In this document: piece after piece, positions 1 to 64,000 of the stretch
How positions within the stretch are numbered: the stretch's first letter is position 1
Layout: the number at the start of each line of letters is the position of its first letter
Source of the DNA: Pseudogymnoascus verrucosus
Taxonomy: Eukaryota
NCBI GenBank assembly: GCA_001662655.1
Contig: KV460268.1
Strand: one strand, 5' to 3'
DNA length: 64,000 nt
The notes under the pieces: model-generated
The model's database searches: none
Seen by the model: the letters and a program-made list of their open reading frames with translations, nothing else
Told to the model about the DNA's origin: nothing
Made by a program: the position numbers and the translations under genes

Positions 1-502
1 CCCGTGACATCCAGCAGGAGATCCGTGAGTTTTTAGTTGAGACAGACAGATGTCTGCTTCCACCCATATCCCCAACCATATCCCTCATTCTATGCGCAGA
101 CAAGCACTCCGCATAGTCTCGCCGCAGACATGCGCTCCACCTCCTCGCTTTAGCGCCTGTTGCCTCCATAATTTCTAAAAGCGCTACTTGTTGTCGTGGC
201 GCTCCTAATTGAAATCATTGCACGCCAAGGGAAACAACAACGTCTATAATCATGCCTTCAATTCCATACGCCTACATCAACTATGCTTGTTATTACGTCT
301 ATGAATCTTCTATTATTACCTATACGATGGTAGTCTCTGGATCTCCTTAGATTTCCTTAAGGCTTAGGTTTTAGATCTTGCATCTTGCATCTTGCATCTT
401 GAATTGGAGAGAAAGGAAAGCAGATGTCGTTAACAAGGCTAGAAGTATTAGCTAGAGTAGGGTTGTAAACTTCAAGTATGAGAATTATGATGTGATTTAA
501 AA

Positions 503-2302
503 TTAGACGAGAAATCGATTTAGTATCTCAGATCCAGTTGTTAAATGATGAATATAACCTTGAGTTTCATGAGATGACGGTGACCAATCGACCGGAGTTT
601 CTTCAATGGGCTCCGAATCTTTCCACGCGCAAGGCCGAGTATACCGCTGCAGAAACTGGAGCATCCAGTTGTCCATTCTAAAGCTCGTGTTCATGTTCTT
701 CCTGCACGCCTCGTGGAAAACCTGCAGTCTACTCAGTGATAGGTCGAGCAGTGGCCAGTACTTTCGCAACCGAATCAGCATTTCGAAGTTTTGCTTCAAG
801 AATTGCTTTGCTTCCTCTATCTGTTGATCATTGGTGGCGAAGAGCAGCGTGTGTAAATGAACTGATGATGAGATGACTAACAAATGGCCAGTCACTACCC
901 AGACGCATTCGCAGTTTAATGTCGAATTAGCTGTCCATAATAAGGAGCTCAGATGTTTCGCATGCTCTTTGCATCTATTAGCGTAAGTATATCTCATAAT
1001 AGGATCAGGAGTAGACTTTGGATCGTAATGGAGAAACTGGTAATAGAGAAGTTGACTATGATGGTGGTAGTGTAGATGTAACCAAACAAACGTTCGACCG
1101 TGACCTAGTTGGTGGTATCGTTTGAAATTTTCCGGCGTGTTTTTCAATCCTTCTGGTAGTCGGAGCAACCAGGAATCTAAGCGGTGTGCAAGAAGTGTTG
1201 CTTTTTTATAGATGTCGATATCGTTACTAGGATCTCGTACCGTTAATTCGTGTAGTTCTTCGATCTGACTTATCATATCAGTCAACGGAATCATCTGTGC
1301 CCACAAGCTTGATTCTCGCTCTAAGATCACATCTTCAATCCGTCGTTCTTTCTCAAAATCAACGGGCCCTGGTTTGAGTAATTCGAAAGATAGATCATCC
1401 ATTGGTTTTGGGTAGCTTGGTTCCAAGTGGAGTTGCTTTGGATGACGTGCACCAGCAGATGACCAATTGTCCATCGACCATGTCGTCCACCAAACTAGCC
1501 AGACCATTAGCCCTCGGTTTCTCAAAAAAAGAAGGGACTCACGTCTAATTTGAACCTCTCGTTCAACTCGATCCATACTTAATACTTTCGGTAGTTCCAA
1601 GCGTTGTGCCATGCGGATTGCAAGAGCTCCATACAGTGATTCAGTCTCCATGTCTCCTTCTATGAAGCTAATATGGAGTAGCAGAGAGCATGCCTGAAGT
1701 GCCTCGATTGAAATGGGAGTCGTGCGACGATCGAAAAGGCGTATACTCTCCTCAGCCCAAGCACGGCCGCGCGACCATGGATCAGTGCCATGAAAATAAG
1801 GATTCTCCGAGAATCTAGCCAAAGTGAGCTGCTTAACTTTGAAACTCTGGGGTTCAGTCCACAAACCTTGCTGCTAAAGATATGATGGCAAACACAAGGA
1901 ACATCGGTGCCCTCCCCTCATACACGCTGGCGATGAAGGTTGGCGGATGAAAGAGACTGTGCTGCTTGTCGTGAATGAGCTTGAAATAGAGATCGACCAG
2001 CTCGTTCCGTAGAATATCTTCCACAAACAATGACGACGAGGCACTAATAGTAGAGCCATTCGCTGGAGAAGTCTGCTCCTCTGAACGAATGTCCCCGATT
2101 TGGGGCACATAGGGTGCATCTAGAATTGTGATGCTGCACGGAAGGCCCCGAGACTGGCATGATACACACGGTCCCCCATCCTCAGTGCTATTGCATTGTC
2201 GTTTTCGACACCTGAATTATTAGTTACTACTCTGCTTCGCTCTGCTTGCAAGGAGGGATTTGTCAATCACCTGCAACGGTCACAAGCGGTCCGCAATCTC
2301 AT
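503..2302 (-). CDS. Zn(II)2Cys6 fungal transcription factor with fungal-specific TF middle domain (4 exons)
   Basis: ATG at 2302. Splicing intron 2212-2270 gives MRLRTACDRCRCRKRQCNSTEDGGPCVSCQSRGLPC (six-Cys cluster). Further GT-AG introns near 1815-1866 and 1495-1542 join the ORFs 1854-2108 and 503-1864 (EALQACSLL..., VWWTTWSMDNW). Confidence 0.9.
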
Positions 2303-2969
2303 TGTGATGGGATTGAATCTATTGAACCTAGTCTGCTAAGGCAGAGTGTGGAGTTCAGACAACCTGAGAATCCCATCCATTCAGTAGCTTCTAATTGATT
2401 GTGCCACGTCTAGGCCACCAAAGCCAGGAGGATATTTAAACCCGCCTAGAGACGCGGGGTTACATCCATGATCATGATGTGCACACAAGCCAGTCCTGGT
2501 TCGAGTTCCCGCCTTTTTTCTGCCTCTTCTCCACCGCCTAATCCAATTGAGATTCAATCCAATTAGTCTGGGATTTAAACAGCCCGCGATTCCACTAGCG
2601 GCGGCTTTGGATGACAGGGGCGGGTAACCGAAGAACGAGAGCATGGCATATCGCGGCATTCATTCTCATGTAAGGTACCTATGGTAGTTGGTATTTCAAC
2701 TCCACAAGACAAATAGGCGAACATGATGCATACAGAATTCTGTCTTCAAACTTCACCACTCGTTCACTGTCTTCGGCGGGGCGGGGAGAGGGGGCGGGTT
2801 TCTTGAGTGCGGGGTTCGTCCAGGTTTCCTTACTTTCCTCCATCCTCCCTCCATCATCCTTTCGTCGTGCCCAATTTCTGTAGATTATTGTCCACGATTT
2901 TTGAGTTATCGTCAGCATTGTCATCAAAGATCTAGCTCTCTCTCAGCTTACCCTCTGTCAGAGTCCGCC

Positions 2970-5682
2970 ATGGCTTTGTACGCGAGCGTTGTCTCATACC
3001 CGCCACTTGGGCAGTTGACTTTGCTTCCAGCCAGCGACAAGAACGTGAGTACAGTCGGGTCCGATTGTAGAGTCGAAAAGAGAGCTGAAGACTAATTTTT
3101 CATGGCAGTTGAGCTTTGTCGTTAATCTTAAATCGAACAAGGTCTTCCCGAACTTCCCCTGGGAAGTCTCCCTGTGTTATAAATCGGCAAATGTTAGTGG
3201 GAAGAAGTGGTCGACTGTGCCGCTGCAACTGCAAGCAAGCCCGGTATGCATTCTCGAGAGTAATATGGTAGTCAAGAATGATCCGATGTTGGCAAACTAC
3301 GAGAACATCTTCATCACGAGCATACCCGTCGAATTAATGCGTCACAACCACATCGACTTCACAATCAAATTCCGAGTTGATGAGTACTCTCCATGGCAAT
3401 GGGTCGAGGATCAGTTTGGAACATGCAATGGGGAGATTCTACTACAAAAGCCGTTAGAGAGCCCAATGAATCTAGATCCATACTTGCATCTAGGTAGGGA
3501 CTGGGAAGTGGAACAATTGTATGTCGACGGCAAAAGCGCAACTTTTCATCTACAGTCGCGGACATCCCTTCCACCCGCCACGGAAGGAGATGCTAAGCGC
3601 GAACAATTGGTGCTTGGGAAAGTCCCTGGTCAGTTGAGATTCATGGCTCTTGTTCGCCTCCTGGAGCCATGGTTAGGACCAAGACACGGAAACGCCGAAT
3701 TCTCAGTAGAGGAGGATGCCATCATGTGCTGTTTCTTGAACGAAGCCGGGCAACATCTCACGCTGCTTCCTATGAATGGCATCGGCGATGTACAGACGCT
3801 AATTCGATCCGATGAAGAGTATATTGTCGTGGTTGTGGCACGAAATGATGGTCCTGAATCTTGTACTTTCCGAGTGATTGCTGCTGTTGCTTCCACGATC
3901 GAGGAATCGATATCTGCAGCGGTTGATGCAGCTCGAGATTTCGTCACCAATTCTAGCGAGGCAAGACAAACGGCATCTAATATTACAAAGGTGATAAACG
4001 GCGATCCGGAAAATTTGCGGTCATCGCCAGTTGAAGATTGGTGCGATGGACTGGCGTATTGTACATACAACTCCCTAGGAATGCATCTTGACATCTCCAA
4101 GATTCTTAAAGGCCTAGAGTCTCTTTCGAGAGCTGGAGTGACAGTATCTTCCATGATTATAGACGATAAATGGCAGAAGATTAATGATCAGGAGAATCCG
4201 GATCTGTGGCAGTGTGCCTGGGAAGATTTTGAAGCCGACAAGAAGTGCTTTCCGAACGGCCTAAAGTCAGCAATCACCACGATCCGTGAAAAGCACCCAG
4301 CACTCAAGGATATCGCCATCTGGCATGCTCTCCTTGGCTACTGGGGCGGTATGTCGCCCAGTGGCCACATTTCCCAAAAATACCGAATGATTCAAGACAA
4401 GGCTCTTCTTCAGGGCCATGTACCAGCTGTTATTCACACCGTCCATCCTGAAGATGTCTATAGGATGTACGACGACTTCTATAGCTTCTTGTCCTCGTGC
4501 GGAATCACATCGGTCAAGACCGATGTCCAATTTATGATCGATCAATTCCAGTCAACCAAAATTCGAGGATCCGTCCCGACAGCATACCAATCTGCCTGGA
4601 CCACGGCGCACCTTCGGCACTTCCAAGGTAAAGCAATTAGCTGTATGAGCATGATCCCTCAGATCCTCTTCCACTCATTCCTCCCGACGAACAATCCTGT
4701 CTGCGTTATGCGAAACAGTGACGACTTCTTTCCAGAGATTCGGTCGAGCCATCCTCGCCATCTCTTCCTCAACGCACATAACGCCCTATTCACGCAGAAC
4801 CTCAACGTCCTGCCTGATTGGGACATGTTCCAGACATCGCATCCCTACTCGAGATTCCACGCAGCTGCAAGATGCATTTCGGGTGGTCCCGTGTACATAA
4901 CGGATTCTCCAAACGAGCATGATATCGAACTCATTCATGAAATGTCAGCACCAGATCAGCACGGCAGGACTATCATTCTACGACCCACCAATGTTGCCCG
5001 CACCATCAGTGCCTATGATGCATACTCTGAGGGACACTTGCTCAAAATTGGAACGACTACGGGAGAGGGACGCCATCAAGCCAGCATTCTTGGTGTCTTT
5101 AATATCTCCGAGCATGAAAAGACCTTTATGCTCAATGTTAACGAGATCCTAAGCACAGCTTCAGAGCTACCGGCGGGCAAAGCTTTGATCCGTTGTTACC
5201 GAAACTCGCTGACCTTCCCTCCCGTCGACCTCGCACAATCGTATACATCGCCATTGGTGATCCATGGCACCCTTAATAGCTGCGAATCAGACATCTTCTC
5301 AGCTCATCCTATCCACGAAGTTGCACTAATGGATTCACTCGTCTCAGTTGCCGTGTTGGGACTGCTGGGAAAGATGACGGGTGCAGCTGCCGTGTTGTCG
5401 GTTTGCAGCACCGTTGTCGACGACCTTATCCGACTTGATATCGGCCTAAAGGCCCTGGGAAGGCTTGGCGTCTGGATGGCTGAATCAAGAGCAGGATCTC
5501 GGCGGGTGTCTCCTAGTGAGATGACTGCAATGGTTCAGGGAACTGCTATTCCGAAACGATACCTGCTCATAACTAGCGATGCGAATGGGTATCAGGTTGA
5601 TATTGATTTGCTAACCGCTTGGAGAGACCTAGGCCTGCAGGGCTCTGACAGCAAAGAGATCAGTGTCACGTTGTGGATATAG
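2970..5682 (+). CDS. GH36 raffinose synthase / seed-imbibition (Sip1)-like alpha-galactosidase, intracellular
   Basis: ATG 2970, intron 3045-3108, then the 857-aa ORF. Motifs IIDDKWQ, WHALLGYWGG, VKTDVQ (nucleophile KxD), RNSDDF (acid/base), PDWDMFQTSH, ISGGPVYITD. No signal peptide. Confidence 0.92.
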
Positions 5683-5981
5683 GTTTAATGGCGTTTTCCG
5701 GGCGGGTTTGGTCAGATTAGTTTCCGTAGGTTAGATAGGTGTTGGGATGGTTCAGAATTAAATGTGACTGAGAGCTATCTGCCGTCTTCTGCGGGACCGA
5801 ACTCTTCCACAATAACCACTCTTTAGAATAACCCGAATAGAAATAGTCATCTAATCTGTGCCGAATCGCCCTGCGTCGTTCTTAATAGCGCTAGAAGAAG
5901 AGGGTATGCTAGGTAGGATACAATAATCGCGTCGTCTTCCACGCATGCCATGTGGTGTAGGATGTAGTGGGAATAAATGGC

Positions 5982-6062
5982 GGGGCAATGCCGACGCTAG
6001 TAGCATGGAATGGCCTGTATAGGTGGGGCAATGCCGACGCTAGCGGCATTGAGCGGCATTGA
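5982..6062. repeat. 19-bp direct repeat GGGGCAATGCCGACGCTAG x2, followed by GCGGCATTGA x2, in the MFS promoter
   Basis: Exact copies at 5982-6000 and 6025-6043. Each overlaps a CreA-type SYGGRG hexamer (GCGGGG 5980, GTGGGG 6023). Confidence 0.85.
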
Positions 6063-6405
6063 GTGCGCCTGTCGTATCTAGGCCAACTCTGGGCTTCCAA
6101 ATCAAGCGCATGCTAGGATTTCAACCCCACGATTTCCGCCCCATGATTTCCACCCCACGGGGAAATGCGTCAAAGTTGGACTTTGGGCGGATGAGTCGCG
6201 GACCTAGTGCACCTTCGAGTTCGTTCAAGGGTTCGAAGGCTCCTAGTCGTTGCTGTTGACATTAATATATATAAAGGTCCTGTTGATCCTTGGTGTAGAT
6301 GGAATTTTCCACTAGAATCAACATCTCCTACTTTTCCTTGCTTACAAACGAAGTCTCTCTTTGGCTCTCTCTACCTCTTTCTTAGTCGGACAGGACGACT
6401 CTAGC

Positions 6406-8356
6406 ATGTCGACCATGAAGGATGACTTCGTTAGTCACGGCACCCATGTCGAGCTCACCACGTCCCTTAGCCAGAAAAGGGCAGACGATGAGGCATTCAA
6501 AGCCCGTGCCCGTGACGGCAACGAGATTGAACATGCCTTGAGCCCCCTCGAGGCCATCAAGGCCTATCCCATGGCTATCTTCTGGTGTCTTATGGTGTCA
6601 ATGTGCGTTGTTATGGAAGGCTACGACACGATTCTGATTGCCAACTTCTTCGCGTATCCAACCTTTGCCAAAAAGTATGGCCAGAGCGTCGATGCAAATG
6701 GCCATTGGCAATTAAGCGCCTCTTGGGTATGTTAATTGCGTCTTCCCAAATGCAATATGCAATAGATACTAACCTCTGCACAGCAAGCAGCGGTCGGCAG
6801 AGGCAGTGGTATTGGCGCCTTCTTTGGTGTGCTCCTTAATGGTATCATCGTCAATAAATTCGGGCAAAAGAGGGCTGTTATCGGCGCTCTCATCTCCCTC
6901 TCCTGCACGCTCTTCATCGTGTTCTTTGCTCCTGATATCAAGATTCTCCTCGTCGGTCAGATCCTCTGTGGTCTTCCTTGGGGAGTCTTCGCTAGTTCCG
7001 CCCCAGCCTACGCTTCTGAGGTCCTTCCACTGTCCCTCCGGGTCTACATGACGTCTTACACCAACATGGTATGTATTTGCTCTCTGATATGAAACTCGAA
7101 CAATTGCTGACGTCGGCAGTGCTTCATCATGGGTCAGCTTATTGCTGCTGGCGTTTTGGCTGGATTGGTTAACAGGACCGACGAATGGGGATATCGTATT
7201 CCATTTGCGCTTCAATGGTATACCGCATCTCGCCACTCCTCGGTCTTAATTCAACGACTAACAACAACAGGATGTGGCCGGTAGTGCTGATCCCAATACT
7301 TTGCTTCGCCCCCGAATCTCCATGGCATCTGGTCCGGCAAAATCGACTTGAAGAGGCGGAAGCCTCCCTACGCCGGTTGCAACGTGCCTCTGCCCCTATC
7401 GACCCCCAGAAAACGCTCGCTGTCATTATGCACACCAATGCTCTTGAAGAGGAGCTTTCAAAAGGAACTAGGTATCAGGACTGCTACAAGGGTAACGAGC
7501 TCCGCCGCACCGAAATTGCCTGCATGACTTTCATGGGCCAAGTACTCGCTGGTGCGCCCTTTGCATACACCTCGACCTACTTCTTCCAGCAAGTTGGCAT
7601 GCCGACGGACATGATCTACAATATGAATGTGGGAGCTACGTGTATGGCTTTCGTCGGAACCCTGGTCTCGTGGTTTGGGATCATGCCATACTTTGGACGT
7701 CGCAAGATTTACATGGTATGTTCCCTTTGGCTTATATTGTGTGGGGCTATCCTCCGAAGCCCTGTTACGCAGCACCGTGTGACATAAGGCTGATTTTGAT
7801 CTCTAGTCTGGTGCATTCACCATGTCCGCCATTCTCTTCATCATCGGATTCTTAGGAACAAAGGGAAACGTTATGGCTGTGGGCTATACGCAATCCGCGC
7901 TCTGTCTCGTGTGGACCTTCATCTTTCAGCTCTCAATCGGTCAACTGGGCTGGGCTATACCAGCCGAAGTCGGCTCTACGCGCCTGCGCCAGAAGACCAT
8001 ATGCCTTGCTCGCAATGCATACTACATTGCTGATGTCGTTGGTGGCGTGCTGCAGCCGTATTTCATGAACCCCACCGAGTGGAATCTCAAGGGTTACACG
8101 GGTTTCATCTGGGGATCAACCTGCTTTATTCTCGCCATGGTAAGTACTGTTATTTCGCTTTGAGTTCTTCATAGCTAATATCTGCTCCTAGTGGACTTAT
8201 TTCCGCCTTCCTGAGACTAAAGGCCGCACTTTCGACGAATTGGACGTTCTCTTCGGGAAAAGGATCAGCGCAAGGAAGTTTGCTTCGTATAAGGTCGACT
8301 CATTTCACCATAGCATTATGCTGGTACTTCCCAGTGGCGAAAAGGTGGCTGCGTAG
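6406..8356 (+). CDS. MFS sugar porter, general alpha-glucoside/maltose permease family (multi-exon)
   Basis: Exons give MEGYDTILIANFFAYPTFAKKYG, GQILCGLPWG...AYASEVLPLSLR, PESPWHLVRQ, RRTEIAC, PAEVGSTRLRQKT, FRLPETKGRTFDELDVLF. TATA-like TATATAAA near 6267. Stop TAG 8354-8356. Confidence 0.92.
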
Positions 8357-10703
8357 GCTAAGGTGAGATTTGTACCTATAGTCTAGTGTAAATTAAGCCA
8401 TTATAAGATTAAATTCAAAGCTTAAGAGCGTTAAATATAGAAGTGAGTAAGGGATCATCATAGTTTCTATGGAACTGAGGAGAGCTTAAAACACTAGACA
8501 TTTCATTGTTACTCATCCAAGACGGTCTGCAGCGGCTGGATTGACTCTCCGATACTATCTTGGAATTCCGCCAGCAAATCATCAGCTAAAAATATGTATC
8601 GCAGTGCCCAGGCCTACCATCAGGTGTCCGGTAATCGCATGGATCACACCATAGACATGAGGAGTTGCTGGGCTGCTGTGTGTATTCGATTGCTATGAAA
8701 GGTCTTGGGGGGATTTCAAGTTGATGTAATCCGCAGTACGCTCGTTGGTACTTCGTAAATTGGGTGGATCCGTGGATACACGGCCCCTCAATTTAGTGAG
8801 GGCGCGAGTCTTGATCGGCAGGAGCCGAACCAAGTGGAGGGTGCACACGCTACAAATGTCAAGAGCCGGCGATCGCTTTCACCTCGTGGTAGTGTAGGGC
8901 ATAATGAGATCAAAATTGTCCAGTAGAAGGAATTGCCGTGCCTGTGAGAAATTCGAATGCCGTTCCTATTCCAATTCTCTAAATCACGTGAACTTCACGA
9001 TGTAGTCACCTGATTATTTCCTTGATGTAAAGCTCACAAGGCACAGCATGAACCATGATACGAGGTTTGATCCTCGAGTGATGATCTGTTATAGATCCCC
9101 TTCCTGGGCTACCCAACAGTCTGGGAAATAGACCTTGCATAGCTGAGAATGAGAAGATACTGTGCTACTAACAATTGAAGAGACCGTTGGTGCCACAATC
9201 ATCCTCCAATATACAGTGTCGTACGCTCGTATAGAGCGTCTATTGGGATACTTACAACCTATAGTGATCGGAAAGTCATTTTCGTGTGCAGTTGCTTGCT
9301 GTACTCCAAGACTCATAATAGGACCTTTAACAAGTCTCCCATTGGCTCTTGAGCACAGTCCTTCCTCGGAACTTGCCCGGCATGAGTACTCGAGTACTTT
9401 GATAAATCGTTTGCCAGCGCCTTTGAGAAATCGAACCCATTGGCTCATTGAATCTATTTTGAAAGCGCTTCTAACTGTGGAGTACGTACGTACTCTAGTC
9501 TTCTCCTCTTGGTTAGGTCTTACATATCGCTAGACCGATAAAGGCTCGGCTCTTTTATGAAGCGACACACGCAGGCGCTGCCGTGCCGTGTAACGGAGCG
9601 CGGCACAGACCCACGATGGCTGTTGGTGTCTTTCCCCCCCCTCGCACCTGCCTAATATCGAGGCCAAAGCGGAGTGGAGTTCGCCTTCCCTTCCTGCCTG
9701 TTATGTGAATACTACCCTGCATGCATCACGAATCCCAGCTGCCTCCTTGCAGTCACCGTTGCTGTCGACTGGAATATCGCCGAATAACAAAGGCCGGGCG
9801 TTCGTGACAGTACGGCTTTGGGCAAGAACATGCCATGTGGGAGGAGGTTGGTATGGGTATGCTATCCTAGTACCACGTATGGTTGCAACCAAAGTTGAAA
9901 TGCTACGCCCCTTGCTTACTTTAGTATGAGAAGGGAGGGTTGAACTACTCCGTCGGAAAAGCCTTCCGCTCCGGGGGTGTTGTCAGAATAATTGTTCCAC
10001 AGGGACAGTCTCAGTAAAGTGAGTGGCGTCGTTTACGCCTCTGGCGGCTAACAAAATTGGAACGAACAGCCCAACAGAGGGTCCAGTGCACCAAATGCGG
10101 AATTTCCTCTATTCACGGCACTGCAATCAATCAATATTGAGCCCCGTGGAGCTTACAAGAAAGAAGCAACTTCGACTATGCACGATAGAGTATTGACCTT
10201 CTTCGAGGCCGGGGCCCGAACCGGGCTTTGGGCCCACCCACGCGACCCCGCGGCCTGGCGGGTAAAGTGCACAGCTATTCGCTGGAATCCTGGTCCATAG
10301 TGGAGGAGCAAGCGTCGGATGATCTATTCGCGGCACTGGTCATCTCTAATGGCCAGGGTAGTGCAGGAAGATCCATGGTTCTTCGCTCCGTACGTACACC
10401 TTGCATGCAGTCTATATTGGTGAAAGGTCCACTCTCTCCAGACCTGCATATGGCAGAGGAGTCGATTTTTAGTAGCACCCACGGATTACGGATCATGGAT
10501 GTTGGAGGCAATATTGGATCCATTTCAAGGTCTGTTATTTATTATAAGAAGTTCATGGGAAGCACCCTTCTCAATCCACCAGCTTCTCTTTCGACCTCCA
10601 GTTCTCCTTCTTCAATTCTCTCGAAGCCTCTTTCTTTCTGTTGATCACTGGTCTCTCCTCTCTCGACAAGTTTCAGTCTTCAAGTCACTTTCAAGCAGCC
10701 ATC

Positions 10704-11399
10704 ATGCCTTCAATCACCAGCCTCCTCTCTTATGCCGCCATAACTCTTCTCGCCTCCTCTCACCTCTCCGCTGCCACTCCGGTGCCTATGTGCAAATTGG
10801 TTGTACGAGAAACTCCAGCCCTCCCTACCACCGGCAGCGGCACTCAACTCCCAGCCGTTAGCGCTGGTCTCCACCTCAAATTCGTCACCCTCGGCCGCGG
10901 CGTCCAGAACTACACCTGTGCGGGTGGCTCCGGCACCCCAACTGCCGTTGGCGCCATCGCAGATATCTTCGACATCACCGCCCTCGCACAGTTGAGCCCC
11001 ACCTCCGCTGCCTTCACCGGCCTCCCAGCAGCAGCCGCCTACCTCACTATCCCTGGTGTCCAGCAGTTGCTGAACACCCGCATGCCTGGTGGCAACACCG
11101 CCACAATTATTGGAAAGCACTTCTTCAACTCCGCTGGTGTCCCGACCTTTGATTTGTCTGCTAGGGGCAAGAAGTTGCTCAGCAAGCTTGTGGGTAAGGT
11201 CCCTGCTCCCGCAACTGCGGATGTAGGCCCTGCTGGCACCGGAGCTGTGCCGTGGCTGAAGCTTGACGATGCTGGGGGCAGTGCCGGGCTCAAGGAGGTT
11301 TACCGTGTCTACACCGCTGGAGGCAATGCACCTGCTTCTTGCTCTGGCCAGGCGGCTGTTTCTGTTGAATATGCCGCCATGTATTGGTTTTACGGGTAA
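10704..11399 (+). CDS. Secreted DUF3455-family protein (often mis-annotated as malate dehydrogenase)
   Basis: Signal peptide MPSITSLLSYAAITLLASSHLSAA. Motifs LGRGVQNYTC, GKHFF...PTFDL, AVPWLKL, VYRVYTAGGNAP, EYAAMYWFY. Confidence 0.85.
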   Translation: MPSITSLLSYAAITLLASSHLSAATPVPMCKLVVRETPALPTTGSGTQLPAVSAGLHLKFVTLGRGVQNYTCAGGSGTPTAVGAIADIFDITALAQLSPTSAAFTGLPAAAAYLTIPGVQQLLNTRMPGGNTATIIGKHFFNSAGVPTFDLSARGKKLLSKLVGKVPAPATADVGPAGTGAVPWLKLDDAGGSAGLKEVYRVYTAGGNAPASCSGQAAVSVEYAAMYWFYG

Positions 11400-12798
11400 A
11401 CACATGGACATGTGAAGGACATCAGCACAACAAATATGTTTAACTTATACATCTATATTTGAAGAAAGGTTTATGGGGGGCTTGAGGTGTACCGAAGGGG
11501 AAGGCATTTATCTATCTATGCCTTGGGGATTCGGATGTATATATTATTACTCTTTCACCTGGATCAGGACTTCCCACGAAGCCATCCTCACACCTTCACT
11601 TGTTGGTATAAAAGTCATATATCAATAACCACATAGCAATACCAGAGGGAAATCCATGAAACCCACCACTATCCCATCTAAACAAACTGACGTTGTAAAT
11701 CCACCCCTCCACTCCCTCGCTTCATCATCTCGCCTCGTTCCACTTACCGCTGTCCCACCCACCCCTCGCCCCCTCCGTCGATCTCCCCCTAAACCCGCTC
11801 TCACACACCCAACACACGCCCTCTGTACTCTTCGAGAGACACAACCTCCCCAAACCAACAAATCAAGCTCCCTCCCAACCAACACCTCCCCTCTCACAAC
11901 CTCCGTCCCACCCCTCGCGCCAAACACCTCCGCGGGTATCTCAGCTCCATAACGATCCCGCGCCCTTCGTGGCTCCCTCCAGCTTACTTGCACAATCGTG
12001 TGTTACCGCAAAATAAATGGTTTGCACCCCCATGACGCCGTGTCTCCAACACGCCGCCGCTGCCATGTAGTGCGCAGAGTTCCAACACGCGCACACAGCG
12101 TGACACGAAGGTCCAACGGCCCCCACGTGAATCCGGCCGCCATTCGGCCGTCGTTGGACCGCTACCATCTCTCATCTCAGATCCTCCAACAAAGAATACT
12201 AACAAATGGAACTACCTCCTTGCTTGAAGGAGCTTATTTTCTTTTCATTTTTCTTTAAGAGAGGGGGTCTTGAACGTGGTGTCAGATTAAAGATCGTCTG
12301 GGTTTCCCGAGTTGTGGGTGAGACATTGGGGCAGCAAGGGATGTGCAGATCTGCCTACATCGCTGATCCCGGACACATGCTGACACGCCGCGCATATGTG
12401 ATGGTATGTATGGTTTGTCGGTATGGGGGATAAATATGCAACCTAATCAGCCACCGCCGAAGCCGGTGAGCTGGGTATCAGGAATGTGTCCAAAAAATGG
12501 GCTGGATAAAATGTATGTAAGGAAAATACAATCTTTTTGTCTCCTTTCCTACTCTTGTGATAGCTAGCACTCCTTGTTTCTTTCCAACTTTCCAACTCCG
12601 CTCATATCGCTTCTTCCTAGATTTTTTATCTCAAAATAAATAAAAGCAAATTTCTCGCACGCTCTGCATTCATTAGGAGAATTAAACAAAATCAAATCCC
12701 CCCACTCCTCCCTCACAACATCCAACCCATCTCCAACTCGTAAATCTCGTCTAAAGACAGGACTATATCCATATCCCCCTATATGGCACCTGCCAAAT

Positions 12799-14278
<1,480 letters not shown>

Positions 14279-15185
14279 GGTTGGGAGGAGTTGGTTGTAG
14301 TTAAGTGCGGGGCTGTAGTCGAGCGAGTACTACGAGGCGTTCTTCGGAAGACGACAAGTACTTTTAAACGGCAGGTATCTCGAAATATACCAGCTGAAGA
14401 GCCTTTCTTGGGAGATGGGGCTCTGGAAATTTTGAGGGTGGTGGCTTTGTTTGAAAGACTGTCGAGCTGTAGGCGCGCGACTAGAGGGGTGTGTGGCAAG
14501 CTCGAATGAGACGAGCGGGGTGACTGATGCTTGTCAGACGGAGCGAAGGGGTGTCTCAAGAAGACACCACTGCACGAAGTCTAGGTCATGTAAATCACCG
14601 CAAATATTGGTTTCAAGTAGAGTAAAAGGACGCGAATATGTGTGTAAACGTGTATAAATGAGGATATATATAAAAAATCGAGCGATAGAACAGTAAATAC
14701 ACAGTAAATACAGTATTTACAGCAAGAGGGGTCTATGATGATTTGAGGGTCAGCTCTGATCGGGAGTGACCCGTGGTGGGGCAAAAGTTTGAGGTACGGG
14801 TACATCTTTCAGGGTGCCACTTACACCACTGAATCCTTTGGTTACGCGACACTCCAATCAGTTCTTCCCGTCGCCATCTGCCGCTATCCAGTACGTAAGG
14901 TAGGGCTGAGACACATCAGCTTTCCCCTTAAAAGGCCGCTCTTGGGGTCCGAATGTGAAACTCTTCTTTTCAGCTGACGAGGCTATCCAAATCATTTGTA
15001 GGAAAATATGGGCGACATGAGCGACACGAGCGACCAACGGTAACGTCGATCCACTGTGCGCCATCTATATTGTTGGAGCCAACGGCCTGATGGTATTCAT
15101 TTTTTCTCCACGGGCGACATCTCTATGTACTGTACTTTCACCCGGCTACATCATCATTCATAAATTTCACCATGTTGTGTTTCCC

Positions 15186-16713
15186 TCATGCTTGCTGCTT
15201 CTCCTTCTCCTTCGCTGCCTTCTTGTCCGCAATCATCTTTTCCTTGGCCAGTTTCTTCTCCTGGTTCTTGGTGAGTTTCGGTACGCCATCAACCGACTCG
15301 CCAGCAGCTGCAGACGACCCCTCAGCTGGAGCGGCGGCTGCAATGGGGTTTGGGTTGCCTGTCCACTCCAGCGGCCTGATTGCCATGTAACTGTCAATCA
15401 CAGCGTCATCGATAACCGAGCGACGCTCCTGGAAGCCCAACACATACTTCTCCAGCTCGGCAATGCATAGCGCCTTCAGCTCTCCTGTTAGCAGCTCCCC
15501 CTTTTGATACGCAATCTTAATCCTCTCTAGCTCTTCATCATCCTCAAGGAAGAACGTCAGGTACTGGTATGCAACGTCCATATCGGTGTCGCCTCCCTGC
15601 TCACGATGCTCCGCTTCCGAAACCTTGCCGCCCGAGAACGCGTATTTGTTGACCTTGGTCTTGATCTGCTTTGGTGTATCCTTCATGAAGATCGCGCTTG
15701 TATCAACACTTGCGCTCATCTTCGTGCCAGGGCCCTGCAGGGCATCGAGGAACCTAGCGTGTATGAGGGACGGCTTTGCGAAGTGGAGGCGAGAGGCCAC
15801 ATCTCGTGTTAAACTATCACAGTAAGTATGGGGTTTGGTTCGCAGTGATGAGGATAAACCAACCGGAAGTATGGATCCTGATCAATGGCGCAGGGGATCA
15901 AGCACGGAATCTGATGGGTCTTTGTCTCATCAGTTCCGAAGATGTGTGGGAACGAGGATGCGAATGAAGTGGCACCCTGCACTGCACCGAAGTGAATCTT
16001 GCCGATGCACGAGCTGTCGTTGAATCCAAAAACTGCGCGAGCAACATTCAATGTGACATGCTTCGATATGCGAGTAACATTGCGGTAAAAGGCTCCTCCC
16101 ATGTAGTCATAATCGCTGAAGATAAACGTCTTCTTCTTGTCGAATCCTACGGCGATAATATCCGCCGCATTGGTTCTAGTGTATGATTGGACTTCTTCTA
16201 TCGTGCGCTTCTCGGAGAAGAGGTATTTCTCGTCGTCTGTCATCATAATAATAAGAGGCACTTGGAAGACATCCTGTAACCATCTTATAGGGTTTAGCAT
16301 TTACGCAACGGGCAATGGCGGGGTACTTACTTTGTAAACTCAAAGGGAACAGTGTGACCAATGTGCATGCTATCACTGCTAGGGCCTCGTCCAGTATACA
16401 AGAAGAAGGGCTCGCCGCGCTCATATCGGTCAAGAATGAGGTTCAGATCTCTGTGACTGAAGACAATCCCTCTCCTCATGAAGCGATGTGGCTTGTGCCC
16501 CGTCACTTTCTCAAATCTCTCGAGTATCCCATCATCCGCCAACAGTTTTGTGCCAAACTCCTCGACCAAACTCAAATAGTTGATAGCCTTCGTTATTCCA
16601 TCAGCTCCCACCTCGCCCTTCACGTTCCAAGGATCGATTTGCTGTTTGTTCGCGTGGGTTGGGGGCAGCACCGCAGCGATTTCGGGAGAAGTTGGTGCTT
16701 CGGCTTCGGCCAT
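15186..16713 (-). CDS. WRS1: Cytoplasmic tryptophanyl-tRNA synthetase (3 exons)
   Basis: [16 protein letters not shown] (HIGH motif), [16 protein letters not shown] (KMSKS-like), YAFSGG. Confidence 0.97.
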
Positions 16714-17383
16714 TTCGTACAGTCGCAATTATGCAAAATTGACCTAGAGTAAATTTTGCAGTAGTATTTGCAGTTGTTCGTATTCGTTCAGCCGGCTTTG
16801 AGGGGATTTTCTGGACTTGTGGTGCCTTTCGTGGGATAAATGGAGGGGTTCAATATGACTCTTGTAACAAATCGGGCAGAATTTTAGTTGGGTAGGCGGT
16901 AAATCACATGACGTCAAGGTTCCTGTCAGATGCTAGAGATGCCGATCCGCCAGCCGTTGAGATGCTAAGTAGTGAGCTCATGACTATCAATAACATATTT
17001 TCTATCTTTTTGAAACTCTTCAATAGCCTTATCATCGTGTTGCATATATTTATTGTACTTTTTATTGTATTTTCCCCTCACACGCTCTTGACGCGGGATT
17101 GCCGTTCTTGTACTGGCTCAATCAAGCGAATCCGGGGTAAGGCTAGTTACAGTAAATCCGACTGGCCGAACGAATGTCACGCAGCCCAGCATCCGGAAGT
17201 CCAGGAAGAATTCTGTGAGCTCACCTACCAAAACGTCACCCTATAAACGGCTTGCCCCCTCCTCCCAAACCACCACCACCACCCACCTTGCATCTCCACG
17301 GCATCTCATCCTTGGAATCTATATTCCCAAGCCACCAATTCGCTTCTCAATGTACTACTAAACCGCTCCTTACCACCGCCGCA

Positions 17384-18175
17384 ATGGTAAAATTCTACGA
17401 CACCGACTTCACGTACGACTACTCCTTCCCCGCCGTCGCCCTCGCCTACTTCCTTCGATACCCAAACCCGTACAGCACACATGTCCTCTCCAGCGATGTG
17501 ATCGACCGCCATGTCGACCCCGAGACCGGCCGGCTGAGCACAACCCGCATCCACCTCAAGCGCTCGCGCCTACCTCCCGCTATCCTCAAGCTCCTCCCCA
17601 AGTCCGTCCAGGGCAATGTCGCTGGCGGCTCCAGCTCATCCTATATCCTCGAAACTAGCACCGTCGATGCGAAGGAAGGGTGGATGCAGACCGAGTCCCG
17701 AAACCTAGACTGGACGGGCATCCTGAGCGTGGTAGAGAAACAAGTGTATACGCGGCAGACGTCTGGCGAAAAGGTCGCCCTGGATGATATGCAGTCAGGC
17801 ACGACGGCCGTGGCTACCTCGATTAAATTCCGATCTCGGCTGGGCGAGAGACTGAGGGCTAGGGCTGAGGCACGGAGAGCGGAGGCGGATGAGGTGAATG
17901 CGAATCTGGATGAGGAGCCGAAGAAGGGCTTCCTTGCCAGCTGGTCGACGGCTGGCATTCAGCGAAGTATCGAGGCTATTGCTAGTCGGAGGACGATTGA
18001 TAGTCAGGGAAAGAGCAAGATGGGAATGACGATTGTGTTGGAACGACTACGAAATGGAGGGTTGATGGGAGGGCTGGAGGGAATGAGACGCGACCGGGAG
18101 GCGCTGTTTAGCGGAGACGCCGCTGTGAAACGCGCGTGGAAGGACGAGAAGCACCAAGTTGAAAAGGAGGAGTGA
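17384..18175 (+). CDS. UPS1: PRELI/MSF1-domain mitochondrial lipid transfer protein, Ups1-like
   Basis: MVKFYDTDFTYDYSFPAVALAYFLRYPNPYSTHVLSSDVIDR...TESRNLDWTGILSVVEKQ. Confidence 0.88.
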   Translation: MVKFYDTDFTYDYSFPAVALAYFLRYPNPYSTHVLSSDVIDRHVDPETGRLSTTRIHLKRSRLPPAILKLLPKSVQGNVAGGSSSSYILETSTVDAKEGWMQTESRNLDWTGILSVVEKQVYTRQTSGEKVALDDMQSGTTAVATSIKFRSRLGERLRARAEARRAEADEVNANLDEEPKKGFLASWSTAGIQRSIEAIASRRTIDSQGKSKMGMTIVLERLRNGGLMGGLEGMRRDREALFSGDAAVKRAWKDEKHQVEKEE

Positions 18176-18987
18176 GCAAGGTGCAGCCCCTCGTGGGCTG
18201 GGCCAATGTCGAAGGCCAACCTCGCCAGTGTAAGAACGGGAAGGGAGGTGTCTGATGACACCAATGTTACAGTACGGGTGTGCATGATTGGGGGCACCTT
18301 GTAAATATATGTTTTGGCTATGGCATGGATGGGATCTCGAAGCGCAGGCGTCTGGGATTAGTCATGCTTTTTAACGACCGTTCTCCTATTCTGCATTTTG
18401 TTTTACAAAGCTACTCTCTCATTAAGGGTGGGATCGAGTTTGGGGCTCTTCAATAATCTAAAATAAAAAGATATTACTATGAACTTCAGCTGTTGGCTCT
18501 CTTTGTGGTGGTATTTGAGAGTGCTAAGCAACCTCCGTTGATGGGTATGAGCATGGTATTATTCATGGCATCAAGTTGACGGCACCATTCCCATTCAGCG
18601 ATTCCAATTCAACCGTGTCTCACAAATGACGAGGATGTCCCCATCTGTGAATCCTGACTTCCCATAGTGCCAAATAGTGTTAGCAAAGTTAATAGATATC
18701 AAAGACATAGAAGTAGGCTAAGTTTTAACCAAGGCTTTCAGCAAAGCAACCAAATCCTCTTTGAAGCAAAGCCCATTCACTGTCTCCTAGCTGTGAACAC
18801 CAAAGCATCCGTCATTGCTTCAGCTCTGAGGGCACAGTTCTTGGTGTGTTGGTCACACTCAGAGATGATTATGCAGGATTCACAGGCCTGTATATGCATC
18901 ATTCCCACACGGGCCCGGATTGCTCTGTGAAATAACTCTTAGTCCCGCTCATGTCAGCGAAATCGCGACCCGGCTGGTTGCTTTACA

Positions 18988-19941
18988 ATGAGTAGCTTAA
19001 AAGCCTCTGCCAAACATTTCATAGTACCCAAAGATTTCCTCTATTGCATCGACTTCTTCGCCCAACCCAAGAACCGGCAGCCCCCCACCCCAACCAACCA
19101 TGCCGCTCCAAAACTGAGAATGACAATGGACGCGGTTTCTGCTGTTGAAACAGAACACAGGACAGAGGATATGGTGCTGAGATGGCTTGATGAACTGCCT
19201 GACAAGTTTTCACGCATCCCTGGAGATTCAAAATCGAAAGTTCGTGCATTGCAACTGGAAAAATTGGAAAGAGAGAGAGATATGGCATACCGTATGATAC
19301 TGGCACAACAGTCGCAGCCGCACTTCAACAACACGGAGCGGATGACGGTAATGAAATTTGGAGTTGAAGAGTACCTGAGACTTATCGAGCCAGATCGGCA
19401 ACGATTCCTCGAGGAGTTGGCTGCTGAGAGCAAGGAAGTGAAAGGACAAAAGCACAAAAGCGATACCAAAGAGCAGCCAAACTTTCTTCCGGCAGAACAT
19501 TTCGAGAAGACCCTGAATGATCCACGAAGCAGAGAGTATATGGAGACAAGAGAATCATTTCCACCTTGGGCGGATCCTTCACCTTCGTATGGCCCCCCTC
19601 CCCCGATTCCGCCACGGTCGATGTTGCGGCCGAGTGTAGCGACATTCTCTGAGACAGCTCCAGGAACCATTCAGCACGCTGAGCTTCTCAATGCCAGTTC
19701 TTCCCAATACTCATCAGTGGTGGATGTACTACCGAGAGAATCAACGGCCAATGGTAGGAGTGGTGGCGCGAGGGATTCGGAGTTAGGGACTCGGAGAGAC
19801 AATCCTGGGCTCATGGCTGAGTTGAGACTTGGAATGGAAAGACGCAGACAGAGGGAGAGAGCGATAGACGATGACTTGGAGAAGGAATGTGAGCCGGAGA
19901 CCAGTATCAGCAAGGTGTGGGCGTTGAAGCTGTGGAAGTAG
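18988..19941 (+). CDS. Hypothetical protein (start may be the internal Met near 19120)
   Basis: 317-aa ORF with natural, charged, partly helical composition and a Pro-rich segment. No recognised domain. Confidence 0.55.
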   Translation: MSSLKASAKHFIVPKDFLYCIDFFAQPKNRQPPTPTNHAAPKLRMTMDAVSAVETEHRTEDMVLRWLDELPDKFSRIPGDSKSKVRALQLEKLERERDMAYRMILAQQSQPHFNNTERMTVMKFGVEEYLRLIEPDRQRFLEELAAESKEVKGQKHKSDTKEQPNFLPAEHFEKTLNDPRSREYMETRESFPPWADPSPSYGPPPPIPPRSMLRPSVATFSETAPGTIQHAELLNASSSQYSSVVDVLPRESTANGRSGGARDSELGTRRDNPGLMAELRLGMERRRQRERAIDDDLEKECEPETSISKVWALKLWK

Positions 19942-20331
19942 GAGAGTAGCTGGGTGGAAGACGGTATGGAAACTGTATGGAGATGCACGATGGCATAGAA
20001 CTTAACTTGGAACACTATGGTTGTTACTGCCAAATCAAAATTTCGGTGTCGATATTAGAAGTTTCGTTCTCCAGTTCTAGCAAATGCGAATATTGTCCAT
20101 GCGTACTCGTGAGTATATTGAAGTTGTTCTTTATAACTCGTGTTGATAGTGGACGGAATAGAACCGCTCCCGTTCGTTTGACAGGAGGGGATCCAGCCCT
20201 GCGGGGTTCAGGCGATACGCGTTAATGACCAAAACGCGTCTCCCAAGGCGAACCTCGAATTTACGCGACATGCACCATAATTGCACAACGTCGCCGGTCA
20301 TTTTGTGCCTGCAAAAGCGCACCACATCACA

Positions 20332-22518
20332 ATGAGGCGATTTACTGAGAAAGAGAACCCGATCCCTTCATCCTCCCCAGCTTTTAGCACTCCGCACCAT
20401 CCAATTCGCGGCGGATTAGACTCTCCGATACCCAGCATCCTCCCGATCGAGCTTCCAATTGCCATACTTCGCCCAGTCGCATTCCGAGTTCTGACGAAAA
20501 AACATGGGCTTACCATTACATCGTCGGCTTTACAGAAGCTCACTACGTTTATTGGGAGGAACTGTGGTTCAAAATGGAGAGAGGGACTCGCGGAAGCGGT
20601 GCTGAACTTTGTTGCTCAGCATTGCAAGGACACAGGACGGGTTATTATAGATGCGCCTGACGATCAGGAATACCTGGGGACGATTTTCAAAGAGCTTTCG
20701 GGACGGATGAAGGGTGGCAGGATCACCCATGAGCTTAGGATAGATGGCCCAAATCCTGCCCGCGGACTTGCCAAACCTGGGGATACGGCGGGAAACTTGA
20801 GCGACATACGAAGTCATATAAAAGTGGTAGGGGCTCGAGAGCAACCACGGCTACTCTACAACTTCAAGACGAAGCACTTCGACAAAATCAATACGAGAGC
20901 CTCGTTACTTCCCTCAACCGCGAGCAAGACACAGCTCTTCCGAAACCGTTACAACATAATCCACCAGCGTCTTCTTCGCACCGAGTCCTTTCAAGTCCCA
21001 ACAGCGAACCGCGCGCCTACGTTGCATAGAAGCTCCTCCTCTATGATCACAGCCCAGCAGACACACAGATTAACTCCTATAGCCAACCTCCTTGGCAGAT
21101 CTGGCTCGCCGCATCTCCTCCTCGGCCTCTTAACCATTTCCCCAACTGGCACCCTCGCGCTGTCCGATCTCACCGGCTCCATAAGCCTCGACCTAACCCA
21201 TGCCCAGATGGCCGAGCCAGACGCAACCTGGTTTATTCCAGGCATGATCGTTCTTGTTGACGGTATATACGAAGATGAAGATCTCACGACTGGCTCCGTC
21301 CTTGGTGGTGGAGGTGGGATCGGAGGCACCGTAGGTGGAAAGTTCATTGGAACGATGGTGGGGACACCAATAGCAGAGAAACGACACATCACACTGGGCA
21401 CGGTAGGGGAAGGTGAAGGGGGCGATATCACCACCGGCGGCGGCTTTGGATGGGTTGATTTCCTCGGCGTCGGCAGCGAAAGGGAAAGGGGCCAGAGCAT
21501 GCGAGAGCTGGAGTCTCGAATATTCTCACCTCCCCCACCTCCTCCGCTTTTCGACTCTCAATCTCAGCCAGAAACACAACCAGCCGCCGCCGCCGCCCCT
21601 GTCCCGAATCGTGGCCACATCGCCATCCTCGGAGACCTCAATCTCGACAATCCACACACCGTCACTGCCCTCGCCAAGGTGCTCTCCGTCTACTCTCTCC
21701 TACCTCTCGAATCCCTCCCTATGACTTTCATTCTCCTCGGAAATTTCATTTCTCAGCCCTCCCTCGCCCTCTCAGCCACAGGGCCCGTCGAATACAAGGA
21801 ATACTTCGATATCCTCGCCGCCACTCTCTCCAATTTCCCAGTGCTTCTGTCGAACTGCACATTTGTATTCGTACCCGGCGACCATGATGCGTGGAACTCT
21901 TCCTTTTCCGCTGGTGCCGCGGGACCACTCCCGTATGATCCGGTGCCCTCAATATTCACCACGAGAGTACACAAGGCGTTTGTGACCGCCAACTCGGAAG
22001 CGAAAAAGGATGCAGGTGCCAATGCACCCCCAAGAGTTGATGGTGAGGCGATATGGACGTCAAATCCTGCACGACTGTGTCTCTTTGGGCCTACACATGA
22101 GATGGTGCTCTTCCGCGACGACATCTCAAGTCGTTTCCGACGACACGCGATCCGAACCGCCTCCGCACCTGTGCCCGAAGATCCGGAGCTCGATATCGAT
22201 GCTGAAACTCAAGAAGATCCGTCCATACACGCGGCTAGGAAACTTACACAAACCCTCTTAGATCAGGGACATCTGTCGCCATTCAGACTAACTGATCGCC
22301 CGGTCCTGTGGGATTATGCTGGTGCGCTGCAGTTGTATCCGCTACCGAGCGCGTTGGTGGTGTGTGATGCTGAGGCAAATGCATTTGTAGAGAAGTATGA
22401 GGGGTGCTGTGTTATGAATCCGGGGAGGCTGACAGGGGGCGGGAAGAGGAATATGGCTAGCTGGGTTGAATATGATATCAAGGAAAGGACGGCTAGGGTG
22501 AGAGAGGTGGGATATTAG
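20332..22518 (+). CDS. DPB2: DNA polymerase epsilon subunit B
   Basis: ILRPVAFRVLTKKHGL, FRNRYNIIHQRLLR, LTPIANLLGRSG, FVFVPGDHDAW, WTSNPARL, LDQGHLSPF...LYPLPSALV, GCCVMNPG. Single exon. Confidence 0.95.
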   Translation: MRRFTEKENPIPSSSPAFSTPHHPIRGGLDSPIPSILPIELPIAILRPVAFRVLTKKHGLTITSSALQKLTTFIGRNCGSKWREGLAEAVLNFVAQHCKDTGRVIIDAPDDQEYLGTIFKELSGRMKGGRITHELRIDGPNPARGLAKPGDTAGNLSDIRSHIKVVGAREQPRLLYNFKTKHFDKINTRASLLPSTASKTQLFRNRYNIIHQRLLRTESFQVPTANRAPTLHRSSSSMITAQQTHRLTPIANLLGRSGSPHLLLGLLTISPTGTLALSDLTGSISLDLTHAQMAEPDATWFIPGMIVLVDGIYEDEDLTTGSVLGGGGGIGGTVGGKFIGTMVGTPIAEKRHITLGTVGEGEGGDITTGGGFGWVDFLGVGSERERGQSMRELESRIFSPPPPPPLFDSQSQPETQPAAAAAPVPNRGHIAILGDLNLDNPHTVTALAKVLSVYSLLPLESLPMTFILLGNFISQPSLALSATGPVEYKEYFDILAATLSNFPVLLSNCTFVFVPGDHDAWNSSFSAGAAGPLPYDPVPSIFTTRVHKAFVTANSEAKKDAGANAPPRVDGEAIWTSNPARLCLFGPTHEMVLFRDDISSRFRRHAIRTASAPVPEDPELDIDAETQEDPSIHAARKLTQTLLDQGHLSPFRLTDRPVLWDYAGALQLYPLPSALVVCDAEANAFVEKYEGCCVMNPGRLTGGGKRNMASWVEYDIKERTARVREVGY

Positions 22519-22791
22519 TCCGCGTGGTACAGGTCGCGGTTGTGAGTACTTTGGGCGCGATACAGGTGAACTGGTGTTGTGGAGGGATAGGATCACGATA
22601 GGAGTCATATATGAATGACATGAATGCTGGATATATAGTTGCATAGCGCCGCGTTACGGTCCATAAATGATACATAATAAATCTACAATCCGTTTACCGG
22701 CTTAACTTCTCGTTCATCTATTATTACCTATCCACACACGAGCCAATTACCAAAGCTACTCGCCCACCCTGTATCCAAACCAGCGCCGTGG

Positions 22792-25700
22792 TTACCACCG
22801 ACTTTCGTCTAGAACGCCAAATAAGCTCTCAATCTCCTTTTCAACCTTCTCAATCTCCTCAGCCAGTTGGCCCGTCACCAGCGCATATGCATACAGCAAG
22901 GCGTAATCCTCATCCTTCGCCACAGCCATCCATTCCTCCCTCTCACATCCTCCCTCTCTCACACCTTCAGCATTCCGGTCTTCTTCCGACTTATCCTTTA
23001 TCGCCCCAACCCCAACCTCACAACTTCTAAATTTATAAATCCGACTCAGCAGCCGGTCTCTCGGACTCCTCATGCTAGGCATAGCATCATTAACCGCAAC
23101 AGGGTATTCCAACATCAAACTACTCGCCATCACCTGAAAGAGATGGCAAATACGCCCACACAATTCTTTTCTTTCCTCAACCGTAAACCGCAGCAGCGCA
23201 ATCTCCCCAGGAGACGCCACGAGGTTCTGCGCAATTACAGCATTCATTGAGTGGAAAGCCTCCAGCATCCTCCTCGTGCTCTCCATAATACGCGCAAATG
23301 GCGCTGACTTGAAGGGGCCGCGGAGTTCGAATTCACCCTTCGCTGACGCCCGCAACGAGTCTAGGTGTTTCAGTTGCGCTTGTAGCGCGAATTCGTCAGT
23401 CAAGTTCATGTAACTGGCGTGAATGTCTGAGGATAAGATCGCGGAGAGCGGATCGCGCTTCCAGATCAGACCCATGCGCAGCCAGAGTGTTGATAGGCCC
23501 TCTTTGAAGTGTGAGCGTGCGGAGTAGGGCCAGATGACGCGGACGATGAATAAACCCCAAAGACAGCCGCACGCGACTGAGGCGACACGATGAAGTGCAA
23601 TCTCCGTGATGATTGGGTTGACGCCGCCTTCGTCGTCGTCGTCTTCTCCCTGGCGGATGCTGAGAGAGTAGGCATATAGAGCGGAGAGGTTGTAGGTGAG
23701 CAGGATGAAGCGTCCAAAGGGCCCTCTACCTTCAACTACAATAATGTAGAAGCCGCCGAGGCAGACAAGCCACCCACAAAATCCCAAGGCATACGGATTG
23801 CCCTGGCACATAACCCAAATGATTATAGCAATTCCGGCACCGATCAAGGTGCCGCTAGTACGGGCCATGGCGGTTGTGTTTGAGGTGCCGGTTGTAATAG
23901 AGCACACCAGCATGTATGACAGAAGACCCCATTCGCCACGCCAAAACTGGTAGAAAGGTCGTGTGGCCGGAATGAAGGCAAACATAGCCCATAAGGCGGC
24001 ACCGACTCCAACTTTAATTGCATAGCGGATATCTTCACGTTCGAGGAACGCAGCCGCTTGGTATAACCGGCGCGAGAGCGATCGTTTCGGAATCCGACGC
24101 ACCTTTGGTATTGCTAAGTTTGCCTTTTTGATCTTTCTTGTATAGAAAATATCGTTGCTGTTCTGGGCGAGATCAGATTCTAGGATGCTGTCAGTACCAT
24201 TCCACGTTATTCCGGTATCAAATGTTTAAAACATACCTGCATCTCGTTCCTCGGTTTTCCACGACCAGAACTTCACCCAGTTCCAAGACCTTTTCTGCGG
24301 CCCTTGTAATTCTTCCTTGAGCTCTTCAAGGACTTCTAGATACTTTTGGATTCCTTCAGCAAAATCTTGGAGACAAAAACTGTAATGCCCACAACTGGCT
24401 GCCACCTCCTCAAAATCTGCCTCGACGCTCTTCTCCCTCTCTGGGTCTTTTGCTCTGTACAGCTGTGCCAACGCCTCTTCGCGAGCTTTCCTATACATAT
24501 CCAATGCGTCGCTAAGACTAAGCAGAAAGTTTTCATTGATAACAATCTTGAACTCCGGTCCAGGACCAAATGGCAGCTCGTCGAGGATCTGTTGCATCGT
24601 AAACACTAATGACTTCATCGAAGGTCCGAGATGCCTCAAAAACCGTGCAAAAATATCACTTGGTGTACGAATGGCCATCAAATCAGTAGCGTCCGAGTCC
24701 ATGGTGCCAGTTCGTTCAAAGCTAGGTCGCGATGAGGACTCTTCCCTTCCGCTATCCTCTTCAGCAGCTTCTTCAATGGCCGTTAAAGAATTGAATCGTT
24801 CCAGTTTCATTCTCGTAGTCCCCGTTATCGTGCCATAGCTGGCCATCCCGTGAGGCTTCTTGGGGCTCATAATCCCAGTATTGCCATTGGGGAACGTTTC
24901 CTGGAGAAGAGTGAACTGGGTCGTGGCAGCACTTCGAAGTCCACCGATATCTTGAGCCAGTCTCTCCATGCAGTTCACGATTTTTCTTTCGACGCGGTAC
25001 TGATCCTCCGTACCAAGGAAGTAATGCTCTGCCTTTGCTTCCCTTAGATTCTTCGACAACGCCGTGAACTCTGAAGTATACCGTTTCGTAGCAGCTCGAA
25101 ATGCCGACGACTTCAGTTCATCGTCGGAGCCTTGCAAGAAGCTCGTGGTGATAGTTGTGAGCAGGGCAGAAATTGCAAATGTAGTATCAATCATACTCTG
25201 CCTCAGGTCTTGTCTAGCAGAAATAGGCCAAAATACCAAATTAACAATGGTCGTTATGATCATCGCCATAATCAGCATTTTCATGACTTGTGTAATCTTG
25301 TCATCAGAGAAAATCCCAGTCTGAACCGCGTTCTCCTTTGTTATAACCGTTATGATAGCCAAACTCGCCAGACTGCAAGCTACACCGACCAAAGGCGATC
25401 CCATTCTCTGTTTTATCCATCCAACTAGCCCGAGGCCGCCTCCAACAAAGATGATGAGCACGAGTGTGTAGCCCAGCTCTATGAGTTCGAATTGTGTCTC
25501 GCAGAGCACCGATACCGCCATTGATGCCACAGATATAAAAGCGGCATACAGGAATGCAATGGTTCCCAGCATGACCGCCTCGACCATGGACCCTCCCGAG
25601 CGCGCCGGGTGGAAATACACCACGATTGTCGCAACCAAATGCTTCCCATCTCCGCGACCCAAGAAGTTGTACAAAAGCGGTACAAACGTTGCCATACAGG

Positions 25701-26178
25701 CAATCACATATGCTATCGAGCATTTGATCACCCCCCTCCCTTGTCTCGTCTGGAGCCATTTCCACAGGTCTTTGGCAGAGGCTTTCGTGCATTCGAAGGC
25801 CCTTGTAAAATTTCCCGTAGATATGTGCCTGTGGAATGGCAAAAGGGACGCCGTTTGATCCGTATCCAGCGGTCCATCGAAATTGGCAGAGTTTCGAAGG
25901 GTAAAATGGCGTCTCACACGCTCTCGCGTGCTCGGAATTATGAATGTCGCATTTCGAAACTATCGAGTTCTTGTCAGTGCCCCTCGCCCACCGCCATCAA
26001 GGTAATCCTGGGACAGGTATCTTACGCTGCGCCTCGAGATCTTTCGAGACTTCCGAATTAGAGGCGTAGAAGGTCCGGCGGGAGCGGCTTGCGGACTCAT
26101 ACTGAAGAGAACATTGCCGGTGAACTCTTCGTGGTTGCTTGATGCGCAATCGTTGTTTTCCTGGCTCCGCTCAGACAT
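22792..26178 (-). CDS. Aromatic-acid-exporter / fusaric-acid-resistance (FUSC_2, ArAE_2)-type integral membrane protein (3 exons)
   Basis: Introns 25960-26025 and 24180-24236 join the ORFs in frame. Motifs GVIKCSIAY, HLVATIVVYFHPARSGGSMVEA, YAIKVGVGAALWAM, WRGEWGLLSYM, GRFILLTYNLSALYAY. Confidence 0.88.
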
Positions 26179-27019
26179 TGCTGGATTACATTACGTAGCT
26201 TCGACCCCAGATTCTTGGCGGGCGGACCCTCCCGTTTCCCGCTGGAACCACACTGCAAGCTATCCCCAGCCACAGCTCGTGTGATGAACTGTCTCGTGAA
26301 GGAAACAAATGGAGGTGTACAAGGCCGTTGTTATGTGCCTTTCTTTTTAAGCAATTTGTAGTGGTCTGCCTACTTGTCTCGCGCAAAAGTCTATAGAGGG
26401 GAGACGGAACTTAAACGCACGTGCTAATAGCTGATCTGAAAGGTGGTACAACACAACCTTGTTTTTTAACTTGTCTGTGGTTTGGTCTCGAGTTGAAGGT
26501 GAGGGGTTCATATAGAAATAATAGTTATGTGAGAGTGTTATAGTAAGTAGAGACGTAATGGTACACTCGCTTTTAGTACGGTGCCGCCTACCGAACTGGC
26601 AATGTATCATGATATAATAGAACCTTAAAACAGCAGTAAATATAGTAGAAATAGGAACTTCAATTCTGCTGTGATCTATAGTGAAATGTGACAGACAGAG
26701 AAACCCATTACCTGTTTTGCGTTTTGCGTGTTCCTGTTTCCTGACATCTTTCTTTAATATTACTTGCTATTTATTTATTACCCAAATAAAATAAAACAGT
26801 TAACGAAAAAAAGTATTAAATTTAGTTATCAATAGTGTCAACTAAACTAAGATAAATAATAGTTTAAACAGGGCCATCATCAGCTAATTTTGCCTGCAAA
26901 ATACCAATCGTGGTGCCCTCCGGATCCCCCGGACTCATGGTCCTCCAAACGCCAGCCAATATATACCCATCCCGCTTTCCCATTATACCTGCTCATCTTC
27001 ATATCACTACAACCCCCTA

Positions 27020-27690
27020 TTAATTATTGGCCCTCTCACTGGGGATCAACTCATATCCTCCCTCAAGAGGCAAGAGATAGCTCGCAACGCCCACTCCACC
27101 AGCCGTGCACAGCACGACAGCCCAGCTGACCGTCCCCATAACCCAGCTCTGCCCCAACTCCCACCCAGGGAAGAACCTCTCATCATAATCCAACAGATAC
27201 GCAATCATCGCTGTGCTCGCCACCTGCCCAAGCACCACCACTCCCATCAAGCCCACCAGCACCTTCCATCCCTCCGCCCGTTTTTGTAGGCCACCTGCAA
27301 GTATAATACCGAATGTGATGAGTGTGACGATTTCAAGGATACCAGTAAACGACATCAAGAAAGCCGCGGAGCGCCAGATGGTGCAGAAATTGGGTCCATC
27401 TGAAAAGGGCGCGAGGCAGTCTGTCGAGGACGGGAAGGGGCGGCATGAGTTGGTGAGGGAGCTGCAGGCGCGATGGAGGCCGTATGTTATCCTGAGACGA
27501 TCATCTGGACTGATTGGCGAATCGATTGTAAGCCAGTTAGGCAGGAATATGGAGGTTAATGTCAGGACGGTTGCTGGATGGTTGTTAGTATGTGCGGATG
27601 GATGTGGGGGTGTTCTCGAGGTGGGGAGGGAGGGGACGAACCGCCGAGGAACGCGACGAGCGCGATGGAATACACGAGAACCCGTGCCAT
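27020..27690 (-). CDS. Four-TM claudin/PMP22-like fungal membrane protein
   Basis: MARVLVYSIALVAFL, one intron, then ...LPNWLT...YGLHRACSS...CRPFP...FCTIWRSAAFLMSF...W.LG.SW. W-x-GL-C-C extracellular loop and four hydrophobic segments. Confidence 0.75.
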
Positions 27691-28003
27691 GAGTAATGTT
27701 TGCCTGGTGTGTTTGATGGATGTGGTTTTATTCTTGCCTTGCCTCGTGCAAATGGTTGATGGTCTGGATACATATGCTCGCTTTTGGATGTGTGATGTTA
27801 ATGTGGTTACCTGGAGGGCTACGTAATCGCTTATCGGCGGGGCTGTGTCATATGTGGTGGCACGTATCAGGCTTTCTGAGTTGTTCACGAAGACTTCTAA
27901 TATTACATGTAGCACAATAATAACGCTACTTTCTACTAGATAGCAAGCAGCCTATTTCGCTTCTTCGTTTCATATACATTACAAGTCCATATCATAGGCC
28001 ACG

Positions 28004-29171
28004 TCAATTAAGTACCTTCCAAGTGGCACTCACCCCCCATCTCACACCATCAACATCGACCTCCCAAGCAGGTCCCTTAACACCAACCACCTTTCCCACT
28101 GCCGCTTGTTCTCCCTTTCTAATGCCCTCACTCATTCCCTCCTCTCCTCCCAGCATCATACGAATCGGGTATACACCCCCCCCCTCATAACTGTTGCTGC
28201 CCACCCGACGACCCCTGACAAGAGTCATCCCAGCCCCATAGCCTCCTGTAACTTCATCCACCGCAATCTTGATCTTCCATCCATCTTCTCGAACAGGATT
28301 CCTGGCACTCCTCGCCGCCTGACTTTCACGGTCGACAAGCCAGCCTCTAACCTCCGCAGCCAGGCCTCCGGCCAAGAATTTCTGCCCCCTCCGTCGCGGG
28401 GAGAAATGCTCTGGGAGAGGCTCCACAGCTGCTTCGCGTTCTTCGTCCGGAGGTTTGAAGCGTGGTGGTCGGAGGAAAGCATCGGCGGATTCAATAGGAG
28501 CAGGTGTGGACGAAGTGGGCTTCGAAGGTGTCGAGAGGACGAAGCGCGGAGCACTGGGAGGAGGGCGATAAGCTGGAGGAGGTGGTGACGACAAAGTTGG
28601 CGGCTCCATAGCGAGCAGATCTTCAAAGTCATCATCCATTCCATGACCATGCTTCTGTTGGTCAAGCTCTTCATCCTCATCCTCGAAGTCAACATTGGTA
28701 TCGCCATAATTTCCACCATCGCAAGGCTGGGAGCTGAGAATCGGTTCCAAGCTCAGCCTCCTCCGTTTCAATGCCGGGCTTTGAAAGGCTACCTCTTCAT
28801 CATCCTCCCATGTCTGTGAGTGTAAATCCGCATATGCCGCTCGACGCCTTTCATTTAATCTTGCCACGTGATCATCCTGCTCATCGTCCTTTCCACGATG
28901 TCCGCTCACCCCCATGCTGGCAGCCGTATTAAATCGAGGCGTGTTCACAGCATGCTGAGATCCAATAATTCCTGCGCCCTGCGAGGCTGCAAAAGAGAAT
29001 CTCGGTGTGGCCTTAAACTGAGGCGCGCTGGACTGGGGTGCATGTTGGCTTGAGGCGGGCCGGCTAGGGTTCTTTATGACGAAGCGGTGAGGCGATGGTG
29101 TCTTCACAGTCTATTAGCTACATTATATGCCTCTGGAAAATGGCGTGGCTCACCACCGGTGGTGGAGACAT
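28004..29171 (-). CDS. Conserved-looking fungal hypothetical protein (disordered N-terminus, FSPRRRGQKFLAGGLAAEVRGW C-terminal domain)
   Basis: 367-aa ORF. Probable first exon ATG 29171 with a 43-nt intron 29111-29153 that joins in frame. Confidence 0.7.
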
Positions 29172-29583
29172 TGGTCTACATGGCTCCGAGGTATGAGTAA
29201 ATTTGGAGAGTATCGCGCGTCTCACTGTGTTGGGGCACGTCCAAGGCGGTGGACAAGGGCAGAACTTTGGCTGGTCAATGGAAAGCGAATGACGAGGTTG
29301 GTCAAACTGCACTTTAACAAACAACTTTTAAATGCCTTTCTTGAAAATTTAAGAGTAGCTTTAAAATAGTCTCCGAATGAAGGAATAGGTAAAAACCCAT
29401 TCCCCCACCTCCCGACGAGTTACTACAAACAATTGGAACAAAGGTGAACTCTATGATGGAATGAGCTTCTGTAGAATTCACGGAGCTAATATTTAGGTTC
29501 GCTTTTTGTTTCCCACCTCCACATTTGATAATTTCGAGAAGAAGAGAAATGTTGTGAGATTTTTAATCCCTCGGACCTAACAT

Positions 29584-30319
29584 TTAGCAGTAAGGTAGTA
29601 ATGGATTTGAACAACTTCCCGCAATAAATGCCTGACTCGTTTTAGTAACGTCCGTCATAAACAGTTGTGCTGAGGGGTCCAAGATATGATCAATAACATG
29701 CACAATCCCCTAAAAGTATGTTAGCGATGGTTATTTTATGAAATCGTTTTTCTTACATTCGTGACGGGAAGATTCGCATCAGTAACAATCGAAACATCGT
29801 TGAGCACCAGCTGGCCCCCGACAATTTGAGTCCCGACATATAAGAAACTACCCGTTTGGATGCGAGTTGACGATGTGTTAAACGCCGAGGTTTTAAGCTG
29901 CGTGTTCGGGATATAATGGTGCTGGATTAGGTTGCCCAGCCACCATTTGCCCTTTGGTGTTGCGACAAACGTGGAGTAGTAAGCTCCGGTATTGTTGAAT
30001 GCTGTATTTGATGGTGCAAAGAACGTATAGGACCAAGTTGCCTGGGAATCGAAGGCTTGAAGAAACCCTTGGTTGGAATTAGGCCTCTATTCTCGCTGGG
30101 AAAAAGACACGGCATACCTCCACATTCTGCTAAAACGCCTGCAAGAGAAGTAAGGTCATCCCTCGATTTTATAAAGTCTAGCAGAGTCGTAACATTTGAG
30201 TTTTTAGGTGGGACATAAGTTCCCTCTGGCACCGTGGCATAAGTGAGAGGCTCACGATCGATGCGATCACACAGCCCAAGAGCAGTGAGAACGATCACAG
30301 AGAAGATACAAAGCTTCAT
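29584..30319 (-). CDS. Small secreted fasciclin (FAS1) domain protein (3 exons)
   Basis: Signal peptide MKLCIFSVIVLTALGLC. FAS1 H1 motif YTFFAPSNTAF, central HHYIP, H2 motif NGIVHVIDHILDP. Ends SCSNPLLPYC*. Confidence 0.88.
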
Positions 30320-30601
30320 CTTTTGCAGTTTTTATATTAGTTGTGAGAACAGAAGTAAGTGAACTGCGTTTATTATTGATTTGACAGTGGAATAGTGCTA
30401 CCAATAAACCGATCCAGCAACGGCCCAGAGCAGCAGTACACTATTCTAAAGAGAATCAGACTTAGAATTGCTTTTTCGGATGTGCCCCGGCATTCTTTGC
30501 GGTAAATACTGCAATAGTTTGATATAATGTCCTCGCACCGGATAATGGGCAAGGTTAGGTGCGGCAGGCCGCTGTAATGCCTCAAGACCCATGGAATTTG
30601 T

Positions 30602-30616
30602 CCGATACTTTCTCCG
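30602..30616 (+). promoter_or_regulatory. Candidate Zn2Cys6 site CCG-N9-CCG (CCGATACTTTCTCCG) in the divergent FAS1/GH27 promoter
   Basis: Near-identical to the motifs at 34592-34606 and 40327-40341 (reverse strand). Confidence 0.6.
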
Positions 30617-30754
30617 GGATCGTTGGATAGCCCCGTCTCGGGTTTTGGGAAGCAACGAAACCGTGAATTAAATAAAATCGACGGAGAGTAATATATGGCA
30701 GAGGACTGACCTATTCTTGTGCAAAAGATGGCTTTCCCAGAGAGTAAACTAAAA

Positions 30755-32172
30755 ATGCTGAAAAATATCACCGTCATTGCTTTGGTCGCTTTCGGCAGTC
30801 CTTGCCTTGGAAAGATTAGTTCTGCAAAACCACAGATGGGTCAGTCTTACTTTGAGCTTGTCTCGCCGATTACCATTTTGTCATCCAAGCCAAATCCTTA
30901 GAAGCTTGCTAATGTGTGACTTAAAAGGATGGAACACGTGGAATACCTTTAAGTCTCATATAAATCAGAGTCTCATTGAAAATACTGCTTCAACTCTAGT
31001 TTCCACGGGACTAGCGCGAGCAGGATATGAATATGTAGTCATCGATGAAGGATGGCAAGCTTATACTAGGGATGCAAATGGTCGCCAACAAGCCAATTCA
31101 ACCACCTTCCCATCTGGAATATCGGGAGTCGCAAAATACATCCATAAATTAAGTCTCAAGGTTGGTATTTATAGGTAAACCACTTCCATTCTGGCATAAT
31201 AGAAATGTACTTAATTAAACAGTGATGCCGGTATATATGACTGCGGATTCTTCCCAGGCAGTTATGGCTACGAAGAGCTTGATGCAAAGACATATGCTTC
31301 TTGGGGAGTAGACTACCTCAAATATGATAACTGCGGAGGCTTTCAGGCCAATACCCTCTCTGCCCAGGAACGCTTCACGATAATGGGAAACTCTCTCAAG
31401 AACTCCGGCAGAGACATATTTTACTCCCTTTGCCAGTGGGGCAATCAGTTTCCCTGGTTTTGGGCAGACCAGTTCAGCGATTCGTACCGCATGTCTGGCG
31501 ATATAACGTCTTCATTTGCAGCTGACAAGAGCGGTGTTTGTAAGACTGCGTATTGCCTTAATACCGGGTATGCGGGTGTTAGTGTTTTGACCATGATTCG
31601 AAAGATGAGAGAGATTTCTGGATTTCAGGCTCCTGGGTCTTGGGGTATGCACACCTTTCCAAGTTTCTTGGGCAAAAATTTGACAATTTCCAGCTGATAT
31701 GGACATGCTCGAGATTGGAACCGGCACCATGACCGAGTTTGAAGAACAAACGCATTTCTCATTTTGGGCAGCTCTCAAGTCACCACTTATCATCGGCGCC
31801 GACATAACTACAATTTCTAAGTCCTCGCTTGCAATTCTTCTCAATAAGGACGCCATTGCTATATCTCAAGATAATGCTGGAGTTGCGGCTTCGTACCTGC
31901 CGGATCTGTCTATCGAAGGTTCTGTTCAGATATGGGCTGGTCCACTAAGCACTGGAAACTCCAAATATGTAATCCTAGCTTTGAACGAAGGGCAGTCTGG
32001 AGTAAATATCACGATTCCGCTGAATGGCATCTTCAAGCCAGAGAATCTCGGGGCCCGTTACAAGGCCAGGGACGTATGGGACAGGAAGAACCTCGGAACC
32101 ATCGAAAGCGACATCACCTTGACGAATGTTTCTAGTCATCAGACCAAATTGCTAGTGCTCTCGAGAGAATAA
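30755..32172 (+). CDS. Secreted GH27 alpha-galactosidase / beta-L-arabinopyranosidase (4 exons)
   Basis: Signal peptide. PQMG|WNTWN, IDEGW, VDYLKYDNC (nucleophile), YSLCQWG, YRMSGDI (acid/base), DMDMLEIG, HFSFWAALKSPLIIG, C-terminal beta-sandwich. Confidence 0.93.
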
Positions 32173-32638
32173 TTTTTAAATAATACCTAGTTTATCGCAC
32201 TGGCCAGTACACTATGCTTTCCGGCCTTTTAGTCCTGTGATGGTATCTTGACATCCTTGAGTATCTTTAATTGCACCGGCCGAGGTCCGCCAGATCGCCC
32301 GGGAATTTATTGTCGACGATTCTCGTTAATCACTCGAATTGAGATGCGGAGTTACTGTGAGTAATAAGCCTGCAAGTTTAATAATACCCCTGCCATATAC
32401 ATACCGTATTTCAACTGCACACCTCATGCTCATTTTAGAGAAGGAGAAGGGCTAGGTCCGACTCCGCTTTACAGCTCCCGTCACCCGCATATGTTTGGAG
32501 TCCTCCATTGGAAGCTTCAATGAATTTCTTAATTATAATATCTAGATTACTTCTAGAGAATTCCCACTCTTCGTTCTGAAATTGGATAATAGGTCTGTAA
32601 TACACGGCTTTATTAACTACCTATCAACGGATATCATC

Positions 32639-34242
32639 ATGAAGGTATGCCTTTCTGCACAATCAACAAGTGCTTCGTCATATTTCATTGCGTTTACAAA
32701 GAAGCTCTTTTTCTAATTCGGTTTTAGATTTTCGAGTTCATTGTTGCACTGTCGTTCTTGGCGGATAACGTTGCAGGAACCGGTGGGCTGAATGGCCTCC
32801 CAGTCCTTAATGGACCCATCAACCCAGTCAGCAATGTCCAGGGGATGAAGAAAGGGCTCGGCGAATTTGTTCATCCCGGACTGTGGCATACGCATGATGA
32901 TTTGGAGCGTATCAGACTTGGTGTTAGCAAGGGACAAGATCCGTGGAAGAGTGCATATGCTAATTTCAGTCTTGACTCGTACTCCCAAGCTTCAGTGAGT
33001 TGGCTGTATCAACCTTCAATTATGTGGCTGCTAACACGCCACAAAGTATGTGATGCAAGGACCTAAACAAGTTCTCTGTCGAGGGCGTTGCAGTAACTAT
33101 ACGACCTTCACAAACGACGCCCGTGCTGCATACCAGAACGCACTGATGTGGTACATTACTAAGAACCAGAGTCACTGGGAACGGTCTACTACCATCTTAG
33201 ATGCATGGGGAACAAACCTTACGGACATCATTGGTACTGATACCTCGCTATTGGTTGCTTTGGAAGGAGATATTTTTGTGAACGCAGCGGAGATCATGAG
33301 GTGGGAAGGAAACTGGGTCGAAAAGGGTGCGGCAGCTTCTGGTGGATCAGGATTCTCTAACCAACTGTACTGGCTGTTTGCAAGACAGTCAATCATAATT
33401 GGACAAGCCAATTATGGATTGGCAAGCATCAAGGCTCTTCTTTCTTTTGCAGTCTACCTCGATGATATATCGATGGTAAAAATGTACATTTCTCTCAGAA
33501 GGCACGAAACTGACCCTTTATAGTATAACTACGCATTGAACGCGTATCAAAACGATCCTTGCGGAGGGTTGTATGGCAACTACCATCCGAAAACTGGACA
33601 GGGCTCTGAAACTGGGAGAGACCAAGGCCATGCTGTCACTGGGCTTGGGTGGGCAGCTTACGCAGCGAGGGTGATTCAATCCCAAGGAGTAGACGTCTAC
33701 TCTGTGGGAGACAATCTACTTCTCAAGGCCGCTGAATATGCGGCGAAATTTAACCTTAACAACGACGTGCCATTTGATCCCAAGTTCTATCGATGCGAGG
33801 CTATCTTGATTAATGGGCCATGGGCCAAGCCCTCAAACATCAGTCGTGGAATTAGCGCGACTAGCCCAAACGTATGGGATGTGAGTAGCCCCTTACCGAC
33901 AAGAGAATATAATTTAATATTGCAGATCATCTACTATCAATATGTTGTTAAGAGAGGTCTCAAAGCACCATGGACTACTAAGGCAAAACAAGCAAAGGAC
34001 GCTGTTGGAGGAGAACAACGGCGTAAGTATTTGAAATTTTCCTTTGCAAGTATGAACACAGCTGACACTGTCAATTTTTAGCAACTGGAAGCGGTCTCAG
34101 TGATCAGCCTAGCTGGGGAGAATTGATTTGGTCATATCCCGGACAAGGCAAGTTCAACAACGACAATGATCGGACAATCTGGGGGGGTGGAGTTATTGGC
34201 CCGGATGGGAACGGAAACATCAACGCTGTCAAACTAGTTTAA
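32639..34242 (+). CDS. Secreted alginate-lyase-domain (PF05426-like, (alpha/alpha)n toroid) polysaccharide lyase candidate (6 exons)
   Basis: MK|IFEFIVALSFLA signal peptide (intron 32645-32727). FVHPGLWHTHDDLERIR, DARAAYQNALMWYIT, ILDAWG, NAAEIMR, GQANYG, ETGRDQGH, LLKAAEYAAKFNL, DQPSWGELIW. Confidence 0.82.
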
Positions 34243-34579
34243 AATATAATCTTTTAAAGTTTGAACTTGTTGTCCTTAAAAATGTGAACCGTGAGAAAAA
34301 TATGACGAAAGATTCGGTTCGAGAATCCTATAGCAAAGGCGTGGATTAGAACTGGCAGGGCAGCACTCATGCTTGGTCGACTAAATAACCTTTAGGCGCA
34401 AGAACTGCTAGCATACATGTATCTGAAAAAAACTAAACAAGCATTTATCAATCGGCGTTTGTAGAGCCAACCCTTACATTCTATGCGGAGAAAAGTAAAT
34501 CCAAATCCTATGGTAGTGTGCTTTCATATTCGCATTGGCATTGGCCCTTGAGATCGTCGGCCATGGCCTGTGCGCAGAA

Positions 34580-34606
34580 CCGGCGCTCTTCCCGGTACTT
34601 CCCCCG
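34580..34606 (+). promoter_or_regulatory. Three CCG triplets at 12-bp period, including CCGGTACTTCCCCCG, in the GH88 promoter
   Basis: CCG at 34580, 34592 and 34604. The second spacer matches the cluster motif. Confidence 0.6.
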
Positions 34607-35023
34607 GCGCCCGGAGAGGAGATGGCCCCTTAGTCGGCCAAGGAACATCGCGACCTTCATTGATAGAAGGTAGGTAAATCGAGCAATCACTAATGCCGGG
34701 CGAGGTAGTCGGAAACCTTCCGTGTAATTATCCCTTGGTCCGACGGTCCGATTACTCCGAGTGAGCATTGTGTTCATTACTCTGGAGCCTCTTTGGCTCC
34801 TGGCCTCCTTGCTGAACATTGCCCCCTAGAGTTTTGGACTCGAGGCGGGCTGTAACTCTCCGCAATAAACTGGTAGCCTAGTCTACATAGGTATCATAAA
34901 TATAATTTCCTCATTTGTGCTCGACATGGTCATGACACGAGTACAAGAGAGTGAGGCTGCCTTGACCTATAGCTTCTCCCTTTGCCATCTATCTTAATTC
35001 AAATCCCCTCCACCGCCCTAATC

Positions 35024-36764
35024 ATGGTGGCCTCGACAAAAAGAGCCCAATCTACATTGGCTACCAACGGCGAGTTATCTGGCGATGCTGATTCTTTGGT
35101 GAGTTTATATCCACGAGCAACTTTGGAAGGAAAATGCTAAATTGGAACATAGAAGCGCAGGAAGACTGTGCAACCCTATAAACCGGCCAATGGCATCGGA
35201 CTTGTAACGCCACCTATAAGTAACTCTTTGAGCATGAGTCCAGCGGCGAATGGATGTCTATCAGCATTGTACTCCGCTTCAACAGTAGCAAAGATTTGGG
35301 GAGTTGCGCAACGGGCCTTGAATAAGGTGCGGATTATGGTATTAGGTGCTCAGTATTGAATGTTAACATGGTTCTAGTCAGCTCCGCCAACCCTCTATCC
35401 GGAATTTACAAAACCTGGAGGCACAGCATACGTTTATCGGGAGTCCGATTTTTGGACATCTGGATTCTTCCCCGGCTCCCTATACCTCCTTTTAGAGCGG
35501 CAACGAAAGTACCCTCAGATAGCCTTTCCTCCGTCATATTCTGATCTTCCTCAGACCCCACATACGCTTCAACTACAGTGAGATAATCTCCCATCTGAAC
35601 CTCCATATTATTGCTCTTAGTTTTCTTAAATTGATGCTAACTGTATGGTAGATATGCGTGCAAGTGGTGGACGGTGAATCTCCACAAGAACTCCCTTCTT
35701 ACTACCACCCATGACCTCAGCTTCATGATCTCCCCTTGGGCAAGGAAGGCCTGGGATATTGAAAATGACTCGAAGGCATATGAAACACTGATAACTTCCG
35801 CACGAACTTTAGCCACTCGATATAGTTCAAAAACAAAATGCCTACGGTCTTGGGACACCTGTGTTACGAAGAGGTATTCGTTTACAGATCCAAGCTTAGA
35901 CTTCTTGGTAATTATAGTAAGTTCTGCATCAAACCTCAGACGAATTACAGCATTCTAGTTTGTAGTACCTAATTATGAAGCCAGGATAACATGCTAAACC
36001 TCGACCTCCTCTTCTGGGCCGCTTCCGAACTCCGCGACTCGGCCCTCCGCGACATCGCCATTTCCCACGCCGAGTCAACGCAGACTCACCATATCCGCCC
36101 TGACTTTTCCACTACTCACGTTGTAAATTTCGACCAAGCTACCGGCGCCGTAAAGGCCAAGATGACTAACCAGGGTTACGACGACTTCTCCTGCTGGTCT
36201 CGCGGCCAGGCATGGGCCATCACCGGATTCGCCCAGACCTACAACTGGACGCACAACCCTTCTTTTCTTGCCACCGCCCGTGGTTGCGCAGATTACTTCC
36301 TCGCACACCTTCCCTCCAGCGGCGTCCCACCATGGGACTTCTCCGCGCCGGCCACATCCATCCAGCTCACTGACACCAGCGCCGGGATCATAGCCTGCTA
36401 TGGAATGCTCCTTCTGCACACCTCACTCGTGGCTCTTGGGCAGCCCTCCTCCTACCTAAAAGGTGCGCTCCACATCCTTTCCGGGCTGTGCACAACGCAG
36501 CTCTCTCCACCGGCACACTTCCACAGCGACCCCATCGTGATCCCTTCCGTTGAGCATGGGACGAGCAACGAATCTGGCGAGTTAGAAGTGGAAATGGGGA
36601 AGGGCGCGGAGACGATATTGGAGGGTTCGACGATTAATAACTATGAGTTTGCGCCTAGACAGTGGGCGGATCATGGGCTGGTTTATGCGGATTATTATTT
36701 CTTGCTTGTTGGGAACTTATTGCTAGATATGGGAATTGGAGGACACATCGCGGGCCAAGTTTGA
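35024..36764 (+). CDS. GH88 unsaturated glucuronyl hydrolase, intracellular (multi-exon)
   Basis: FWTSGFFPGSLY, THDLSF and VII|DNMLNL (the two catalytic-region Asp motifs of UGL), RSWD, WSRGQAW, PPWDF, DTSAG, YADYYF. No signal peptide. Confidence 0.92.
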
Positions 36765-37062
36765 GTGTGGCTTGGGAAAGAGCTGGGTTGTGAGTTTGGG
36801 TGACATACATAGATAGGCTAGTGATGACTCTGTGGTTTTTTGGTAGATGGCGAGACAGAGGTCATATAGAATGCAATGTTAGATACCTTTTGAGATCCAT
36901 ACTATGCCTAAATTTCTATAAAACTTTACAAGTCCCTACAGTCGAATAATAGCCACGCCAAAATATGACTTTCAATGCGCCGTGCCTAGGGATACCGTGG
37001 ATTTTCGATTCCCCTACATCGCCTCCCGCCTAACCTCTCAACCCAGTAGTTCCGCTCTCTAC

Positions 37063-39919
37063 TTATTCATCCCTTTCTCCTTCCTTCCCATTCTGCCCGG
37101 AAAACATACTGACCCTCTGCGTCGGCAAAAACGAATATGTTAACGGATTCTGATACTCAAATCCATACCCCATCCCCTCCTGTCCATAATCCTCCATGCC
37201 ACCTTGTCCTTGTTTTTCTGTGGAATCAAAGAACTCGCTGAGCTGCTGTATGTTGCTCATTCCCGGGGAGGGGTTAGCGCAATGGGGCTGGAAGGCCAGG
37301 GGGAGGGGCGGGAAGGCGAGTGAGATACTGTCTGGTGAACCTTCCTGGTCGGTGATAATGGTGCCGCCGCTCACTAGTTGCTGGCCAATCGGCAGGGCTA
37401 AGTGGGAGATGGAATTATTTGGCAGAGTGTCATTACGGTTTGTGTGGCTTGGTTGGGGCTGTGTGAGTTGTGAGACAAATGCTGTTTGCTGCGCAGAAGA
37501 ATTCTGGAGATTATCCTCCGAGTATGCCGCTTGTCGGATATCGAGGGCGTGCGGGCCTCGATCGCGAGCGTGAACTAATCGTGAGGCGAACTTGGAGGCG
37601 AGATTTTGAGATACCTCATATAACCCATCTTGGGCATGCGGGCCATTCCAGCGCCGCGAGATCTCTCGGAGGCTGTTCGTCAAGGAATCGAACTCCTGCG
37701 GTAGAGGAATATTATAGTGCAAAGTGTGCGCAAGTAACATTCGCCCGCTGATGAAGAGGCAGAATGCGAACTGGGGGTTTGTGAGGGAGATGGAGTCTTG
37801 CAGATATTTTTCCGCGATAATGGAGACCTCCATAGCAGCGGCTAGGCATGTTTCGGCGCTTGAGGTGGATGGGAGCCGAATGGACCTCGCTTGCCACTCT
37901 GGCGATGGATAGGCGATTCCCTGGTGCAGGAGCCCAACGGCTGTGTTGTGAGTTATGTGAGCCAAGGTCAAGTTCGGATCGAGGACACCATCGGCATTTA
38001 ATGCACACGCTTCTCGCCATTTTTCGGGTAAAAACAACCTCCATCTAAAACGATATTAGTGTATATTCGCAGTATTCAAACCAACTGGAAGCCAATCGCC
38101 AAAAGAAACTTACTGGACGAGCCTTAAGTCTAGCTCCTTGAAGCGCATCAACCACATCTGTACGTCCTGATCATTGGACATATTCACAGCTTGTCGCAAG
38201 AAAAAGGTTGTTACAAGACTCAGGCTCTCTGACGCCTCGATGCAATAAGCAAAACCGCCAATTAGGCGTTGGTCTTCAAGTTCGGGCCTCCAAGATGGCA
38301 GAGCTCCACCAGCGGTTTTATCTGCAACTCCGAAATACGGCGTCGGGGATTTAAGAGGCCTGCCTTCCTCCCACAATGCTCCTTCGCATGGAAGACGCCT
38401 TTTGGCATCGGCACTTGTTAATGAGAAGTTCCACCCAGTGGCTATACTGCAGAATCGATCCATCAAGAAAACATTCCAGAATACGCGCCGACGCTCCTCT
38501 CTCTCTATCCAACTATTACACGGAGGGAGGAAAGCCATACGCTTGATGAGAAATTCTTCAGCAGACTGAGATTGATCCTCTTCTTCTACGCTTAGTTGTA
38601 GCTGCTCAACGGTCCTCGTCATACTTCCAACAATAGACCAGGCCGAGGGCCCACGGCCGCTGCCAATCTAGAACATAGTTAGCAAATATCCTCACATGTG
38701 ACAGCTGGGAGTGCCTTACGGTGTCGAAAGCACAAATGACGAGAGCCTGCAGATTCTCAACAGAGAAGGATTCCATACTCTGCAGAATTACTATCTGCCT
38801 GCTCTTCGTGGAATATTTCATTCTCACTTCGGCGCTGCTGACCCTCGGGTCATTGGAGAATCGAATGCACAGAGACACAATAGCGTGGAATATCGTAGTT
38901 AATTTTTGACGCTGGGCGGGATTGGCCATTCGCTCACGAAATTGCTTCACATGAAGAATCGGAATCCAGGGATGTATACTACGAAAATAAATATCGACCA
39001 AGGCGTCGATCAAATCATCTGGGGGGAGGCAATATTCCTTGTCCTCTAACATTGACTGTGGTGCTGGCTGTGGCCTCTGTTGTTGCTCTTCTTCTCCTGT
39101 GCTGTAGGCGCGTCGACGCTTTAATGGGCTGGTTATGCTACCATCAGATGGATCGAAGTCGGCCGAAAGATGCGATAGGGTAGACTTAAGTCGACTTGTG
39201 TATACTTTCAGTGTCTCGCCGGCATTTGTGGCGGAGTCCAAGGATGTGGGTGTTTGAGCCTGGATGGAATTCAGGCAATTCCAGACCTGCTGCCACAGGA
39301 CCCCTTGCCCAAGAAACATATTTTCCAGGGTCGCTTTAAATGTTGTTAGCGGCTACATATCAAATATAACTGCTAACTAAGGAAGGCAATAGCATGGCCA
39401 TGATGTGTTCAGTTGTCTCGCAAGATTAGACTGATGGAACGAGCTTCATGCTTACTTTCCAATAGAAGGCAACGAGAGCGCAGGGAATATAGAAATTGAA
39501 TATTCGCGACGCAGAACAACAAGGGGAACGGCCCAAACATACCGACCCTTTGGTTGAGTTTCTCGACTACGCCTGTCCGTAACCCCGGCTTCATCTTTCG
39601 GTCGTCATACACACAATCAACATCTTAAAAGATATTAGAATAACCCAGTAATAGCTTTTAAATATTGCAGCTTACTGAATCTCACACAATGTGAACAGGG
39701 TTGCTTCCTCGAGCATCTTGCTTTCTTCTTGCGGCATGGCTGGCAACTAGATATATCATCAGTCTGGCTGGTTCCCTTTCCTCTCAGGGAAGACCATGCA
39801 ACTCACGCTGGGCCATCATCCTCTGCTCCTCCTTTGTGTCCCTTGCCACTGCCGGTATTCGACTCTTGTACGTGTAAATCATCATCGCTCACCGCATTCT
39901 CGGCAACGTTATTGCGCAT
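37063..39919 (-). CDS. Zn(II)2Cys6 transcription factor, probable cluster regulator (multi-exon)
   Basis: CQPCRKKKARCSRKQPCSHCVRF|..CVYDDRKMKPGLRTG. Middle domain YFRSIHPWIPILH, ESFSVENLQAL, EERRRVFWNVFLMDRF, NLTLAHITHNTA. Confidence 0.9.
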
Positions 39920-40326
39920 GTTTCGATGTAGGCGCGAAAGTTTCGCACATTTCATTTAAACATTTCATTCGCAAAGGCTCTACAAACATAAATAAATGGT
40001 GCTGAACAGCCCAGAGGTGCGGAGAAGGCTCGTGCTCCTCGCACATAAGCACGCTACAGGGGTATATACCAAGGTAGCGTGCGGGGTACCGATCTGTTGG
40101 AGGGATTTAAGAATTTACACTACCTACAGATCATGTGATTTCAGACCTTCCTCCTTTTTATTTTTGCTCTCTGCAGCAGCTAATATCTGCACGCATCGCA
40201 GACTCATAATTCCACAGGTCAGACCGGCTCTTACAGTGGAAATGCCATCCGTTGAATATAGCTAGGTTGCTAGGTATACCGGGCCCCCTCTAGTCCTCTT
40301 AGTCATCTCCTAACGTACTATCAGAG

Positions 40327-40353
40327 CGGAGGAAGTGTCGGAGTTTTCTCCGG
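40327..40353 (-). promoter_or_regulatory. Three CGG triplets at 12-bp period (reverse CCGACACTTCCTCCG) in the divergent TF/MFS promoter, overlapping a CreA-type GCGGAG
   Basis: CGG at 40327, 40339 and 40351. GCGGAG at 40326-40331. Confidence 0.6.
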
Positions 40354-40613
40354 CACAACACACCCCCCTCGTAACTGTTTCCCCACATCTACTTCGCTGT
40401 CCTAAATCTGCGGGGCCCCATACGGGGTGAAGCGGAGAGAGTGGAGCCGCTGAGTCCTAGTATCCATCTCTTCTCCGCGCCGGCCAATGCGATTAAATGT
40501 CTTAGCTATATATCTTGCATGCATCCATTTCAACTCTCATAACGCTCATTACGCTGATTCTCTCTATCACCCAAAACCAAAATAGCAACAGACAATATTG
40601 CGCAGCTAGCAGC

Positions 40614-42565
40614 ATGGTCCAGCAAGAGAAACCCTCGGAGGTTCGCCATGACGAGATAGCTCCCTGCACCCAGCCCGCTGAGGAAAACTATCACCAAACA
40701 AATGAAGATCAGGAGGTTTGTTCCTAATCTCATATCATACCGATGTTCGTTTACTAACTTACCCTGACTGGAAGACCGCTAAGTACGTGGGTGGAAATAC
40801 TACCTTCGTCGACGAGGAGACTAGTAACGCGCTTTTCTGGACAGTCAACAAGAGAATCCTAGCATGTATGCTCGGAACTTATTTTTGCCAATCTTTAGAC
40901 AAAGGCACCCTTGGCTTCGCCTCGATTATGGGTATCCAAGATGATGCTCACCTCGTTGGCCAAGATTATAGGTTTGTTCTCTTCGACTCGATTTACTAAA
41001 GGGGTACACCCCAGGTCTAACCTCGATCTCAGTTGGCTTGGCACAATATTATACATGGGAGTGCTTGTCGGAGAGTATCCCACCAACCTCCTGCTACAAA
41101 AACTTCCTGTTGCAAAATATGTCGCAGCCAACGTTTTTCTATGGGGCATTGTCATTGCTTGTTCAGCAGCTGCCAAAGACTTTAAGTCCTTAATGGTAGT
41201 CCGATTCCTGCTTGGCATGTTTGAATCCTGCATACAACCCGCATTTATCATCATGTACGCTCATCTGCTCCTTTAAATTCCCTGAAAAACAAAACTGACA
41301 TACATCAGGACAAGCATGTGGGCAAGTCAACATATCCCAAAATCTAACTCGCAAGCACCATCTAACACACCTATTTCAGTATACGAAACGCGAACAGACC
41401 GTCCTAACTTCGCTCTGGTATTGTATGACTGGAGTACAATTAATGGTAATTTCTATGACTCCCTAATAAAATCCATTAACCAACCTCGACATAGGTCGGA
41501 GGTATCATTGCGTGGGGTGCAAGCCACTACGTCGGGCACTCTATCTATTCCTGGCAACTCCTATTTCTCGTTCTAGGATGCGTGACGTGCGGCTGGGCAG
41601 TTTTTATCGGCTGGTGGCTGCCTGATTCTCCACTGAAGGCGAAGTGCTTCACCGAGGACCAGAAGCGAATGATGGTTGAGCGTGTCCGATCTAATGACAC
41701 TGGGATTCAAAACAAGACTTACAAGGTCTACCAGGCTCTTGAGACGATTAAAGACCCTGTTATCTGGTGCTATATCATGCTGCAGATTACTTCAACTCTT
41801 GTCATCGGTGGCCTCGGCGTGTTTTCGAATATAATCATCAAGTCCTTCGGATTCACTCTTCTACAGACCCAGCTCTTGAATATAGCACAGGGCGCTGTGA
41901 CGATTTTGATTATGGTTGGTGGTGCCACCTTAGGTCAGACAACCGGCCAGACTATTTTGGTTATGCATGTGAGTCTCCTCCTATTCCATCCTCAAAGTAT
42001 AATCTAACAAAATAAATAGACATGGACAATGTGAATTTCCTCAGAATCTAACCCTAGTATTGTATTCCAGCTAATACTACACAGCCCTCCCATAATCGGA
42101 ACCGCGGTTATCTACTCCATTACACCCACCCCCCAAACCCGCGTCGGTCTCCTGATCGCCTTCTACTGTACCCAATTCCACCTTGCACAAGGGAATCTCA
42201 TCTTTTCTCTGATCTCCCGCAACATCGCTGGCCAAACCAAGAAATCTACCGCCCTGGCCATGACCTTTGTGGCCTGGGCCGCCGGGAACATGACCGCCCC
42301 CCAGATCTTCCAGAAGAGCGATGCTCCTCGCTACAAGAATGGCTTCATAGCGCACTTCTGCCTCTACGTCCTCTTTAACATCTTCCTAGTGGTCTTGCGA
42401 CTTTTGCTTACGCGCCGCAACAAGGCGAAGCAGATCACAACAGCGACCGCACTGGCTCTCGAGGGGACGACGGACTTGAAGCAGGTGGATGGAAAAATCA
42501 CGCACGCGCGGGCGTTTGATGATTTGACGGATAAGGAGAATCCGGATTTTAGGTATGTGTTTTAG
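40614..42565 (+). CDS. MFS anion:cation symporter, Dal5/allantoate-permease family (many short introns)
   Basis: TYFCQSLDKGTLGFASIMG, WLGTILYMGVLVGEYP, RFLLGMFES, WLPDSPLKAK, NIAGQTKKST, APQIFQKSDAPRY, DLTDKENPDFRYVF. Confidence 0.92.
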
Positions 42566-42846
42566 GGGAGTGGGAGGATAGTTCCTGTTGCTTGAGGCGA
42601 CTCCGCGGTTGGGAGATTGGGCTGCTATGTGTATACAATGAAACCAGTCGTGAGATGCAGACACACTCTTGCGCACCGATATTCCCCTCAGAAATGAAGC
42701 AAAAGATACCTCTTTCGTAATTGCCGTTCAAGATTTTATCTATCCTTGTGCAGCTATGCCTCGTGAAATATTTAATAAGTATTACAGATGTGATTATATA
42801 AGTTGTGATGAATTCTTAGCTACCATGTTTTGACAGTTTAAACTCA

Positions 42847-43768
42847 TTACGGATTAACGACCCTTCGGCCATCCGTCTGGCCATCGCTTACGTCGTACCA
42901 ACTGATGTTGTCAAAATACAACGTTCTGGTTCCATCATTGTAATTCTCAATATCTACAAGAAAGGTTACTAAAAAATTATTTGTGATATACTCGGAAATG
43001 TTTAAAAGGGAGGGGACGAGCGGGGGGGGAATTATATGTGTGTGTACATATATATATATATTGGGACCACCTACCATAAGCATACTGGCCATTTTTGAAA
43101 TAGAATCCACTGGCGAGCGCATCATCGGACCAACTGTCACCAAAACCGACGTTAATGTTTTTTGAACTGTACACATTGTCGCCATTGTACCACACCTCCT
43201 ACGCGCCCTTTTCTGCTGCGGAGACCTTGAAGCGGACGATGACACTGTTCCAAGTATCCCGCGCAGTGGAGCTCACGATGACATGCTGTGTAGGATTTTC
43301 GCAGGATGAACGATGATCGACGACCAGCTGATTGCTCGTGATGGTAAGAGTTCCACACCAGCTCGAGCACCCCCCCGGGCAGAACTGCTGGGCAACAACT
43401 GTTGACTTGTCGGTTGGGAAGGAGGAGCTGGGAACATAGAGGGCAAATCCCTGACAGCCTTCATTCTTCAGAATCTCGTTGGTTTTGCCAGAATCGAAAT
43501 GGCAAATCTCGGCCCCCTTGTCGTCTCGCGTCCCATCGTAGTTGCTCTCATCAAAATACACCTCGAGCTTGCCGGAGCCAGCGTAGACCGGCGACTTGCT
43601 CGCTGCTTGGGCGTAAGAGGGCGACTTCTGGTTGCACGCAGAGAATGGGCCTAAAGACCCTTCGAATCCACTAGCCTTCAGCGTTGATGGGCATCCCTCC
43701 GAGTTGTCATAGTAATAAACACCTACTCTCCATAGTTCTATTGCGATCACCGTGCGTAGAAACTTCAG
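42847..43768 (-). pseudogene. Disrupted beta-jelly-roll polysaccharide lyase-like gene (PF14099 / PL20-heparinase-I-like fold)
   Basis: One frame reads ...KGAEI..QGFALYVP..VVAQQF..DTWNSVIVRFKVSAAEKGA*EVWYNG..FYFKNGQYAY|DIENY..RTLYFDNISWY. In-frame TAG at 43199-43201, intron 42954-43074, no in-frame ATG (CTG at 43768 heads KFLRTVIAI). Confidence 0.75.
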
Positions 43769-44309
43769 TCTATATTCTGGAGGTTTGCGTTCTTGCGATA
43801 CGCAAGGGTTACGTGCGGGGTACGGGGTAAGGAGCCCCGGGTTTGGTGTCGTCTGTTCCTATGATCTTCACTTGAAGCGATCGTGATGTCTGTCTTGGGC
43901 GGAACGTGGCCCGAACGCGGCCACAGCAATAGTTACTTCAATTCCACGATACTAATCGCACTTATAATTGGTGATTGACCGCCGTACTATATATGGGTAA
44001 GCAACCTCGAACTATAGTCTCAATGCTGTCGAGAGGCATAGCAAATCGAAACCGTCAAATCCTCGCTTGCAAATAAGGTATGGCGCTCCTTCATGCATCT
44101 GTGCCCAATGCTCAGCCTCGTGTCGTGCATGCATCTATCCTTCAGTCCATTCTCTCCGTTCCAACGACGAAAGTTATGCCTATAAAGTTAGACGACAAGT
44201 GATTGATTCCGGTACTGTTGATCGCATTGGCACGATTGTGCTTGCTAGTCAAAGCTTGGGCGCCCTGTAAATCAGCTGGACTCGAGCTACCACTCTGGGC
44301 ATTACAAAC

Positions 44310-47300
44310 ATGGCAGACCCAGTTGGGGCCGGCGCCGGGATTGTTGGCGTCATTGGTCTAGCCATCCAAGTCACGCAGGTTGTGGTCCAATTTGGTATGG
44401 ACTGGAAAAATGCGCCAGATGATGTTAAGGCATTCATGGCCGAATTAGGGGCTCTGAAGACCGTGTTGTCAGAAACAAATACCAATATCCTCCTCAATGC
44501 AGACTTTGAAGCGGCCTTTCAGGACCAACCGTCGGTACTATTATCTCAATTGGGGCCTAATGCTCCGTCAACAACAGACACAAAGCGGTTGCTAGAGATC
44601 TGCAAGAAAGAGCTGGAATCGTTGCTTAAAGAGCTGAAAAAGAGGGGAGAAGGCCATCAATTAGGTTGGGGGAGATTCAAAAGTGCCTTTTTGGCTCAAG
44701 ATACTCGAGATTCGGTTGAAAATCTATGCCGACAATGTCAGCTGTTGAACAGCATGCTCTCGATCGACGCGGCTGTGCTGGGAGCAACCACGTATAAAGA
44801 AGTCAAGGAGGCACGGAAAGAGCAACAGGAATGGCACGAGGCCGAAGAAAAGATTTCCATGGCTATAAGAGGTGGCGTAGACGAGTCTAACTCGCGACAA
44901 GAGAATCAAATACGGAAGCACCAGGACCAAGCAATTCTCGACTGGCTTACCCCTATCGATTACGCTCCTCAACAGAGCGATTTTATCAGTCGGCGACAAA
45001 CAGGGACTGGACAGTGGCTTCTCGATTCGACAGAGTTCCAGTCATGGCTTATGACAGAAAAACAGACGTTGTTATGTCCGGGAATTCCAGGTTCAGGGAA
45101 GACAATTCTTACGTCAATTGTGATAGAAGAGCTTATCATGCAATTTGGCAATGATAAAAACATAGGCATCGCATATCTCTATTGCAACTTCCGGCGCCGA
45201 GATGAGCAGAAGATTAACGACTTATTACAAAGTCTTCTCAAACAGTTAGCTCAAGGTTTAAATCCTCTACCAGACGCTGCAAAATCTCTCTACGCTAAAC
45301 ATATTAATATCCGAACGCGGCCAACATTAGATGAGCTCTCACAGGCTCTACATGCAGTTGCTGCTTTGTATACAAAGGTCTTTATCATTGTTGACGCCCT
45401 CGATGAATGTCTAATGACAGGTAGCCACCGATCGAATTTTCTATCGAGGATCTTTGATGTCCAAGAAAAAAGTGGATCAAACCTGTTTATGACATCAAGA
45501 CATATACCAGAAATCATTGAAATATTTAGCGGGCATACATTGTTGGAGATTCGTGCATTAGAAAGTGATGTACGGAAGTATGTGGATGGCAACATATCAA
45601 ATCTGCCGTCTTTCGTTAGGCGCAGTCCCGAGTTACAAGAGGAAGTTAAGACTGGGATCGTGGAAGCTGTTGATGGCATGTATGTAATATATACTCAAGC
45701 CCTTTCAAAACACTAATTATTCATATAGGTTCTTGCTCGCGCACCTTCATCTAGATTCTTTAATTGGAAAAAGATCACCGAAGGCTGTCCGAACTGCATT
45801 GAAATCGCTCCCCTCTGGATCCAACGCATACGACGAAGCCTATAAGGATGCAATGATTCGAATTGAGGGACAACTGTTGGATCAAAAAGGCCTTGCTTGG
45901 CAGGTACTATCATGGATCACTTGTGCGAAAAGACCTTTGACAATGGTTGAACTCCAGCATGCACTTGCGATAGAACTAGGCGAATCTAGCCTCGACGAAG
46001 ATAACCTCCCACAAATTGAGGATATGGTCTCAGTTTGTGCCGGATTAGTCACTGTCGACGAGGAAAGTGAAATCATTCGACTGGTTCATTATACAACACA
46101 GGAGTACTTTGAGCGAACGAAGGAAACATGGTTTCCAAATCTGGAGGCTGAAATTACGAAAATCTGCGTCACATATCTCTCATTTGATACGTTTAAAGGT
46201 GGAGTCTGCCAGAACGACAAGGAGTTTGAAGAACGACAACAGTCAAACCAACTTTACAATTACGCCTCATTTAATTGGGGTCACCACGCGCGCGAAGCTT
46301 ATACATCTATCCCAGAAGTCCACAGCTTTCTCGAAACAGATGGTCAACTTCAGGGATCTATCCAAGTACTACTAGTCAAGAAGACGCATTACTTGGGCGA
46401 GTCACAGTATAGCCGAGTCTTTCAAAATGGGTTGATAGGAATACACTTAGCAGCATATTTCGGAGTTGAAAAAACAGTACAATATTTCCTCGGCACTTAT
46501 ATCTCAGATGTGAAAGATAAATCTGACCGAACGCCACTGTCGTGGGCTGCAGCGAATGGACACGAAGCTGTAGCTAAACTGCTGTTAGCGAACAACGCTG
46601 ATATAACCTAAAGGATACACGCTGGGGTCAGACGCCACTGTCGTGGGCTGCGGAGAATGGCCAGGAAGCTATGGTTAAGCTGCTGGTAGCGAACAACGCC
46701 GATATTGAATTGAAGTGTACAAGATATGGCTGGACGCCACTGGTGTGGGCCGTGGTAAATGGGCGCGAAGCTGTAGTAAAGTTTCTACTAGAGAGCGGTG
46801 CTGAGTTCAACTCACAAGATAACTCCAACCAGACGCCGCTGTCATGGGCTGCAGTGAAAGGGCATGAAGCTATATTCAAGCTGCTGTTGGAGAAAGGCGC
46901 TGATATCGATTTAAAGGATGACAAAACCCGAGCACCACTATCGTATGCTGCAGAGTACGGACACGAAGCTATACTCAAGCTACTGCTCGTAGATAGTGCC
47001 GAGGTTAACTTGAAGTCTACATATTTGAGCAGGACGCCGCTGGTGTGGGCCGCACCGAATGGACATGTAGCTGTAGTCAAGTTACTGCTACAACACAATG
47101 CAGAGGTCGACGCAGAGGACAACCATAACCGGACGGCCTTATCGCATGCGGCAGAGCGCGGGCACGAAGCTTTAGTTAAACTGCTGCTCGCGTACAATGC
47201 TAAGGTCAACGTAGAGGACGGCTCGGAACGAACGCCGCTGCTGTATGCTGTACGGGGTAATCACGAAGCTATAGTCAAGATGCTGTTGGAGAAACACGCT

Positions 47301-47423
47301 AAAATCGACTTGAAGGATACCACCCATGAGCACACGGCGTCATCGTTGGCGGAAATGAAAGAGGATGAGGCTGTGATAAAGTTGCTAGAGATACACAAGC
47401 AGGAACAGTGTGTAGTCTGTTAA
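44310..47423 (+). pseudogene. Fungal NLR: HeLo-like N-terminal domain + NACHT + ~10 ankyrin repeats, frameshifted near 46605
   Basis: MADPVGAGAGIVGVIGLAIQV, Walker A GIPGSGKT, Walker B FIIVDALDE, intron 45680-45728 (DGM|FLLA), winged-helix CAGLVTVDEE..RLVHYT. TAA at 46609, after which the ankyrin repeats continue in another frame. Confidence 0.85.
46531..47390 (+). repeat. Ankyrin-repeat array (~99-102 bp units)
   Basis: Repeated TPLSWAA..GHEA..KLLL units. Identical ACGCCACTGTCGTGGGCTGC at 46531 and 46632. Confidence 0.9.
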
Positions 47424-47783
47424 TTCAACCTACAAAGAATCACCAAGAACTATGTCAACATTCGCTGTTTTTGCTTGTGTAAATGTATTATTTGCTCTTC
47501 TAACACTACAAACCCCTCGCAGTGGCACCCCATCAAGACCCTGTAGCCTCTCCTCCGCATATCTGTCGGCATCACTCATTACCAGCCGTCGACAATCCAA
47601 TGAAAAGCCAGGCAACTCCTCGAACAAAATAAGGAAACCCTCCTCTAACTCCTGTACCTCGTCTATATCCATGCCATCCCTTCATAAACACACAGTATGA
47701 GTACATCGTAACCTCGAGATCATAGTCCCAGGAAGCCATCCAACTATAAACGACGAGCAACAGAAACCTAAATCTCCATCGCC

Positions 47784-48946
47784 TCACCACGTAACCATCT
47801 CCTCCGAAGCCTCTGGTTTACAAACAAGACAAGCCACCCAGTTATGCGGATTCGCCTCGTCAGGAAACCAGCCAGACTCACAATTCCCACAACCCTGCAC
47901 AAACGGTTGAGAAGCGCCCGCGGCAGCCGGCTGTTCGGCCACCTCTGTCGATTCTGCAGCCTGCAATCTCGAATTCCTCGCCGTAATCCTCGATCTCTCA
48001 CACATCTGATTACACTTCCCACCACACTTCCACCCCGCCTCCGTCTGATTCCTCTTCAAGCACTTTGAGCATCTCCACCAGGCCATTACGACGTTCCTGT
48101 CTTGGAGCCACTGCACGACATCCCGATGCGTCTTCTTCACGAGGTCTTCGCGGTGGTACTCCCGGTAGTGCTCGCGGCAGTGGTCCTTTCGGTCAAAGGC
48201 CTCTTTGTGCTTGCACTTTGAGTAGTCGCAGAAGTGGCGCTCGGTGTTGCCCTTGCCGTGCACGGTGGTGAAGTGGCGCTCGAGGTCGAAGGGGCGCTTG
48301 ACGGGCTTGGAGATGCATTTGGGAACGTAGCATTTGTGGACTAGGTTTCCTTTCTCGCTGGTTTGGGTTAGATGGGGGGTTCGGAAATGGGATGGGTGGG
48401 AGTATATGGGACTTACTCGTATACTTTGTCTGAGAGGCGCCTCGCGGGAAACTTTTCGGATTCTAGATATCCTGGCTGAAGAGTGTGATATGCTCCTTCT
48501 TTGTCGACGTGGAAGTCATAATACATCCACCATGAAATATTTGGGTCGCCGTCTCTCTCGATATCGAACAATGGTTTTGACATGACTTGATCTTGGAAAG
48601 AGGGAAGTGGAAAGTTGTACAAATTTGCTGAACCAGTGACTGAGTGGACAGGTGAATAGCCCTGATGAAGAGAATAACCGCCAGACGTCGTATGCGGAGG
48701 TGCTTGAGAAGTGAAGCTCCCGTAGGATGAGAACGAGCTGTTGCTGTCAAGTGATTCGAACGTGTCGGTGGTATTATTACTTGAGTATGAGTTGAAGCTG
48801 GATCCGGAGTCGTCACGTTCCATATACGGCGCGAAGTGATGTTGATCAGACTGTTGCCCTTCATATATGACGCTGTTACTGGCATCCGGGACTTCTATAT
48901 TCCACCAGGGCATGAAGTCGTCTGGAATATCACAATCCATGTTCAT
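47784..48946 (-). CDS. C2H2 zinc-finger protein with an extra Cys-rich C-terminus (2 exons)
   Basis: Intron ~48358-48416 joins in frame. CYVPKC...DLERHFTTVH and CDYSKC...RKDHCREHYREYH, then WWRCSKC..WKCGGKCNQMC and CGNC...CLVC. Confidence 0.8.
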
Positions 48947-51129
48947 AATCTATACGTCTTCGGTTTGGTGTTTGATTGGTTGTAGATGGGGGGGAGTGTG
49001 GAGGATCAACGTTCAGATGAGATTGAGTTCCGTATTTTGATCAGGAACGTCAGCATATGACTAGAATCTAGCCCTTGGAGAAATGTCAAGTGGGTCAAAA
49101 AACAAGAATTTGAAACCGGGGCTGAAGAATGGACCAATATATAGGTGTTGAGAATACGTAGAATGTGAGATATAAGCCATTTTATCTTTAATGGGCAAAG
49201 CTCCCGTAATTCACGCTACAAAATGTGAAAGCTAGAAACAGAGGTATGGAGATAGGTAGGAAGTATGCACTTTTGCCGCCCTGAATGGGTGATAGACAGT
49301 CGAGTATGAGGATGACGACAGCCAGTGAATTTTTGTAAGGCGAACGAGGCCACACCGAGCAATGTGAGAAGAGCTTACTACCGTATAGGAGCCTTGGCAG
49401 CTCGTGCCTGGGTATTAAGGGACGGAACGCTAAGTTATTGGGATGAACCTACTCGTGACCGCATTGAAAAAGACTCGTGGGGGAAGGCTGAATCCAAGAT
49501 GAATTGCTTCGTTGCACCTAACGGCTAAGGCTGGGGGTTGAAGGCAGAGATGCTGACGCGACGGCGAGATCCTGAAGTTCCACAAAGGTCCGAAATAGCG
49601 CTACATTGATAATAGCGGGTGGCGACTAGCTCCATGAGCTTCAGGGATCGGGAGGGGCCGTGTGTCGCCTCACTTTGAGCCTTAACACCGATGTTGGACA
49701 GGGAATGCTGATCTAGGGCTTGTAGAACATTTCACGATAGTCGCCCGTTCCCTCAATAGTTCACCGACCCGAGAAACGTACTCCGTGCTTGGCTTCAGTT
49801 CGAAAACTCGCGTCCAGCCCGTCGATTTCGATGATGGAGTCGTATGTATCGAAGCCTTCTCGTGCTCAAACAGCGCGATCCATCGCGATCTCTTTTGTGA
49901 CACGGACTCAACAGGGTAATGGGTAGTGCCAGCCTCGCGCCAAGGGTGGGCACGGCTCATACTACAGTATGCTGCTATATCGCTCAGCTGGGCTGGATTT
50001 CTCTCGATGCGCGATCAGCGACACACTTCAGAGTACCAACACAGCGTGAATTCGACATCGCGACTAAACCAACAATCATGGGACGAACAAGCGGTGAAAG
50101 TGTCGTTTCTGGATGATTGAACAATCCATTGGAAGTACTCCCCGCTATCCCGCGCGAAATGCCCCGTAGAAAGCCTGGGTCCACCGTTTGTATCGCGGGT
50201 AAAAAACGAGGCTGTCTAGTCTCCTCCAACATAAACGAGGCTCGTCGTTGGATGAGCCATTTCGGGCCTTCGCTAACATGGTGGGGGGCCACCCTAATGA
50301 TGTTTCCAGCAAGCGGCAAAGCGTCCAGGACGGGGAGAATGTCGCACGGAATGTGATTCTGGGAATTCGCATCGCGTTGGAGTTCTAACAGGATATATGT
50401 CGGGGCTTCATAGATATATTCTAATATATTGTCAGAGCAATGCAAAAAGAGCTGATCGGGAGGTACATGACGTGAATGTTGTCGTTGCCATAGCCAATCA
50501 TCGCCTGAGAATCGCCTCAAATCGATCGCGGCATTCCATTGGTCAATCTCCCGTAAATCCCCTAAACACGCCCAAACTGGGACTATATCCGTTTGAATAT
50601 AAGAGTCATAATTCAGTAAACAAAAAGTGTTTCAATATCTCCTTCACGAGAGGTGTCAGTAAATATTTTCCCAAGTTCGACTTTGGGATACCAGCGCTTT
50701 ATATTTGTCCTGTAACTCAGGTCGCTGTCATCCCTCCCCTCCGCAATATTGGGCATAACTGCATGACGCATGAAGCGAGGACCCGACTCACAAATTCCAC
50801 GACAGGAGGCAACATTGGCTGGATAGCAAACGTCCCGGGTCTAATATATACGACCACCTGGTGCGTTGTCAGACAGTTTTGAGTCCTGCGACCTATTGCG
50901 CAGCCAGACGATTTTGCCGCATTCTAGTTGCCGCATCAGCACATACGTTGCGGCGTAGCAAAGTTCGCAATTGGAAGGCGAAGCGCCGCGCTGTATAACA
51001 GGGACTTACCCGTCACCTCCTTTGTTTGCATCGGTATCATTCCGCCTACAGTACAGCGGCGAGAGGCTCATAGGAGGCTCTTCTAAGACTAATTCCATAC
51101 CCTCGGAACCCAGTCATCCATCCCCAAAA

Positions 51130-51990
51130 ATGTCCGCTCCCGAACCAACCTTCGACCTATTCACCTCCCTCCGCTACGACCCCCTCCTCCTCACCTGCGC
51201 CGCCAACACAACCCTCAGCCCCTCCCCATCCCCCTTCTACATGCTCTCCCACCACCGCGACCGCATCCTCTCCGCAGCACAGCACTTCAACTGGCCCTTA
51301 GCCATCGCGCGGCTATCCGGTCCCTCCGGACTAGACCATTTCCTCGCCGCCCTCAAGGATGCGGTAGATACTACATCTACCGCTCCTAGACGAGTTCGAG
51401 CAGTTGTTGATAGAGAGGGCGGGATTAGCGTGGATAGTTTTGAAATCCCGAAACGCCCACTCAGAAACCTTTTTCCCACGCGATTACCGCCGCCGGGGAC
51501 AGGGCCGCCGAGAGTTAACCCGTTGACGGGGGGCGCGTTGACTCTAGGCGATGATGACTCAACTGTGCAGCAGGGACCCGGATACGGCGAGCCCTCGCGT
51601 GAGCAAGCATGGTCCGTCATGCTGGACCCGGTAGACACATCCCCCTCCCCCCTCACCTCCTACAAGACCACCAGCCGAGACATGTACAACTCCGCCCGCA
51701 CACGGGTAGGTATAGAATCCATGTCCGACCCGAAGGAGGTGTTGATATGCAGCACGAAAGAGGGGGAGATCATGGAGGGGAGTCTAACGACGGTGTTGTT
51801 TTGGAGGGGGGGAACGTGGGTGACGCCGCCGGTGGAGAGTGGAGGGCAGGTTGGGACGACGAGGAGGTGGGCGTTGGAGAATGGGTTGTGTGTAGAGGAG
51901 GTGGTGAGGAGGGGGGAGGTGGTGGATGGGGAGGAGTGTTGGGTTAGTAATGGGGTGAGGGGGTTTATTGCTGGGGTGATAAAGCTGTAG
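51130..51990 (+). CDS. ABZ2: Aminodeoxychorismate lyase (aminotransferase class IV)
   Basis: FDLFTSLRYDP, YMLSHHRDR, YKTTSRDMY (PLP Lys), EIMEGSLTT, GGQVGTTRRWAL, SNGVRGF. Confidence 0.88.
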   Translation: MSAPEPTFDLFTSLRYDPLLLTCAANTTLSPSPSPFYMLSHHRDRILSAAQHFNWPLAIARLSGPSGLDHFLAALKDAVDTTSTAPRRVRAVVDREGGISVDSFEIPKRPLRNLFPTRLPPPGTGPPRVNPLTGGALTLGDDDSTVQQGPGYGEPSREQAWSVMLDPVDTSPSPLTSYKTTSRDMYNSARTRVGIESMSDPKEVLICSTKEGEIMEGSLTTVLFWRGGTWVTPPVESGGQVGTTRRWALENGLCVEEVVRRGEVVDGEECWVSNGVRGFIAGVIKL

Positions 51991-52396
51991 TAGAAGGGGT
52001 GTAATGTTACAAATAAATAGAAATAGAAATAGAGGCAACTTATTGATAGGGCATATATCTGCAGCAGCAGCAGCAAACAAACATCACTCCCTACAAGTCT
52101 CGGGCATTTCCGGCTCACTCATGCGTCACGGGAAGTCTGCAGTAGCACAAGCTAAAACTAAACGCAAGGGGTCAAAAAATCTCCATTTCGGCGACCTCAT
52201 TCAATCACCAAACGGATGCCTCCTGACCCTCATCCCTATGAGCATACAAAGAGTTCCAGTAGTTACCTGCTATAATTCACACAGCCATGTAGAAGTATAT
52301 TGCCCTGCGCCCCTTCCTTCCCTGTCCCCCTTCCCAAAGCAAGCACCTCCCAGCGTACATCATACAAAGCGTTTGATGCCCCTCTCGATCGATAAT

Positions 52397-54957
52397 CTAT
52401 ACATCGTCCTCGAGGAACTTATACGCGAATTTAAAATCTGCTTTCCGGCGGTTCATCCTAGAGAGGGGTTATGTTAGCTGCCGTTCTTGTGGCAAGTGCG
52501 CGTCTGTGCGTGGAACAACGATGTGAGATGGGCCTCCGGTTTGGGGAAAGGAAAGAGCTGCTTGTATCCGGGAGTTCCAAAGGGGGTTCCAAAGAGATAT
52601 GCAGGGATCCGAAAGACATCGGAGTTGACTTTTTGTAACCATCCAGTACTAACTGAATGCCCGAAAGGCCAGTTCCCGATGAAACTTCATTATATGCACA
52701 GGGCTCCAGGGTCCCAGCAGAGAGCATTGATTGAGGCACGCTAAACGACACAGGCCAAAATAACGTTCCGTTCTCGTGCTGTTGTAAATCCCTTGTACGA
52801 CGCAAAACGAGGCACTAGCAAATATACCGTATGGTTTTCTGAAACTTTCCAGTGAGACACTAGTCTTCACCGTGGTATAGCAAGGTGCAGCTGATTAGGA
52901 ATTGCTGCGTTGCGCATGTCGCATGGGGGAAAGAGGATTCGCTGCTGGTTTCTCGACATGACCGTCATGCCGGACCCAAACACTTCTACATAACAACGGC
53001 ATACGCACCAGGTGCTTTCGTAATCGAAGAATCGATACGTTCCCTGCTCAAACTCCTCGGTGATTGTCTTGGGCTCCTCGTGTCGTTGGAACCACGTTTG
53101 GTACTGCTTGTGGAAGCGCCAGCTTTGATCCTTTAACGACTTTGCCGCTAGGTATTGTTGGTAGGTCCCTTGCTTGTAGTAGAAGACGTAGAACAGCGTA
53201 TCGGGGTCGATGCGAGAGTATAACCTTGGATCATCAAATATCGGTAACGGCTCTTGGGGGTAGTATGAAGGCGTGTTGAAGCGGTATTTGGGCTTGTAGT
53301 ATCGCGGTTGCTCGGCATCCAAACCGTCGGGGAACGAAGCATTGGAAGCGGCCAACATCCGTAGCGATGACGGCGAGGGTGTTATCGTCGCGCGCTTTTG
53401 TGTTACCTTGAAAGACTGGATGAGGTCCTGTAGATCAGACGGAAGGTGGAATATCGACTCGTCCTGCTCCAACAGGCTCGCGCCAAGCACGTTCGTGGGT
53501 CCTTTGGGAAGGCCTGCCTCTGACACATCTGCGGCGGCTCCCTTGTCTGCAGCGCGTGACGCTCTACCGGACTTTGCACTCTCGACCTTGCTTGTAGCCG
53601 GCGTCGGTGGGATACTGCCCGCAGCTTGCGAACTGGGCGCCGGGGATTTGCTCTGCCGCGAAACGGATCGTGCCTCGTGAGCAAGTGTCGTTACGGGTAT
53701 GCTTGGTCTCTGGGCGGGTGTATGAGCAGCACTAGCAGGTTGTGAAGGTGCTGCGATTGGAGATTCCTTTGCGACATGTGACGCCGGTAGAGATGCGAGA
53801 GGAGTGTTGGAGGTAGACGGTGGAGTTGCCCCCGGTGGCGGTGGTAAAGGTGCGATTCCCACAGTATTCGCTGCGGCGGCGGCTGCGGATGCATACTTTA
53901 ACGTCTCTCCCGGCGGCCTCGTCGGCACCGTGGCTGGCTTCATGGCCCCGGTCGCCGATCCATTTGTCAGATTTGAAAGTGGACTATGCAATGTCGCCAA
54001 AGCAGGGAGTGGACTTCGCAATTGCGTCGACGGTCGCCTCGCAGCTGCAAGCGGAGGTTCCGGCGCTGAAGGTTTTTGTTTCGAACTGGGTATGTGATCT
54101 GTCTTTGTATGTGACTCCGGCTCGTCTTGTATCGATTGTGTGTCTTGAGACGATACTCGGTCGTTGTCGTTGTTCATGCCATAGACATCCTCTTCCTCTT
54201 GTAGATTAAGCTCATCGTACATCTCATCATCCTCCATAAAGTCCTCGTTCATCCCGTCGGAGACGTAGTACTTGATGCTCTCCTCTAGATCGGTAACCTG
54301 GTCCGTCTCTACCGCACCGTTCTCTAACGAGCGTTTTATCAGTTCCAGCTTCCCTTGATGCCACTTATGTCGTTCTGTTATACGCTCAATTTCGGCCATT
54401 CGATCCGCCTTGCTGCTTTGGTTTTTTCCCTTCTTCATTGTCGCTTGTATCGATTCGCCTTCGGCTTCTAGGGTCTCTATTTGCCTCTCCAGCTCCTCGA
54501 CGGTGCCACTAAGGAATTCGCAGGCTTCCAGCTTCGCCCTCTCTTTCGGATCTAATTTCGCTGCCGCTGATAAACCCTCTTTCGAGTATGCCTTTGTCTT
54601 CATCGCCTTCTCGACCGCCTTGAACTTCTCCATTTGCTACGTGGCCGTCAGTACCCATTACGTCAATCCGCATGATGCCCATGTCTCTCGGGCTCAACCT
54701 ACGGTCTCGATAAGCTTCCTGTGATCTAGCAGCGGACCCTTGTCCTTGATATCATTGCTGGCCGCCCATGTCTTGATCTGATCTCTCAGCCGTTGCAGCT
54801 TCTTGATCTCGCGCTTGAGGTTGTCCTCGAGTTTCTCCTTTTGGGCGGCGTTGGTGGACTGCTCGATCTTCTCGTATATCGACTCGAACTCAGCGACCCC
54901 TTCCGACACTTTCTTGAAGCATTTATCCACTTCCTGCTGAAGTTTGCGTGCGGCCAT
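52397..54957 (-). CDS. NOT5: CCR4-NOT complex subunit Not3/Not5 (3 exons)
   Basis: [41 protein letters not shown] box [20 protein letters not shown]...[27 protein letters not shown]. Last intron 52458-53008. Confidence 0.96.
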
Positions 54958-55520
54958 GGTGAGTGTCTGGGGAGGGTTGTGGCGGTGGTGACCTGTTTAG
55001 TTGCTGTCGTGATCTCGGGGCTAGCTTTATTTGCCAATCCGAGCCCATATGTGGGACAATGATGAGGGTGAATTTGGTGCGACACGACAAGGATGCGTGT
55101 GACAAGGTGGTTTGGGGGGTTGTTGCCACTTTGATGTTGTTGATTCTTGCGGCTCTGTAATGCTGAAGTAGCGATACAGGACAAACGGGTTAAGGATGTC
55201 AAGCGTGGCGCGCCAAATGCCAAATACAGCCAAGGTCATGTCGCTTACTGTGGTAGGTTTACTCCAGCCTTGTGGGGTACATGACAGACACGATTGCCGG
55301 GATCAGAGAATTGTTGGTCTGGGGAGAAATGAACAACAGAACTATTTGTTGGACATATATTTATTTTTAAAAGCGAGTTTGAATTATTTCACGTTCATTG
55401 ATATATTGGTATTTGCCCATTATTTAGAGATCTCTTTTATGAATGGCGTGTTAGAGACTGTCGAATTTAGATTGGGTCAAAGTATCACCAGCAACTCCTC
55501 GTCTTAGTTGAGTCTCCAGG

Positions 55521-56165
55521 ATGAAAGGTAAGTGCTTTCAAGGTCCCAGGTTCCTCTCACGTGCTCATAATTTCTGTCAGCTATATTACAAAGGGTTATT
55601 TCTGCCTCTGTCACTGTTGACAAGCAAGTTGTTTCTTCTATTGGAAAGGGCATTCTGATTCTTGCTGCCGTTGCTCCAGGAGACACAGAGAAGGAAGTTG
55701 ATGCTCTAGCCGCCAAAGTTATCAAAATGAAGCTATGGGACGACGAAGAGATGGGTGGCAGATGGAAGCACAGTGTGCAAGATATATCTGGGGATGTCCT
55801 TTGCGGTATTTTACTATCCTCAGTCCCTGTTGTGTCTCTAGCTGATCTCTGAAGTCTCCCAATTTACACTCTTGGCAAACACAAAAAAGGGTTCAAAACC
55901 TGACTTCCATGGCGCAATGGGTGGGGAACAAGCTAAAGAACTCTACCAGCGGTTTGTGACGAAGGTAGGGGAGGGATATGACCCCGAAAAGGTTAAGGAC
56001 GGCGTATTCCAAGCTATGATGGAAGTGGCTTTGATCAATGATGGACCTGTAAGTAGAGTTGATTAGATGCTGAGCGTTGCTGACAAAATACAGGTTACCT
56101 TTGAAATGTCTGTCGAGCCTAAGCCTGTTGAGCATAAGAAGTCTGCTGAGCCTAAGAAGCCTTGA
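55521..56165 (+). CDS. DTD1: D-aminoacyl-tRNA deacylase (4 exons)
   Basis: MK|AILQRVISASVTVD, VSQFTL, KPDFHGA, GVFQAMMEVALINDGP|VT. Confidence 0.95.
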
Positions 56166-56553
56166 GGCATGCTCTGAAATCCGGATCCTATCTGTTTGTT
56201 TACATAGCATGGTTTTGGCGGCGTTCGCGTTGCATATAGACATCGGGCTCAGTAGAGATCAATAGCACATAGCCCCATCAAATAAGTCCAACTGCAACAA
56301 CAATTCATCGCAGTGTTTATGATCTTTATTCAGACATCTATTCTACAGTCGCAACATAGTGCTAAACTCCGTGGCCGCCGCCTCATGCTTCCCTTTATAT
56401 TGTACAGGATCAATGAAAATTCGAGTCCGCGTAGCCCTCTCACCACGCCCTGAGCACGAAACTTCTCCATGCCCCTTTTATCGACCCATCTCGCCCGAGC
56501 CGCGGAAACCTGCTTATTTATACATCCGTAGCAAATCCTCGTCGTCGGCCCCC

Positions 56554-57171
56554 TTATTCGTCGCGGTACGCAGCCTCTCTGCGCTTGACCCTATCCTCCC
56601 TGGCCATCCTCCTCTTCGGACCCCAGCGCTCCTTCACCGCCTCAAGCTTTGCCTTCTCGAGAGCAACCTTCTCGGCGGTTGCCTCGCAGCATATGCCGAT
56701 GAAAAGGGAGGTGCAGTTGAATTTTCTCGCCAGCTTCAGTCGCGTCCACGTCTCCGGATCCGACGATCTCAACCTTCTGATCTCAGCAACATCCTCTTGC
56801 GTGAGATGGTACCTCTGGTATCCCGCGTTTTGCTTCAGGATCGCCGGGGGGAGTTTGGCCTCTTCGTCGATGCCGAGTGTCGAATTTTTCGCAACGCTGT
56901 AGAGCTGTCGGCGTTTGTCCTCTTTAGGGAGAAACTTCAAGGGAGTGTGTAGGACCGAAGGAGCGGATGATGGCGGATTGAAGATGATGTGGTCGGTGGA
57001 AGGAGAGTCTTTCGAAAAGCCAAAGGAGGCGTCGGGCTTGACATTTAACTTCTTCTTCATCCGGCGATAGCTGGACTCATTGCGGCGACTCGATACAGTG
57101 CCAGAGAGGAGACATTGGCCTCGCCCCGCCAGGAGGTCAAATATGGGGCGGCGTAGTACCCGGAGATCCAT
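56554..57171 (-). CDS. MRPL20: Mitochondrial ribosomal protein L20 (mL58)
   Basis: Arg-rich presequence, HIIFNPPSSAPSVLHTPLKFLP, YHLTQEDVAEIRRLR..DP..WTR.KLARKFNC, RWGPKRRMAREDR. Confidence 0.88.
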   Translation of the reverse strand: MDLRVLRRPIFDLLAGRGQCLLSGTVSSRRNESSYRRMKKKLNVKPDASFGFSKDSPSTDHIIFNPPSSAPSVLHTPLKFLPKEDKRRQLYSVAKNSTLGIDEEAKLPPAILKQNAGYQRYHLTQEDVAEIRRLRSSDPETWTRLKLARKFNCTSLFIGICCEATAEKVALEKAKLEAVKERWGPKRRMAREDRVKRREAAYRDE

Positions 57172-57984
57172 TGTGTTGGTCTTGGATCGAGGTCGTCGTC
57201 GATGTGCTATATATTTCCCTTGGAGGATTTTGGGGACCTGTCAAATAATGTGGTCACGTGTGGTAATATAATATACGCTAGAGCTACTTTGGGGTTGGTG
57301 GCAATTCGTCTCTGATTGCCAGCTTCGCGCATCTAAGTTATTCCGGTGCCGAGTGATCTACCGAACGGAGTCAAGCACTTACTTAATACGGTTACGGTAC
57401 AGACCGACGACCCGAACGCACGGACCAGGCCGCATCACAAGATCAAGTCTCCTTTTGGCTGGTGGTTGGCTGGTGGGATGAATGCAGCTTGGGTGGCATC
57501 GACCATCTTGTCCAAGTTACAGTTCCGAGTACTGTCCTGGGTGTGTACATACCTTCAACTGACTGTTAAACCTGCCCAACACCATAAGATAGACACCATC
57601 CAGTCCATCTTTCCATCCAGCACACCTCTTTAATATCGATTCCCTATCCATATCCCCATACTCTTTCCCCCCAAGTATGACTTCATTGACTTGTTGAGGC
57701 ATCTCGTATTATTGTCTCTTGTCTCCCGCAGTCTCATCGAACACGGCGGCTCAGCTTGCTTCGCAGGTATCTACCCTGCTCCTCCCGTTATTTATCCACG
57801 GTTTCCCCGCGAGTCTCTTACGTCGTACCCAAGGGCGGCTATCCATTCATTCTACCCTGTGCCATTTGACTTAGGACCCTTTTCCCTGAACGAAGCACTT
57901 GTCACTGACTGCGTCGCAAGGTTCGATAGAACGCATTGAGGCCTTTATATAACTTCATGAGACCGCAATAACCGCAACAGTACA

Positions 57985-59091
57985 ATGGCTTCAACGGAAG
58001 TCCCTGGTGCCCAGGCTGGTGAGGATAAGCCGAATCAGCAAGCGACGAACACAAGCACGAATCCAGTACTCTATCTGGACGAAGCGCAGGATATATCTCC
58101 GATTACTTCACCAGAGTCGGCCGAATCTAGTGAGGAGGAGGGTGAAGACACACCGACTGGGAGTGAACCCAAGATAGCGAAGCGGCGGCTCTTTGGCTTT
58201 GGCAAGAAGAGGAAGGATGACAAGGGAAAGAGGAAGGATGTAGCCTCGAACGAGTCAAATACACCGAGATCTACTCCTGCGAATCTCACTTTCGTCCCCA
58301 CTACGCACCCATACATTTCACAATCACCAACAATCCGAAATCTACATTCGCCGTCCTCCAGAGTTGTTTCACCGGCCGGATCTCAAATCTTCGAACGTGA
58401 TGTACAGGAAGCTGCCTCACAAGTGCCGAACTCGCCAGCAATTCCAGCCCATATACAGACCGAAGATCACATTCCTGCAGTACTAGATGCCTCCTCGGAA
58501 GCCATTACAGACAATGCGCTAGACCCAGACACGGTTGAAATCATAATGCACTCGTCGCACCAGCCAGCCGCAAAGAATGTAACAGGGATCGGTGGCAGCG
58601 AGGCTGCTGGCACGAACTGGTCAGAAGACTTGCTGGCACACCCTGATAAGGACGATGCGGCGTCGAATTATGGTGCGTTGGATAGCGCAGACGTGAGGCG
58701 TCTGAGCTTCATCTCCTTTGCAGACGTTGTGCAATCAGAGCAAACCGAACACATGAACAACAGGGACCCGATACATATTGCAGGCCTTACCACGTTATCG
58801 TCCGGGCATCGCTCGCCCTCGCCAATTAGATCCACGGTATCGTCGCAGGGGGTGGGAACTTCACCGCCAACCAGCAAGTCTGCATCTATCAAGGGCCTTG
58901 ACCTATCACCCACCCGCGCCGGGAAGCCGCTGGCGAGTCCTACCTTGAGCTTCCCTTCACCGACAACAGGCTCGGAGCTGACGATTGAATCCATGAGCCA
59001 GGCGTTGAGGAAGACGGCGAGCGGCGATTTGACTGGGACACGTAGCCAGCCCTTGAGCCCTATTAGTAGTATTGAGCCTCGATTTCCATAG
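57985..59091 (+). CDS. Conserved-looking fungal hypothetical protein, Ser/Pro-rich
   Basis: 368-aa ORF with islands SQIFERDVQE, EDHIPAVLDASSEAITD, RRLSFISFADVVQSE, ESMSQALRKT. Confidence 0.75.
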   Translation: MASTEVPGAQAGEDKPNQQATNTSTNPVLYLDEAQDISPITSPESAESSEEEGEDTPTGSEPKIAKRRLFGFGKKRKDDKGKRKDVASNESNTPRSTPANLTFVPTTHPYISQSPTIRNLHSPSSRVVSPAGSQIFERDVQEAASQVPNSPAIPAHIQTEDHIPAVLDASSEAITDNALDPDTVEIIMHSSHQPAAKNVTGIGGSEAAGTNWSEDLLAHPDKDDAASNYGALDSADVRRLSFISFADVVQSEQTEHMNNRDPIHIAGLTTLSSGHRSPSPIRSTVSSQGVGTSPPTSKSASIKGLDLSPTRAGKPLASPTLSFPSPTTGSELTIESMSQALRKTASGDLTGTRSQPLSPISSIEPRFP

Positions 59092-60487
59092 CTTCCTTTG
59101 GATACTTTTTGAGAGAGACAACTTGGGGAGTTTTTGGATATTTTGCTTCGGATTGGCGAGCCGTACTTGGCAATGGTAGGACGGTTTGTTGCTTATAGCC
59201 TTGACCTTTTTATTTTCAACCCTGCGGAGATATACCTGGGTGGCACTTGAACACTTGATACATTTGAGGGACATGGAGTCTGGCAAGTTCGTTTCTGGCA
59301 AATGAATTATGATTGTCTGGCACAACACACAGCAGCCTTGTGGGGCAGCGGTGACACGCGAAATGGGAATTTGACCATCTATAATAAATCCTTTCTTTGT
59401 GAATTTCCCTAGTAAAATTATATCAGATTCCAGTCAGATTCTAGTCAGCTTTCCAGTTCCTGTTCATGTCCGGCAGTGGGTCAGTGTATATCGAATGTTT
59501 CAATAATAAAACAATAAAATAAGATGCGTCTGATTAGCACAGGGCCTTGCTCAATTTCTCCGCACCCGATCCTACCTTATCCTAGACCGTATGACGATAA
59601 TAGATATATGCTCGGTGAGCGCGCTTCTTTGCATGTGTAATGTACCTGTGTCCAAAATTGATTCGAGGAGCTTGCATATACTTTAAACATATCCAAGATG
59701 GTAATTTTATGATTTTATTAGAGTGCGATGCGACATAAATATTGGAGTCGGTGTGTCTTAGTTTAGATGGTTTAGTCTCAGTGATGTACATATATGCGCC
59801 GTCCAGAACATACACACGTTAAACCTATCCTATGTGTCGTGCCGACGACAGCTCCGCACTTTGTTCCCTATTAACCGTTTTAGTCAAGACGCTACTATTG
59901 AACACATCAACGCCGCAATAATACTCTACGATTTCATGAGACGACGACCATTTACACTTACAAAGTCATACGCTGGAATCCTTTAACAGACTGAACATAT
60001 CTCACTATCCATTGCAAGGCCAGGAAGCCCGTTCCTGCGCACTATCACCTGCGACTCAACTTATATGCATGGTAGCTTCCCCATGATCGCGAGACGTCAA
60101 GCACCCGCTCATGCTCAGGTATGATGACGAGCTCCTTACAATTGCGACACGATCAGGGAAGACAGAAGGCACTGCTGCCACAGGGCGACTGGTTATAACG
60201 AACCATACACACCGTCCTACTCTTTGTTGCAAATTTTTTTTTGGCAAGAGGGTTCATTGTAAGTTACCCCAGATTACCAATTGACCCCGCGCACCTCGGT
60301 GACATTTCAACTGATCAACCACAGACACACCGCGCAACCACCGCGCCCACGTTTCCGTGGCCATTGCCACTCCTACAATACCCATTAGGCGCACACTGCT
60401 ACACCAGTACACATGAACGCCCGCTAGCCTGACCAGCTCCCACCCCCCCGACAAAGACTGCGCACGCAGCGCATCCTATATCTGGCT

Positions 60488-63400
60488 ATGGACAAGGCGG
60501 CCCAGCAGCACGACGGCCCAGCAGCAGGCAGCACCGTGCCACCACTGGCGCCGAAACTCGGAGCGAACCTAATACTACTACAACACGAGCAGGAGGCCGG
60601 GACCGCGTCCGCCGCTTCGGAGGCGCCGCCGCCGCAGCGACGCAAAGATGACAGCATCAGGGTGGTTACGCCAGAACCGACACACACGCCCGCCGGTGGA
60701 ACAGGGGCAGGGGCGCCTGACGTGGACGTGGCGTCACAGGCATCGCCGCGCTCGATACGGGGATTGGAGAAGCCGTGGGAGAGACGCCGGGGGCTAGTCT
60801 TTGAGGATGCGTTTGAGACGGGTGAATCAGGCGGGCTGCAGCATACCACATCGAATGAGAGCGATGTAGACGATGTGTCGAATCTGCCAAGGACGAGGCC
60901 GAGGAACCGGACGATTGATGGGGCGCAGCAGCAGAGGCGACCGTCGGGGCAGCTGCCGCTGAGGAGACATCGAACTGGGTCGACCTACTCGGGATTGGGC
61001 AGCTCGGACGAAAATATACCGAAAGAGGACCCGAAATATCTAGCGCACCCTTCGACTGCGTTCCGCTCTGCTCAGTCGCAACGAGCTGACTCGGTTAAGA
61101 AGAAACCTCCGGTGGCGGCAGGGAGGTTGTATAGACAGTCGAATGCGAGTTCGCGGTCAGGATCTCCGATTCCATTTCCGGCATATGTCGATACGCTGCC
61201 TGTGCCGATCGCTACTCGCGATGCTATCAAGGTTCTCAAACTCATGAATGGTCTCAATGGGCGCATGAAGGGAGAGGTCGAATACCAGACCTCGGGGCAT
61301 GGTTCATGGGCTGGGGGAGTTTGTTATATTGACGATAAGGGGACTTTTCTATTTGAGGGTACTGAGAGTGGGCCTAATCACCAGACTATTGTCCCAGACC
61401 TGAGGGGGTGCCGAGTGAAGCCACCCATAGAAGAAAACGAGGAAAATATCCTGGACGTTAGCATCGCGTCTGGAATGCGGCTACGGCTGCGGCCACTTGA
61501 TACCTCGCAGTATGAATATTGGCTGGCAGCATTATTATCGTGGCAACAGAACCAAGACGGATCAAGCGCCTCCAGTTCTGAGGCAGGGGAATTGAGATCG
61601 GTTAGTCGGCGGCCCAGCTTCAGCCAGGCTAAGGACATAAATATCATCAAGGTTGGAAGGGTGTACTTGTGGGATAAAGGCACGTCTCAGGCAGCTGCTG
61701 GAGGTCGTCAACGCGCTGATCGAGCGTGGCGGCAAGTCTCGTGCATATTGCAAGATAATGGAGAGTTGAAGCTCATGACGGAGAATGACGTCTCACTACT
61801 GGCTACGATTCAGTTATCACAGTTGTCAAGATGCGGCATTCAGGAGCTGGATAAGACGGTTTTGAACCAAGAATACTGCGTTGCGATTCTCCCTCAGTAC
61901 ACGGCGGCAGCGACCTCAATATCTATTGTGTCGCCGGTATTTATTTCCCTGGAATCTCGGGTACTCTTCGAAGTGTGGTATGTCCTGCTACGGACGTTTA
62001 CTGTGCCGGATATGTACGGGTCTCAAATTTCCGCAGATGGCTCAGATGATCCAGACTCCCTCGTCATCCCTACACCAGATGACCTCTTTCGAATTGAAAA
62101 AACCCTCTCTATCCGGACCGTCGAGGCCAAACTACGACCAACGGGCAAGAAACCCGAGCAACCCGTGGACGGGCGGCGGGGACATAAAGCCGAGCCCGAC
62201 CCATCTGTGGGAGATTACTTTGCAGAAGTTGTTCTTGACGGAGAAGTTCGTTCAAGGACGACGACAAAGTTTGGGACGAACAAACCTTTCTGGCGCGAAG
62301 AGAGCGAGTTTGGCGGGCTGCCTGCTGCGCTCCCGGAGATTTCGATTGCTCTCAAGAGGATGAAATCGAAGCCTCAGCCTCATCCTCAGGTTCATGGGTC
62401 GAAATCTTCTGTTAGCGTTCACACCCCGGAAATTGTATGGGAAGTCCTATGCGGCATCGTCCACATACGCATGGATCAACTGGATCGCGGCAAGGATGTG
62501 GAGAATTGGTGGCCGGTATTGAATGAGAAGAAGGAAGCAATTGGCGAGATGCTGATACGGGTGCGCCATGACGAGCTCGTTGTGTTACTGTTGAAGGAGT
62601 ACAAGGCTCTATCGGATCTCTTGCATAAGTTTACCTTGGGATTGACGCTGCAGATGTCCCAATATGTGCCATCCAAGCTCCGCTTCCTGGCAGAGACATT
62701 GTTGGACGTGTTCCAAGTCTCTGGGCAGGCTCAGCAGTGGCTGGTATCTTTGGTCGAGGACGAGATTGACGGCATCAGCAAAGAAACGCCGGTTCAGCGC
62801 TTACGGTTCAGTCGACGCATGGGCTCGAACGATTCATTTGATTCAGTCAGCGACAGAGAGGTCCAACTCCGTGACATGAACAAGTCCCTCACAGGCGAAG
62901 CCAATCTCCTCTTCCGCGGCAACTCCCTCCTCACCCAAGCATTAGACTTCCACATGCGCCGTCTCGGGAAAGAATACCTCGAAGACCTCCTCGGCGACAA
63001 AGTCCGCGAAATCAACGCCATGAACCCAGACTGCGAAGTCGATCCCTCCCGCGTCGGAGCCAGCGAAGACCTAAGCAGGAACTGGGCCACCCTCAACGCG
63101 CTCACCAGCGATATCTGGGCCCACATCTCCGCCTCGCACAACCAATGTCCCGCGGAACTGCGACAGATCCTAAAGTACGTCCGCACCGTCGCCGAGGACC
63201 GATACGGCAACTTCCTCCGCACCGCACCTTACACCTCTGTCTCGGGCTTCCTCTTCCTCCGCTTCTTCTGCCCCTCCCTCTTGAACCCTAAACTCTTTGG
63301 CCTCCTGCGCGACCACCCCCACCCGCGCGCCCAACGCACCCTAACACTCATCGCCAAATCCCTCCAGGTCCTCGCCAACCTCTCCACCTTCGGGCAGAAG

Positions 63401-64000
63401 GAAGCCTGGATGGAGCCCATGAACCGCTTCCTCGCCCAGAACCGCCAGACTGTAAAAGCATTCATCGACAACATCTGCTCCATCCCCGCCGACCGCACGC
63501 GCATCCCCCCACCAGCATCCTACTCCACGCCCCTCGCAATCCTCAAACGCCTCCCCATGACCTCCCGCGAAGGCTTCCCCTCCCTCCCCTACCTCATCGA
63601 CGAAGCGCGCACCTACGCCGCCCTGGTCCGCTTCTGGCTCGAATCCGTAGCGGGGGACACCGCGCGCGTCGCCGAGTTCTCCGGCGACCTCCTCGCCTTC
63701 CACAACGAGTGCGTCGCGCTCCAGAAGCGGGCAGATGAGTGTCTCCGCCGCGCCGAGGCGGAGGCGAAGGTCGAGGAGCCGCCGGAGCTGAAGTGGACTG
63801 ATATCTTGAGGAGTTTGGAACGCAGTAGTGCGCTGGATCAGAGGACGTTTACGGAGAATGATATTGTGCCCCATGCGGCGAATTCGTACCCGCTTGCGAC
63901 GCCGAGGGAGGCCGCGAGGTGGAATAGGAACGATGATGGTAGTATACCTGTGCCCGGGTCGGCGGGCTCGGAGACGGGGAGTAGAGAACGCAGAGAGCGT
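60488..64000 (+). CDS. BUD2: Bud2/Cla2-like C2 + RasGAP protein, 3' end beyond the window
   Basis: Long open frame from ATG 60488 (absent from the ORF track because no stop falls in the window). C2-like YFAEVVLDGEVRSRT..PFWREE, RasGAP LFRGNSLLTQALD and SGFLFLRFFCPSLLNPKLFG..TLIAKSLQVLANL..FGQKEAWM. Confidence 0.88.
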   Translation, partial: MDKAAQQHDGPAAGSTVPPLAPKLGANLILLQHEQEAGTASAASEAPPPQRRKDDSIRVVTPEPTHTPAGGTGAGAPDVDVASQASPRSIRGLEKPWERRRGLVFEDAFETGESGGLQHTTSNESDVDDVSNLPRTRPRNRTIDGAQQQRRPSGQLPLRRHRTGSTYSGLGSSDENIPKEDPKYLAHPSTAFRSAQSQRADSVKKKPPVAAGRLYRQSNASSRSGSPIPFPAYVDTLPVPIATRDAIKVLKLMNGLNGRMKGEVEYQTSGHGSWAGGVCYIDDKGTFLFEGTESGPNHQTIVPDLRGCRVKPPIEENEENILDVSIASGMRLRLRPLDTSQYEYWLAALLSWQQNQDGSSASSSEAGELRSVSRRPSFSQAKDINIIKVGRVYLWDKGTSQAAAGGRQRADRAWRQVSCILQDNGELKLMTENDVSLLATIQLSQLSRCGIQELDKTVLNQEYCVAILPQYTAAATSISIVSPVFISLESRVLFEVWYVLLRTFTVPDMYGSQISADGSDDPDSLVIPTPDDLFRIEKTLSIRTVEAKLRPTGKKPEQPVDGRRGHKAEPDPSVGDYFAEVVLDGEVRSRTTTKFGTNKPFWREESEFGGLPAALPEISIALKRMKSKPQPHPQVHGSKSSVSVHTPEIVWEVLCGIVHIRMDQLDRGKDVENWWPVLNEKKEAIGEMLIRVRHDELVVLLLKEYKALSDLLHKFTLGLTLQMSQYVPSKLRFLAETLLDVFQVSGQAQQWLVSLVEDEIDGISKETPVQRLRFSRRMGSNDSFDSVSDREVQLRDMNKSLTGEANLLFRGNSLLTQALDFHMRRLGKEYLEDLLGDKVREINAMNPDCEVDPSRVGASEDLSRNWATLNALTSDIWAHISASHNQCPAELRQILKYVRTVAEDRYGNFLRTAPYTSVSGFLFLRFFCPSLLNPKLFGLLRDHPHPRAQRTLTLIAKSLQVLANLSTFGQKEAWMEPMNRFLAQNRQTVKAFIDNICSIPADRTRIPPPASYSTPLAILKRLPMTSREGFPSLPYLIDEARTYAALVRFWLESVAGDTARVAEFSGDLLAFHNECVALQKRADECLRRAEAEAKVEEPPELKWTDILRSLERSSALDQRTFTENDIVPHAANSYPLATPREAARWNRNDDGSIPVPGSAGSETGSRERRER

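What the first reader, a model, noticed from the sequence alone, without database searches (positions are those of the whole stretch)
29584..43768. Fungal PUL-like cluster for a uronic-acid polysaccharide: lyase + GH88 + GH27 + FAS1 + transporter + TF
Seen: seven contiguous genes, namely a secreted FAS1 protein, secreted GH27, secreted alginate-lyase-domain protein, signal-less GH88, Zn2Cys6 TF, Dal5-family MFS and a second, disrupted jelly-roll lyase. Established: lyases leave 4,5-unsaturated uronate ends and GH88 enzymes remove exactly those residues, a pairing typical of bacterial PULs. Inference: a self-contained pathway of extracellular beta-elimination and debranching, import of the unsaturated oligosaccharide, and cytosolic GH88 hydrolysis under a dedicated TF. 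Candidate substrates are type-II arabinogalactan/gum, glucuronan or a microbial exopolysaccharide. I do not know of this gene set being characterised in fungi.
Basis: partly seen in the sequence, partly recalled or inferred. Interest (0 to 1): 0.85.

Follow-up and report, generated by a model that had tools for sequence, protein, structure and literature searches.

The report
Conserved fungal uronic-acid polysaccharide breakdown cluster
Seven neighbouring fungal genes, also found together in Aspergillus niger and partly in many other moulds, appear to form one pathway that cuts, imports and finishes an acidic, arabinose-decorated plant polysaccharide using a lyase-like enzyme that matches no solved family.

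Summary
Six genes splice into intact frames; the seventh (PL20-like) has lost its 5' end and carries a stop. The cluster is conserved. A. niger has fasciclin, GH27, TF, GH88, the lyase-like gene and the PL20-like gene at NRRL3_01736-01742 (transporter inferred). Lyase-like gene and GH88 lie within six genes in 14 of 20 named fungal genomes tallied. Published A. niger RNA-seq on beet pectin shows five of these genes depending on AraR, not GaaR or RhaR. Two refinements. The GH27 has Glu at the specificity site, pointing to beta-L-arabinopyranosidase. The 'alginate lyase' is an unassigned (alpha/alpha)-toroid protein (12% identity to PL5/PL38) with an invariant His where PL38 has its catalytic Tyr. 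In 58 bacterial loci, relatives sit with GH88 (17, three as fusions), GH97 (15) and mannose-6-phosphate isomerase (5). Best reading: breakdown of plant arabino-glucuronomannan (about 45%); type-II arabinogalactan is the main rival (25%). No enzyme activity was shown. Ten literature searches found no description of the cluster; a 2026 preprint's new lyase families may overlap and could not be checked.

The parts
29584..30319 (-). Secreted single-domain fasciclin (FAS1) protein, 212 aa; role unknown
   Evidence: PF02469 E 4e-9; model; both introns skipped in X4; homolog in L007 and L016; A. niger NRRL3_01736
30320..30754 (.). Divergent intergenic region between FAS1 and GH27
   Evidence: Gene models; CGG-type words present but no shared motif established
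30755..32172 (+). Secreted GH27, 410 aa, IDEGW motif; probable beta-L-arabinopyranosidase
   Evidence: residue rule from PMC5853685 and PMC4598101
32639..34242 (+). Secreted lyase-like (alpha/alpha)-toroid protein, 438 aa, unassigned family; conserved HPG, QANYG and ExGRDQxH motifs
35024..36764 (+). GH88 unsaturated glucuronyl hydrolase, 497 aa, no signal peptide; both catalytic Asp motifs kept (THD, IID)
37063..39955 (-). Zn2Cys6 / Fungal_trans transcription factor, about 816 aa
   Evidence: PF04082; six-cysteine motif in the model; homologs beside GH88 or the lyase in L003, L007, L013
39956..40613 (.). Divergent intergenic region between TF and MFS
   Evidence: Gene models
40614..42565 (+).
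   Evidence: PF07690; model; micro-exon seen in X3 and X4; homologs in L003, L007, L012, L013
42847..43687 (-). Pseudogene of a PL20-like jelly-roll lyase (PF14099): 5' signal-peptide part missing, in-frame stop at 43201-43199

Best explanation
The cluster is a conserved ascomycete pathway for an acidic plant heteropolysaccharide containing 4-linked beta-D-glucuronic acid and L-arabinose. The most likely target is arabino-glucuronomannan, with the backbone [4)-beta-GlcA-(1,2)-alpha-Man-(1] (structure recalled, from no call). Steps: (1) L-arabinose acting through AraR switches on the cluster TF and GH88 early and the secreted proteins later (AraR dependence shown in A. niger; the TF as relay is inferred). 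(2) GH27 removes beta-L-arabinopyranose caps (inferred from the specificity residue). (3) The toroid enzyme cuts Man-alpha-1,4-GlcA by beta-elimination, with Asn213 neutralising the carboxylate and the invariant His270 as base (inferred from fold and alignment); the PL20-like enzyme is an optional second lyase. (4) The MFS imports the small unsaturated product (inferred). (5) Cytosolic GH88 splits it into mannose and the unsaturated uronate (family chemistry established; this substrate inferred). FAS1 is probably a secreted binding or accessory protein (guess). Confidence in the lyase-import-GH88 logic is about 0.85; confidence in this substrate is 0.45.
For: Synteny: A. niger An01g01320/40/60 plus NRRL3_01736-01742; 14 of 20 named genomes linked; L007 holds six of the genes in another order. 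Co-regulation at 8 h: deleting araR in the gaaR/rhaR mutant lowers FAS1 15x, GH27 40x, GH88 5x and the PL20-like gene 6.6x, against 0.9x, 3.1x and 1.0x for three neighbours; at 2 h TF and GH88 both fall about 9x. Fold: best matches are all toroid lyases, top Z 25.5, rmsd 3.3, 319 aligned. Coupling: GH88 in 17 of 58 bacterial loci, fused to the lyase domain in L057, L059, L062. Mannose: mannose-6-phosphate isomerase in 5 of 58 loci, directly after the fusion in three; rough chance expectation 0.4; ROK-family genes in 9. Arabinose: Glu in the cluster GH27 of the window, L007, L016 and 9 of 10 homologs with the motif; GH97 in 15, GH43 in 11, GH127 in 5 bacterial loci; GH51 in a Streptomyces locus. 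Precedent: Bacillus GL1 GH88 cleaves the unsaturated GlcA-beta-1,2-Man bond (PMC10881899).
Against: No activity was measured. The mannose signal comes from bacterial relatives only about 27-35% identical to the fungal proteins, in about three independent arrangements; 53 of 58 loci lack the isomerase. Beet pectin is not an established glucuronomannan source, and arabinose induction may be only a scouting signal. A. niger 01740 and 01741 (presumed MFS and the toroid lyase itself) are absent from the differential lists. GH88's AraR dependence at 8 h is modest (1.6-5.3x), and it correlates as well with the neighbours (r 0.83-0.87) as with cluster genes (0.77-0.91). The two core genes are unlinked in 6 of 20 genomes. 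If the preprint's PL_New1/PL_New2 are this family, alginate activity has been reported for some members. The GH27 residue rule is not absolute (PMC5853685).
Confidence: 0.45

Rival explanations
1. The target is type-II arabinogalactan / AGP or gum. The lyase cuts a sugar from O-4 of terminal beta-GlcA (such as Rha-1,4-GlcA, possibly the pectin-AGP link), GH27 removes beta-L-Arap, and GH88 frees unsaturated GlcA from beta-1,6-galactoside after import. Galactanases encoded elsewhere do the rest.
For: beta-L-Arap and beta-GlcA are known AG-II residues (PMC5853685, PMC8424115). AraR dependence on beet pectin. GH43 lies beside the lyase in L002, L006, L017 and GH53 in L003.
Against: No beta-1,3/1,6-galactanase lies in the window cluster, and none was recognised among the neighbours scanned (about 170 of 583 bacterial ORFs went through Pfam; GH43 subfamilies were not typed). 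The known Fusarium gum-arabic route uses GH79 and the beta-propeller FoRham1 (PMC8377490). It does not explain the mannose isomerase.
Confidence: 0.25
2. The target is a polyuronate or microbial glycan (beta-1,4-glucuronan, alginate, xanthan-like side chains, fungal wall uronides), with GH27 and AraR control incidental.
For: Nearest solved folds are alginate and glucuronan lyases. A preprint reports alginate activity for two new lyase families with bimodular fusions, and tandem PF05426 domains occur in our family.
Against: The PL20-like gene is dispensable: broken here and found in 0 of 21 metagenome loci. The Asn-His and Tyr catalytic set of PL38 is not kept. Xanthan routes need an endoglucanase and an alpha-mannosidase, which the cluster lacks. 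Pure polyuronates carry no arabinose.
Confidence: 0.17
3. The toroid protein is not a lyase (a hydrolase, epimerase or binding protein), or the genes are linked without forming one pathway.
For: The canonical catalytic His and Tyr are altered. The fold is shared with dermatan sulfate epimerase (Z 21.0) and more weakly with GH88/GH105/GH76. Linkage is lost in some genomes.
Against: Invariant polar residues (Asp, Glu, Arg, His), fusion to GH88, whose substrates come only from lyases, and linkage across three fungal classes and several bacterial phyla.
Confidence: 0.1

Closest known systems
Bacterial lyase + GH88 loci (Bacillus GL1 xanthan route; glycosaminoglycan PULs)
   Same: Secreted lyase, import, intracellular GH88, local regulator.
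   Different: Eukaryotic, intron-containing; MFS and Zn2Cys6 in place of ABC or SusC/D systems; different lyase; arabinose signature.
PL5 A1-III, PL38, PL17 (alpha/alpha toroid lyases)
   Same: Fold (Z 23.6-25.5), Asn of the Asn-His motif, Glu and Arg before the catalytic site.
   Different: 11-13% identity; His of the motif is Tyr/Trp and PL38's catalytic Tyr aligns with an invariant His.
PL20 glucuronan lyase of Trichoderma reesei (2zzj)
   Same: Best sequence-profile and fold match of the seventh gene (E 1.6e-6; Foldseek E 4e-9).
   Different: 20% identity, low-confidence model (pLDDT 58), and a pseudogene in this window.
PL43 FdlA, fucoglucuronomannan lyase
   Same: Cuts the Man-alpha-GlcA bond proposed here (PMC6267234).
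   Different: Beta-helix fold (PMC9410043); marine, sulfated substrate.
Fusarium gum-arabic pathway (FoRham1, GH79, GH27)
   Same: Fungal lyase on 4-substituted GlcA with GH27 helpers.
   Different: Beta-propeller-type lyase; the paper's text has no GH88 or GH105.
PL_New1 / PL_New2 (bioRxiv 10.64898/2026.05.19.726164)
   Same: New lyase families from a soil Bacteroidota locus, with bimodular fusions.
   Different: Identity with this family is unknown; reported activity is on alginate and found in only some tested members; no fungal cluster is mentioned in the passages read.
Fungal catabolic gene clusters with their own regulator (e.g. A. niger L-rhamnose cluster with RhaR)
   Same: Linked enzymes and TF (abstract listing of PMC5674754).
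   Different: That cluster handles a monosaccharide; this one spans secreted depolymerisation to cytosolic hydrolysis.

Membership tests
GH88 | Sequence match to solved GH88 enzymes with both catalytic aspartates | tested here: met
   E 5e-25 for one exon; a 91%-identical homolog aligns THD with the Asp mutated in 2ahf and IID with Asp149; both motifs are in the window model
GH88 | Hydrolyses unsaturated glucuronyl bonds | not testable with these tools
   Needs an assay
GH27 beta-L-arabinopyranosidase | Bulky residue (Glu/Ile/Tyr) at the Asp site of alpha-galactosidases | tested here: met
   IDEGW against IDDCW; maps to rice residue 52; the match to Glu99 of SaArap27A rests on a recalled numbering offset
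GH27 beta-L-arabinopyranosidase | Preference for beta-L-Arap over alpha-Gal | not testable with these tools
   The residue does not fully fix specificity
PL5 / PL38 / PL17 | (alpha/alpha)n toroid fold | tested here: met
   Model of an 85%-identical homolog, pLDDT 85.9; Z 25.5, 24.4, 24.2
PL38 | Asn-His motif and catalytic Tyr | tested here: not met
   Asn kept, His is Tyr/Trp, Tyr site is His; the alignment is weak (E 0.003) and no coordinate superposition was available
PL5 / PL38 / PL17 | Family-level sequence similarity | tested here: not met
   No PDB hit at E<=1 for the largest exon; best profile hit E 0.003; 11-13% identity
Pfam PF05426 | Score above the gathering cut-off | tested here: inconclusive
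   Exon 17.9 bits against 22.2; full-length fungal homologs give no hit, bacterial relatives pass; 83-85% of the nearest Atlas clusters carry it
PL20 | Jelly-roll fold and similarity to 2zzj | tested here: inconclusive
   Profile E 1.6e-6 and top Foldseek hit, but 20% identity and pLDDT 58
PL20 | Intact secreted protein in this window | tested here: not met
   Stop at 43201-43199 and missing 5' part
PL43 (FdlA) | Right-handed beta-helix fold | tested here: not met
   Model is all-helical; FdlA is a beta-helix
FoRham1-type gum-arabic lyase | Beta-propeller fold | tested here: not met
   Model is all-helical; fold statement
PL_New1 / PL_New2 | Homology to Niaso_1999 / Niaso_2009 | not testable with these tools
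Fungal catabolic gene cluster | Linkage conserved across distant taxa | tested here: met
Fungal catabolic gene cluster | Co-regulation | tested here: met
   Five of seven A. niger orthologs on one substrate; two genes not in the lists
Fungal catabolic gene cluster | Control by the cluster's own TF | not testable with these tools
   Needs a knockout

The most novel reading that the evidence does not exclude
This is an undescribed microbial pathway for plant glucuronomannan, shared between ascomycetes (including A. niger) and soil and gut bacteria. It is built on a new polysaccharide-lyase family in which a His replaces the usual catalytic Tyr, and it is organised in fungi as a full PUL-like unit under an AraR-to-cluster-TF cascade, with a fasciclin accessory protein.
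Probability: 0.38. Interest if true: 0.87.

Novelty: new variant of a known kind. Interest (0 to 1): 0.74.

Why it matters
Fungal GH88 genes appear as 'putative' in the A. niger papers read, with no lyase partner named. This locus supplies a candidate partner, transporter and regulator. Because the cluster exists in A. niger with gene numbers and public expression data, the question can be tested at once in a standard laboratory fungus. If the substrate is glucuronomannan, the enzymes would be tools to detect and dissect a little-studied plant polymer, and the lyase would found or extend a new CAZy family with an unusual active site.

Tried and rejected
No whole genome is held for the window, so paralogs and galactanases elsewhere in this organism were not checked. 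No RNA holder was listed. The TF was only thinly covered and the seventh gene not covered in X3/X4; this says nothing about expression. Single-exon PDB searches for both lyases found nothing. The idea that the family is PL43 was dropped on fold. The idea that the recurring beta-helix neighbour is FdlA-like found only GH28-type hits. A promoter word scan gave no shared motif and had no control. A full maximum-likelihood tree timed out; a FastTree of 79 rows placed the fungal proteins in one clade inside a bacterial family, midpoint-rooted, so no donor or direction is claimed. A draw of 300 genomes from one bacterial phylum gave one new match at E<=1e-45, a lone gene without CAZyme neighbours among ORFs of 200 aa or more; L085 is also a lone gene. 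Supplements of PMC5847190 and PMC10455118 gave no rows for the cluster terms. PMC2757213 is not held. Three look-ups of earlier findings returned nothing. No complex prediction was run. PL27 was not among the listed fold matches, which does not exclude it.
Full report
Observation. Splicing the window by canonical introns gives six intact genes between 29584 and 42565: FAS1, GH27, a lyase-like protein, GH88, a Zn2Cys6 factor and an MFS transporter. The lyase model is identical over 438 aa to public protein P0283; this checks the splice model but may be the same genome, so it is not counted as conservation. The closest other named homologs are from Pseudogymnoascus (94% on one exon). Contigs of runs X3 and X4, from two studies, skip 13 of the 27 predicted introns, including the pair around an 11-nt micro-exon. 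These runs are not on record as RNA; that the contigs come from transcripts is my inference from the spliced form. The seventh gene has a TAG at 43201-43199 where homologs have Tyr. Its homology ends at 43687, and run X2 has loose ends at 43689, one of which reads as the missing N-terminal part. It is a pseudogene here.

Conservation. In A. niger the GH88 is An01g01340 and the lyase-like gene An01g01360 (53% and 54% identical to the window models), and An01g01320 is a GH27. The PL20-like gene follows directly (GLA07584, 07586, 07587). The supplement of PMC5617896 names NRRL3_01736 fasciclin, 01737 GH27, 01738 fungal transcription factor, 01739 GH88 and 01742 polysaccharide lyase. That 01740 is the transporter and 01741 the toroid lyase is inferred from numbering. 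In a hand tally of named genomes where both core genes could be placed, 14 of 20 had them within six gene numbers, across Leotio-, Sordario- and Eurotiomycetes; 6 did not. I left out Pseudogymnoascus, two same-contig pairs without usable numbering, extra strains of linked species, and three further unlinked strains of the T. harzianum group. Mis-fused gene models show more adjacency: GH27+lyase, GH27+GH88 (Colletotrichum) and MFS+GH88 (Boeremia). Of 21 metagenome loci, 8 exceed 9 kb and represent five distinct arrangements. L007 has six of the genes in another order; the L003 group has TF, GH88, MFS and lyase; L012 has GH88, MFS, lyase and part of a TF; L016 has lyase, GH27 and FAS1; L011 shows none of the partners, with only 2 kb seen upstream. 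The PL20-like gene was in 0 of 21.

Regulation. On sugar-beet pectin at 2 h, TF and GH88 fall from 91.6 and 89.2 FPKM to 10.3 without araR and do not fall without gaaR or rhaR alone. At 8 h FAS1, GH27, GH88 and 01742 peak in the gaaR/rhaR mutant (122, 103, 100, 9.6) and drop 15, 40, 5 and 6.6-fold when araR is also removed; three listed neighbours change 0.9, 3.1 and 1.0-fold. Limits: the lists hold only genes passing thresholds, 01740 and 01741 are not in them, the 8 h list has 1376 genes, and GH88 correlates with the neighbours as well as with the cluster. PMC5701360 also lists An01g01320 as 3.8-fold down without araR.

The lyase-like protein. A model of an 85%-identical homolog (pLDDT 85.9) matches toroid lyases: PL5 A1-III Z 25.5, rmsd 3.3, 319 aligned, 12% identity, then PL17 and PL38, above the hydrolase and epimerase barrels at Z 15.6 or less. 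The family is large (3233 representatives at E<=0.001). Across 35 fungal and bacterial members His51, Asp115, Glu173, Arg266, Asp267 and His270 are invariant and Asn213 and Glu263 nearly so. A weak profile alignment to a PL38 structure puts Asn213 on the Asn of the Asn-His motif, Tyr/Trp on its His, and His270 on the catalytic Tyr (residue roles in PL38 recalled, consistent with mutant titles). It works like a PL5/PL38 lyase but should not be filed in either family.

Substrate clues. The GH27 has IDEGW where solved alpha-galactosidases have IDDCW or IDDFW. Glu is kept in L007, L016 and 9 of 10 homologs with the motif. Glu or Ile at this site marks beta-L-arabinopyranosidases, though not absolutely (PMC5853685, PMC4598101). 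GH88 keeps both catalytic aspartates; only 4 of 120 homologs have a hydrophobic N-terminus, two of them GH27 fusions, against 66 of 98 lyase homologs. Among 58 bacterial loci (one subgroup, kin not independent), GH88 occurs in 17, three as lyase-GH88 fusions; GH97 in 15, GH43 in 11, ROK-family genes in 9, a GH28-like beta-helix in 7 (with a 33%-identical homolog in fungal L007), GH95 in 6, GH29 in 3; GH127 in 5 and mannose-6-phosphate isomerase in 5. About 170 of the 583 ORFs went through Pfam; no alpha-mannosidase family was seen among them. With an assumed two isomerase genes per 5 Mb, 0.4 would be expected; three independent arrangements give p about 0.009, a rough control. A mannose isomerase straight after a lyase-GH88 fusion, without a mannosidase, fits a disaccharide product of unsaturated GlcA and Man. 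That is what a glucuronomannan backbone would give, and a bacterial GH88 is known to split that bond (PMC10881899). The arabinose, fucose and xylose-type helpers fit the side chains of plant glucuronomannans as I recall them; no paper read here describes that structure.

Mechanism and rivals. Shown: gene anatomy, splicing in relatives, linkage, partial co-regulation, fold, conserved residues. Inferred: every activity, the transport step, the role of the TF and FAS1, and the substrate. I put glucuronomannan at 0.45, type-II arabinogalactan at 0.25, polyuronates or microbial glycans at 0.17, and a non-lyase or non-pathway reading at 0.10.

Literature. Ten searches of the held library found the A. 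niger GH27 and GH88 only as entries in expression studies, no main-text mention of An01g01350 or An01g01360, and no description of the cluster. Subscription journals are mostly not covered. What I saw: passages of PMC5701360, PMC5847190, PMC4552001, PMC8377490, PMC10455118, PMC5853685, PMC4598101, PMC6267234, PMC8424115 and PMC10881899; passages plus supplement rows of PMC5617896; the abstract of PMC9410043; the search listing of PMC5674754; passages and one section of bioRxiv 10.64898/2026.05.19.726164. That preprint creates two lyase families from Niabella alginate lyases with bimodular fusions. Our family also has tandem-domain members, so they may overlap; its supplements, which would settle this, could not be seen.

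Verdict. A real, conserved and partly co-regulated fungal cluster that works like a bacterial lyase-GH88 locus, built on an unassigned lyase-like family, with a testable substrate prediction. New variant of a known kind; interest 0.74.

Noticed in passing
L003:8287-9375, L016:6322-7170, L011:4351-5226, L084:10395-11363: Aldo-keto reductases recur beside the lyase (L003 and L016 copies 63% identical); absent from the window cluster. They might reduce the keto-uronate released by GH88.
   Followed up: partly
L007:11829-13385; L057:8478-9893; L084:1854-3368: A GH28-like beta-helix protein of unknown activity recurs beside the lyase in a fungal locus, 7 of 58 bacterial loci and a Streptomyces locus.
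   Followed up: partly
L007:17275-18408; L014:943-1944: A second, more distant PF05426 paralog lies near the cluster lyase in two fungal loci.
   Followed up: partly
L044:14859-17312; L055:19325-20935: Two protein families with no Pfam match each recur in 7 of 58 bacterial loci; candidates for unknown enzymes of the pathway.
   Followed up: partly
window 42847-43687: Several Pseudogymnoascus models of the PL20-like gene are truncated or internally deleted (P0440, P0446, P0447, P0449, P0466, P0467): decay across the genus or annotation error.
   Followed up: partly
window 44313-47423 (+): A NACHT/ankyrin NLR-like gene directly flanks the cluster, next to the break that removed the seventh gene's 5' end.
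   Followed up: no
window 503-7787: A separate small group: fungal TF-like frame, Sip1/raffinose-synthase-type gene (PF05691) and a sugar-transporter-like frame; possibly an alpha-galactoside unit.
   Followed up: partly
window 41309-41321 and 42020-42030: The MFS model needs a 13-nt exon with a GC donor and an 11-nt micro-exon; the latter is seen in spliced contigs.
   Followed up: yes
A. niger NRRL3_01730-01731 (not in the window): An MFS and a GH2 gene a few genes from the cluster are co-expressed with each other (r 0.97) but are less AraR-dependent.
   Followed up: partly
L074, L075, L077: Pontiella loci carry the lyase family, two of them with a GH29 fucosidase next to it, which would fit an algal fuco-glucuronomannan.
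   Followed up: partly

What the first reader, a model, noticed from the sequence alone, without database searches (positions are those of the whole stretch)
30602..40353. Shared 15-bp motif CCG-RYACTTYCY-CCG in three cluster promoters: candidate operator of the resident TF
Seen: CCGATACTTTCTCCG (30602-30616, FAS1/GH27 divergent promoter), CCGGTACTTCCCCCG (34592-34606, GH88 promoter) and CCGACACTTCCTCCG (reverse of 40327-40341, TF/MFS divergent promoter). Two sites extend to three triplets at exact 12-bp period (34580/34592/34604 and 40327/40339/40351). The lyase promoter has the same spacing with a different spacer (32287/32299). Established: Zn2Cys6 proteins bind CGG triplets at fixed spacing. 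Inference: a direct-repeat N9 site defining the regulon, with possible autoregulation. It supports the cluster as a functional unit independently of the protein calls.
Basis: partly seen in the sequence, partly recalled or inferred. Interest (0 to 1): 0.75.

Follow-up and report, generated by a model that had tools for sequence, protein, structure and literature searches.

The report
Candidate operator in fungal uronate-polysaccharide cluster
Three promoters of a conserved fungal gene cluster for breaking down glucuronic-acid polysaccharides share a 15-base motif built on CCG triplets spaced 12 bases apart, which is probably the docking site of the cluster's own zinc-cluster regulator, although binding has not been shown.

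Summary
CCGRYACTTYCYCCG occurs three times in 64 kb, at 30602(+), 34592(+) and 40327(-), each in a different cluster promoter. No copy has exactly one mismatch.

An unanchored search gives only marginal support. The motif is the top 15-mer triple in the four promoters, but 23 of 1000 shuffles and 12 of 400 control sets do as well.

The stronger signal is the scaffold:
- Same-strand CCG triplets 12 bp apart occur 10 times, in all four cluster promoters. Six-fold more control intergenic DNA has 2.
- A composition-matched null reaches this in 1 of 6000 runs.
- Given those anchors, the shared spacer has P about 0.0003-0.0015.

The resident regulator is a Gal4-like Zn2Cys6 protein with a near-invariant DNA-binding domain. 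It sits beside GH88, a PL38-like lyase and GH27 in several fungal classes.

Each site's 3' triplet also fits the CreA/Cre1 consensus SYGGRG.

Binding, conservation in orthologous promoters and genome-wide frequency could not be tested, because no fungal genome DNA was available.

Verdict: probably a real cis-element and a plausible operator, a new member of a known kind.

The parts
30602..30616 (+). Site 1, CCGATACTTTCTCCG. Two CCG triplets 12 bp apart in the fasciclin/GH27 divergent promoter. The 3' end reads CCGGAG on the other strand (SYGGRG).
34580..34606 (+). Site 2 array, CCG-GCGCTCTTC-CCG-GTACTTCCC-CCG. Three triplets at a 12-bp period in the GH88 upstream region. All three are CCGG palindromes. 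The 15-mer motif is 34592-34606.
40327..40353 (-). Site 3 array, read on the minus strand as CCG-GAGAAAACT-CCG-ACACTTCCT-CCG. Three triplets at a 12-bp period in the TF/MFS divergent promoter. The 15-mer motif is 40327-40341.
32287..32301 (+). CCGCCAGATCGCCCG. An N9 CCG pair in the lyase promoter with an unrelated spacer. It matches 5 of the 9 spacer positions of the IUPAC motif, which is not significant.
30488..30502 (-).
40411..40425 (-).
37063..39919 (-). Resident Zn2Cys6 transcription factor with introns. It has Zn_clus and Fungal_trans domains. One exon is 100% identical to an 804-aa Pseudogymnoascus protein (P0003).
29736..30319 (-). Fasciclin (FAS1) domain gene. The 3' limit is approximate.
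30728..32172 (+). GH27 (Melibiase_2 plus Melibiase_C) gene with introns.
32639..34242 (+). Lyase of the 'chondroitin AC/alginate lyase' family, with a weak Pfam Alginate_lyase hit (E=0.002). Probably CAZy PL38. That assignment is inferred from a paper on Sporothrix and was not tested here.
35024..36764 (+). GH88 unsaturated glucuronyl hydrolase. No signal peptide is evident in the N-terminal exon.
40614..42565 (+). MFS_1 transporter gene with introns.
42850..43858 (-). PL20-like (Pfam Polysacc_lyase, E=3e-4) ORF pieces. There is no Met in the 219-aa ORF and no N9 CCG pair upstream. Membership in the regulon is doubtful.

Best explanation
The three 15-mers are the best-conserved copies of a cis-regulatory element built from CCG triplets in direct repeat with a 12-bp period (CCG-N9-CCG). 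Two of the loci extend to three triplets.

Every promoter of a conserved uronate-polysaccharide utilisation cluster carries at least one such pair. The cluster comprises fasciclin/GH27, a PL38-like lyase, GH88, and the Zn2Cys6 TF with an MFS transporter.

The most likely reader is the cluster's own Gal4-type Zn2Cys6 factor. Each zinc cluster would contact one CCG/CGG triplet, and a coiled-coil dimer (or two overlapping dimers on the three-triplet arrays) would set the spacing. The RYACTTYCY spacer would add affinity. The copy in the TF/MFS divergent promoter would give positive autoregulation.

The 3' triplet of each strong site lies inside a CreA/Cre1-type SYGGRG consensus. The element may therefore be composite, with a glucose repressor competing with the pathway activator.

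Shown: the sequence facts, the enrichment statistics, the TF domain architecture and the synteny.
Inferred: binding, stoichiometry, activation, autoregulation, CreA competition and the glucuronan-type substrate.
For: 1. The motif occurs 3 times in 64 kb, all in cluster promoters. None of the 21 control intergenic regions has one, and no copy in the window has exactly 1 mismatch.

2. Same-strand CCG-CCG spacing of 12 bp:
- 10 pairs in 2,317 bp of cluster promoters, at 6 loci, in 4 of 4 promoters. Control intergenic DNA has 2 pairs in 14,692 bp.
- Taking the maximum over d=3-30, a count of 10 or more is reached in 0 of 5000 dinucleotide shuffles (these shuffles have fewer CCG), in 0 of 20000 random placements that keep the triplet counts, and in 1 of 6000 second-order Markov sequences with matched CCG count.
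- CCG at d=12 is the strongest periodic signal among all 32 strand-collapsed triplets and all distances 3-30.

3. Given the N9 anchors, spacer similarity across three promoters has P=0.00145 (random real 9-mers) and P=0.00025 (permuted spacers).

4. A hypothesis-free 15-mer search returns the same triple.

5. The TF has the CX2CX6CX5CX2CX6C pattern, the Zn_clus and Fungal_trans domains, and an RKKKARC segment. It aligns to Lac9 (E=6.6e-7) and to Gal4 (E=8.6e-5) with no gap from the sixth Cys through the coiled coil.

6. The DNA-binding domain is near invariant in 34 orthologues from Leotiomycetes to Aspergillus.

7. TF-GH88, TF-lyase and GH27-GH88 adjacency is conserved. The evidence is neighbouring locus tags in Verticillium albo-atrum, Verruconis, Hypoxylon texense, Sporothrix eucalyptigena, Cadophora, Diaporthe and Scytalidium, plus fused GH27-GH88 and GH27-lyase gene models.

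8. No flank similarity extends beyond the motif, so it is not a repeat or mobile element. No Rfam match was found at 29000-45000.

9. Direct CGG repeats are an established site class for Zn2Cys6 factors: AmyR/InuR use CGGN8CGG (passages of PMC5468973) and AcuK/AcuM use CCGN7CCG (passage of PMC12719309).
Against: - The unanchored similarity is weak: 23 of 1000 shuffles and 12 of 400 control sets do as well at K=15, and 20 of 300 at K=16. At K=10, 12 and 18 other words win.
- There are only three full sites and four promoters, and the control DNA is only 14.7 kb from the same window.
- The lyase promoter, which serves the key enzyme, has the spacing but not the spacer. The PL20-like ORF has neither.
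- Counting only the 8 independent d=12 pairs, the matched null reaches 8 or more in 44 of 6000 runs.
- The DNA-binding domain aligns with Gal4 with the same linker length. Naively this predicts an inverted CGG-N11-CCG site, yet that form is not enriched (2 in the cluster against 3 in the control).
- At CCGG palindromes the direct reading cannot be told from CGG-N8-CCG or CCG-N10-CGG.
- Part of the conserved core equals the CreA consensus. SYGGRG and CGGAG/CGGAGA words are enriched generally in these promoters, so a shorter half-site or another protein could account for much of the signal.
- There is no binding, expression or orthologous-promoter evidence.
Confidence: 0.5

Rival explanations
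1. The element is real but is read wholly or partly by another protein. The conserved 3' block C-Y-CCG-S is the reverse complement of SYGGRG, the CreA/Cre1 carbon-catabolite-repressor consensus. These CAZyme promoters would then simply be rich in CreA sites, often in close pairs, while the resident TF binds elsewhere or through a different word.
For: - Each of the three sites contains an SYGGRG match on its 3' triplet: CCGGAG at 30612, CCGGGG at 34602 and GCGGAG at 40326.
- SYGGRG density is 8.2 per kb in cluster promoters against 3.8 per kb in controls (19 in 2,317 bp against 56 in 14,692 bp).
- GCGGAG occurs 8 times against 9, and 11 of 14 promoter CTCCG words are followed by C or G.
Against: - SYGGRG covers only 6 of the 15 conserved positions. 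It does not explain the 5' CCG, the ACTT core or the strict 12-bp period.
- CCG at d=12 is the top periodic signal, and no fixed spacing of CreA sites is known to me (recalled).
- The two-fold enrichment is partly a by-product of the CCG/CCGG enrichment itself.
Confidence: 0.2
2. The functional unit is a short half-site, (T)CTCCG = CGGAG(A), bound by monomers or loosely spaced dimers of the Zn2Cys6 factor. The 15-mer and the exact N9 spacing would then be an over-reading of a few half-site clusters.
For: - CGGAGA/TCTCCG is the most enriched hexamer: 9 in the cluster against 5 in the control, Bonferroni-corrected P=0.034.
- CGGAG occurs 14 times against 25, and CCGG 15 against 26.
- Several isolated CTCCG words have an ACT-rich upstream context at variable distance, at 30682, 34486 and 34858.
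Against: - Half-site enrichment alone does not produce a single sharp peak at d=12. Other distances below 23 have 0-4 pairs.
- Placement and Markov nulls with the same triplet counts almost never reach 10 pairs.
- The spacer similarity is itself significant.
Confidence: 0.15
3. It is chance plus composition. GC-rich patches occur in otherwise AT-rich fungal promoters, and a reader looking for CGG-anchored words found them.
For: - Unanchored P is only about 0.02-0.07, and several widths were tried.
- The sample is small: 4 promoters and 3 full sites.
- CCG density is 1.55-fold higher in these promoters than in controls, and triplets clump in patches.
- Uniform-placement nulls do not model that clumping.
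Against: - Clumping raises all short distances, not d=12 alone.
- The matched second-order Markov null gives 1 of 6000.
- The anchored spacer test gives P of 0.0015 or less.
- CCG at d=12 ranks first of 32 triplets times 28 distances without any prior.
- No copy has exactly 1 mismatch, so there is a gap between the 3 exact sites and the background.
Confidence: 0.12

Closest known systems
AmyR / InuR sites, CGG-N8-(C/A)GG, in Aspergillus amylase and inulinase promoters
   Same: These are direct repeats of CGG triplets at a fixed spacing. They are read by a pathway-specific Zn2Cys6 activator of polysaccharide-degrading genes, probably as a dimer (passages of PMC5468973).
   Different: The spacing here is N9, a 12-bp period instead of 11. 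Two loci carry three triplets, and the spacer has a conserved ACTT core. The TF is not AmyR or InuR: no source names it so, and its nearest solved relatives are Lac9 and Gal4.
AcuK/AcuM sites, CCG-N7-CCG, in gluconeogenic promoters of Aspergillus
   Same: These are direct CCG repeats that define a regulon of Zn2Cys6 factors and are conserved across species (passage of PMC12719309).
   Different: The spacing is N7 against N9. AcuK/AcuM act as a pair of two different proteins on a genome-wide metabolic regulon, whereas here a single resident TF sits in a compact physical cluster.
Gal4 / Lac9 UAS, CGG-N11-CCG
   Same: The TF's zinc cluster, linker and coiled coil align with Gal4 and Lac9 with no gap after the sixth Cys. 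Like Gal4, it would control a sugar-utilisation cluster that includes a transporter.
   Different: The Gal4 site is an inverted repeat. CGG-N11-CCG is not enriched here (2 in the cluster against 3 in the control), and the shared element is a direct repeat.
Hap1 (CGG-N6-CGG direct repeat) and Aro80 (tandem CCG repeats).
   Same: Hap1 is a Zn2Cys6 dimer that binds asymmetrically to direct repeats and makes spacer contacts. Aro80 uses arrays of more than two CCG triplets at a fixed period.
   Different: The spacings differ (N6 and N7), and these are yeast regulators of unrelated pathways. The resemblance is from memory only.
Overlapping activator/CreA sites, for example AlcR with CreA in the A. 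nidulans alc promoters (recalled)
   Same: A Zn2Cys6 activator site shares bases with an SYGGRG repressor site, allowing competition. Here each strong site's 3' triplet lies in SYGGRG.
   Different: No binding data exist here. The overlap follows automatically from the conserved C-Y-CCG plus one flanking base, so it may be coincidental.

Membership tests
Zn2Cys6 CGG-triplet operator, direct-repeat class | Two or more CGG/CCG triplets at a fixed spacing | tested here: met
   CCG-N9-CCG is present at 6 loci. There are 10 same-strand pairs at d=12 against 0-4 at other distances below 23.
Zn2Cys6 CGG-triplet operator, direct-repeat class | Triplets in the same orientation (direct, not inverted or everted) | tested here: inconclusive
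   The direct reading is the only one present in all 4 promoters and all 3 strong sites. Where the triplet is CCGG, the same bases also give CGG-N8-CCG (3 cases) or CCG-N10-CGG (5 cases).
Zn2Cys6 CGG-triplet operator, direct-repeat class | Recurs in the promoters of the co-regulated genes and is rare elsewhere | tested here: met
   This holds within the window only. 4 of 4 cluster promoters carry an N9 pair and 3 of 4 carry the full 15-mer. None of the 21 control intergenic regions has the 15-mer, and there are 2 N9 pairs in 14.7 kb of control DNA. Genome-wide frequency was not testable.
Zn2Cys6 CGG-triplet operator, direct-repeat class | Bound by a Zn2Cys6 protein (EMSA, footprint, ChIP or DAP-seq) | not testable with these tools
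   No binding data could be obtained. Searches of the paper library for the spacing and for locus tags found nothing relevant.
Zn2Cys6 CGG-triplet operator, direct-repeat class | Conserved in orthologous promoters | not testable with these tools
   The only open genome collection holds bacteria and archaea. Orthologous proteins were found, but their flanking DNA could not be fetched.
AmyR/InuR (N8), AcuK/AcuM (N7) and Hap1 (N6) site classes | Spacing equal to that of the named class | tested here: not met
   At the three strong sites and the lyase-promoter pair the spacing is N9. In the cluster promoters d=11 (N8) has 2 pairs, d=10 (N7) has 1 and d=9 (N6) has 1.
Gal4-type inverted UAS (CGG-N11-CCG) | Inverted CGG...CCG at N11, enriched in target promoters | tested here: not met
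   There are 2 in cluster promoters (34846, 40433) with unrelated spacers, against 3 in control DNA.
Gal4-like Zn2Cys6 transcription factor (the resident gene) | Six-cysteine binuclear cluster, CX2CX6CX5-6CX2CX6-8C | tested here: met
   The sequence is CQPCRKKKARCSRKQPCSHCVRFNVDC. Pfam Zn_clus E=1.2e-9. C39, C42, C49, C55 and C58 are invariant and C65 is present in at least 90% of 34 orthologues.
Gal4-like Zn2Cys6 transcription factor (the resident gene) | Linker plus coiled-coil dimerisation element after the cluster | tested here: inconclusive
   Residues 38-96 align to Gal4 residues 3-62 through the heptad region LERLEQLFL / VATLENMFL. Dimerisation itself was not tested, because the complex-prediction job never ran.
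Gal4-like Zn2Cys6 transcription factor (the resident gene) | Fungal-specific middle homology domain | tested here: met
   Pfam Fungal_trans E=1.2e-24 on P0003. It is also found on two exons of the window.
CreA/Cre1 site | Match to SYGGRG | tested here: met
   Matches at 30612 (CCGGAG), 34602 (CCGGGG) and 40326 (GCGGAG) overlap the 3' triplet of each site. Density is 8.2 per kb against 3.8 per kb. The consensus itself is recalled.
CreA/Cre1 site | Bound by the C2H2 repressor; glucose repression of the genes | not testable with these tools
   No expression or binding data were available.

The most novel reading that the evidence does not exclude
An ancient, still unnamed Zn2Cys6 regulator has a near-invariant DNA-binding domain from Leotiomycetes to Aspergillus. 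It would be the master switch of a conserved fungal module for glucuronan-type (uronate) polysaccharide use, comprising a PL38-like lyase, an intracellular GH88, GH27 and an MFS importer.

It would read tandem CCG triplets at a 12-bp period, sometimes as three-triplet arrays. I found this spacing class for no fungal zinc-cluster factor in the paper library. Its strong sites would be interlocked with CreA sites, so that induction and glucose repression compete on the same bases.
Probability: 0.3. Interest if true: 0.55.

Novelty: new member of a known kind. Interest (0 to 1): 0.4.

Why it matters
If the site is real, it gives a testable regulatory code for a widely conserved but unstudied fungal gene cluster that appears to degrade glucuronic-acid polymers, such as glucuronan from fungal or algal walls or from bacterial slimes.

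The TF's DNA-binding domain is almost invariant across classes. One EMSA or DAP-seq experiment would therefore define the regulon in many fungi at once, including Trichoderma, Colletotrichum, Fusarium and Aspergillus.

It would add an N9 direct-repeat class to the catalogue of Zn2Cys6 sites, and it could supply an inducible promoter/TF pair. It is an incremental advance rather than a new principle.

Tried and rejected
- Mobile element or duplicated promoter: rejected. There is no similarity beyond the 15-27 bp core in a ±40 bp alignment.
- Structured RNA: no Rfam match at 29000-45000.
- Hidden coding sequence. The stop-to-stop ORFs that overlap site 1 (30376-30840, minus strand) and site 2 (34511-34825, minus strand) look like random translation and have no Pfam hit. 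They were not searched further.
- Gal4-type inverted N11 sites and other inverted or everted spacings: not enriched, except where they are the same loci seen through CCGG.
- The lyase-promoter pair as a degenerate copy of the motif: 5 of 9 spacer positions fit the IUPAC code, which is not distinguishable from chance (my count).
- PDB sequence search of two lyase exons: no hit.
- PDB search with the PL20-like ORF: only a meaningless hit at E=0.34.
- ESM Atlas on the MFS exon and on the upstream 368-aa ORF: only generic MFS or 'hypothetical protein' clusters.
- Literature:
  - No paper names a regulator for a fungal PL38/GH88 cluster.
  - Five spellings of the N9 spacing returned only an unrelated bacterial paper.
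  - Five locus tags of TF or lyase orthologues returned nothing.
  - An A. niger paper reports a putative unsaturated glucuronyl hydrolase gene that is down-regulated in araR deletion strains (passage of PMC5617896). Its orthology to this GH88 was not checked.
- The bacterial sigma-70/terminator scan of the first promoter is irrelevant to a fungus and was ignored.
It never ran because the queue was full, so there is no result either way.
- Orthologous-promoter footprinting and a genome-wide motif scan could not be attempted.

Full report
**What is in the sequence**

The window is fungal DNA: the genes have short GT-AG introns. One exon of the resident transcription factor is 100% identical to an 804-aa protein of Pseudogymnoascus sp. 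VKM F-4519 and about 90% identical to other Pseudogymnoascus proteins. One N-terminal residue differs from that protein, so the source may be a sister strain.

The extra triplets at 34580, 40339/40351 and 32287/32299 are also present.

**Gene map**

Six-frame ORFs with Pfam, PDB and homology searches give the following map.

| Gene | Coordinates | Strand |
|---|---|---|
| Fasciclin | ~29736-30319 | - |
| GH27 | 30728-32172 | + |
| 'Chondroitin AC/alginate lyase' family lyase | 32639-34242 | + |
| GH88 unsaturated glucuronyl hydrolase | 35024-36764 | + |
| Zn2Cys6 TF | 37063-39919 | - |
| MFS transporter | 40614-42565 | + |
| Weak PL20-like lyase ORF with no start codon | 42850-43858 | - |

- The lyase has only a weak Pfam Alginate_lyase hit (E=0.002).
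- The GH88 exon matches solved unsaturated glucuronyl hydrolases at E=6e-26.
- A paper on Sporothrix names a PL38 glucuronan lyase and a GH88 in that genus (passage), and Sporothrix proteins are among the close lyase hits. I therefore call the lyase PL38-like by inference.
- The flanks are housekeeping genes and an NLR.
- All motif copies lie in intergenic DNA, 112-418 bp upstream of the nearest ATG. That is site 1 to GH27 (112 bp), site 3 to MFS (273 bp) and site 2 to GH88 (418 bp).

**Is it more than chance?**

I ran four independent tests.

1. Unanchored search.
   - The best-matching 15-mer triple across the four cluster intergenic regions, on both strands, is the same three words, with a sum-of-pairs score of 37 of 45.
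   - The same score is reached in 23 of 1000 dinucleotide shuffles and in 12 of 400 random sets of four control intergenic pieces from the same window. The control sets averaged 1,935 bp against 2,317 bp.
   - At K=16 the same motif wins (20 of 300 shuffles as good). At K=10, 12 and 18 unrelated, non-significant words win.
   - On this test alone the finding is marginal.

2. Triplet spacing.
   - In the four promoters, same-strand CCG-CCG distances show a single sharp peak at 12 bp. There are 10 pairs, of which 8 remain after removing the mirror images created by CCGG palindromes. They fall at 6 loci and in all 4 promoters.
   - Every other distance below 23 bp has 0-4 pairs. The 14.7 kb of control intergenic DNA has 2 pairs at d=12.
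   - Taking the maximum over distances 3-30, 10 pairs are reached in 0 of 5000 dinucleotide shuffles (these under-represent CCG, 55 against 77), in 0 of 20000 random placements that keep the triplet and CCGG counts, and in 1 of 6000 second-order Markov sequences with matched CCG count.
   - A count of 8 or more pairs occurs in 0.17% of the placements and in 44 of 6000 Markov sequences.
   - Among all 32 strand-collapsed triplets and all 28 distances, CCG at 12 bp is the strongest periodic signal.

3. Spacer similarity given the N9 anchors. The observed similarity across three different promoters (19 of 27) has P=0.00145 when spacers are replaced by random real 9-mers from the same promoters. 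It has P=0.00025 when bases are permuted within spacers.

4. Mismatch spectrum. There are 3 exact copies, none with one mismatch and 2 with two mismatches. This is a gap rather than a continuum.

Together these make a real, cluster-specific cis-element likely, at roughly 0.85 by my judgement.

**What the element looks like**

| Site | Sequence, read 5'-3' in motif orientation |
|---|---|
| Site 1 | cat-GGAATTTGT-CCG-ATACTTTCT-CCG-G |
| Site 2 | CCG-GCGCTCTTC-CCG-GTACTTCCC-CCG-G |
| Site 3 | CCG-GAGAAAACT-CCG-ACACTTCCT-CCG-C |

- In both three-triplet arrays the conserved ACTT spacer is the downstream one.
- The orientation points towards GH27, GH88 and the TF gene respectively.
- Weaker N9 pairs with unrelated spacers lie at 30488 (-), 32287 (+, lyase promoter) and 40411 (-).
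- There is no similarity beyond the core, so this is not a repeat family.
- Discriminative k-mer counts (cluster promoters against control) put CCGG (15 against 26), CGGAG (14 against 25) and CGGAGA/TCTCCG (9 against 5, Bonferroni-corrected P=0.034) on top. The favoured half-site is therefore (T)CTCCG.

**Who reads it**

The resident TF has the six-cysteine cluster CQPCRKKKARCSRKQPCSHCVRFNVDC and Zn_clus and Fungal_trans domains. It aligns to Lac9 (E=6.6e-7) and Gal4 (E=8.6e-5) from the cluster through the linker into the coiled coil, with no gap after the sixth Cys.

In 34 orthologues from four classes the DNA-binding domain is almost invariant. None of these orthologues carries the name of a characterised regulator. 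The 'citrinin' and 'xylanolytic' labels are automatic.

| Pair | Genome | Locus tags |
|---|---|---|
| TF / GH88 | Verticillium albo-atrum | ACHAQA_005845 / 005844 |
| TF / GH88 | Verruconis gallopava | PV09_04148 / 04149 |
| TF / GH88 | Hypoxylon texense | Hte_003128 / 003127 |
| TF / GH88 | Sporothrix eucalyptigena | ..001120 / 001121 |
| TF / lyase | Cadophora M221 | IFR05_005448 / 005450 |
| TF / lyase | Diaporthe amygdali | J7T55_007854 / 007856 |
| TF / lyase | Scytalidium | g9503 / g9500 |

- Fused GH27-lyase and GH27-GH88 gene models occur in Pseudogymnoascus and Colletotrichum.
- The cluster is thus an old functional unit, and the TF is the obvious candidate reader.
- This is inference from adjacency. 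No binding was tested.

**Complications**

- A Gal4-like linker would naively predict an inverted CGG-N11-CCG site. That form is not enriched (2 against 3).
- Because many triplets are CCGG, the same bases can be read as CGG-N8-CCG (3 loci) or CCG-N10-CGG (5 loci). Only the direct N9 reading is common to all sites and all promoters.
- The conserved 3' block C-Y-CCG-S is the reverse complement of SYGGRG, the CreA/Cre1 consensus (recalled). Each strong site contains such a match, and these promoters hold 8.2 per kb against 3.8 per kb in controls. Part of the conservation may therefore serve carbon-catabolite repression, and the element may be composite.
- The lyase promoter has the spacing but not the spacer. 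The PL20-like ORF has neither.

**Comparison with known systems**

Direct CGG repeats are established sites for Zn2Cys6 factors. AmyR and InuR use CGGN8CGG (passages of PMC5468973) and AcuK/AcuM use CCGN7CCG (passage of PMC12719309). Hap1 (N6) and Aro80 (tandem CCG) are recalled only.

The present element works like these but is not a member of any of those site classes, because the spacing is N9.

A full-text search for five spellings of that spacing found only an unrelated bacterial paper. Searches for a regulator of a fungal PL38/GH88 cluster and for five locus tags found nothing. Subscription journals are not covered by that library.

**Verdict**

It is probably a real cis-element on a 12-bp CCG direct-repeat scaffold, and plausibly the operator of the resident, widely conserved Zn2Cys6 regulator (confidence 0.5).
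- It is a new member of a known kind, of moderate interest.
- Three things stayed unchecked for lack of data: conservation in orthologous promoters, genome-wide frequency, and any binding or expression evidence. The homodimer prediction also never ran, because the queue was full.

Noticed in passing
window 42850-43858 (-): A PL20-like ORF (Pfam Polysacc_lyase, E=3e-4) has no methionine in its 219 aa. A G8 run and a (TG)n/(TA)n microsatellite at about 43020-43062 lie between its two ORF pieces. It may be a decayed second glucuronan lyase, or it may have an exon I did not model. It has no CCG-N9-CCG pair upstream.
   Followed up: partly
window 3049-8160 (+): A second small sugar-use pair lies 25 kb from the cluster and is separated from it by housekeeping genes. 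It consists of a GH36/raffinose-synthase-like gene (3049-5679) followed by a Sugar_tr transporter (6316-8160). No motif copy lies there.
   Followed up: no
window 44271-47420 (+): A NACHT (NPHP3_N) - winged helix - ankyrin-repeat NLR-type gene lies directly beyond the cluster.
   Followed up: no
window 30593-30601 and 32302-32310: GGAATTTGT directly precedes the first CCG of site 1. GGAATTTAT directly follows the second CCG of the lyase-promoter pair. The two words share 8 of 9 bases next to a triplet, which is unexplained and was not tested for significance.
   Followed up: no
window 30682, 34486, 34858 (CTCCG words): Isolated CTCCG half-sites in the cluster promoters often have an ACT-containing pyrimidine-rich stretch just upstream (TTACTCTCCG, TTACTTTTCTCCG, TAACTCTCCG). 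This resembles the 3' half of the 15-mer but with a variable gap.
   Followed up: partly
window 35024-35330 (GH88 N-terminal exons): The GH88 model has an N-terminal extension of about 90 aa relative to bacterial UGL structures and no obvious signal peptide. This suggests a cytosolic enzyme acting on imported unsaturated oligomers, which would fit the neighbouring MFS gene.
   Followed up: no
proteins P0123, P0267, P0273, P0281 (other genomes): Public annotations fuse GH27 with the lyase (Pseudogymnoascus VKM F-4520) or with GH88 (Colletotrichum spp.) into single long models. These are probably mis-merged neighbours, but they are useful as evidence of conserved adjacency.
   Followed up: partly
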